Part shown: one piece after another, positions 1-39,824 of the stretch
Position numbering within the stretch: position 1 is the first letter of the stretch
Layout: each line of letters starts with the position of its first letter
Assembly (NCBI GenBank): GCA_026418995.1
Contig: JAOAAG010000237.1
Location: 1 to 39,824 of the forward strand
Reading direction: 5' to 3'
Length of the DNA: 39,824 nt
Source of the DNA: Anaerolineae bacterium
GTDB lineage: Bacteria; Chloroflexota; Anaerolineae; B4-G1
Notes under the pieces: generated by a model
Seen by the model: only the letters and a program-made list of their open reading frames with translations
Told to the model about the DNA's origin: nothing
Databases searched by the model: none
Program-made: the position numbers and the translations under genes

Positions 1-19
1 AGATGTGTATAAGAGACAG
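1..19 (+). other. Nextera/Tn5 mosaic-end adapter sequence (assembly artefact)
   Basis: Exact AGATGTGTATAAGAGACAG at the first base of the contig. Confidence 0.97.
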
Positions 20-232
20 GGTATAATACCATACATGGCTATGGACGCCAGTGACGAGGCAGATTGCTCCGATGGGAAAATACCCGACGGCTACTCGCCC
101 ACAGTGGTCAGGGCAGGGGAGCATCTCCGGCTCGTCCCGTGCGGCTATACCACACTGGCCTACTTTACCGACGCGGCAGGTGGGCTGCATATGATCATCG
201 CTGGCGAAACGAACGGTGTGGCGTCATCCTGA
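20..232 (+). CDS. 3' end of a truncated hypothetical protein
   Basis: Open frame from the adapter junction to TGA at 230-232. The listed start codon lies inside the adapter. No family recognised. Confidence 0.45.
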   Translation, partial: GIIPYMAMDASDEADCSDGKIPDGYSPTVVRAGEHLRLVPCGYTTLAYFTDAAGGLHMIIAGETNGVASS

Positions 233-309
233 CGCCACGCGCCACGCACCTTAACGGTGTGTGGCGACTTGACCGGCGGTTCACCAGCGCTGGATGAAAA
301 CTTGCACTG

Positions 310-372
310 TGGGGATTAGGGACTGGGGAATGGGTAACCCCATTCCCCAACTCCTAATCCCCAATTTTTTTT
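310..372 (+). terminator. Long hairpin of G-rich heptamers followed by a T-tract (terminator or attenuator-like)
   Basis: TGGGGATTAGG..TGGGGAATGGG pairs with CCCATTCCCCA..CCTAATCCCCA (310-363), then T8 at 365-372. Confidence 0.55.
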
Positions 373-387
373 GGGAAGAGGTAAACA

Positions 388-3300
388 ATGTTTCACAACT
401 TTACAAAGCGATTGGGGGTCTACGTACTGTTCGCAGGAGTGATCGGGATACTGACAGGCGGGTATGACCTCCTCCATGCCCCAGCCGCTGCTCTCGCTAA
501 AACCGGTGGGAAACCGTCAGTTACTGATGCAACCTCAAGCACGTATGCACCGCAGGCGTGCACAACCTCGGTCTCCGGCAATATCACCGCTCCGGTCACA
601 TGGACGCCAGCCGGCAGCCCCTACTGCGTCACCGCCGACCTCTATGTTCGGCCCGGTGGCGCGTTGACCATTCAAGCCGGTGTCCAGGTGCAGGTCTCTG
701 ACAATATGTGGATCAGAGTGCAAGGCGGCGCGTTGAATGTTCAGGGCGCGCCGGGCAATCCCGTCGTGTTCACCGCGGCTTCCAACCGTTGGCGTTACCT
801 GTCCGTCGAGAGCGGCAGTGCGCAGATGACGCACTGCGTCATCGAAAAAGCAGGGCTTGTATCCACCGAAGCTGCGCTGCGCCTGTTCGTCAGTGATGTT
901 CAGGTGCAAAACTGTACGGTGCGCAACAACGGCGGACATGGCATCGAGCTGGGCGGCGAAGGTTCGACGATGCTTTTGGAGAACGTGGCGGTGACGGACA
1001 ATGCCGGCCGCGCGGTGTTCCAGAACACCATCAACATGAACCCCACCTACCGCAATGTGATGTTGAGCGGCAATGGTCTCAATGCAGTTATCCTGCCCCC
1101 CGGCACGCTGAACCGCGACGTGACCCTCGATAGCACCGGCATCACCGGCGGGCCTCTGCTCCTGGATTATGACCTTTATGTACCAGTCAGCACCACCTTG
1201 ACCCTGCTCCCCGGCACCACCCTGACGGTGGATAATGACAACGTCTGGGTGCGGGTGCAGGGCGGCGCACTGGTGGCGGAAGGCACAGCCGAAAAGCCCA
1301 TCACCTTGACCGTCAATCTGGTGGATGGTTCCAGTCGCTGGCGCTATCTGTCCATCGAGGCGAACAGCCGCGCCCGGCTGGACTATGTCACCCTGGAGCA
1401 TGCCGGCCTCTACAGCAACGAGGCCGGTCTGTATATTCAGACTTCTGACGTGCAGATGCGCCATAGCGTCGTGCGCGCTAACGCCGGCCCCGGCATCGTG
1501 CTTAGCGGCGAGGGGATCACCCCGACCTTGGAAAGTGTGCTTGTGACCGGCAACGGCGGTTTCGCCATCAAGCAGAATACGGTCAACATGAATCCCATCT
1601 ACCGCGACGTGACGCTGACTGGCAACGGAACGGATGCCGTGTACCTGCCCACCGGCGCGCTGAACCGCGACGTGACCTTGGATGGCGTGGGAATCGGGGG
1701 CAAGCCCTTTATCCTGGATTACGATCTCTATGTGCCGGTCAGCACCACCTTGACGTTGCGCCCCGGCACAACCTTCGCCTTCGACCTCGACAACGTCTGG
1801 TTGCGCGTGACGGGCGGCACGCTGGTAGCGGAAGGCACGGCCACGCAGCCCATCACCTTCACGGCTGCTTATACGACGCCCAGGCCGGGCCTGTATCGCA
1901 TGATTGCCATTGATTCGGGCGCGGCGCGTTTTGATCATTGCGCGATCAACTCGGCGGGATTATACGGTTCTCCGGCGCTCCTGGTCGGGTCGGTCAACCA
2001 GGTGACGGTGCGGAACTGTCGCGTCTACGGTAACAGCGGCGACGGGATGCAGGTGAGTAACAACACCGGCGCCGTCATCCTGGAAAACTCGGCCTTCTTC
2101 AGCAACACCAACGGCCTGCGGCTGAACAACGCCGGGTCGGTGACGAGCGCGAACTGCACTTTCCAGAACAACAGCAGCTACGGCGTCTTGCAGAATTCCA
2201 ACGATACTTTGAGCTACGTAGATAACGTCTTTAGCGGCAATGGGGTGGCAGGCGTAGGCATCAACGGCGGCACGCGCCTCGCGCCTATGACGCTCGGCCC
2301 GTCTGGAAATTCCTTCCGCGTGTTGGGTGACGTCACCGTCGGGCCGACCGCGACGTTGACGATTCAACCCGGCGTGCGGGTGGATTTTGCGCAGTACAAG
2401 GGGCTGGTGGTGGAAGGAACGCTGAACGCCGCCGGCTCGGCCACCCAGCCGATTACGTTCACCGGCACGGCGGAGACAAGCGATTGGTGGTGGGGGATCA
2501 TCGTGCGCAACGCCGGCTCGGCCACCCTGGAGCACGCGACCGTGGCCTACGCGGGATATTGGTCGGATAATACTGGCGTGCTCAAGTCGGGCAGCGGCAG
2601 CCTGATCCTGCGGAATTCCACCATCCGCAACAACGGCGGCGCGGGGCTGCGCATCCTCAACAGCACCGGCTACCACATTCTCACCGGCAACGTCTTCTGG
2701 GCCAACAGTGTGGGCGTGTTGGTGCAAGATACAACGCAGAGCGTGGCGCTGAGTGGCAATGTGTTCGCCGGCAACACCGACTTCGGCGTGCGCAACCTGA
2801 ACTCTGCTACCGTGTACGCCCGCCAGAACTACTGGGGCGACGCCAGCGGGCCAACCCACGCCACGCTCAACCCTGCCGGCACGGGCGACAAGGTGAGTGA
2901 CAATGTGGTCTTCGATCCGTGGTTGACGGCGCTGCCGGAGGGCGGGCAAATGGTGGGCGACCTGTTGTTCACGACCCGGGCGCCTGCCTTCATCAGCCCG
3001 GGCCAAACGGTGGACTATGCCATCCAATATATGAACCTGTTGACCGACACGGTGCGCAACGCGCTGGTGGTGGTGCAGTTGCCGGCGGCGGGCGACCTGG
3101 TGTCGGTCAGCGACGGCGGCATATACTGGCGCGAACGGGATCAGCTTTTCTGGAAACTGGGCGACCTGCCGTCGGGCAGTGCCGGCACGCTCTCCTTCCA
3201 GGTGCGCTTCCTGTGGGGCTTGCAGCGCAACTACAGCGACAGCACCATCACCATTTTCACCGCGGATAATTACAATCCCGGCGAACTGGACAGGCAGCCT

Positions 3301-5292
3301 TATTTCGACTATCAGCCCGTCACAATCAACACAGTGACGCCACTGACACAGGCGCAATTCGACGCGCAACTGGCCGCCTCGCCTGCCCTGCAAGCCGCTT
3401 ACGACGCAGCGCTGGCAGCCGGTTACGCCTATCACAGCGCGGCCAACGTCACCCGCAGCGATGGCGCGACTGTGCTCGGCGCGGTGCTGGTCAACACGGC
3501 CCGCCGCGCCGCCCGCATCCTTACCCTGTACAATAACCAGGTGCTCGTCTACACGATCAACGCCGGCGAATTCATCGTGGAAGACAGCAGCGGCGGTATG
3601 CGCATGGATCTCCTCACCCGCACGACCGGCGAATGGGGCGCGTGGGCATACAATCCTGCCATCAGCGCACTCTCCATGGCCGCCGATGGCTGCACGGTCA
3701 ACGCCTGCAAGCGGAACTGTCGCACGAAGATCGTCAGTTGGGAGTTCGTCACCAAGAAAAGCGCGCGCATCGTCGGTTGGACGGCGTTATCGTTCTTCAG
3801 CGGCGGTGGCGGCCTGCTCGGCGCGGCCTATGAAGTCTGGGATACGGTCAGCACGGCCAAAGAATTCCTCTACGATTGCCGGGTGAACTGCGAGGCCGAC
3901 CCATCCACCCATTGCTGCACGGCCGGTCAGGTGCGTTACAGCGGCGGCTTTATCGGGGGGATGACCAACAGTTGTTACCGCGAGAGATGCAACGCCGCCG
4001 TCGGCATGTGGGTGCCTGACGGCTACCAGACCTGCATCGCCTATGGACAGCGCTGCGTCGCCGGCGTTGGCGCGGGGGCCGGCTGCGTGAATTGCGAAGA
4101 GCGCCTGAACGCGCAGCGCGCGCAGGTGCAGGCGATCACCGTATCGGCTCCAGAAGCCGCGCAGCCACAGGGGTGCAGCGCAACCGCCGCCGGCGGCAAG
4201 CCACGCTGCCGCGACCTGAAGAACATCCAGGCAAAGGACCCCAACGCCCTCTACGGGCCGGCGGGCGACCTGCTGCCCGGCCAGACCGTCGTTTACACCA
4301 TCACCTACGAGAACGAGGGGGCGGGCCGCGCCTACGGCGTCTACGTGACCAACCCGCTGCCCGATGTCTTTGATGCAGCCACGCTCAACCTGCACGGCAA
4401 CGGCATCTACATAGCAGCCAGCCGTGAGATGATGTGGTACGTCGGCGAATTGGGGCCGAAAGGCGCTCCCGATTCCAGAGGCGCCATCACTTACACCGTC
4501 ACGCTCAAAAACAGCTTGCCCTCGGGCACGGTGGTGAGCAATCAGGCCACCGTCTATTTCCCCTCCGTGCCGGAGGAGACGCCCACCAATGCCTGGGTGA
4601 ACGTCGTTGCGCCCCTGGCGGCCATGCCGCAGGAACTGACCACCGCCTACATGACGCCGCTCGCCATCACGCTGAGCGGCCGCGAGATCAGCGGATTGCC
4701 GTTGACCTACGAGATCGTTGATGCGCCTTATGGCGGTATCCTGAGCGGCACCCTGCCCAACCTCATCTACACACCGGCGGAGAACTTTACCGGCCCGGAT
4801 GCCTTCGCCTTCCGTGTGAGCAACGGCGTCACCACTAGCCGCGCCGCGCAGGTCTATATCACGGTAACGCCGGTGGGGGATACAACGCCGCCGCAGGTGG
4901 TGTGGACCGACCCAGTCAGCGGGACAAAGGACATCACCGTCAATGCGACGCCCGTCTTTACCGACGCGCTTGGCCCACTCTACGCGCCAGTTATTCTGAT
5001 TGGCGTCTCCGAGCCGCTCAGTGAAACCACCGTCACGACCAGCACGGTCGTCCTGCGACTCGTGGGCGGCGCAACATTGACTGCCAAGGTCACGTTCGAC
5101 CCGTCCGGCAACTGGATCATACTACAACCGCGCGTGCCGTTGATGACCGGCGACTATGAAGTGCTGGTGACCACTGCCATCGCCGACCGCGCCGCCAACT
5201 ATCTGGTCGCGCCATACCTGTTTCGTTTCAGTACTGTAGCGCCGGTCGCGAGGTATTACATCTACTTGCCGCTTGTGCTGCGGCAATCGTAA
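388..5292 (+). CDS. Large secreted/surface protein: right-handed parallel beta-helix repeats, DUF11-like domains, Cys-rich insert, Ig-like domains, Chloroflexota-type C-terminal YLPLVLR tail
   Basis: N-terminal hydrophobic signal; many N-x-x-x-G-I/V beta-helix rungs; PGQTVxYxIxYxN domains; YTPAENFTGPDAF and DTTPPQVV Ig-like motifs; ends YIYLPLVLRQS; RBS GAGG upstream. Confidence 0.9.
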   Translation: MFHNFTKRLGVYVLFAGVIGILTGGYDLLHAPAAALAKTGGKPSVTDATSSTYAPQACTTSVSGNITAPVTWTPAGSPYCVTADLYVRPGGALTIQAGVQVQVSDNMWIRVQGGALNVQGAPGNPVVFTAASNRWRYLSVESGSAQMTHCVIEKAGLVSTEAALRLFVSDVQVQNCTVRNNGGHGIELGGEGSTMLLENVAVTDNAGRAVFQNTINMNPTYRNVMLSGNGLNAVILPPGTLNRDVTLDSTGITGGPLLLDYDLYVPVSTTLTLLPGTTLTVDNDNVWVRVQGGALVAEGTAEKPITLTVNLVDGSSRWRYLSIEANSRARLDYVTLEHAGLYSNEAGLYIQTSDVQMRHSVVRANAGPGIVLSGEGITPTLESVLVTGNGGFAIKQNTVNMNPIYRDVTLTGNGTDAVYLPTGALNRDVTLDGVGIGGKPFILDYDLYVPVSTTLTLRPGTTFAFDLDNVWLRVTGGTLVAEGTATQPITFTAAYTTPRPGLYRMIAIDSGAARFDHCAINSAGLYGSPALLVGSVNQVTVRNCRVYGNSGDGMQVSNNTGAVILENSAFFSNTNGLRLNNAGSVTSANCTFQNNSSYGVLQNSNDTLSYVDNVFSGNGVAGVGINGGTRLAPMTLGPSGNSFRVLGDVTVGPTATLTIQPGVRVDFAQYKGLVVEGTLNAAGSATQPITFTGTAETSDWWWGIIVRNAGSATLEHATVAYAGYWSDNTGVLKSGSGSLILRNSTIRNNGGAGLRILNSTGYHILTGNVFWANSVGVLVQDTTQSVALSGNVFAGNTDFGVRNLNSATVYARQNYWGDASGPTHATLNPAGTGDKVSDNVVFDPWLTALPEGGQMVGDLLFTTRAPAFISPGQTVDYAIQYMNLLTDTVRNALVVVQLPAAGDLVSVSDGGIYWRERDQLFWKLGDLPSGSAGTLSFQVRFLWGLQRNYSDSTITIFTADNYNPGELDRQPYFDYQPVTINTVTPLTQAQFDAQLAASPALQAAYDAALAAGYAYHSAANVTRSDGATVLGAVLVNTARRAARILTLYNNQVLVYTINAGEFIVEDSSGGMRMDLLTRTTGEWGAWAYNPAISALSMAADGCTVNACKRNCRTKIVSWEFVTKKSARIVGWTALSFFSGGGGLLGAAYEVWDTVSTAKEFLYDCRVNCEADPSTHCCTAGQVRYSGGFIGGMTNSCYRERCNAAVGMWVPDGYQTCIAYGQRCVAGVGAGAGCVNCEERLNAQRAQVQAITVSAPEAAQPQGCSATAAGGKPRCRDLKNIQAKDPNALYGPAGDLLPGQTVVYTITYENEGAGRAYGVYVTNPLPDVFDAATLNLHGNGIYIAASREMMWYVGELGPKGAPDSRGAITYTVTLKNSLPSGTVVSNQATVYFPSVPEETPTNAWVNVVAPLAAMPQELTTAYMTPLAITLSGREISGLPLTYEIVDAPYGGILSGTLPNLIYTPAENFTGPDAFAFRVSNGVTTSRAAQVYITVTPVGDTTPPQVVWTDPVSGTKDITVNATPVFTDALGPLYAPVILIGVSEPLSETTVTTSTVVLRLVGGATLTAKVTFDPSGNWIILQPRVPLMTGDYEVLVTTAIADRAANYLVAPYLFRFSTVAPVARYYIYLPLVLRQS

Positions 5293-5327
5293 AGGGGAAC
5301 ACCGCCAGCTTGAGCAGCCCGTTCTAT

Positions 5328-5837
5328 ATGGACCCGCCCAGTAACACCTTCACCGTGCGCCGCCACGATCCGCTGACGGTGAAGGATTTCCTGGGGCGGC
5401 TGCTGTCCGGCTCAGAGAACGGGCTGCTCAACACCCGCGGTCAACTCACGAAGGCGTTTTTGGATGTGACCACGACTTGACCACGCGAGTCGCGTTGCAG
5501 GGTCTGGACGCGAAGCTGGCGACAGCGCGCGGAGTTGGACGGACCCCACCGCCGCTATGACACGCTGTTGGCCGACTGCGCTGCCATCCTGCAATGCCCC
5601 ACGCCGAACTGGCATATCCAGCACTATACCCTCGAAACGCGCCTCGGCCACTGCATCGCGGAGGGCGACTGGGGTTCACTGAGCCACGAGTTACTCCACC
5701 ATCCTGGTCTCGTCATTTGGAACTCGCCCTGAAAGACAGTGGTCAAACCCTCAGATATCATCACGGTTATGGCGACCCGCACTACGACCCGTGGCCCATC
5801 CAAATTCTTGCGCTGTATTACCTGGTCGTCTCCGCAG
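5328..5837 (+). pseudogene. Decayed hypothetical gene, apparently frameshifted and abutting the ISAs1 remnant
   Basis: Protein-like segments in alternating frames (MDPPSNTF..FLDVT; DLTTRVALQGLDAKLA; ELDGPHRRYDTLLADC; RHLELALKDSG..YYLVV) ending at the IS fragment. Confidence 0.4.
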
Positions 5838-6071
5838 TCTCAATGAAAGCGTGAATCTTAACGATATGAATCTGCGCCGCTCAAGATTGCCATCATAGCG
5901 AATAGCAGCATGTGCCCCAGTTGGTATCGTTGTCCCTGCTTGCGACGATGATCGCTGATTCTGAACAAAAAGCTGACGAGCATACCCTCGGCCTCCTATG
6001 ATGAGATGGGGCGATAGATTACCACAGGATGCCAGATCGGGGCAGGATCGCGTCAGAATTGAACAACCCTG
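5838..6071 (-). mobile_element. ISAs1-family IS remnant (left end plus N-terminal transposase fragment)
   Basis: Minus strand begins CAGGGTTGTTCAATT at 6071 (ISAs1-type CAGGG end). GGAGG RBS, then ATG at 5983: MLVSFLFRISDHRRKQGQRYQLGHMLLFAMMAILSGADSYR-stop. A one-base shift restores KIHAFIET, matching the D-x-R...RY-x-L...LSGA-x-S pattern of the DDE_Tnp_1-associated domain. Confidence 0.8.
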
Positions 6072-6145
6072 CCTGCGTGGTGAAATCACGAGGGGATCGG
6101 ACCAGGTTTCAGCGCGAGCCTGCAGCACCCACGCACGTGCCAGTC

Positions 6146-6173
6146 TTGCTTTGGGCGCAGGAAGTGGTATGAT
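6146..6173 (+). promoter_or_regulatory. Putative sigma70 promoter with extended -10, about 340 nt upstream of 6521
   Basis: TTGCTT-N16-TATGAT preceded by TG. Confidence 0.45.
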
Positions 6174-6520
6174 ACTACAGATGACTATGTGCGCCAGTGA
6201 CGAAGCAGGTTGCTCCGGTGGGGGGATACCCGCCGGAGAGGAGAAGTTCCTGAGAAACTGCCGGTCCGGGCAGGTGGGGAGAAGAAGAGCGATGAGTATG
6301 GTACAGGTCAATCTTGAAGACAAGGTGATTGGTGAGCACGTGTTGTCAGGGTGCTTGGGCATCTGGGCGACACGTAGATGCCGCAGATAGGGAAAGCACT
6401 CTGCCGACCGTCCAGCCGGCGCGCGTCGCGTTTGCCTTCGGCTTGCGCTTGCCCGGCAGCCGCTGCGCGGGGCGTTAATGCGCCGGGTTAAATCAGAGAG
6501 TAAGGAGGCAAGGCTACACG

Positions 6521-7201
6521 ATGGAAAGAAAAGCACAATGGATTGACTACCTGGTTGCGGTGCTGGTACTTGGTTCGCTTTGGGGCTTCGCCGAGGTCGT
6601 GCTGGGGGGTGCAATGAAGATAGCCAAGGTGCCGTACCGGTCTGGTATCCTGACCGGCCTTGGAGTGGGACTGATGGCCCTCGCTGTCGGGGCCTTCAGA
6701 AGGCCCGCGTTGTTGCCAGGTATGGCGTTGGTGGCTGCCTGTTGCAAGCAACTGGTGGTACCCATTCTGCGCGTCTCTTTTATGTGCAAGGCCAATTCCT
6801 GCCTGGCAGTTCTGCTGGACGGCGTGGCCCTGTGCGGAGTCGTGGCGCTGGCTGGACGGTGGCTGGATAAGAGCTATCCGACCAGAGTAGCGAGTGGGGC
6901 GTCGGCAGCGTTGTTGGCAGCAGTGGGCTTTTACCTGATAGGTATGCGGTTAGCGCCCTGCCAGTATCTCCTCTCGTTTAATCGTCCCGGCGGTCTGCTG
7001 GCCTTCCTCGGTGCTGAGGGCCTGGTATGGATGATCTTCTCGGCCATCTTCTTCCCCGTTGGCTATGCGGTGGGCAGAAAGGCCGGCGATGTCATCCCCG
7101 CCTGGAGGGTAGGCAGGGCATCGCTGTATTATGCTCTCGCTGCGGCTATTGTAGCGTTTAGCTGGCTGGCGAGCGCGCTGGCCATCGCCAACGGGATTTA
7201 G
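6521..7201 (+). CDS. Integral membrane protein, ECF S-component-like, Cys-rich; substrate unknown
   Basis: About 6-7 hydrophobic helices in 226 aa; GSLWGFAEVVLG...P...G.L N-terminal pattern; ACCK and CKANSC motifs; RBS AAGGAGG. Confidence 0.7.
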   Translation: MERKAQWIDYLVAVLVLGSLWGFAEVVLGGAMKIAKVPYRSGILTGLGVGLMALAVGAFRRPALLPGMALVAACCKQLVVPILRVSFMCKANSCLAVLLDGVALCGVVALAGRWLDKSYPTRVASGASAALLAAVGFYLIGMRLAPCQYLLSFNRPGGLLAFLGAEGLVWMIFSAIFFPVGYAVGRKAGDVIPAWRVGRASLYYALAAAIVAFSWLASALAIANGI

Positions 7202-7220
7202 AGTAAGTTGAGGGCTGCCT

Positions 7221-7529
7221 ATGAAGGTCGAGATATCTTCACCCTGGGCCAGGGAGTTTATCCGCAAGCACGGTGGTGTGATCAACATCGCCTGGCGCAC
7301 TGTCTGCATGGACTGATGAACCATCTTCGAGGGCCCATCCGGTCGGATGGGAAAGCCAGATCATCCGGAGGAGTTCGTCTGCTTCCAGGCAGAGGATATA
7401 ACTGTTTATATCTCCAAGCCATTCTTGCGCGGAAAAGTGAAACCAGGGACACGGGAGATCTATTTCTACATTGACGGTTACGGACGTCATACACTCGCCT
7501 TGGACCCTCCATACGAGGGCGAGGCATGA
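7221..7529 (+). CDS. Small HesB-related CC/Se-motif selenoprotein with two adjacent in-frame UGA codons (C29-M-D-U32-U33), 102 aa
   Basis: ATG 7221 (GAGG upstream) reads MKVEISSPWAREFIRKHGGVINIAWRTVCMD-TGA-TGA-TIFEGPSGRMGKPDHPEEFVCFQAEDITVYISK... in the same frame as ORF 7347-7529. SECIS-like hairpin follows. The gene fills the gap between its neighbours. Confidence 0.8.
7334..7351 (+). promoter_or_regulatory. Bacterial SECIS-like hairpin for the UGA-UGA pair
   Basis: CCCATCC-GGTC-GGATGGG: 7-bp stem with GGUC loop, 21 and 24 nt after the two UGAs. Confidence 0.7.
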
Positions 7530-7564
7530 GCCGTGGTATACTTTGTTGAGTTGAAAGGAGAAAT

Positions 7565-7843
7565 ATGCCAACCGAACAGGAGGTTATCGAGGCGCTGCGC
7601 CCGGTGATGGACCCCGAGCTGGGAATGAGTGTGGTGGACCTGGGAATGATCCGGGAGGTTAACGTCGAAGGGGATACGGTCGAGATTAAAATGGTGTTGA
7701 CCGTGCCATTTTGTCCGCTGGCGGGCCTGATCACCAGGCAAGTGCAGAACGCCGCGGCAGCCCTACCAGGCGTCAAAGAGGCCAAGGTGACGCTGCTACA
7801 GGAGCCGTGGAACCCTGGCTGGATAAGCGGACAGCAGCGATAG
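7565..7843 (+). CDS. DUF59/SufT-like metal-sulfur cluster assembly factor
   Basis: DPELGMSVVDLGMI, LTxPxCP and PW motifs; RBS AAAGGAG. Confidence 0.9.
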   Translation: MPTEQEVIEALRPVMDPELGMSVVDLGMIREVNVEGDTVEIKMVLTVPFCPLAGLITRQVQNAAAALPGVKEAKVTLLQEPWNPGWISGQQR

Positions 7844-7875
7844 CGTCCACCAGGCACGGATGCCTGTGAGTTCCA

Positions 7876-7904
7876 TTGATGGTCACTTCCGAAGTGACCG
7901 TCAA
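7876..7904. repeat. REP-like palindrome, family B, copy 1
   Basis: TTGATGGTCACTTC-C-GAAGTGACCGTCAA; shares the GTGACCGTCA arm with the copies at 19739 and 21146. Confidence 0.7.
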
Positions 7905-7920
7905 CTGGGCGCATGGAGTG

Positions 7921-9171
7921 ATGAACGTGGAGGTTGAGCCTTATCCGATGCTGAGCGTGGAAGAGGCCCTGGCGCAGGTATTAGCTGCTTTTGAGCCGCT
8001 GCCGCCGGAGCGCAAACCGATTCTGGAAGCGCTGGGGCAGGTACTGGCTGAGGACATCTTTGCCGGGATGGACATCCCCCCGCTGGCTAATTCGGCGATG
8101 GATGGCTACGCTGTACGCTGCGCAGACACCGCTGAAGCTTCGCCTGAGCATCCCTGCCGCCTCCGTGTCGTGGCAGACCTGGCCGCGGGCTATGTTCTTA
8201 ACGAACCGCTGCAGCCAGGGACTGCCGTGCGCATTATGACGGGGGCCCCCGTGCCCCCCGGCGCCGAGGCGGTAATTCCTTTCGAGGAAATTGAGCGCGA
8301 CGGAGAGGAGATTCTCGTCTCCAGACCCTATCCCTACCACAAAAACATTCGCGCCGCCGGTGAGGATGTTCGTGCCGGGCAGAAGGTACTGCCACGGGGC
8401 ACCGTCCTGCGTCCCCAGGAGATCGGCATGCTCGCCGCGCTGGGGCGAGCGGAGGCGCTGGTACACCGGCGCCCGCGCGTGGCGATTCTCTCCACCGGCG
8501 ACGAGGTGATCGCAGTGGACGCTCCCTGGCAGCCGGGCAAAATCCGCGACGCCAACTCATACTCCAACGCCGCACAGGTGCTGCGCTACGGGGGCGTGCC
8601 GCTCTGCCTGGGCATCGCCCGCGACGACATAGCCGACCTGACGGCGAAAATCCGCACCGGCCTGGAGCAGGGCGCCGACCTGTTCCTCACCTCTGGCGGG
8701 GTCTCGGTGGGCGATTTCGACGTGGTAAAGCAGGTACTGGCTGCCGAGGGTGAGATGGCTTTCTGGCAGGTGCGTATGAAGCCGGGCAAGCCGCTGGCCT
8801 TCGGCCATATCCGGGGAGTGCCGCTCCTGGGCCTGCCGGGCAATCCCGTCTCGGCGATGATCGCCTTCGAGCTGTTTGCCCGCCCGGCCATTCTCAAAAT
8901 GCTGGGCAAGACCCAACTGGAAAAACCCACGGTGGAGGCGGTGCTGCTCGACGAAATCAAGCGCAAGGACAACCGCCGCCATTATCTGCGCGTGAGCCTG
9001 GAGGAGAGGGACGGCCGGTATCATGCGCGGCTGACCGGCGACCAAGGTTCGGGCATCCTGCTCTCGATGGTACTGGCGCAGGGACTGGCGATCATCCCGG
9101 AGGATGTGGACCATCTGCCTGCTGGCTCTCGCGTGCAGGTAATGATGCTCGATTGGCCGGAGCGGGGTTAG
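7921..9171 (+). CDS. moeA: Molybdopterin molybdo/tungstotransferase MoeA (start uncertain, 7921-7948)
   Basis: SAMDGYA, IMTGAPVP, STGDE, TSGGVSVGDFD, KPGKP and GLPGNPVS motifs. Confidence 0.95.
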   Translation: MNVEVEPYPMLSVEEALAQVLAAFEPLPPERKPILEALGQVLAEDIFAGMDIPPLANSAMDGYAVRCADTAEASPEHPCRLRVVADLAAGYVLNEPLQPGTAVRIMTGAPVPPGAEAVIPFEEIERDGEEILVSRPYPYHKNIRAAGEDVRAGQKVLPRGTVLRPQEIGMLAALGRAEALVHRRPRVAILSTGDEVIAVDAPWQPGKIRDANSYSNAAQVLRYGGVPLCLGIARDDIADLTAKIRTGLEQGADLFLTSGGVSVGDFDVVKQVLAAEGEMAFWQVRMKPGKPLAFGHIRGVPLLGLPGNPVSAMIAFELFARPAILKMLGKTQLEKPTVEAVLLDEIKRKDNRRHYLRVSLEERDGRYHARLTGDQGSGILLSMVLAQGLAIIPEDVDHLPAGSRVQVMMLDWPERG

Positions 9172-9215
9172 GGTTCGGGGTTGGGGACCGGAGGTTCGGG
9201 TCCGGAGGTACATCG

Positions 9216-10814
9216 TTGAGCGAGAAGTGGCGGTTACTGGATACCGGGCCGCGTCCTGCGGCAGAAAACATGGCTCTTGACGAGGTTGTGCTTACGGCGC
9301 GCAGTCGTAACGCGGTGCCGAACACGTTACGTTTCCTCCAGTTTTACCCCCGCTGTACCCTGGTCGGCTACCATCAGGCTGTGGAGCAGGAAATCCGCGT
9401 CTCCTATTGCCAGGAGCACGGCATTGAAATCAACCGGCGGCTCACCGGCGGGGGCGCGCTATTCTGGGACGAGACCCAGTTGGGGTGGGAAATTTTCGCC
9501 TCTAGAGACGATCCCCGTTTCCTCTGCTCTGCCGAGCTACTCTACGAGCGACTGTGCCAGGGCGCGATCAAGGGGCTGGAGAAGCTGGGAGTGCGCGCAG
9601 CGTTCCGCCCCAAGAATGATATCGAAGTGCACGGCCGCAAAATTTCCGGCACCGGTGGGACCAGTATGGAAGGCGCCTTTATGTTCCAGGGCACCCTGTT
9701 GGTGGACTTCGATGTGGATACGATGCTCCGTGCATTGCGTATCCCCACCGAGAAACTGAAGGATAAGGAGATTGCATCGGTGAGGGAGCGGGTTACCTGC
9801 CTGGCGTGGGAGCTGGGCGCGGCGCCCCCTCTACCTCAGATCAAAGCTGCGCTGGTAGCTGGCTTCTCGGAGGTGCTGGGTGTAGAGTTCGAGCAGGCGC
9901 CTTTGACTCCCCTGGAGCAGGAACTGCTGACGAGCCGCCTCCCCTACTTTCGCTCCGAGGAGTGGGTCTACGGCATACGCCGTCCGCTGCTCCACCGTGA
10001 CGAACTGCGGGCGCTCTACAAAAGCCCCGGGGGGCTGATTCGCATCTCGCTGGTGGTGGATAGGCAGGCACGCCGCATCCGTGAGGCGTTCATCACCGGC
10101 GATTTCTTCGCCTACCCCCGCCGCGCCATCCTCGACCTGGAGGCACGGCTCAAGGGAGCCCCCGCCGCAATCGGGGCCGTGGGCCGCATCGTCGAGGAGT
10201 TCTTCGCTAATGAAGAGCTCGAAATGCCCGGCGTCTCCACAGCCGACATGGTGCGCACCCTGCGCGAGGCCCTGGAGAAAAGCACCTACACCCGTTACGG
10301 CATCCGCCCGGATGAGGTGAACTACGTCTTCTCAGTGGTCGAGCCGCTGGCGGAGATCATGGAGCGGCGGCTCGCTCCTGGTCACCGGAACGGACCGCTG
10401 CCCCTCCTCCTTCCGTACTGCGCCAAACTCACCTCGTGCGCCTACCGCTACCGGGAAGGCTGCACTTTGTGCGGTGGATGTTCCATCGGCGCAGCCTTTG
10501 AACTCGCCGAACGATACGGTTTGATACCGATTTCCATCCAGAACTACGAGCACCTTGAGGCGACGCTGGAGCGCCTCAAAGCCTCAGGCCACCCTGCCTT
10601 CATCGGAAGCTGCTGCGAGCCGTTCTATGCCAAACATCGGGATGACTTTGAACGCATCGGATTGCCCGGCATCCTGGTGGATGTAGATAGCTCCACCTGC
10701 TACGACCTGGGCCGTGAACAGGACGCCTACGCCGGCCGGTTCGACAATCAAACATATCTGAAACTGGACCTGCTGGAACGGATTCTGGCGCGGGTCTCCT
10801 CCGCTGCACAGTGA
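9216..10814 (+). CDS. Lipoate/octanoate-protein ligase (Lpl(AB)-type) fused to a C-terminal Cys-rich DUF116-like domain
   Basis: NMALDE, RRLTGGGA, NDI..GRKISG and FQGTLL motifs; accessory domain with ITGDFF; C-terminal LPYC..C..CxxCGxC..GSCC. TTG start at 9216 follows GGAGG. Confidence 0.88.
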   Translation: MSEKWRLLDTGPRPAAENMALDEVVLTARSRNAVPNTLRFLQFYPRCTLVGYHQAVEQEIRVSYCQEHGIEINRRLTGGGALFWDETQLGWEIFASRDDPRFLCSAELLYERLCQGAIKGLEKLGVRAAFRPKNDIEVHGRKISGTGGTSMEGAFMFQGTLLVDFDVDTMLRALRIPTEKLKDKEIASVRERVTCLAWELGAAPPLPQIKAALVAGFSEVLGVEFEQAPLTPLEQELLTSRLPYFRSEEWVYGIRRPLLHRDELRALYKSPGGLIRISLVVDRQARRIREAFITGDFFAYPRRAILDLEARLKGAPAAIGAVGRIVEEFFANEELEMPGVSTADMVRTLREALEKSTYTRYGIRPDEVNYVFSVVEPLAEIMERRLAPGHRNGPLPLLLPYCAKLTSCAYRYREGCTLCGGCSIGAAFELAERYGLIPISIQNYEHLEATLERLKASGHPAFIGSCCEPFYAKHRDDFERIGLPGILVDVDSSTCYDLGREQDAYAGRFDNQTYLKLDLLERILARVSSAAQ

Positions 10815-10815
10815 G

Positions 10816-11907
10816 ATGCGGACTCAGGTAGATGTACTGGTGATCGGAGCCGGACCCGCCGGGAGCAGCGCCGCACGCGCTGCTGCCTCTGGTGGGCTGC
10901 GCGTACTGCTGGTCGAGCGCCGGCCTACCGTGGGGCTCCCGGTACAGTGTGCGGAGTACGTGCCGGCCCAGCTTGTGCACTACATCTCTATCCCGGAGCG
11001 CTGCATCGCCCGCCGTGTCCGTGCGATGCACACGCACCTGCCCGATGGCCAGGTCGTGGAAACGCCCGCGTGCGGCTATATGCTCGACCGCGCGCTGTTC
11101 GACAGGGCGCTTGCTGTAGCCGCCTGCCAGGCCGGCGCCGAGCTGTGGACGGCAGCACCGGCCGTAACGGTGCTCCCGGGGGAAAATCTGGCGTATGTGA
11201 GGAGAGGCGGGAGGCTCGAGGAGGTGGGGTATCGCATCCTCATCGGAGCGGATGGCCCGCGCTCCCTGGTGGGGAAGCGCATCGGGCAGGTCAACGCGGA
11301 GTTTGTCCACGCCGTACAGGTAGAAGTAGCGCTGAACGGAGGGCGCGATCACACTGAGGTCTACTTCGATTCCGTTTACCGGGGGGGCTATGGCTGGTTC
11401 TTCCCCAAGGAGAACACGGCCAACGTCGGTGTGGGGGTCAACTGCGGCATGGGAGGTGAGCCACGTCGGGCGCTCGCCCATCTGCTGGAGCGTCTGAACC
11501 TCGGATCGGCGGCCATTGTAGGGCACACCGCTGGCCTCATCCCGGTCGGCGGGGTGGTGGGCCAGATGCGGGTGGGCAATGTGCTGCTGGCCGGGGACGC
11601 GGCAGGACACACCCACCCTATCACCGGCGCGGGCGTCTTCGCCGCTGTCGTGGGGGGGATACTGGCAGGGGAGATGAGCGTCAAGGCGCTCAGGAACGGC
11701 GATCTGGAGCTGCTGGAGGAGTATGAGAGAGAGTGGTCGGCCTTTATGGGAGGGCCGCTGAGGCATGCCCTGAGCAAGCGGTGTTACCGGGACGAGCGCT
11801 GGAGTGACCACCCGGTCGCGTTAAGCCGTCTGATCCGGGAGACATGGGTGGCCTTTCCAGACTATGCGAGACGCACACCAAGTGAGGTGACTCACCCGTG
11901 CAGGTGA
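10816..11907 (+). CDS. Geranylgeranyl-reductase-like FAD oxidoreductase (LipT-like by context)
   Basis: GAGPAG, GADG, GYGWFFPK and LAGDAAG..P.TG.G motifs; lies between the ligase and the LipS1/LipS2 genes. Confidence 0.85.
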   Translation: MRTQVDVLVIGAGPAGSSAARAAASGGLRVLLVERRPTVGLPVQCAEYVPAQLVHYISIPERCIARRVRAMHTHLPDGQVVETPACGYMLDRALFDRALAVAACQAGAELWTAAPAVTVLPGENLAYVRRGGRLEEVGYRILIGADGPRSLVGKRIGQVNAEFVHAVQVEVALNGGRDHTEVYFDSVYRGGYGWFFPKENTANVGVGVNCGMGGEPRRALAHLLERLNLGSAAIVGHTAGLIPVGGVVGQMRVGNVLLAGDAAGHTHPITGAGVFAAVVGGILAGEMSVKALRNGDLELLEEYEREWSAFMGGPLRHALSKRCYRDERWSDHPVALSRLIRETWVAFPDYARRTPSEVTHPCR

Positions 11908-11916
11908 TCGTCATCT
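11885..11916. repeat. Degenerate REP-like palindrome, family B
   Basis: AGGTGACTCACC..GGTGATCGTCATCT resembles the other family B copies. Confidence 0.4.
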
Positions 11917-11933
11917 GATGTCACGGAGGCACT

Positions 11934-12956
11934 ATGGAAAGTCCTGAGTACGTACAGATCAGCCTGGCGGCTGCGATGGCGCTGGGCTACCGTCCGGCGA
12001 TGTTTCGCCGCAACTCTTATCTGACCGGGCTCAACCTGCTGGTGACGTATCCGGAGGGTTGCGCAGCCCGCTGTGCGTTCTGTGGCCTCAATCATCAGCG
12101 GCGTATCGAGCCGGAAAAGCGCACGTTTATCCGGGTGGACTGGCCTACCTATCCCCTGGATGACGTGATTGCCCGCCTTAACCGCAACGGACACGCATTG
12201 CGCCGTGTCTGCGTGGGCATGATCACTCACCGCCGCGCCTTCGACGACACGGTCGCGATCATCCGCCGCTTCCACGACGCATCCGACCGCCCTATCTCGG
12301 CGCTCATTTCCCCCACGCTACTCGGCGATCTGTCGCGCCTGGCGGAGATCAGGGAGGCCGGTGCAGATATGATCGGCATCGCCATAGACGCCGCCACGCC
12401 GGAGCTGTTCGAGCGCTACCGTGGCCGTGGCGTCCGGGGGCCGCATCGCTGGGCGCACTACTGGGCCGCCGTGGAAGAGGCTGTCCGTGTGATGGGGCCC
12501 TACAAGGTAGGCGTGCACCTGATTGTTGGCCTGGGTGAGACCGAAGAGCAGATGATCGCCACCATTCAGCGCGCGCACGACATGGGGGCCCACACCCATC
12601 TCTTCTCTTTCTTTCCTGAAGCTGGTACTCCGATGGAGCACCATCCGCAGCCGACCTTTGGGCATTACCGGAGGGTGCAACTGGCACGCTACATCATCAA
12701 CAAGGGCTACGGTCGCTATGAGGGGATGCGCTTTAACGCCGCTGGTCAGGTGATAGACTTTGGGCTGGAGACCGAGGAGTTGATCCAGTACGGTGAGCCT
12801 TTTATGACCTCCGGCTGTCCTGGCCCGGATGGCAAAGTGGCCTGCAACCGTCCATTTGGCAACGAGAGGCCAGGCCAGCCCATTCGTAACTACGCCTTTG
12901 AGCCAGAGCCAGAAGACGTGGAGCTGGCTCGCTACCAGTTGCGCGACTACGCCTGA
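11934..12956 (+). CDS. lipS1: Radical SAM lipoyl synthase component LipS1
   Basis: SPEYVQISLAAA start, CAARCAFC (CX3CX2C), FIRVDWP, HLIVGLGETE, C-terminal GCPG..ACNRP; cluster context. Confidence 0.8.
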   Translation: MESPEYVQISLAAAMALGYRPAMFRRNSYLTGLNLLVTYPEGCAARCAFCGLNHQRRIEPEKRTFIRVDWPTYPLDDVIARLNRNGHALRRVCVGMITHRRAFDDTVAIIRRFHDASDRPISALISPTLLGDLSRLAEIREAGADMIGIAIDAATPELFERYRGRGVRGPHRWAHYWAAVEEAVRVMGPYKVGVHLIVGLGETEEQMIATIQRAHDMGAHTHLFSFFPEAGTPMEHHPQPTFGHYRRVQLARYIINKGYGRYEGMRFNAAGQVIDFGLETEELIQYGEPFMTSGCPGPDGKVACNRPFGNERPGQPIRNYAFEPEPEDVELARYQLRDYA

Positions 12957-13963
12957 TGTCCCCGCGACCCCATCTGGCGCCAGGCGCCTCTGGCGAGGCG
13001 AAACGCCTCTTCAACCTTCCCTGGCCGGAGCTACAGGGAGCGGCCTGGACGGTGCGTCATGCGTACCATCCGCCAGAGCTGCGCTTCGCCGTGCCGGGGG
13101 GCAAAAGGTACGCCACCGAACATTATCGCAACACCCCTTGGCGCTTTGCCAGCATCAGCCTGACCGGGCGACATTGTGATTTGCAGTGCGAACACTGCCG
13201 GGGGCGTATGCTGGCGACGATGCTACCTGCCCTCACTCCCGAGATGCTGGTGCTTCAAGCAGAGCGGCTGCTCGAGCGGGGATGTGCCGGCGTGCTTATC
13301 AGCGGCGGCTGCAACCTCGACGGCGCGGTGCCGATCAAACCGTACCTCTCCGCTATCGCTCGCGTCAGGAGCATGGGGCTGCGCACCATCGTCCATACCG
13401 GCCTGCTGGACCGGGAGACGGCGGAGGGGCTGAAAAACGCGGGTGTGGATCAGGTGCTGCTGGACGTCGTGGGGGACGAAGAGACCATACAACAGGTGCT
13501 CCATCTCACTCATTCGCCTGCTGAGTACGAGGCGACGCTGGCGTTAGCCCGCGCAGCGGGGTTATCGGTTGCACCACATGTGATCGTCGGCCTGCATTGC
13601 GGGGAACTGCGCGGGGAATTGGCTGCGCTGGAGATCATCCGCCGTACAGGAGCTGATGTGGTCGTGATAGTGGTGTTACGCCCGCTGCCGCACACGCCGC
13701 TGGCGCAGGCGCCTGTAATGGCTCCCGACACAGTGGGGCGGCTGGTAGCGGTGGCGCGGCTCCTGTTCCCGGCTGTACCGGTGACCTTGGGCTGCGCCAG
13801 GCCGGCCGGGCCGCTCAAGGCAGAAATGGAGCGGCTGGCAGTACTGGCTGGTATCAACGGCCTGGCCTACCCCGACCCGGCCACTGTAGAGCTGGCCGCA
13901 GGTCTGGGGTTGCGTACCTCATTCGTCGAGAGCTGCTGCACCCTTGCCGTCACCTCCCAGTAG
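12956..13963 (+). CDS. lipS2: Radical SAM lipoyl synthase component LipS2
   Basis: SISLTGRHCDLQCEHC, LISGGC, HTG, PHVIVGL, LGCARP and C-terminal CC; TGATG overlap with lipS1. Confidence 0.8.
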   Translation: MSPRPHLAPGASGEAKRLFNLPWPELQGAAWTVRHAYHPPELRFAVPGGKRYATEHYRNTPWRFASISLTGRHCDLQCEHCRGRMLATMLPALTPEMLVLQAERLLERGCAGVLISGGCNLDGAVPIKPYLSAIARVRSMGLRTIVHTGLLDRETAEGLKNAGVDQVLLDVVGDEETIQQVLHLTHSPAEYEATLALARAAGLSVAPHVIVGLHCGELRGELAALEIIRRTGADVVVIVVLRPLPHTPLAQAPVMAPDTVGRLVAVARLLFPAVPVTLGCARPAGPLKAEMERLAVLAGINGLAYPDPATVELAAGLGLRTSFVESCCTLAVTSQ

Positions 13964-14827
13964 GGACGTGGCGCCGCTGCGCCCTCCCTGCAGCGCGCTG
14001 ACCACGGTCGCCCATTCCTGGAGCGAGAGCGACTGCGCCCGCCTGCTGGGATCCACCCCTGCCTCTCTCAGCCTGAGGGCTACATCGTCAGGAGACAGTC
14101 CGAGGCCGGCGGCCAGCGCATTATGGAGTTGCTTGCGGCGCTGGGAGAAACCAGCCCGCACGACACGGAAAAAGGCCTCCGTATCTGCTACCTGGACGGG
14201 GGGAGTGGCATGTGGCACAATGCGCACCACAGCCGATTCCACCTCCGGCGGCGGGTAGAAACTCCCGGGCTTGATACGGAAGAGTAGCCGTGGCTCTCCA
14301 TATAACTGGACGCTCACCGACAGCAGACTCATCTCGCCAGGGGCAGCGATGAGACGCTGGGCTACCTCGCGCTGCACCGTGACCACAATGGATGCGGGGC
14401 GTGGACTTGCCTCCAGCAGATGACGGAGCACAGCCGAGGTGATATAGTAGGGGAGGTTCGCGACCACTTTGTAGCCGGATGCATATCCCCTGGAAGCTTG
14501 CAGGGCCAGCGCAGCCGGGTCAAGCGTCAGGATATCCCCCTGAACCAGCGTGATATTGGTAAAATTTTTCAATACGCTCTGGAGAATGGGAAAAAAGCGC
14601 TGGTCCAGCTCGACGGCCACCACATGGCCGGCCCGACGGGCCAGGAGGCTGGTCAGCGTTCCCGGCCCGGCCCCGATTTCCAGCACCACATCCTCGTCGG
14701 TTAACGCAGCGGCTTCGACAATGCGCTCGAGGATGGTCTGGTCCACGAGAAAATTCTGGCCCAGCCCCTTATCTGGCCGCAACCCCCATCTGGCCAGCAG
14801 CTCGCGCACGTCAAAGTCCCCCGGCAT
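13919..14827 (-). CDS. rsmA: 16S rRNA adenine dimethyltransferase RsmA/KsgA (start 14827 or 14845)
   Basis: LGQNFL, VLEIGAGPG, NLPYYIT and FSQRRKQL motifs; overlaps the lipS2 3' end by 45 bp. Confidence 0.95.
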   Translation of the reverse strand: MPGDFDVRELLARWGLRPDKGLGQNFLVDQTILERIVEAAALTDEDVVLEIGAGPGTLTSLLARRAGHVVAVELDQRFFPILQSVLKNFTNITLVQGDILTLDPAALALQASRGYASGYKVVANLPYYITSAVLRHLLEASPRPASIVVTVQREVAQRLIAAPGEMSLLSVSVQLYGEPRLLFRIKPGSFYPPPEVESAVVRIVPHATPPVQVADTEAFFRVVRAGFSQRRKQLHNALAAGLGLSPDDVALRLREAGVDPSRRAQSLSLQEWATVVSALQGGRSGATSLLGGDGKGAAALDE

Positions 14828-14897
14828 CTTTTTACCATCCACCATAACACAGGATACTGGAGGCCAGACCGTTTTACCTCTCGCAGCCGTGCAGGCC

Positions 14898-14936
14898 AAA
14901 AATAAGCAGGGTACCCCCGGGGGAGGTACCCTGCTG
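14898..14936 (-). terminator. Intrinsic terminator of the oxidative-stress operon
   Basis: AGCAGGGTACC/GGTACCCTGCT 11-bp stem followed on the minus strand by TATTTTT. Confidence 0.8.
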
Positions 14937-14953
14937 TGGCCTCAAGGCAGCAC

Positions 14954-15349
14954 TTACCCGGTCACACGAATCTCCTTGCTACTCTCCCACAAGCCGTGGA
15001 TATTGCAGTAAGCCAGGGCATAGAGTGTGCCGGGCCTGTCCACCTTCATCCAGGCCGTGACCGCGTGATGGGTGTACACCGGACCCTGATTGGGGCCGGC
15101 GACCGACTCCCCATGCGCGTTGAACTCGAAATGGCCGACATCATAGGTGAACTTGTCGCCCTCGGGGTGGAAATAGAGCGTGATCCAGCGGATATGATGC
15201 TCGGTCGTGTTAGGATGGGCGATCTCCTTACCCAACCCCACCTTCACCTCGAATGTCTCGCCAGCCTTCACCTCATCAGGGCACTCGATGACTGGCACGT
15301 GCTTCTCTTTTTTCCAATCGGCTTCCTGAATCCTGTCTCCCAGTCTCAT
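14954..15349 (-). CDS. Superoxide reductase (1Fe, neelaredoxin/class II SORL)
   Basis: EKHVP, HPNTTEHHI and CNIHG iron ligands. Confidence 0.92.
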   Translation of the reverse strand: MRLGDRIQEADWKKEKHVPVIECPDEVKAGETFEVKVGLGKEIAHPNTTEHHIRWITLYFHPEGDKFTYDVGHFEFNAHGESVAGPNQGPVYTHHAVTAWMKVDRPGTLYALAYCNIHGLWESSKEIRVTG

Positions 15350-15424
15350 CCTTCACCTCCCAAAGTGTGAACTCAACTAACGCACTCACCTCTCCCACGT
15401 CAAGAGGCTGCGGGAGCTTCGTTG

Positions 15425-15928
15425 CTATCTCACCTCAAAGAACTTTTCCTGCGGTGCATTACAAATGGGACATCGTTCCGGAGCTTCCCGCTCGGCGATG
15501 TACCCGCATACCTGGCAGACATAGTAGCTGTTGGTTTCGCCGCGCAGCATAGCAGCCAGTGCCCGCTTATAGAGCAGGGCATGCCCCTCTTCCACGTCTC
15601 GCGCCTGGCTGAAAGTCAGGGCTGCTGCACGTTCGCCCTCCTCTTCCGCCTCGCGGATGAACTGCGGGTAGTAGACCTGATTGACGGTGGTCTCACGCTC
15701 AAAGGAAGCACGCAGGTTCTCCTCGGTGCTCTTGACCACGGCCTCGCCCAGCAGACGGAGGTGGCGCTCAGCATGCACACCCTCAGCCGCAGCAACGGCG
15801 CGAAACAACGCGGCGATCTCTGGATAACCCTCTGCATCGGCTTGGCGTGCGAAGGCCTGCAAACGGTAGTGGGCCTTCGCCTCACCCACGAAAGCAGCAT
15901 AGAGATTGCGCAGGGTCTTTTCCCCCAT
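15425..15928 (-). CDS. rbr: Rubrerythrin family protein
   Basis: AFVGEAKA, EGVHA, EEGH diiron motifs; C-terminal CQVCG..CPIC. Confidence 0.9.
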   Translation of the reverse strand: MGEKTLRNLYAAFVGEAKAHYRLQAFARQADAEGYPEIAALFRAVAAAEGVHAERHLRLLGEAVVKSTEENLRASFERETTVNQVYYPQFIREAEEEGERAAALTFSQARDVEEGHALLYKRALAAMLRGETNSYYVCQVCGYIAEREAPERCPICNAPQEKFFEVR

Positions 15929-15999
15929 ACAGGCAAAAGGCCACTTCTACAGGATAGGTAGGAGCCGCACCGCCGCAGGCAGTGCGGCTCAAATCACCA

Positions 16000-16014
16000 G
16001 TTAGCCCGCCCTGA
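16000..16014. repeat. 15-bp inverted repeat arm downstream of prxU
   Basis: GTTAGCCCGCCCTGA is the exact reverse complement of 16770-16784. Confidence 0.85.
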
Positions 16015-16022
16015 TCACACCG

Positions 16023-16724
16023 TTAAGGTTTCCACACTTCCCACACCCTGCCCACCAGCGCGGGGCCAGGCTTGAGCGTGGGTTGACCTGGCTGCCAACC
16101 TGAAGGCGTCACCTCTCCGGTAGCCCGCACATGCTGGAACGCCTTAATCTGCCGGATGAGCTCATCAGGATTGCGACCCACTTCCGGGGTCAGTACCTCC
16201 ATCGCCCGGATCACAAAGTCTGGATCAATGATGAACCGTCCCCGAATGTCTACCCCGGCGGCCTCATCATATACCCCGTAGATCCTGCCGATCTTCCCCC
16301 CGGCATCGGAGAGCATCGGGAACGGCACACCGCCGCTGACCATTTTGGACAGCTCTTGCTCCTGCCAAATCTTATGCACGAAGCGGCTGTCAGTGCTCAT
16401 CGCCAGTACTTCCACGCCGAGGGCCTTCAGCTCCTCATAGCGGGCGGCGACCGCCGCCAGCTCCGTCGGTCAGACAAAGGTAAAGTCGCCGGGGTAGAAG
16501 CAGAGCACGATCCATTTGCCCCGATAGTCGGAAAGTTTGACGTTCTGGAAGCCGACGCCCTCAATGTAGGCACTGGCCTCAAAATCAATGGCCTCCTGGC
16601 CAACCCGTGCTACCATCTTGACCTCCTTCATAAGCACACCGCTTTCGGGCACAGCCGGGGACTCAACCGCCGGCACAATGGGCCCACGCGCTGGCTGAAC
16701 GCAACTGTCCTTAAGTTCTGCCAT
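16023..16724 (-). CDS. prxU: Selenocysteine-containing peroxiredoxin PrxU, 233 aa (U at 16470-16472)
   Basis: [16 protein letters not shown] puts UGA at the peroxidatic Cys position. ORFs 16470-16748 and 16023-16415 are in one frame. SECIS follows; AAGGAGG RBS before ATG 16724. Confidence 0.93.
16443..16458 (-). promoter_or_regulatory. SECIS element of prxU
   Basis: GGCGGC-GGTC-GCCGCC hairpin starting 11 nt after UGA, as in E. coli fdhF geometry. Confidence 0.85.
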
Positions 16725-16769
16725 TTTCACCCTCCTTCTACCTGACATACCTGATTGCGGGCTGGTCCT

Positions 16770-16784
16770 TCAGGGCGGGCTAAC
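16770..16784. repeat. 15-bp inverted repeat arm upstream of prxU
   Basis: TCAGGGCGGGCTAAC, reverse complement of 16000-16014. Confidence 0.85.
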
Positions 16785-16791
16785 AGGCTAT

Positions 16792-17298
16792 TTAACTGAA
16801 AACGATAAACTTATCCTTACTGGCTTTGCAGAGAGGGCACTCGTCCGGTGGCTCCCCTTCGCCGGTCCAGCCGCACAGGGAGCAAACGTAAACCGGGCCC
16901 AACTGAAGGTCGCTACCGGACTCGACCGCGGCTTTAGCCTTGCCGTACATATCGGCATGGATCTTCTCGGCTTCAAGCGCCCAATTATTGGAACGCACGG
17001 CGGGTTTCTCACCCTGCAGTTCGGCCACGGCCAGGAAAGCAGGATACATCTCCTCGACCTCATACGTTTCGCCACCGATAGCAGAGCCTAAGTTCTCCGC
17101 CGTCTTCCCCAGGTAGCCCAGAGCCTTGAAATGGTTGCTCGCGTGTACCTGTTCCGCGTAAGCAATGGCTCTAAAAAGACGTGCCACGTTCGAGAAACCT
17201 TCCTGTTCCGCCTTGGAGGAGAAAATCAGATACTTCATATGAGCCTGGCTCTCACCCGCAAAGGCGGCTTCCAAATTGGACTGTGTCATCTTACGCAT
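16792..17298 (-). CDS. rbr: Rubrerythrin family protein
   Basis: AFAGESQA, EQVHA, EKIH motifs; CSLCG..CPLC. Confidence 0.92.
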   Translation of the reverse strand: MRKMTQSNLEAAFAGESQAHMKYLIFSSKAEQEGFSNVARLFRAIAYAEQVHASNHFKALGYLGKTAENLGSAIGGETYEVEEMYPAFLAVAELQGEKPAVRSNNWALEAEKIHADMYGKAKAAVESGSDLQLGPVYVCSLCGWTGEGEPPDECPLCKASKDKFIVFS

Positions 17299-18538
17299 CT
17301 TTGCCTCCTGTGATTAGTGTATGTTGGAGCAATGATTGGGGGTCGAAATCGTCATCCAGCAGATGGTCCACATAGGCGGACACGTCCACACCCTGCTCGA
17401 TGAGCCTGGAGACCGGCCGGACGCGCCCCGGATCGTTCAGCAAGATGGCGCCAACGATCTGACCATCACGCAGCACAAGCTTCCGGTAACGTCCAGCGGC
17501 CAGGTCGGTGGCTCGCAACGTGACAAACCCATCGCCGGAAGGGGTACAGACGCCCAGCGAGCTTACCTCCGCTCCGGCAATTTTTAACGTGGTGATCGGC
17601 AGCGTACCGGCATACACGGTGCTCTCCGGCGTGACCATATTGGCCGCTGCTACGCGCGCCTGTTCGATGGCTGCAGGGATAATCCCGTAGACCGTCCCTG
17701 CGAATTCGGCCGCATCCCCGGCTGCGAAGACGTCCTCCGCACTGGTGCGCATATATTGGTCCACAACGATGCCCTGGTTGACCTGCAACCCGGCTGCCTG
17801 GGCCAGCCTGGTTTCAGAGCGGATGCCGGTGGAGAAGAGGACCAGTTCGCCTTTCAATTCCCTTCCATCTCTGAGCCGGACACCCTCCACCTGCTCACCG
17901 CCCAGCACCGCCTCGACAACGCCATCGGTTACCACATGTATGCCCTGGGCTTCCAGTAGCGATTGAAGTACGGCTGCGCCCTCTGCATCAAGCTGGCGCG
18001 GCATCAGATGAGGGAAGAACTCGATGACCGTCACCTCTGGCACACCGGCCAGCCGCAGCGCTCGCGCCGTCTCCAGCCCCAACAGTCCACCGCCGATAAT
18101 CAGCGCCGCCGTGACCTGCCCGGTATACGCCTTGATGGCCAGCGCATCGTCCAGCGTACGCAGCGTGAATACGCCTTTCCGGTCAATGCCAGCGCATGGA
18201 GGAACATAGGGACGGGCACCGGTGGCCAGCAACAGCCGCTCGTATCGCATACGCGCTCCATCCTTCAATACAACCTGGTGCGCCTCAATATCGAGGCTAC
18301 TGACCTCCACCCCCAGGTGCAGATGGATCCCTTGCCTGGCATACCAGTCAGGTGGTCTGAAGTAAACCTCTTCCTGCTCTATCTGGCCGGCAATAAACTC
18401 CCAGAGCAGTGGGCGGCGGTAGTAAGGGTACGGCTCCTCGCCAAAAAGGTGTACTTCTGCTGAGGGAGCTGCGCGCGCGATGTGTTGAGCTGCCGTGACG
18501 CCCGCGACACCACTACCGACGATGATATATGTTGTCAC
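17291..18538 (-). CDS. NAD(P)H:rubredoxin oxidoreductase-like flavoprotein
   Basis: GSGVAG, LATGA, GGGLLGLE and FAAGD motifs; adjacent to rubredoxin. Confidence 0.88.
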   Translation of the reverse strand: MTTYIIVGSGVAGVTAAQHIARAAPSAEVHLFGEEPYPYYRRPLLWEFIAGQIEQEEVYFRPPDWYARQGIHLHLGVEVSSLDIEAHQVVLKDGARMRYERLLLATGARPYVPPCAGIDRKGVFTLRTLDDALAIKAYTGQVTAALIIGGGLLGLETARALRLAGVPEVTVIEFFPHLMPRQLDAEGAAVLQSLLEAQGIHVVTDGVVEAVLGGEQVEGVRLRDGRELKGELVLFSTGIRSETRLAQAAGLQVNQGIVVDQYMRTSAEDVFAAGDAAEFAGTVYGIIPAAIEQARVAAANMVTPESTVYAGTLPITTLKIAGAEVSSLGVCTPSGDGFVTLRATDLAAGRYRKLVLRDGQIVGAILLNDPGRVRPVSRLIEQGVDVSAYVDHLLDDDFDPQSLLQHTLITGGKDA

Positions 18539-18549
18539 TGTCTGTTCGT

Positions 18550-18690
18550 TTAACCCATCTTCTCAAACATATCCTTGGTGGCCCCGCAGTCAGGGCATAC
18601 CCAGTCATCAGGTAGCTCTTCAAAAGGAACATTATTGTGTTCCGCCGGGTCGTACACGTAGCCACATACCAGACATTCCCACTTGTCCAT
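18550..18690 (-). CDS. Rubredoxin, 46 aa (below the ORF-track cutoff)
   Basis: [46 protein letters not shown]; GGAGG RBS. Confidence 0.95.
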
Positions 18691-18742
18691 GATTACCTCC
18701 TGCAATCATTCTCCGGGCACTGAGAAGTGGTGAAAAAAAATT

Positions 18743-18846
18743 AACCGCAAAGAACGCAAAGAGCGCAAAGGTATTATATTCTCTTTGCGTCCTTGGCGCT
18801 CTTTGCGGTTAGATTCTGAACCGCAAAGGGCGCAAAGAGCGCAAAG
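18743..18846. repeat. Palindromic 9-nt-period repeat, family A
   Basis: AACCGCAAAG-AACGCAAAG-AGCGCAAAG, its inverted copy (18783-18810) and a third arm (18819-18846). Confidence 0.85.
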
Positions 18847-18855
18847 GTACTTACG

Positions 18856-19278
18856 TTATTGAGAAGCCAGACACTCGGGGCAATAGCCACGCAGAATAAG
18901 TTGCCGCTCCAGTACTGCGAAGCCACGCAAGTGCTGTGCATCTGTACCAAGAGCGTCGTAATTGAAGGGCACGTCCTCCACACGGTGGCATCTGATGCAG
19001 ACCAGATGCGCATGGTCAGCGGTGCGAATGTCATAGTGGCGCTCGCCCAGTCCCACGTCTAGCTCGCGCACTACCCCCAGCTCTACCAGTTCGTCCAGCG
19101 TGTTGTAGATAGTGGCCGGGGAGATGTCCGGTAGTATTCTGCGCACTCGTGATAAAATCTGCTCGACCGTGGGGTGCGAATCATCATCAAGCAGTGCTTG
19201 GATGATCGCACGGCGCTGAGGGGTCAGCCGCCGCCCCTGGGCTTTCAGTGTCTCGCAGATCAGTTCTGGTGTAGCCAT
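18856..19278 (-). CDS. Fur-family regulator, PerR-like
   Basis: RLTPQRRAI, HPT, ATIYNTL, HAHLVCIRC and CPEC motifs; heads the peroxide-defence genes. Confidence 0.9.
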   Translation of the reverse strand: MATPELICETLKAQGRRLTPQRRAIIQALLDDDSHPTVEQILSRVRRILPDISPATIYNTLDELVELGVVRELDVGLGERHYDIRTADHAHLVCIRCHRVEDVPFNYDALGTDAQHLRGFAVLERQLILRGYCPECLASQ

Positions 19279-19302
19279 TATAAATCTATACCGTTTACTA
19301 AC

Positions 19303-19339
19303 TTGTAAATATTATAACATAGTCTTTGCTCCACGTCAA
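19303..19339 (-). promoter_or_regulatory. sigma70 promoter with an overlapping Per/Fur box
   Basis: Minus strand TTGACG-N17-TATAAT with TG extension. TTATAATATTTACAA (19303-19317) resembles the Per box TTATAATNATTATAA. Confidence 0.75.
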
Positions 19340-19537
19340 CACTCCGGGAAACAAGCTCCATACAGCGCGAGAAACCCCACGCTCAGCAGACATTTGCTTG
19401 CGCTGGTCGAGCATACGTGCTATGATAAGCTGAGACGTGGTCTGAGAAGTGAGTTTGTGAACAGTTGCCCACTGATACTGTCACTGAGTGGGCGCTCATA
19501 GGCTGAGTAATCTACACCTGAGCGGATACGTTGAGCC

Positions 19538-19738
19538 TTGATTCGTATCAATAACCGCGATGAACTGGAGTGGGAAGAAGGGATGACCGTTTCCAGCTTG
19601 CTGGAGCGGCTCAAATATACCTTCGCCCATATCATTGTCAGAGTCAATGGGGAGATCGTCCCCCCTGAGAAGTACGCGACGTATCTCATTCCGGACGGCG
19701 CGCAGGTGCTGGTCATTCACCTGATCGCCGGAGGGTGA
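19538..19738 (+). CDS. MoaD/ThiS family sulfur carrier protein
   Basis: 66 aa ubiquitin-like pattern, VNGEIV, C-terminal AGG. Confidence 0.9.
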   Translation: MIRINNRDELEWEEGMTVSSLLERLKYTFAHIIVRVNGEIVPPEKYATYLIPDGAQVLVIHLIAGG

Positions 19739-21142
<1,404 letters not shown>

Positions 21143-21145
21143 CTA

Positions 21146-21182
21146 TCAGGTAACGCTCACTCTCGAAGTGACCGTCACCTGA
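21146..21182. repeat. REP-like palindrome, family B
   Basis: TCAGGTAACGCTCACT-CTCG-AAGTGACCGTCACCTGA. Confidence 0.7.
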
Positions 21183-21185
21183 GGG

Positions 21186-23756
21186 CTATACCATCCGCGG
21201 CACCCGCGCCAGGATCTCCGAGACCACCTCGTAGTTGATCGTCCCTAGCCAGTCCGCGACCTCTTCGGCGGAAATTTCATCCTCGCCCTGCCGTCCGATC
21301 AGCACGACTTCATCTCCCACGCGCACATTGGGGATATGATCCACTCGAATTATGGTCTGGTCCATACATACCCGCCCGACAATGGGGGCCCGTTGGCCGT
21401 GCACGAGGACCTCGCGCCAGTGGGTCGGGGCGCGGCGAAACCCATCGGCGTAGCCTACGGGGATGACGGCAATGGTCTCCTCTTTCTCGGTGCGGTAGGT
21501 GTTACCATAGCTTACAAAAGTACCTGGCGGCAGGGTTTTGACCTGGGCGATGGTCGTTTTCCAGGTTAACGCAGGACGGAAGCCCGGCGGCAGAGGCACA
21601 TGCGGAGAGGGGCGCAGGCCGTACATCGCCAGGCCCAGGCGTACCATGTTGAAGCGCGATTCAGGCAGGCGCAGCAAAGCGGCAGAGTTAGCACAGTGCA
21701 CCAGGCGAAAGGTTACCCCGATCGCTTGCAGGCTCTCCAGCACCGCGCGGAAACGGGCCAGTTGCCAGCGTGTGTACCCCAGGTCCTCGTCATCAGCGGT
21801 GGAAAAGTGGGTGAAAATCCCCTCCAGGTCAAGCGCGGGCAGGTCCCGCACTGCCTCAACGAAGGGGACCACCTGGTCTGGGAGCAGGCCAAGCCGGCTC
21901 ATTCCGGTATCCACTTTGATGTGCACACGAGCGGTGCGGCGTAACTCAAGCGCGGCCCGGCTCAGTACGCGGGCAATATCCAGGTCATAGAGGGTGAGGG
22001 TGATATCACGCAGCAGGGCCTCCCGCACCAGCCAGGCCGGGGTGTAACCGAGCACCAGGATGGGGGCATCTATGCCAGCGTCGCGGAGTTTGGTGGCCTC
22101 GTTCACGGAAGCGACGCCGCAGTAGGACACACCATTGTTGATAGCCGTGCGGGCTACAGTGATCGCGCCATGGCCATAGGCATCGGCTTTGAGCACGGCC
22201 AGGATATTTACCCCCGGGCCGACAATATCCCGGATACGCCGCACGTTGTAAGCGATGGCTTCCAGATCTATTTCCACCCATGTAGGGCGGGAGGGACGCG
22301 CTACCCGCACGGCCAGCCCGTCTGCACGCCTGACCAGGCAGGCTGCGTCCTCCGGCCTGGACAACAACCCCGCGACGATTTCTTCCATGCGAGCCTCGAC
22401 GTCGCCCTTGACCATCACCACGTCGCCCGGCCTCAGTTGGGTCTTGAGGTAGCGCACCGCATCCCGCGCCGTATAAGTGACAAGGATACGCTCACAGGGG
22501 AAACCGGCTTCTCTGGCCGCGTCGGCGATCCAGGCGGCCCGCTCGCCCTTGACCACCAGGAGATCGGCCACCGAGGCGGCACGCTGCCCCAGCAGGCGGT
22601 GCCCCTCCACCGTGTAGCCACCCAGTTGCCCCATATCGCCGAGCACCACGATACGGCGGCGGGCCGGGTAGTGGGCCAGCGTCTCAAGAGCCTGGAGACC
22701 GCTTGTGGGGCAGCAACTAGCCGAGCCATCCAGTAGCAGCGCCCCACCCACCGCAGGGAGGACCTGCAGCCTTCCCGGACCGGGTTCCAGTCCCTCAAGC
22801 ACATCCACAATGTCATCCCAGGGGACACGGCAGATCAACCCCACGGCGATGGCCGCCAGGATAGAATGGACCTGGTGTGCTCCCAGCAGCCTGGTGCGCA
22901 CCTGCCCCTTAGGCGGGTAGCCGGGAGTGCCCAGCCCGCTGACACCGGGCAAGTGTACTGTGCACTGCACTCCCTCTGGATCGTTACGTACTTCCGAGGC
23001 GACAATGTCAGCATTCGGATCGAGGCCGTAGGTGATCACCTGGGCCTGGGTATATTTTCTCATCTCACGTACCCGTGGGTCGTCGTAGTTGAGGACGGCA
23101 AAGCCATCTGAGGGAAGTGCCGCTACCAATCGGCTTTTCTCCTGGGCGATAGCCTCCAGACTACCCAGGTAGGCCAGATGAGCCTGATTGATCGTGGTGA
23201 CCACGGCGATATGAGGGCGGGTTAACTCGCTCAAACAGGCGATATCGTCAAAAGTATGACACGCCATCTCGAGCACGGCTACCTCGTGCTCGGAGGTCAG
23301 GCCTGCTAAGGAGAAGGGTAGCCCCAGCCGGTCACTTAAGTCGGGCGGGTTGGTGAAGACTTTATAGCGGCTTGAGAGGACAGCGGCGATAGCCTGCCCG
23401 GCATCGGTCTTGCCGGTGGAGCCGGTGATACCAATCACCTTGGGGTTGTACTTGCGAATGACGTAAGCAGCCCATTCAGACAGTGCCAGTTGCACGTCGG
23501 GCACGACAATGCAGGTACAGGCGGGCTCAGCCGGGGGAAACTGGCACAGGACACCCCCAGCCCCTTTGCTGATAGCTTCGGCAATAAAATCGTGACCGTC
23601 TCTGCCATCCTCGGTTTTGACGGTCACGAACAGCTCGTGCGCTCTGATGCGGTTAACATCGTAACAGAAGTCCGGGAACTGAGCAGGGGCGGGGCAATGT
23701 TGATTTCCCACCAGGCGGCCACCAGTCGCTGCCAACAGGTCTTCCAGGTAGATCAT
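21186..23756 (-). CDS. alr: MurF-like ligase / alanine racemase fusion
   Basis: N-terminal DGHDF, ITGSTGKT, LNYDDP, VLGDM; C-terminal AVLKADAYGHG (PLP lysine), GYADG, GRVCMD. Confidence 0.92.
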   Translation of the reverse strand: MIYLEDLLAATGGRLVGNQHCPAPAQFPDFCYDVNRIRAHELFVTVKTEDGRDGHDFIAEAISKGAGGVLCQFPPAEPACTCIVVPDVQLALSEWAAYVIRKYNPKVIGITGSTGKTDAGQAIAAVLSSRYKVFTNPPDLSDRLGLPFSLAGLTSEHEVAVLEMACHTFDDIACLSELTRPHIAVVTTINQAHLAYLGSLEAIAQEKSRLVAALPSDGFAVLNYDDPRVREMRKYTQAQVITYGLDPNADIVASEVRNDPEGVQCTVHLPGVSGLGTPGYPPKGQVRTRLLGAHQVHSILAAIAVGLICRVPWDDIVDVLEGLEPGPGRLQVLPAVGGALLLDGSASCCPTSGLQALETLAHYPARRRIVVLGDMGQLGGYTVEGHRLLGQRAASVADLLVVKGERAAWIADAAREAGFPCERILVTYTARDAVRYLKTQLRPGDVVMVKGDVEARMEEIVAGLLSRPEDAACLVRRADGLAVRVARPSRPTWVEIDLEAIAYNVRRIRDIVGPGVNILAVLKADAYGHGAITVARTAINNGVSYCGVASVNEATKLRDAGIDAPILVLGYTPAWLVREALLRDITLTLYDLDIARVLSRAALELRRTARVHIKVDTGMSRLGLLPDQVVPFVEAVRDLPALDLEGIFTHFSTADDEDLGYTRWQLARFRAVLESLQAIGVTFRLVHCANSAALLRLPESRFNMVRLGLAMYGLRPSPHVPLPPGFRPALTWKTTIAQVKTLPPGTFVSYGNTYRTEKEETIAVIPVGYADGFRRAPTHWREVLVHGQRAPIVGRVCMDQTIIRVDHIPNVRVGDEVVLIGRQGEDEISAEEVADWLGTINYEVVSEILARVPRMV

Positions 23757-23813
23757 TTCGCTCGACTATTAATCACAGGTAGCAGTCACAGCAGCCTGAT
23801 GGTCTGAGAGCTG

Positions 23814-23888
23814 TGGGCGGTACAGGACTTGAACCTGTGACCTCCTCTTTGTAAGAGAGGCGCTCTGACCAGGCTGAGCTAACCGCCC
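23814..23888 (-). tRNA. tRNA-Val(TAC), CCA not encoded
   Basis: GGGCGGT/ACCGCCC acceptor stem, TAGCTCAG D-arm, CCTCT-CTTACAA-AGAGG anticodon arm, GGTTCAAGTCC T-arm. Confidence 0.96.
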
Positions 23889-23899
23889 GGATATAGTCA

Positions 23900-23927
23900 A
23901 TGATACCCGATTTTCGGTAGAAGTCAA
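23900..23927 (-). promoter_or_regulatory. Putative tRNA promoter
   Basis: TTGACT-N16-TATCAT just upstream of the tRNA. Confidence 0.55.
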
Positions 23928-23969
23928 CCTGCGCGTACCGCAAGCATGCAGAACTTTTTGCCGATATAA

Positions 23970-24273
23970 CCTTTGCGTACTCTGCCTTCTTTGCGGTTCA
24001 ATAAAAACCGCGAAGGGCGCAAAGAGCGCAAAGAATATGGAAAACCCTTTGCGTACTCTGCCTTCTTTGCGGTTCAATAAAAACCGCAAAGGGCGCAAAG
24101 AACGCAAAGGGGTTTAGATTCTTGCGTCCTTTGCGTCCTTTGCGTTCTTTGCGGTTCAATAAAAACCGCAAAGGGCGCCAAGAGCGCAAAGGGGTTTAGA
24201 TTCTCTCTGCGTCCTTTGCGTACTTTGCGGTTAGATGCTTCGGCGCTTTGCGGTTAGATTCTGAACCGCAAAG
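23970..24273. repeat. Cluster of family A palindromic repeats, including a 76-bp-period direct duplication
   Basis: Alternating CTTTGCG..CTTTGCGGTT and AACCGCAAAG..CGCAAAG arms; 23970-24023 is nearly identical to 24046-24099. Confidence 0.88.
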
Positions 24274-24344
24274 TGTGCAGTGGAAGAACCAGTCGGTGGT
24301 ACGCCAAGGCCTGTCCGCGCATGACCTGCACCCTGGTAAGTGGC

Positions 24345-26192
24345 CTAGCGGGCTACAACTTCTATCCAAGCGATGTGGACGTGATCACCAAGGGACTCCA
24401 CAGGTAATCTGATGCCGGTGAAAGCATGATACACGGCTACAATGAGCTCGTAACGCCCCGGCGGCAGAGCGGGCGGCAAGAGCAGCCCATAGCGATCCGT
24501 CAGTGACAACCCCTCCTCCCACCGATCGGTCGGTAACAACCCCGCCCGAGGCTCTGTATCGCACTGGGCCACCAGCCGACCACTCCCATCCAGCAGTTGC
24601 ACGGTCACCTTGTAGCGCTCGGTAATGTTTTCTCGCGCTTCCCAGAACAGCGTCACGGGCACAACCTCGCCCACGCTGAACTGGCGTCCCGGCAGGGCAT
24701 ACCCCTGCAGGCATATCCCCTCGCCAAAACAGCTCTCCATATAGTCCGACGGCTGCGCTGGCAAAGAGGCCACTCCGTAGAGACTTAGACGCACGCGCCC
24801 ATGCCAACTGTCGGTAGCCTTATAAGCATGCTCGGCCAGCCAGCTTTCGATCAAACGGCGCGGGTCGGACTCAGCATCGCCCCAGTACAGCACAAACAAG
24901 CGCCGGTATCGCTCTGTCAGAGGGAGCAGTAATCCCTCCACCTCAGACGGGTCAGGCCTGTAAGGAGCGGGATAGACATCGCGATCAGGGTAATAGTAGG
25001 TGAACACTTCCCACTGATTCGGCGCGTTAAGGACAATCGCATCACCCGGCTGGAAGCGGGAGGCAATCAACGCGGCGATGCCGCGATAGTCGTCGCGAGC
25101 ATACAGCGGGTTGAAATAAAGGTTGTGTAACGACACACCAACCGGAAACAGGCCGGGGAGCAACAGCAGCACCGAGAAAGCGACTGACAGCCCAGGACGC
25201 GTGGATACCAACTGCCCCGCATTTTTTGCGCCAAGCGCCAGAAGGATGTGAAACGGCGGCAAAACGACGACCAGGAACTTGAGCCACTCCGGCTTGTACA
25301 GGCCGAGAGCAAAGATGAGACATACAGGCACCACAAGATAGAGCATCATTCCCACAATGGCGGGTCCCATACCGGGTGCCCTCCGCGGCCACAATGCCGC
25401 AACGAACAAAACCGCTGTCCCGCCGAGAGCTACCGAAGCCTGCGTCAGGGGGAGGGTCTGCCCGACCGTCAGCACGCGCCACATATCCAGCAAAGCCTCT
25501 CCCACCCTGTACTCCTGCGCCGCAGCAGGCCAGCCGGTCACACTCCTGAGGGCGATGGGCAGCCAGGGAAGGTAAAGAAGCACGATGATGACCTGCATCC
25601 CAGCCCATGCCATCAGCCACCGCTGCCATTCAGCCCGGCGCAGCCACCAGAGCCCGACCCAAAGATTGTGTACCAGCAACACGAAAGGAAAGGCGTAATG
25701 CGTGTACAGCCCGGCCACACAGGCAACAGGATACAGGTGAACAGGGCCAGCGACCAGCAAATAGGTCGAGAGAGCGGAAAACAAGCCCAGAAGGGCATAC
25801 ATACGCGCTTCCTGGGCATAGTAGATCGCAAACGGAGAGAGGGCCGCGATGAAAGCGGCCATCACACCTACCCGTTTATCGAAGAGCCTGCGCCCCAACA
25901 AGAAGGTAAATACGACGGTGAGCACGCCCACCAGCGCCGAAAAGGAGCGTAAGGCAAATTCGCTATGCCCGCATAACGCACGCCAATAGTGCAGCAGCAG
26001 ATAGTAACCTGGGGGATGAATGTCGGCTGCGGCGCCCTCCCAGATGAGTTGCAACGGGCGCTCGGCAATGCGGGCGGAGTTGCCTTCATCGTTCCAGAAG
26101 GATTGCGCAGAGAGACGATAGAAACGCAGTACACAAGCGAGAAGGATAATTAGCAGTAGTACGACACGGTGAACAGCGAGGGACCGGCTCAT
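24345..26192 (-). CDS. GT39/PMT-like (GT-C) membrane glycosyltransferase
   Basis: SFWNDE, DIHPPGYY, YAQEARMY motifs and many TM helices. ATGA overlap with the upstream gene supports start 26192. Confidence 0.85.
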   Translation of the reverse strand: MSRSLAVHRVVLLLIILLACVLRFYRLSAQSFWNDEGNSARIAERPLQLIWEGAAADIHPPGYYLLLHYWRALCGHSEFALRSFSALVGVLTVVFTFLLGRRLFDKRVGVMAAFIAALSPFAIYYAQEARMYALLGLFSALSTYLLVAGPVHLYPVACVAGLYTHYAFPFVLLVHNLWVGLWWLRRAEWQRWLMAWAGMQVIIVLLYLPWLPIALRSVTGWPAAAQEYRVGEALLDMWRVLTVGQTLPLTQASVALGGTAVLFVAALWPRRAPGMGPAIVGMMLYLVVPVCLIFALGLYKPEWLKFLVVVLPPFHILLALGAKNAGQLVSTRPGLSVAFSVLLLLPGLFPVGVSLHNLYFNPLYARDDYRGIAALIASRFQPGDAIVLNAPNQWEVFTYYYPDRDVYPAPYRPDPSEVEGLLLPLTERYRRLFVLYWGDAESDPRRLIESWLAEHAYKATDSWHGRVRLSLYGVASLPAQPSDYMESCFGEGICLQGYALPGRQFSVGEVVPVTLFWEARENITERYKVTVQLLDGSGRLVAQCDTEPRAGLLPTDRWEEGLSLTDRYGLLLPPALPPGRYELIVAVYHAFTGIRLPVESLGDHVHIAWIEVVAR

Positions 26193-27874
26193 CGGCCACG
26201 TCGGAGAAGATATCCGTACAGGAGCACGGGGATGCTGCAAGCCAGACACACCAGCGCTACCTTCCACCAGAACGGGGCTGGCTTCACGATAACGCCGTCT
26301 ATGGCCACATCACCTGCGACTACTTTCAACGTCACCTCATGCCGCCTTTCTGACCAGCCGCGTACCAGAGGCACCGGCGATCCGTTCAGAGAGATACGCC
26401 TGGGTGCTTCACTATCCAGATACACCTCCACCTCGCCCGTACCCGGACCGGGCACAAGCACCAGCGAGGCGCCCTCGACAGTAAAGCGTACCATCGCCCC
26501 GGGCGACTTTGCGAGGCGATAGGCGCCCACCCCTTTTCCTACTGTCGCCCACTCTCCTTCATACCTGATTGCCCAGTGTTCCTCCTGGTGATAGCCAGGG
26601 TAAAGCGTGGGAGTCAGGCCAGTGATATACTCACGCATAGCCTCATAGACCGGGAGAGGAGTGAAATCCGGTTCGACCATACGAAAGTAGTACATCGCCT
26701 GGTTGCGCTCGGCGTCGGAAGCGCGCTTGAAGAACCAGAAACTAACCACCCCCACCCAGGGCCATTCCTCGATCACCCGCTGATAGGCCAGCACTGCATA
26801 TCTGGCCTGTTGCTCCAGCGTCACCTTGCCGTAATCCCCCCAGCGCTGGATACCTGTCGGATCGTCCGGGACCGCGTTGGAATTCATCTCACTGATCCAG
26901 ATTGGTTTGGCCGCGTCGCCGTTGGCTACCATGATATCGCGGAGGTAAATAGGGCGCGAGAAGTTCACGTTTAGCGGCCGCATCCGACGGTCAGTCGGGC
27001 CGGACCACAGCATATAATCATTGACGCTCAGGATATCGAAGCAAGCGGCAGCACCAGCGTCATACATACGCTGGAGAAACACAAAATCGTTCAAATCACG
27101 CCAGGTGAGTGCAATGGTGGGCGCTAGAGCACCGCTCAGGATCACTACGTCAGGATCGGCCTGCCTGGCACGTCGGTACCCCTCGCACAACAGGCGGGTA
27201 TAGCCCTCCGGGTCCACCGGCTGCTCCCCCCACTCCGGGTAAATATTCGGCTCGTTCCACAACTGATAGTAACGCACCCGCCCCCGGTATCTGGAAACCA
27301 CGGCATACACATAATCCCCCCAATCGGCCAGGTTATCGGGGGGGGCATACGTGCCTATGGTATCGGTAAGTGCGCGGGACCAGGCAGGAGGATTGCTCAG
27401 GCGAGGTACAAGCTCAAGGCCGTACTGCTCGGCCAGCTCTACAATGTGGTCATATTTAGCCCAGGCATTCACCGGGTCAACTGTCCCATCGCCGTCCAGG
27501 TCGTTGCGCCGATCGGTAAAATCGCCCTTGCCATGTATCTCAATATCTTCCCAGGGGAACTCCTGACGCAGCCAGTGAAAGCCGGCCTCAGCGACCATCT
27601 GCACAGTGCGTTCGCGCTTCCACAACTCGACCTCTTGATTCAGAAAGACGTTGATCCCAAAGGGATTCACACCGGCGTGGTCAATGGCCGCGTATGAGGC
27701 CGTTTCCGGCCTGGGGCGGAACAGGTCGAATACCAGATGGCCTATTCCGCGCACCTGAGAGAGCAAACGTTCCTCTCCTGTGCAGTGAAACAACCAGACG
27801 GAGACAAGGGTCAGACACGGTGGCACCACAAGGAGCGCCGTCAGCAAAAGCTTGAGGCGGTGTAGTTTATCCAT
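26189..27874 (-). CDS. Membrane-anchored GH-A clan glycoside hydrolase (GH5/GH39-like)
   Basis: WNEPN acid/base and IWISE nucleophile motifs; N- and C-terminal TM segments. Confidence 0.82.
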   Translation of the reverse strand: MDKLHRLKLLLTALLVVPPCLTLVSVWLFHCTGEERLLSQVRGIGHLVFDLFRPRPETASYAAIDHAGVNPFGINVFLNQEVELWKRERTVQMVAEAGFHWLRQEFPWEDIEIHGKGDFTDRRNDLDGDGTVDPVNAWAKYDHIVELAEQYGLELVPRLSNPPAWSRALTDTIGTYAPPDNLADWGDYVYAVVSRYRGRVRYYQLWNEPNIYPEWGEQPVDPEGYTRLLCEGYRRARQADPDVVILSGALAPTIALTWRDLNDFVFLQRMYDAGAAACFDILSVNDYMLWSGPTDRRMRPLNVNFSRPIYLRDIMVANGDAAKPIWISEMNSNAVPDDPTGIQRWGDYGKVTLEQQARYAVLAYQRVIEEWPWVGVVSFWFFKRASDAERNQAMYYFRMVEPDFTPLPVYEAMREYITGLTPTLYPGYHQEEHWAIRYEGEWATVGKGVGAYRLAKSPGAMVRFTVEGASLVLVPGPGTGEVEVYLDSEAPRRISLNGSPVPLVRGWSERRHEVTLKVVAGDVAIDGVIVKPAPFWWKVALVCLACSIPVLLYGYLLRRGR

Positions 27875-27913
27875 AGCAGCAGTTCAGGGAGGCAGGAAAA
27901 CCATCCTGCATCC

Positions 27914-28288
27914 CTACCCCTGGCTCTTTGTCTCCGAGCGACGGACCAGGGCAGCTATGGGTGGCGGGACTTCGCCGGAATTTAAATAAGCACGCACTTC
28001 CTCCCGCGCTTGCTCGAACATACGTATCAGTTCCGTATCCTGCCCCTTGAACCCGGCTATGGAGCGGGATGCACAAGTGCAACAGCCTAACGAAGCACGG
28101 TAGCTGTCCAGGTCGCAGGTCAGACAGCTCCCGAGGTTGATCATCATCAGCGAAAAACCCAGCACATCCTCGTGGCCGTCCTCGAGAGAAGCAATGTAAT
28201 CAACCAGCTCTGCCCATTTAGGGCCACGCAGGTTGCGTAATTGAGCAATGCAGCGTGATGGGAACAGAATTTCACTGTCAGGATACAT
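27914..28288 (-). CDS. Small Cys-rich hypothetical protein
   Basis: 124-aa ORF with CLTC and GCCTC motifs, co-oriented with the downstream genes. Confidence 0.7.
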   Translation of the reverse strand: MYPDSEILFPSRCIAQLRNLRGPKWAELVDYIASLEDGHEDVLGFSLMMINLGSCLTCDLDSYRASLGCCTCASRSIAGFKGQDTELIRMFEQAREEVRAYLNSGEVPPPIAALVRRSETKSQG

Positions 28289-28441
28289 TGTACCAGGCCA
28301 TCCTCAGGAATCAGATAGCTTTAATGATAACACAAAAGACAACAATTTCAAGGGGTGTCGCTGGGATAATTCAAATTCCGGGAACAACGGGAGGCCTATG
28401 CGGTTACACCGTACTGAGCGGCATGGGAGTCCTGGTGAAAC

Positions 28442-28498
28442 ACCGCGCAGAGCACGAAATCTCTCAAGTACCCTGGCGCCCTTTGCGCTCTGTGCGGT
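28442..28498. repeat. Divergent family A repeat
   Basis: ACCGCGCAGAGCACGAAA...CTTTGCGCTCTGTGCGGT. Confidence 0.55.
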
Positions 28499-28537
28499 TT
28501 TTAAGTGTAAACTATTGTGTGAACCACCGGAATACGC

Positions 28538-28575
28538 AAAAGAAACCGCCGAACCCTAACGGGGCTCGGCGGTTT
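28538..28575 (-). terminator. Intrinsic terminator after aor
   Basis: AAACCGCCGAGCCC/GGGTTCGGCGGTTT stem followed by CTTTT on the minus strand. Confidence 0.8.
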
Positions 28576-28597
28576 GGTGCTCAGGTCAAGAACCCTA

Positions 28598-30337
28598 TCA
28601 CCAGAAGACCGCGTCCAACGTCTCGTCGGGCACGTCCCAGACGACGTTGTGCGGCGGGAGCGGCTCATATTTCATGAATTCCGGCACCCGGTCATGCGCC
28701 TTGGTGAAGCCCGCCGCGCGGTTGAAGGCCAGCTCTTTGTCAATAATCTCCTTGCCGATACGGGCCGCATCCTCCGTCCTCCAGTCTGTGCCCAGGACAC
28801 CCGCACACTCCTCCATCAACCCCTCGAAGCCACTGGGGATATCCAGGATAGCAAAGGCGATGAACAGGCAGTGACCGGAGGAGTCAATGAAAGCAGTGGT
28901 GTACTGGAAACCACGGGAGAGGTCCGCCTTATCGGTGGCGAACTGATCCACCTTACCGCTAACGCCCAGAATCTCCGGGGCAATGGTGTAGCCGGCGGTG
29001 TGATCGGCACCCATCGTGGAGGTAGCATATGTGATGCCAATGCCCTTGACGGCACGCGGCTCATAAGCGGGCATGTTCTGGCCCTTGCACGCGGGGACAC
29101 GATGCCAGCCGAAGGCCCGGCCGGTGAAAGCAGCGCCGTTGCCGATGATACGGCCCAGCGGTGTGCCCTTACGGACCTCCTCATCCAGCAGCTTGATGGC
29201 CCCCTGCCAATCACCGAAGGGCATCAGACCCGCATCCATCGCCACTGCGATGGTTCCGCCGGTCTCGATGGTGTCGAGGCCGAGATCGTTGCACAGCCAG
29301 ATCAGCTTGCCAATGGCCTCCAGGTTATCAATGCCGCAGTTGGCTCCCAGCGCCCAGGTGGATTCGTACTCAATGCAGGAGACGATCTCATTCCCCTGCT
29401 CATCGTAGTACGTGTTAGAGCACTGGATGGTACAGCCGGGATGGCAGGCGTGGTTGTAGAGTTCCTTGCCCAGGCGTGCCTTGTTATTCTCGAAAATGGC
29501 CTCGCCGGAGGTCGCTGCCGCGCCCTCAAAACGGCCCTCGCGGAAGTTACGGGTAGGATAACCGCCAGCCTCGTTGAGGATATTGACCAGCACCGCGGTA
29601 CCATAGGTATTCAGGCCGCCCTTGGGCTTGGTGATATCGTGCTGGCGCAGCGCTTCCAGCATCTTCTTGCGCCCCTGGTCAAAGAGCTCGGGGTTGGCGA
29701 TCTCCACGCCTGGCCCTCCCTCGGCATTCACCACCATCAGCTTGAGGCCCTTGGAGCCCATCACAGCACCCAGCCCACCACGACCGGAGTAGCGGCTAGG
29801 CCGACCATGGGCGTCGTTAAAGCACACGCCCGCCATCGCCATACGCATCTCGCCGGCCACACCAATGGAGCAGATATCCGCTTTCTTACCGAAGCGCTCG
29901 AAGAGCAGCGGGTAAACCTCGTAGAGGCTCCGCCCAACGTACTCGTCGGCAGGGAAGAAGGTGGCCCCATCCTTCGTGATATGCAGCCCCCACCAGCCAC
30001 CATCTTTGGGATAGCCCTCTACGATGATCGCCTTGATCCCCAACCTCGCCACCGACTGCGGCCACCCAGAGCCAGCATTGGACTCCTTGATCCCTCCGGT
30101 GAGGGGGGACTTGCCACCCACCGAGACACGGCCAGAGGTGGGCGCATTGGTGCCGGTGATAATGCCCGGAGCGAAAACGAGCTTGTTGTTGGGGCCCAGA
30201 GGGTGGCATAATGGATCCACCTCATCGCAGACCACGGTAGACGTGAGACCACGACCACCAAGCAGACGGTACTTTTCGGGGACATCTTCGTAGGAGATAG
30301 TGCGGTCGGTCATGTTGACGCGCATTATCTTGGGCAT
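28598..30337 (-). CDS. aor: Tungsten-family aldehyde:ferredoxin oxidoreductase
   Basis: KSPLTGGIKESN, GRGGLGAVMGSKGLK, CxxGCxIxC, EYES, DxxGLDTI, GADH motifs; GGGAGG RBS before ATG 30337. Confidence 0.93.
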   Translation of the reverse strand: MPKIMRVNMTDRTISYEDVPEKYRLLGGRGLTSTVVCDEVDPLCHPLGPNNKLVFAPGIITGTNAPTSGRVSVGGKSPLTGGIKESNAGSGWPQSVARLGIKAIIVEGYPKDGGWWGLHITKDGATFFPADEYVGRSLYEVYPLLFERFGKKADICSIGVAGEMRMAMAGVCFNDAHGRPSRYSGRGGLGAVMGSKGLKLMVVNAEGGPGVEIANPELFDQGRKKMLEALRQHDITKPKGGLNTYGTAVLVNILNEAGGYPTRNFREGRFEGAAATSGEAIFENNKARLGKELYNHACHPGCTIQCSNTYYDEQGNEIVSCIEYESTWALGANCGIDNLEAIGKLIWLCNDLGLDTIETGGTIAVAMDAGLMPFGDWQGAIKLLDEEVRKGTPLGRIIGNGAAFTGRAFGWHRVPACKGQNMPAYEPRAVKGIGITYATSTMGADHTAGYTIAPEILGVSGKVDQFATDKADLSRGFQYTTAFIDSSGHCLFIAFAILDIPSGFEGLMEECAGVLGTDWRTEDAARIGKEIIDKELAFNRAAGFTKAHDRVPEFMKYEPLPPHNVVWDVPDETLDAVFW

Positions 30338-30383
30338 GGTACACCTCCCTTTACTGAAACTAGTTGGTACGGTCGGGTGGATA

Positions 30384-30434
30384 CAAAATAAAAAGAGCCA
30401 CCTCTGGCCGGGACAACGCCCCGAACCAGCAAGT
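30384..30434 (-). terminator. Terminator-like expression platform between the riboswitch and aor
   Basis: CTGGTTCGGG..CCCGGCCAG stem followed by CTCTTTTTATTTT. Confidence 0.5.
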
Positions 30435-30435
30435 G

Positions 30436-30521
30436 CCTCCTTTGCAAACACGGCGGGCATAGAGATTGCTCTCTATACCTTATCGCTCATCTGTCCCGGT
30501 GGGAGCATGATGAGTCGGAGG
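30436..30521 (-). ncRNA. Moco/Tuco (molybdenum/tungsten cofactor) riboswitch-like RNA
   Basis: Minus strand CCTCCGA ... GGTATAGAGA-GCAA-TCTCTATGCC (GNRA hairpin) ... CGCCGTGTTTGCAAAGGAGG matches the recalled CUCCGA...GCCUCCCG..UUUGGAAAGGAG pattern; lies upstream of aor. Confidence 0.75.
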
Positions 30522-30573
30522 GAAGGTATGGGGTTTTTCAACAAGAGTCGGAGGTTTACAAGTACGCAATTAT

Positions 30574-30602
30574 AATATATGCCAGAATCTCCCGCTTGTC
30601 AA
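30574..30602 (-). promoter_or_regulatory. Putative aor promoter
   Basis: TTGACA-N17-TATATT. Confidence 0.6.
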
Positions 30603-30625
30603 GTGCTGGAGAGTGCTGACGCTAT

Positions 30626-30654
30626 TTGACTTTATCCGACCGTAGAGGTAAAAT
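30626..30654 (+). promoter_or_regulatory. Putative hppA promoter, divergent from aor
   Basis: TTGACT-N17-TAAAAT. Confidence 0.65.
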
Positions 30655-30685
30655 CTTACCTACCCAAGCCCCTGAGGAAAAGTAT

Positions 30686-32815
30686 ATGGACTCGGCACGC
30701 TTCGTTGAGCCACTCATCCCCCTGGCCTCACTCCTGGCTCTGGGGAGCCTGGTGGCTTTTTACTTCTGGCTGCGCAGGCAGGATGCTGGCACAGCACGTA
30801 TGCGCGAAGTGGCGGAGTCCATCCAGATAGGAGCCAACGCCTTTCTCCGCCGGGAGCTGATCTCCATCACCCCGTTTGTGCTCCTGGTGGCCCTGCTCCT
30901 CCTCATCGTGATGCCCGGCGAGAGCAACTGGGAGGTGGCGGGGGGCTTTGTTGTTGGCTCTGTCCTCTCGATGCTCGCTGTTTACCTGGGGATGAATGCT
31001 GCGGTGCACGTTAACGTGCGCACGGCGGCTGCCGCCCGCTCTTCGGCGGCCCGTGCTCTGATGGTCGCTTTCCGGGGCGGAGGCATCATGGGCCTCTCGA
31101 TCACCGGCCTGACACTGCTGGGCCTCTACGGGCTGAGCCTTCTCTTCGGCGTCTCCCCGGCCACTCCAGGCCACGTGCACCTGCTGGTCGGGTTCGGCTT
31201 CGGGGCCAGTTTCTCCGCCCTGTTTGCTCAGTTAGGCGGCGGTATCTTCACCAAAGGGGCAGACATCGCTGCTGATCTGGTCGGCAAGATAGAGCAGGGC
31301 ATCCCGGAGGACGACCCCCGCAACGCGGCCGTTATCGCCGACCAGGTAGGGGATAACGTGGGAGACGTGGCTGGCCGCGGCGCCGACCTCTTCGAGTCCG
31401 GCGCCGACATCCTGATCGGTGCCATGATTGTGGGACTGGCTTTCACACCCCGATATGGGTGGGCGGCGGTGCTCTTCCCGCTGCTGAGTGAGGCGGTCGG
31501 AGCTATCGGTGCTGTGCTTGGTGTGCTGGCAGTGCGCGGCTCGGAGAGGCGCAGCCCGCTGTTCAGTATGAATGTGGGCTTTCTCGCCACCGGTGCTTTC
31601 TGCCTGCTTTCCTATTACCTGTTGGCTACCTGCGTGATGCGCGACGTGCGCATCTTCTACTGCCTGGTACTGGGACTGCTCACTGCCCTCGCCGTGACGC
31701 TGCTGGTGCAGTACTACACCGGCATCACCCTGCGGCCGGTGCGGGAGATCGCGCGGGGTGGGATGCGGGGCGTGGCTACTAACCTCATCTATGGCTTCGC
31801 CTGGGGGATGGAGAGCGCCGTAGCCCTCAAAATCCTGGTGGCCGTGGTCAATGTGATCGCCTTTTACCTGATGGGCGGGGGACTGGCTGGCGTGCTCGGC
31901 ATCACAGCGGCAACACTGGGCATCCTGGTGATGAAGGGCATCATTATGGCGGCGGACGCCTTCGGGCCCATCGCTGACAATGCCAGCGGCATTGCCGAGA
32001 TGGCCGGGCTGGGGCCGCAGGTGCGTCACGCGGGCGATGCGCTTGACGCCGCCGGCAACATCACCAAGGCCATCACCAAGGGCTACAGCATGTCCGCCGC
32101 CCTGATGAGCAGCGTGGTGATACTCTTCGCCTATCTGCTCAGCGCGGCGCAATTGGCCGGCGTGTCTGGCGAACATCTGAGCAGCTTCGTCACCTTTGGT
32201 GGCGCGGACCCGGAGGGAATGGTGCTGCGCCTCCTGCGCAGCCTGAACCTGGCCCATCCGCTCAACATCGCTGCGCTGATGATCGGCTCCACCATTCCGT
32301 TCCTGTTCACCTCGCAGGCGATGAAGGCGGTGGGACGCACCGCATATCGCATGGTCGAGGAAGTGCGCCGCCAGTTCCGTGAGATACCTGGTCTTCTGGC
32401 TGGTCGAGTGCCGCCGGAGTACTCAACGTGCGTGGACATCGGGACGGCACATGCGCTGCGGGAGATGATTCTGCCGACGCTTGTCGGCGTGGCGTTTCCC
32501 GTTGCCGTCGGTTTTCTGATGGGACCGTGGGCGCTGGCGTTCTACCTGATCGGTGTCAAAGTCGTCGGCGCCACGCTGGCGATTTTTATGTTCAATGCCG
32601 GCGGTGCCTGGGATAACGCCAAGAAATACGTCGAGGAGGGCAACTTCGGGGGCATCGGGTCGGAGGCGCATCAGGCTGGGATCATCGGTGACACGTTCGG
32701 CGACCCGCTCAAAGACACTGCTGGTCCCTCGCTCCATATACTTATCAAGCTGCAGAACATCCTGGGCATCACGCTCCTCCCATTGTTCTATGCTCTGGGG
32801 TTGAAATGGGACTGA
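30686..32815 (+). CDS. hppA: Membrane-bound pyrophosphatase, K+-independent H+-PPase type
   Basis: GGGIFTK.AD..ADLVGK.E..IPEDDPRN, GDNVGD, GGAWDNAKK and GDPLKDTAGP motifs. GNITKA has Lys at the K+-independence determinant. Confidence 0.93.
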   Translation: MDSARFVEPLIPLASLLALGSLVAFYFWLRRQDAGTARMREVAESIQIGANAFLRRELISITPFVLLVALLLLIVMPGESNWEVAGGFVVGSVLSMLAVYLGMNAAVHVNVRTAAAARSSAARALMVAFRGGGIMGLSITGLTLLGLYGLSLLFGVSPATPGHVHLLVGFGFGASFSALFAQLGGGIFTKGADIAADLVGKIEQGIPEDDPRNAAVIADQVGDNVGDVAGRGADLFESGADILIGAMIVGLAFTPRYGWAAVLFPLLSEAVGAIGAVLGVLAVRGSERRSPLFSMNVGFLATGAFCLLSYYLLATCVMRDVRIFYCLVLGLLTALAVTLLVQYYTGITLRPVREIARGGMRGVATNLIYGFAWGMESAVALKILVAVVNVIAFYLMGGGLAGVLGITAATLGILVMKGIIMAADAFGPIADNASGIAEMAGLGPQVRHAGDALDAAGNITKAITKGYSMSAALMSSVVILFAYLLSAAQLAGVSGEHLSSFVTFGGADPEGMVLRLLRSLNLAHPLNIAALMIGSTIPFLFTSQAMKAVGRTAYRMVEEVRRQFREIPGLLAGRVPPEYSTCVDIGTAHALREMILPTLVGVAFPVAVGFLMGPWALAFYLIGVKVVGATLAIFMFNAGGAWDNAKKYVEEGNFGGIGSEAHQAGIIGDTFGDPLKDTAGPSLHILIKLQNILGITLLPLFYALGLKWD

Positions 32816-34617
32816 TCGAATCCGATCGGCGCTTGCTGGAGATATACAGCGAACTCGACCGGGACCGGTTGATGGAGCTGGTCGTCAATTACGCACGCGA
32901 CCGGCTCGACGCCGGGGGATCGTCCATTTTCCTGCGGGATGACATCACCGGCCGCTATGTGCTGCGCGGCACCACCGGCCTGCTAGAACAGGCAGAGATG
33001 GAATCGGCTGGCAGGATAGAGTATGAACCCGGCGAAGGGCTGACCGGCTGGATCGCCAAGCACGGCCGCCCCCTGCGCATCTCCAACGTCAAGGATACCG
33101 AGGAACTGCGACGCATCGCCGACGACCTGGTATGGAGCAAGAAGTACTCGGAGATCAGCGCTAAGCCCGGTCGGGCCTATATCGGGGTGCCGATCCTTTC
33201 CAGGGATGGCAAAAGCGTGATCGGCGTGCTGAGGGTCTCCGGCAAGGCAGAGGGCAGCCAGTTTAATGAACAGGATGAAGCACTGCTGGTCAATGTGGCA
33301 GCGCTGGTGAGCATTGCCATCGAAAACTCACAGCGCTACGAGCAGGAAAAGCGGCGCGCACGTTACTTCGAGCTGTTACTGGACATCAGCAGCGAGCTGG
33401 ACCCGCGCCGCTCCATCACCGAGATGCTCGGTGTGGTCGCCGACCGGGTGCGCCGGGGCTTCCGTACCGAGGCCTGTCTCATTTATTTGCAAACCGAGGA
33501 TGATGTCCATCGCGTCGCCCTGAGGGCAGCCAGTGGACCGCCCGAGACGCTGCTGGGCAAGCTCAGATATGTGGCGGGGGAAGGGTTGACCGGCCACATC
33601 ATCCTTACCGGCGAGACGCTTCAGGCACGCGCGCCATCCGACCTGCAGAGATGGAACGATCCTCACATCGCGAAGATCGCAGCCTATCTGCCGTCCGGCC
33701 TCTACCGCTCCTACGTCGGCGTGCCCCTGCGGCTGGGTAACGAGGTGCTGGGGACGCTGGAGCTGGTCAACAAAATTCCCAGCCGTCCAGGCCACCGAGA
33801 CTGGTTCACTGACGATGACGAAAGGTATCTGCGCCTGCTTGCCACGGCCATCTGTGGGGTGCTGGAAGGGGCGCGTTACCTGAAGGCACTCGGCGAGGTC
33901 AGCGTGACCACGATGCGCATGCAGCGTATCGCCTCCTTTGGCACGCTCGCCCAGCGCATTCTCCACGAGACCGCCAACCCGCTGGCTGTGGCACGCCTGG
34001 CCGCGGCCAACCTGAACGCGAACCTTCAGGAGTGCCTGGCGGGCGGCTCCCCTCAGCAGCAGGCCCAGGTGCGGCGACGGCTGGACGTGATCCAGACGAG
34101 CCTGAACCAGGTGAGCGACCAATTGTTGGAACTGGTCAAGTGCTCGCAACATGTGGGCTTCACCCGTACCGCGGTTAACTGGAAGCAGATGGTACGGGAG
34201 GTGCTGATCTGGCTGGCCGCCGAGCGCCAGCGGCGCAAGGTAGAGGTGCACACCTTCCATGGAGAAATCCCTCCGCTGCTCATCGAACCTAACGAGATGT
34301 TCGGCGTCCTGGTGACCGGGCTACGGATGGTGATGGAGACGCTGGACGAGCAAGGGGGGCTGATTGAAGTACGTACCTTCGTATCTTCCGATGGTAAACG
34401 GGCTTGCACTCGCATTTGTGCCCCCGTAGCCCCCTATGCAGAGCGCATCCTGGCTGCCACTACCACAGAAGCCGGGGCCTCGGAGAAGCTCTCACCGTTT
34501 TACTTCGAGTGGGGGTTGGCCCAGGAAACGGTGGAGAAACAGTATGGAGGGACATTGGCCTGGCATATTACCGGGCAGACGGTCTGCTTGATGCTGGAGC
34601 TGCCGTTGCAGCCATAG
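32806..34617 (+). CDS. Tandem-GAF sensor with HisKA-like domain and degenerate ATPase domain (pseudo-histidine kinase)
   Basis: Two GAF domains (GEGLTG, GVP, LELVNK..FT..DE); H-box HETANPL; no N, G1 or G2 boxes. Confidence 0.8.
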   Translation: MGLIESDRRLLEIYSELDRDRLMELVVNYARDRLDAGGSSIFLRDDITGRYVLRGTTGLLEQAEMESAGRIEYEPGEGLTGWIAKHGRPLRISNVKDTEELRRIADDLVWSKKYSEISAKPGRAYIGVPILSRDGKSVIGVLRVSGKAEGSQFNEQDEALLVNVAALVSIAIENSQRYEQEKRRARYFELLLDISSELDPRRSITEMLGVVADRVRRGFRTEACLIYLQTEDDVHRVALRAASGPPETLLGKLRYVAGEGLTGHIILTGETLQARAPSDLQRWNDPHIAKIAAYLPSGLYRSYVGVPLRLGNEVLGTLELVNKIPSRPGHRDWFTDDDERYLRLLATAICGVLEGARYLKALGEVSVTTMRMQRIASFGTLAQRILHETANPLAVARLAAANLNANLQECLAGGSPQQQAQVRRRLDVIQTSLNQVSDQLLELVKCSQHVGFTRTAVNWKQMVREVLIWLAAERQRRKVEVHTFHGEIPPLLIEPNEMFGVLVTGLRMVMETLDEQGGLIEVRTFVSSDGKRACTRICAPVAPYAERILAATTTEAGASEKLSPFYFEWGLAQETVEKQYGGTLAWHITGQTVCLMLELPLQP

Positions 34618-34626
34618 GGTGGTACT

Positions 34627-35751
34627 ATGGAAGAGAAGACGATCCTGGCCGTAGACGACGAACCGTTTTTCCGCGAGGAGATCGTTGCTTTCCTGAGCGC
34701 CCCGGAGTTTGCCGCGCGCGGGTGGAAGGTGGAAGCCGCCGCCAGCGGTGAGGAAGCGCTGGCCCGGCTTCAGGAAACCTCCTTCGACGTGATGCTGCTC
34801 GATATTAACATGCCCGGGCTGGACGGCATGGAAGTGCTCAGACTGATGCAGGAGCGGCACCTGCTGGAGCAAACCTATGTCATTATGCTCAGCGCCTATG
34901 GCGTGTACGAGAACGTAGTGGCAGCTATGCGTGGCGGGGCCAAGGACTTCGTCAACAAGTCCGAACCGCTGGATCAATGGGTGGTGCGCATTGAACGCGG
35001 GTTTGAATGGCAGGAGCTGCGCCGCCGTAAGCAGGAAGTTGAAGAGGAGCTCCGTCTCCTGGCCCGCGAGGTGGGCCACGACATAGGGGGGTCCACTTTC
35101 TTCGTGCTGACCCAGCGGGTCCAGGCACTGGCACGCAAGGTAGCCGGAGACCCGGAGGCTGAACGTTCCATAGAAGTCATCCAGCAGATTCTGGGCCGCA
35201 TCAAGCGCCTTGCCGACGACCTGGGCCATGTAGCGATCGCGCTGGATAGCAGCGAGGTCTGGCGCTGGGAGCCGCTTGACCTGCACCGTTTGCTGGAGAG
35301 GCTGTTGCAGGAATTCTCTTACGGTAATCCCAATGTCACGATCGTGCGCGAGTGGGGCGAAAATATCCCTCCACTGACCGGCAGCCGTGCGCAATTGGAG
35401 CGAGCATTCCACAACCTGCTGACCAATGCTGGCCGTGCTATGCCGGATGGGGGAACGCTAACGCTGCGCACGCAGTATAGCGCTTCCCTGGACGAAGGGG
35501 GGGCCAGGACCGGATGGGTACGTACTGAAATCCAGGACACTGGCGTGGGCATTCCCCCTGCTACGCTCCAGAAAATCTTTCGCATCGGCTTTTCCGATTG
35601 GAGGAACGGTGTTAAAGGGAGTGGGCTGGGACTCTATGTCGCCCGTCGCAACATCGAGAACCACGGCGGGCGCATCGAGATAAGCAGCACCGTTGGCGAG
35701 GGGACCACCGTCACGGTGTACTTACCTGTATCAGCGAAACCACGTTCCTGA
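34627..35751 (+). CDS. Hybrid response regulator-histidine kinase
   Basis: REC (VDDE, DINMPG, K); HDI H-box; NLLTNA, DTGVGI and GSGLGL boxes. Confidence 0.92.
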   Translation: MEEKTILAVDDEPFFREEIVAFLSAPEFAARGWKVEAAASGEEALARLQETSFDVMLLDINMPGLDGMEVLRLMQERHLLEQTYVIMLSAYGVYENVVAAMRGGAKDFVNKSEPLDQWVVRIERGFEWQELRRRKQEVEEELRLLAREVGHDIGGSTFFVLTQRVQALARKVAGDPEAERSIEVIQQILGRIKRLADDLGHVAIALDSSEVWRWEPLDLHRLLERLLQEFSYGNPNVTIVREWGENIPPLTGSRAQLERAFHNLLTNAGRAMPDGGTLTLRTQYSASLDEGGARTGWVRTEIQDTGVGIPPATLQKIFRIGFSDWRNGVKGSGLGLYVARRNIENHGGRIEISSTVGEGTTVTVYLPVSAKPRS

Positions 35752-35881
35752 TGGCCTGTCACCTTCCCGCAGGCAGGAACGCAATGCGAAGATGCCTCAT
35801 CATACATCGCGCACTCTGATTTGCGGCAGCTTTTTGACCTGCGGGAAGACAGGTTGAATATTATCAATCGAGGAGGTGTAA

Positions 35882-36514
35882 ATGTCGGCTAAAATATTGG
35901 TGATGGATGATGACCTGCTTGCGCTTGAGAGCCTGGAGAATTACCTTAAGCAGGCCGGGTACGAGGTGATCGCGGCCAGCAGTGCACGCGAGGCCGTGGA
36001 CAAAGCGCGGGGGACCAAATGCGATGTGGCCCTGCTGGATATGAAGATGCCCGAAATGGACGGCTTCCAGGTGGCAGCAATACTGCGCCAGTTCCAGCCG
36101 GAGTTGCGGGTAATCATCTTCACCGGCTACGCCTCGCTGGAAACAGAGGCCCGCGCTGCTCAACTCGATTTCTATGAGTACCTGCCCAAGTCCAACTGGT
36201 ATGATCTGCTGCTCCCCACAATCGAGCGCGTGCTAAAAGAGCCGGAGCCGCGTCTCCCCAAGCAGCGCCCAGTGGACCTGGAAAAGGCCGCTGCCCAGTA
36301 CGTGGAAGAAGGCAAGTGGGAAATGGCCGCGATGGCGCTGGAACAGGCTGCCCGTATCGCCGAGTTCACCCACGAATGGGAGAACGCCGCCAGGCTCTAT
36401 ACCCAGTCCTTCGAGTACATGAAGCGCGCCCGGGGGCTTTCTGTCGAAGCACAGCGGCTGCGCGAACTCGCCGAGTGCGCCTACCGCATCGCATCGGAGG
36501 GCGGTGTAGATTAG
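35882..36514 (+). CDS. Response regulator with helical TPR-like C-terminus
   Basis: MDDD, DMKMPEMDG, FTGY, K; Ala-rich helical tail; GAGGAGG RBS. Confidence 0.88.
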   Translation: MSAKILVMDDDLLALESLENYLKQAGYEVIAASSAREAVDKARGTKCDVALLDMKMPEMDGFQVAAILRQFQPELRVIIFTGYASLETEARAAQLDFYEYLPKSNWYDLLLPTIERVLKEPEPRLPKQRPVDLEKAAAQYVEEGKWEMAAMALEQAARIAEFTHEWENAARLYTQSFEYMKRARGLSVEAQRLRELAECAYRIASEGGVD

Positions 36515-36523
36515 CCTGTTCCC

Positions 36524-36590
36524 AACCGCAAAGGACGCGAAGAGCGCAAAGGATGACACACCCCTTCGCGCTTCTGGCGTTCTTTGCGGT
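36524..36590. repeat. Family A palindromic repeat
   Basis: AACCGCAAAGGACGCGAAGAGCGCAAAG...CTTCGCG..GCGTTCTTTGCGGT. Confidence 0.8.
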
Positions 36591-36613
36591 ATCCCATTCG
36601 CCATCGTTGAACC

Positions 36614-37315
36614 ATGACCGAAACTATCTTCATCACAGGAGCCGACAAAGGCCTGGGCTTCTCACTCGCGGAAAAGTTCCTGAGCGAGGGCTACCACGTC
36701 TTCGCTGGCCAGTATATCACCAGAGAACGGCTACAATTGCTGGTAGAGCGCTTTCCGCAGACGTTGACGATAGTACCACTGGATGTCTCAGATGAAGCGT
36801 CCGTCAGCCAGGCTGCACGCACCGTTGCCGGACTCACGGACGCTCTGGATGTCCTGATCAACAATGCCGCCGTCTACCTGGAAGGCGCTCGCCCCGTGCT
36901 GGAAGACGACACCGGTGCCCACTGGCTGCGCACACTGGACGTGAACGCCCTGGGCCCGCTGCGGGTGACCCGTCGTTTCCTCCCACTGCTGGAAAGAGGT
37001 CGCCGTAAGCTCATCGTCAACATTTCCTCCGAGGCCGGGAGCATCGCCGACTGCTGGCGCGATCGTGAGTATGCTTACTGTATGTCCAAGGCCGCACTCA
37101 ACATGCAGTCGAGAATCCTGCATAACTATCTCACCCCCAGGGGCTTCACAGTGCTGGCTGTGCATCCCGGCTGGATGCGCACCGATATGGGTGGGCCGGA
37201 TGCCGACCTGGACCCAGCCGAGTCCGCAGCCGGTATCTTCGCGCTGGTGACGCGAGACTGGTCGCCAGATGACCCGATCTACGTAGATTACCAGGGCAGG
37301 CCGATGCGCTGGTAG
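36614..37315 (+). CDS. Short-chain dehydrogenase/reductase (CsgA/C-factor-like)
   Basis: TGADKGLG, NNAA, YCMSK and HPGWMRTDMGG motifs. Confidence 0.92.
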   Translation: MTETIFITGADKGLGFSLAEKFLSEGYHVFAGQYITRERLQLLVERFPQTLTIVPLDVSDEASVSQAARTVAGLTDALDVLINNAAVYLEGARPVLEDDTGAHWLRTLDVNALGPLRVTRRFLPLLERGRRKLIVNISSEAGSIADCWRDREYAYCMSKAALNMQSRILHNYLTPRGFTVLAVHPGWMRTDMGGPDADLDPAESAAGIFALVTRDWSPDDPIYVDYQGRPMRW

Positions 37316-37326
37316 AGAGAGGCACT

Positions 37327-37995
37327 ATGGAGAGTAAAAAAGTACTGATGCTCCTTGGCGGTACCTGGCACGACTTCGATGGCTTTGCTGCCACCATACG
37401 ACCTGTCTTAGAGCAGGCCGGGTATGCCGTCGAGGCCACTTATGACCTGGACACATTGACGCGGCTGGGAGAGCTCGGCTGCGACGTAGTACTGCTCTAC
37501 ACCTGCCTGACCGAGCAACTGGAGGATGGCCGACCGGCGACCCTGAAGCACAGCGCAGCGCAGATCGCGGCACTGGCCGAGTGGGTAAAGGCCGGCGGGG
37601 GGCTGCTTGCTGTCCATGCCGCCACCGTTGCCGGTCAATCCAGCCCGACGCTCCGTGCTCTGATGGGCGGTGTCTTTGTTACTCACCCCCCTGCTTTCGC
37701 CTTTACCGTCTATCCGCTCCACCGTGAGCATCCTATCACCGCTGGTGTCCCGGCCTTCACTGTCTACGATGAACTCTATGTGCAGGACTACGACGCGGAC
37801 GTCGCGATCCATGCCGTCACGATAGACCGTGGCGTAGCGTATCCAATGGTGTGGACGCGCACCGAGGGACGCGGACGTGTGGCACACATCGCTATGGGAC
37901 ATGGCGAGGAGGTATGGATTCTTAAACCATATCAACAGCTACTGCAACAAGCCGTGAAGTGGCTGACTACTCACTTTGAGCCTCTCAAAGGGTAA
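37327..37995 (+). CDS. ThuA-like (class I glutamine amidotransferase fold) protein
   Basis: GGTWHD, GGGLLAVH, HPIT, DELY, GRGRV...MGH. Confidence 0.85.
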   Translation: MESKKVLMLLGGTWHDFDGFAATIRPVLEQAGYAVEATYDLDTLTRLGELGCDVVLLYTCLTEQLEDGRPATLKHSAAQIAALAEWVKAGGGLLAVHAATVAGQSSPTLRALMGGVFVTHPPAFAFTVYPLHREHPITAGVPAFTVYDELYVQDYDADVAIHAVTIDRGVAYPMVWTRTEGRGRVAHIAMGHGEEVWILKPYQQLLQQAVKWLTTHFEPLKG

Positions 37996-38185
37996 GGATG
38001 GTGTCAGGCCACCTTCTGTGATAGACCCAGGCAATACCCCCCCACAGAACGGGGGGGGTATATTCATCGCTGAACCACTACAAACCCTTTTGCGCTGCCC
38101 CTGGATAAGCTACTTTTCGTGCCCTGCAACGTAATACTCTATTGAACAGAGCCCGCAGGACCGTACCAGCTCAAGGAGTGCTTTT

Positions 38186-39811
38186 ATGGAAGGCCTAGAG
38201 AGGACCCGGCTCATATTTCTCGTGATCGTCGGCCTGGCACTGCTGATCGCCTGCATCGCAGTGGGGTACAACGTCATCAGCAGGTTGAGTGCTGGCCGCG
38301 CCTTTCCACCTCCTGTACAGGGGACGCCATCCCAGAGCCAGCCTGTGCCCACGACGCACCTGGAGTCGCCGCCGCCTATCTTCGCCCCCGACTACAAGCC
38401 CGACGACGGCCTGCCCGTCTACATCTGCGGCGCCGATTCATTCGGGAGCTACTTCGTCCTCCAGCACATGCAGATGGCGGGTAAGGACGTTGCCCACGGG
38501 TTCCACCTGGGCATTATTCCCTTCTCCCTGAACGAACAATACGAGATTTCTGAAGAACAGCGAGGAGCCCTCCTGCGGAGCGGTCAGTGGGACTGTATGC
38601 TCGCCACGCTGGAATCCATCGCACTGAGCAGCCCCGGCGTAGTCACCGCCATCGTGGACGAAAGCGCCGGCGCCGACCAGTTGTGGGTGCGCGGTATCTC
38701 CACCATCAACGACCTGAAGGGCAAGCGCATCACCTTCTCGCGGGGCAGTGTGGGCGAATACTTCGTGTACTACACGCTCTCGATCGCCCGTCTTAATCCG
38801 CGCTTCGACGTAACGCTGCTGCCTCAGGACAGCGTCGCCGAGGCGGTGGCCTTCTTCAACAGCGGCCAGGCCGATGCCGTCTCGGGGTGGGAGCCAGACA
38901 TCTATGAAGCTAAAAAGAGCGGCGGTGTGCCTCTGCTCAGCTCGAACCAACTGCGCATCATCATAGATGTGATTGTCACCTCCCGGCACTCTATCGCCAA
39001 CAAAGCCGACCTGGTCCAGGCCTTCCACGATGCCTGGTTCGACACGCTCAAAGCCCAGCTCGAGGACTTCGACGGCGCGGCCCGTCAGATCGCCGCATGG
39101 GGCCACAACGATTGGACCTACGTCTATCCCGAGAGCGCCTCCGACGACCTGCGGGCCTGGCTCAAGAGCGTGGCCCAGGCTGACCTGGGAGACAATGCCT
39201 TTGTGATGCGCGATCCCCGTCCACTCATCAATCGGCTGGAGATCGCGCGGCGCGTCTGGGCAGCCGCTGGCTTCACGGTGGAAGACGTTGATGTGACCAG
39301 TCTGGTCAATCCTGGTTTTGTCTCCCGCTCCGCCGCCCAGGCCTCGCTCCAGGCGAACGCCAACCCCGTAAACGACACCTTTTCCCTTTCCGCTTCAGCT
39401 CAGCTCGACGTGGCCAGTATCAACCCTGACGAGGCGGCGACGCTGGCCGTGTTGCCTTGCCGTCGCTTCACCTTTTTGCCCGAATCCACCGAGCTAACGC
39501 TGGAATCGCGCCGTATCCTGGACGACTGTGTGTTGCCCACACTGTCGCAGAGCGTCGGGCTGTTCCTGCGGGTCAAGGGATGCGCTGCCTGGCCTGGACC
39601 GCCTGGCACCTACACGAAGGAAGAGATCCTGGAATTCGCCAGGGCGCGTGCCCAATCGGTGGTGGACTACCTGGTCTCTCAGGGCATTGACCCGGCCCGC
39701 TTTATCGTCGAGGCCACCCTTCCACCTGAAGAACACTGGGAAACGGAGGACCCGGCGATCCAGGCAGAGGATCGCTACGTAGAAATGACGCTGGTCACCG
39801 TGGGACGGTAA
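38186..39811 (+). CDS. Membrane-anchored NMT1/SsuA-like substrate-binding protein with C-terminal OmpA-like domain
   Basis: N-terminal TM helix; DESAGAD, INDLKGKRI, WEP; C-terminal F...STEL, RARAQSVVDYLVSQGIDPARF, DRYVE. Confidence 0.8.
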   Translation: MEGLERTRLIFLVIVGLALLIACIAVGYNVISRLSAGRAFPPPVQGTPSQSQPVPTTHLESPPPIFAPDYKPDDGLPVYICGADSFGSYFVLQHMQMAGKDVAHGFHLGIIPFSLNEQYEISEEQRGALLRSGQWDCMLATLESIALSSPGVVTAIVDESAGADQLWVRGISTINDLKGKRITFSRGSVGEYFVYYTLSIARLNPRFDVTLLPQDSVAEAVAFFNSGQADAVSGWEPDIYEAKKSGGVPLLSSNQLRIIIDVIVTSRHSIANKADLVQAFHDAWFDTLKAQLEDFDGAARQIAAWGHNDWTYVYPESASDDLRAWLKSVAQADLGDNAFVMRDPRPLINRLEIARRVWAAAGFTVEDVDVTSLVNPGFVSRSAAQASLQANANPVNDTFSLSASAQLDVASINPDEAATLAVLPCRRFTFLPESTELTLESRRILDDCVLPTLSQSVGLFLRVKGCAAWPGPPGTYTKEEILEFARARAQSVVDYLVSQGIDPARFIVEATLPPEEHWETEDPAIQAEDRYVEMTLVTVGR

Positions 39812-39824
39812 CGTCGCAGGAGAG

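What the first reader, a model, noticed from the sequence alone, without database searches (positions are those of the whole stretch)
7221..7529. Hidden selenoprotein with two consecutive UGA codons: C-x-x-U-U
Seen: a continuous frame from ATG 7221 to TGA 7529, broken only by TGA-TGA at 7314-7319, directly after TGC-ATG-GAC. A 7-bp hairpin with a GGUC loop follows. Known: the flanks (A.EFI.K.GG.I.I...; P...GKP....F.......VYI) match small HesB-related CC/Se-motif proteins, where adjacent Cys/Sec residues sit at this spot. prxU indicates the genome decodes Sec. Inference: both positions are Sec, giving a vicinal Sec-Sec pair plus a CxxU motif decoded from a single SECIS. Adjacent Sec codons in a bacterial gene are very unusual to my knowledge, and standard gene callers would see a double stop.
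Basis: partly seen in the sequence, partly recalled or inferred. Interest (0 to 1): 0.92.

Follow-up and report, generated by a model that had tools for sequence, protein, structure and literature searches.

The report
Selenoprotein gene with two adjacent UGAs
A small bacterial gene is interrupted by two neighbouring stop codons that are almost certainly both read as the rare amino acid selenocysteine, giving a selenium-selenium pair that has not been catalogued in bacterial proteins.

Summary
ATG 7221 to TGA 7529 is one frame, broken only by TGA-TGA at 7314-7319. A 7-bp hairpin with a GGUC loop follows at 7334-7351.

It is a real gene of NCBIfam NF041239, "CC/Se motif family (seleno)protein": 44.1 bits against a cut-off of 40.

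- **Conservation.** All 56 distinct DNA homologues I could read carry TGA-TGA at this spot. They come from Anaerolineae and other Chloroflexota MAGs and from unrelated low-GC metagenome contigs.
- **Cys forms.** The full-length stop-free relatives in protein databases have Cys-Cys there.
- **Selection.** The downstream half is under purifying selection, dN/dS 0.09-0.26.
- **Fold.** AlphaFold gives one compact domain, pLDDT 94.5, with the pair in a beta-turn.
- **Hairpin.** It is held by invariant rare codons and compensatory changes, and it is the only conserved hairpin nearby.
- **Machinery.** The genome has selA, selB, a Sec-containing selD, tRNA-Sec and PrxU.
- **Literature.** A 2022 table and a 2026 table (119 families) of prokaryotic selenoproteins list no UU motif. 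The 2026 table lists NF041239 as CxxU with one Sec.

Decoding of both codons as Sec is inferred, not shown. Function is unknown. Neighbouring genes point to arsenic, metal or cofactor handling.

The parts
7210..7214 (+). Shine-Dalgarno-like GAGGG, 6 nt before the ATG
   Evidence: Read directly. Many, though not all, orthologues have a GGAG- or AGGAG-like stretch at the same place, and 16 of the 24 have a start codon exactly 31 codons before the UU pair. Function is inferred.
7221..7529 (+). Selenoprotein gene: 102 codons plus the TGA stop, NF041239 CC/Se motif family
7305..7313 (+). Cys29-Met30-Asp31. The Cys is the 'C' of C-x-x-U and is conserved only in the Anaerolineae clade.
7314..7316 (+). 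First in-frame UGA (residue 32, inferred Sec), 24 nt before the hairpin loop
7317..7319 (+). Second in-frame UGA (residue 33, inferred Sec), 21 nt before the hairpin loop
7334..7351 (+). bSECIS-type hairpin: 7-bp stem (7334-7340 paired with 7345-7351) and GGUC loop (7341-7344). It lies inside the codons for P-S-G-R-M-G.
7527..7529 (+). True stop codon (TGA). Eight of the 22 orthologues read to their end use TAA or TAG at this end of the frame.
6521..7201 (+). Upstream same-strand ORF of 226 aa with no family match. Conserved only in the same-genus genome.
7565..7843 (+). Downstream same-strand gene, DUF59/FeS_assembly_P (PF01883), followed by moeA at 7876-9171

Best explanation
This is a genuine single gene for a 102-residue protein of the CC/Se-motif family (NF041239). 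Two adjacent UGA codons (residues 32 and 33) are both recoded to selenocysteine. The signal is one bacterial SECIS hairpin (7-bp stem, GGUC loop) lying 21 and 24 nt downstream, within the coding sequence.

Inferred mechanism. The hairpin starts 14 nt after the second UGA, so it should stay folded outside the ribosome while either UGA is in the A site. A first SelB-GTP-Sec-tRNA complex bound to the loop would deliver Sec at UGA1. After one translocation, a second complex would bind the same hairpin and deliver Sec at UGA2.

The product carries a vicinal Sec-Sec pair at the tip of a beta-hairpin in a compact domain with a weak IscA/HesB-like fold. The pair is the only strictly conserved chemical feature of the family.

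Most likely role (inferred, about 40%): a diselenol site that binds thiophilic metals or metalloids such as As(III), or acts as a low-potential redox pair, working with the metal and arsenic genes or Fe-S proteins found next to it in many genomes.
For: **Shown**
1. One frame, two internal TGAs, hairpin present.
2. NF041239 scores 44.1 bits against a cut-off of 40.
3. TGA-TGA is present in 24 of 24 loci from relatives at 44-78% identity. It is also in the 9 further distinct genome-contig loci of A3, in L064, L066 and L067, and in 20 of 20 metagenome loci, including a 33-42% GC clade. That makes 56 distinct versions, with none carrying other codons.
4. Cys-Cys in P0022, P0032 and P0033 aligns to the pair. 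C32 and C33 are two of only four invariant columns across 40 sequences. P0039 carries the same ILGCC motif by reading.
5. dN/dS downstream of the UGAs is 0.09-0.26 in five clades. In the unpaired spacer, Phe36 varies TTC/TTT and Gly38 varies GGC/GGA/GGG, as expected for translated sequence.
6. AlphaFold2 gives one domain spanning both halves, pLDDT 94.5 and pTM 0.86.
7. In the hairpin, 95.7% of cells are paired against 24-52% for slid controls. There are compensatory changes, CG to AU at the closing pair and CG to GC at the outer pair. Its Gly codon is GGT in 32 of 33 rows (the third-position T is invariant) and its Arg codon is CGG wherever Arg occurs, although GGT is 11% and CGG 21% of those codons in the window's genes. 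Synonymous divergence drops to 0.19 there against 0.42-0.51 in the flanks. No second conserved hairpin appears within 126 nt.
8. All four criteria of the published bSECIS model are met for both UGAs (criteria read).
9. selA, selB, a selD with an in-frame TGA, and tRNA-Sec are in the genome. PrxU in the window uses a GGUC-loop hairpin 17 nt after its UGA.
10. 21 of 22 related genomes carrying the gene have selA. The sister family, with selA in 0 of 12 genomes, has no copy.
11. TGA ends ordinary genes in the window, so the code is standard.

**Context for function.** Among 56 loci:
- 13 have a PF04060 Fe-S protein directly upstream.
- 10 have a TIGR04317 tungsten-cofactor radical SAM maturase.
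- 8 have ACR3.
- 7 have a CDF transporter.
- 7 have an MTH895/ArsE-type thioredoxin-like protein.
- 5 have ArsM.
- 4 have ArsR.
Against: There is no protein-level evidence. Nothing here shows that selenium, rather than Cys, Trp or another read-through residue, is inserted at either codon, or how efficiently.

The hairpin codes for the conserved peptide P-S-G-R-M, so part of its conservation is protein-level.

The loop sits 3 and 6 nt further from the two UGAs than G23/U24 of E. coli fdhF (numbering read). It also sits 4 and 7 nt further than in this organism's own PrxU. In E. coli the spacing is held to matter (recalled, not checked).

Two successive SelB-dependent events compete twice with RF2, so the yield could be low.

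A Met codon inside the hairpin (7347) is conserved and could in principle start a separate 60-residue product.

For function, the neighbourhood is heterogeneous and no single partner is universal. The window's own neighbours (DUF59, MoeA) recur in only 2 other loci. Fold matches are weak. Related genomes are not independent, so the counts overstate the support.
Confidence: 0.8

Rival explanations
1. The frame is read through, but only one UGA, or neither, is decoded as Sec. The other would be read by a near-cognate tRNA (Trp or Cys) or by mis-charged tRNA-Sec, giving a U-X or X-U site.
For: SelB-dependent decoding depends on spacing, and the two UGAs differ by 3 nt from one hairpin. No experiment is available. 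The 2026 review lists the family with one Sec, CxxU.
Against: Both codons are TGA in 56 of 56 distinct DNA versions. TGG, TGC or TGT is never seen at either position, although each is a single base change away. The stop-free homologues have Cys at both positions. Both spacings lie within the 16-37 nt range of the bSECIS model.
Confidence: 0.12
2. Two separate products. A 31-residue peptide ends at a double stop, and a 60-residue protein starts at the conserved ATG 7347 inside the hairpin. This is how gene callers split it.
For: In one search, 20 of 26 representative proteins begin after the UU site: 10 at residue 43 or 46 of the query and 10 at residues 35-39. Three more end at residue 30 or 31, so callers do annotate it this way. 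The Met codon is nearly invariant.
Against: These database fragments are caller output, not evidence of expression. There is no Shine-Dalgarno-like sequence before 7347 (reading). Codons 34-42 show coding-type third-position variation. There has been no indel between the halves in any of the 56 versions. The CC homologues are continuous proteins. NF041239 and the AlphaFold domain both span the break, and strand 20-30 pairs with strand 34-43.
Confidence: 0.04
3. Pseudogene, sequencing error, or an organism that reads UGA as a standard amino acid (codes 4 or 25).
For: Protein databases hold 'WW' versions (P0005, P0025, P0027, P0028, P0030). These would fit UGA read as Trp.
Against: Purifying selection acts on both halves. 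The site is conserved across phyla. Contigs from two studies agree. In the window, nine of the 20 listed ORFs end in TGA, among them the family-matched LplA, geranylgeranyl-reductase and LipS2 genes. DNA relatives of the WW proteins, 59-63% identical to P0028, have TGA-TGA and sit in contigs where the same frames end in TGA or TAA. The WW entries are therefore most likely code-4 gene calls.
Confidence: 0.02

Closest known systems
NCBIfam NF041239, CC/Se motif family (seleno)protein. [quoted passage not shown]
   Same: The sequence matches above the curated cut-off. It is a small protein of about 100 residues. The adjacent Cys/Sec dipeptide sits at the same columns.
   Different: Here, and in every DNA homologue read, both positions are UGA, giving two Sec. 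The review lists one Sec. The upstream Cys of CxxU is absent from 24 of the 56 true versions. I could not read NCBI's own description of the model or the RefSeq representative, so curators may already know of UU members.
Vicinal Cys-Sec (CU) selenoproteins: SaoL, SaoC, HgcA, MbdU and KCU-star in the review table, and the C-terminal Gly-Cys-Sec-Gly of mammalian thioredoxin reductase (recalled).
   Same: Two adjacent chalcogen residues form the active or metal-binding site. Several of these families act on metals or organometals. Gene neighbours here include ACR3, ArsM, ArsR and CDF.
   Different: Those have one Sec next to one Cys, and so one UGA per site. Here both residues are Sec. There is no sequence relationship.
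Multi-Sec bacterial selenoproteins with separated Sec residues: UxxU in the Prx-like, metal-binding and FmdB families, UxxxxU in TsoB, and the ferredoxin-thioredoxin reductase with two Sec.
   Same: More than one UGA is recoded in one bacterial gene.
   Different: In those the UGAs are at least one codon apart. Whether they share one SECIS was not examined here. In this gene the UGAs are contiguous and only one conserved hairpin follows.
E. coli fdhF-type bacterial SECIS and the consensus bSECIS model.
   Same: A hairpin just downstream within the coding region. The loop starts with GG and contains GU. Spacing lies within 16-37 nt. MFE is below -7.5 kcal/mol.
   Different: It serves two codons. 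There is no bulged U in the 7-bp stem. The loop lies 3 and 6 nt further from the two UGAs than G23/U24 of fdhF.
A-type Fe-S carriers IscA, SufA and HesB, and the HesB-like selenoprotein TIGR01911.
   Same: The top fold matches are all of this fold: Foldseek ranks 1-9 and VIA ranks 1-7. Size is similar.
   Different: The scores are weak (best E 0.021, TM 0.42, Z 4.7). No HMM match was found. No conserved C-terminal Cys pair is present.

Membership tests
NF041239 CC/Se motif family (seleno)protein | HMM score at or above the curated cut-off of 40 bits | tested here: met
   44.1 bits, E 1.6e-11, residues 1-68, with U read as C. Read from DNA with the stops left in, the score is 34.6 bits, below the cut-off.
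NF041239 CC/Se motif family (seleno)protein | Adjacent Cys/Sec dipeptide at the conserved site | tested here: met
   UU aligns with CC of P0022, P0032 and P0033. Both columns are invariant across 40 sequences.
NF041239 CC/Se motif family (seleno)protein | Published description: CxxU motif with one Sec (review table) | tested here: not met
   There are two UGAs, not one. The Cys at -3 is present here but in only 32 of the 57 versions listed. The review entry was read.
Bacterial selenoprotein gene (bSECIS model as given in PMC13188914) | Apical loop of 3-9 nt and upper stem of 4-16 bp | tested here: met
   4-nt loop and 7-bp stem. Six pairs are standard in 33 of 33 sequences.
Bacterial selenoprotein gene (bSECIS model as given in PMC13188914) | G in the first two loop positions (G followed by G or U) | tested here: met
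   The loop is GGUC in 32 of 33 rows of A3. Variants in other clades are GGCU, GGCC and UGGAUU.
Bacterial selenoprotein gene (bSECIS model as given in PMC13188914) | [quoted passage not shown] | tested here: met
   24 nt for UGA1 and 21 nt for UGA2. The spacing is identical in all rows of A3, with no indels.
Bacterial selenoprotein gene (bSECIS model as given in PMC13188914) | MFE at or below -7.5 kcal/mol | tested here: met
   -11.4 kcal/mol.
Bacterial selenoprotein gene | Sec machinery (selA, selB, selC, selD) in the genome | tested here: met
   selA 574 bits, selB 331 bits and selD 363.8 bits, all over their cut-offs. tRNA-SeC (tca) is on contig C103.
Bacterial selenoprotein gene | Cys-containing homologues aligned at the UGA positions | tested here: met
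   P0022, P0032 and P0033 align there, and P0039 shows the same motif by reading.
Bacterial selenoprotein gene | Selenium actually incorporated | not testable with these tools
   This needs 75Se labelling or mass spectrometry.
A-type Fe-S carrier (IscA/SufA/HesB) and HesB-like selenoprotein TIGR01911 | Sequence match to the family models | tested here: not met
   No NCBIfam hit other than NF041239 at E up to 1, and no Pfam hit at all. No PDB sequence hit of this family.
A-type Fe-S carrier (IscA/SufA/HesB) and HesB-like selenoprotein TIGR01911 | Shared fold | tested here: inconclusive
   Foldseek best is 1s98_A: E 0.021, TM 0.42, rmsd 7.1. VIA best is 2d2a_B: Z 4.7, rmsd 3.3 over 75 residues. 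The hits are consistent with one another but weak.
A-type Fe-S carrier (IscA/SufA/HesB) and HesB-like selenoprotein TIGR01911 | Conserved C-terminal Cys-x-Cys cluster ligands (motif recalled, not from a call) | tested here: not met
   The only invariant columns are C32, C33, P46 and G88. There is no conserved C-terminal Cys.

The most novel reading that the evidence does not exclude
A natural Sec-Sec dipeptide. One bacterial SECIS hairpin programmes two back-to-back SelB-dependent insertions at contiguous UGA codons. In this family the double-Sec state is the rule across distant lineages, not a rare variant. That would make it the first catalogued vicinal diselenol/diselenide site in a bacterial protein. 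It would also be a ready-made natural system for asking how SelB reloads on one SECIS and how much spacing the ribosome tolerates. The site may be a selenium-based binder for arsenic or other thiophilic metals.
Probability: 0.55. Interest if true: 0.85.

Novelty: new variant of a known kind. Interest (0 to 1): 0.74.

Why it matters
**Decoding.** Bacterial Sec insertion is usually described as one UGA at a set distance from one hairpin. A widely conserved gene in which two contiguous UGAs share one hairpin, at 21 and 24 nt, means the native machinery must insert Sec twice in succession from the same element. This bears on spacing tolerance, SelB turnover and competition with RF2. Both in-frame stops are held in every DNA homologue read, in lineages far apart.

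**Chemistry.** A vicinal diselenol or diselenide is a site with no catalogued bacterial precedent in the two review tables I read.

**Annotation.** Gene callers split or truncate this gene. In one search, 23 of 26 database representatives are fragments, and some databases hold false 'WW' translations. The family is therefore largely hidden in metagenomes.

Tried and rejected
- **Word-index protein search.** P0001 found nothing, because database entries are fragments. The exhaustive search found 26 representatives.
- **The search for related loci with A1.** It failed for lack of a conserved stretch. I made the narrower alignment A2 and used that.
- **Chloroflexota sample.** Only 3 of 401 genomes matched, all with 2 TGA. 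No CC form was found in those searched.
- **Rfam.** At gathering threshold it gave only a tRNA and a Moco riboswitch, nothing at the hairpin.
- **Larger fold around the UGAs.** The fold is no better than shuffles (z -0.55) and is not conserved. Only the 18-nt hairpin is kept.
- **Opposite-strand and overlapping ORFs.** 7282-7914, 7239-7571 and 6950-7324 on the minus strand and 7208-7474 on the plus strand have no Pfam match.
- **Promoter and terminator scan of 6300-8000.** None found.
- **PDB sequence search.** Only chance-level FabG hits.
- **Neighbour conservation with the window's own neighbours.** Only L015 and L087 share them.
- **RNA.** No RNA holder was listed for this stretch, so expression was not examined. 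The laid runs are contigs, so they cannot show starts, ends or levels.
- **Literature.** Searches found no paper describing adjacent Sec codons in a bacterial gene. The library holds only open-access papers. Reference 64 of the 2026 review and NCBI's own text for NF041239 could not be read, and supplements were closed.
- **What I saw of each paper.**
  - PMC13188914: outline, section 5, parts 1-2 of section 7, and passages.
  - PMC9312934: section 13 and passages.
  - PMC8659212: passages only.
  - PMC2398784: passages only.
  - 10.1101/2022.07.06.499078: passages only.
  - PMC13326102 and PMC12013277: term counts only, all zero.
- **E. coli spacing experiments.** These are recalled, not read.
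Full report
**1. Observation**

Reading window 7100-7700 and translating 7221-7529 with TGA shown as U gives a 102-codon frame. It begins MKVEISSPWAREF and runs through TVCMD-U-U-TIFEGPSGRMGKPD to PPYEGEA. The only internal stops are TGA at 7314-7316 and TGA at 7317-7319, directly after TGC-ATG-GAC. The terminal TGA is at 7527-7529.

The hairpin CCCAUCC-GGUC-GGAUGGG occupies 7334-7351. Folded alone it gives -11.4 kcal/mol, and 5 of 200 shuffles do as well. Standard ORF listing splits the gene into a 31-residue ORF (7221-7316) and a 60-residue ORF (7347-7529).

**2. Is the sequence right?**

Two public hot-spring metagenome runs from two studies hold the stretch. Their contigs cover the double stop without any difference. 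X1 record 1 spans 6900-7900 and differs only at 7717 and 7856. X2 record 4 spans 7145-7402 with no difference. X1 may be the source of the window, and these are contigs rather than raw reads. The stronger argument against error is conservation, described next.

**3. Family and homologues**

With U read as C, the protein matches one NCBIfam model, NF041239 'CC/Se motif family (seleno)protein'. The score is 44.1 bits against a curated cut-off of 40. Pfam gives nothing.

- **Related genomes.** A stop-tolerant six-frame search of 60 related genomes plus G000 found matches in 25 of 61 at E up to 0.01. Of the 28 places listed, 24 carried '2 TGA' at 44-98% identity. The other four were a frameshifted continuation of one copy, a C-terminal remnant, and two chance-level hits. 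Extracting the 24 showed the hexamer TGATGA in every one.
- **Named genome contigs.** A scan returned 23 loci, 22 of them with the same site, from MAGs labelled Anaerolineae, Anaerolineales, Thermoflexales or Chloroflexota. The 23rd (L064, 25% identity, 'uncultured bacterium') also has UU.
- **Phylum sample.** In a sample of 400 further genomes of the phylum, only two had the gene, both with 2 TGA.
- **Metagenome contigs.** A scan seeded with the database 'WW' proteins returned 20 loci, all 20 with TGA-TGA. These include a clade of 33-42% GC that cannot be close to Anaerolineae.
- **Total.** One search counts 70 loci with the site and 57 distinct versions, of which one is a spurious regex match. 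That leaves 56 distinct versions, and none has any other codon at either position.

The exhaustive protein search shows why the family is hidden. Of 26 representatives:
- 20 begin after the break.
- 3 end just before it.
- 3 are full length.

Two of the full-length ones read 'WW' at the pair, and one (P0022) reads 'CC'. A profile search added more CC proteins (P0032, P0033, P0039) and more WW ones. DNA relatives of the WW proteins have TGA-TGA, so the WW entries are most likely gene calls made under a UGA=Trp code. I could not fetch their own DNA.

In the 40-sequence alignment, the two Cys/Sec columns are two of only four invariant columns. The Cys three residues upstream, the 'C' of CxxU, is present in 32 of the 57 versions listed and is replaced by V, I, L or M in 24. 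The conserved unit is therefore the pair itself.

**4. One protein or two?**

Several results say one.
- **Selection.** Pairwise Nei-Gojobori estimates within five clades give dN/dS of 0.09-0.26 for the region after the UGAs, similar to the N-terminal part.
- **Spacer codons.** Between the UGAs and the hairpin, Phe36 alternates TTC/TTT and Gly38 alternates GGC/GGA/GGG, the pattern of translated sequence.
- **No indels.** No indel separates the halves in any homologue.
- **Frame ends.** Eight of the 22 orthologues read to their end finish the frame with TAA or TAG at the expected place.
- **Continuous homologues.** The CC homologues are continuous.
- **Fold.** AlphaFold2 with the 40-row alignment gives a single domain, mean pLDDT 94.5 and pTM 0.86. 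Strand 20-30 and strand 34-43 form a hairpin with residues 32-33 at its tip.

ORFs on the other strand have no family match.

**5. The hairpin as a SECIS**

On 33 distinct sequences, the seven pairs are standard in 95.7% of cells, against 24-52% when the partner is slid by 1-3 columns. The closing pair changes CG to AU in one row here; that row is L033, whose hairpin variant recurs in further loci. The outer pair changes CG to GC in two rows. Two pairs vary only through G-U wobble.

The loop is GGUC in 32 of 33 rows. The exception, GCUC, is the copy that also carries a frameshift.

The hairpin lies in the codons for P-S-G-R-M-G, so amino-acid conservation alone could keep much of it. The synonymous positions, however, are also frozen:
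- Gly is GGT in 32 of 33 rows (the exception is the frameshifted copy L036, which reads Ala there), and the third-position T is invariant.
- Arg is CGG wherever Arg occurs.
- Ser is TCC in 32 of 33.

In the window's family-matched genes these codons make up 11%, 21% and 21% of their classes. Synonymous divergence falls to 0.19 in these codons against 0.42-0.51 on either side. The rows are related, so these are not independent trials.

An alignment fold of the 126 nt after the UGAs finds no second conserved hairpin.

The element meets all four criteria of the published bacterial SECIS model (read) for both UGAs:
- Loop of 3-9 nt.
- G in the first two loop positions.
- 16-37 nt spacing (here 24 and 21 nt).
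- MFE at or below -7.5 kcal/mol.

Counting the U of each UGA as 1, the loop's second G and its U fall at 29/30 and 26/27. In E. coli fdhF they are G23/U24 (passage read). This organism's own PrxU has a GGUC loop 17 nt after its UGA.

**6. Can the organism decode Sec?**

The genome (96% complete) has:
- selA (574 bits), selB (331 bits) and selD (363.8 bits, itself with one in-frame TGA), all over their curated cut-offs.
- One tRNA-SeC with anticodon tca.

The window holds a peroxiredoxin with U at the peroxidatic position, FTFVUPTE, at 16023-16748 on the minus strand. TGA ends ordinary genes in the window, so the code is standard.

Among the related genomes, 21 of the 22 with the UU gene have selA; the exception is G011, 95% complete. 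The sister family, with selA in 0 of 12, has no copy.

**7. Mechanism (inferred)**

The hairpin begins 17 nt after UGA1 and 14 nt after UGA2, so it should remain folded outside the ribosome while either codon is in the A site. The simplest reading has three steps:
- SelB-GTP-Sec-tRNA bound to the GGUC loop decodes UGA1.
- The ribosome moves on by one codon.
- A second SelB complex binds the same loop and decodes UGA2, each time in competition with RF2.

Nothing here measures efficiency. The claim that both residues are Sec rests on three things: TGA is strictly kept at both positions, Cys is found at both positions in stop-free relatives, and the gene occurs in Sec-decoding genomes.

**8. What might it do?**

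Fold searches put A-type Fe-S carriers (IscA, SufA, HesB-type) at Foldseek ranks 1-9 and VIA ranks 1-7, but weakly: best E 0.021, TM 0.42, Z 4.7. No sequence relationship was found, and the family lacks a conserved C-terminal Cys pair.

I took two ORFs on each side of the gene in 56 loci and clustered them. The recurring neighbours are:
- A protein of about 180 residues with the PF04060 Fe-S domain, directly upstream on the same strand: 13 loci.
- The TIGR04317 tungsten-cofactor oxidoreductase radical SAM maturase: 10 loci.
- ACR3 arsenite efflux: 8 loci.
- CDF transporters: 7 loci.
- MTH895/ArsE-type thioredoxin-like proteins: 7 loci.
- Dihydrolipoyl-dehydrogenase/MerA-like flavoproteins: 7 loci.
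- ArsM: 5 loci.
- ArsR: 4 loci.

In the window itself the neighbours are an unknown 226-residue ORF, a DUF59 protein and MoeA.

No partner is universal. The common theme is thiophilic metals, metalloids and metal cofactors. My best guess (about 40%) is a diselenol binding or hand-over site for such species. The next best (about 30%) is a low-potential redox pair.

**9. Comparison with what is known**

The 2026 review's table of 119 prokaryotic selenoprotein families and subfamilies lists NF041239 as CxxU with one Sec. No entry has a UU motif. The nearest are CU, UxxU, UxxxxU and CxU. The 2022 table also has none.

Text searches for adjacent, tandem or consecutive Sec or UGA codons found nothing relevant. 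The model's name, 'CC/Se', suggests that NCBI curators know Sec occurs at this motif. I could not read their description, the RefSeq representative, or reference 64 of the review.

**10. Verdict**

This is a real, conserved selenoprotein gene of a known family, with an uncatalogued feature: two contiguous Sec codons served by one SECIS. I file it as a new variant of a known kind.

- Confidence that it is one translated gene with both UGAs recoded to Sec: about 0.8.
- Confidence in the proposed function: low.

Noticed in passing
window 16023-16748 (-), UGA at 16470-16472: A peroxiredoxin (PF00578, 128.5 bits) with Sec at the peroxidatic site (FTFVUPTE). A 6-bp hairpin with a GGUC loop starts 17 nt after the UGA. 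Gene callers would split it into ORFs 16470-16748 and 16023-16415.
   Followed up: yes
window 30421-30532 (-): A Moco/tungsten riboswitch aptamer (RF01055, 43.3 bits against gathering 36), overlapping the 5' end of the long minus-strand ORF 28598-30460. moeA lies at 7876-9171 in the same window.
   Followed up: no
window 9153-13963 (+): A lipoate cluster: an LplA-type ligase fused to DUF116, a geranylgeranyl-reductase-family flavoprotein, then LipS2 and LipS1 radical SAM lipoyl synthases. Both synthases score below their curated cut-offs.
   Followed up: no
window 388-5292 (+): A 1634-residue protein with beta-helix/NosD, DUF11 and bacterial Ig-like domains, probably a surface protein.
   Followed up: no
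L036 (G022:C4), the UU gene copy: This copy has a frameshift after residue ~52, an Ala for Gly in PSGRM, and the only GCUC loop among 33 rows. It is either a decaying copy or an assembly error. Database protein P0015 is its shifted C-terminal part.
   Followed up: partly
L041 (G028:C282), locus 1501-1677: A C-terminal-half homologue (39% identity to residues 41-100) sits inside a longer open frame, with no N-terminal half and no UU. It is a remnant or a fusion.
   Followed up: partly
L039 (G001:C55) versus L015 (G001:C38): The same-genus genome holds two copies. One is orthologous (78% identity). The other is nearly identical to copies in the sister family f3, which suggests transfer or bin contamination.
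   Followed up: no
Proteins P0005, P0025, P0027, P0028, P0030: These database proteins read 'WW' where their DNA relatives have TGA-TGA. They are most likely gene calls made under a UGA=Trp code on short contigs. Some carry a precomputed Pfam PF28096, which is not in the local Pfam copy.
   Followed up: partly
G000 contigs C159:3095-4027 (-) and C16:933-1658 (-): selD carries an in-frame TGA (GUAAK), and a formate-dehydrogenase-like gene carries one TGA. These are further selenoprotein genes of this genome.
   Followed up: partly
L017, L018, L021, L026, L033, L045, L087 and others, directly upstream of the UU gene: A protein of about 180 residues with no family match in its N-terminal 110 residues and a PF04060 Fe-S motif (CKACG..C) near the C-terminus. 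It recurs upstream of the UU gene in 13 loci and is a candidate partner.
   Followed up: partly
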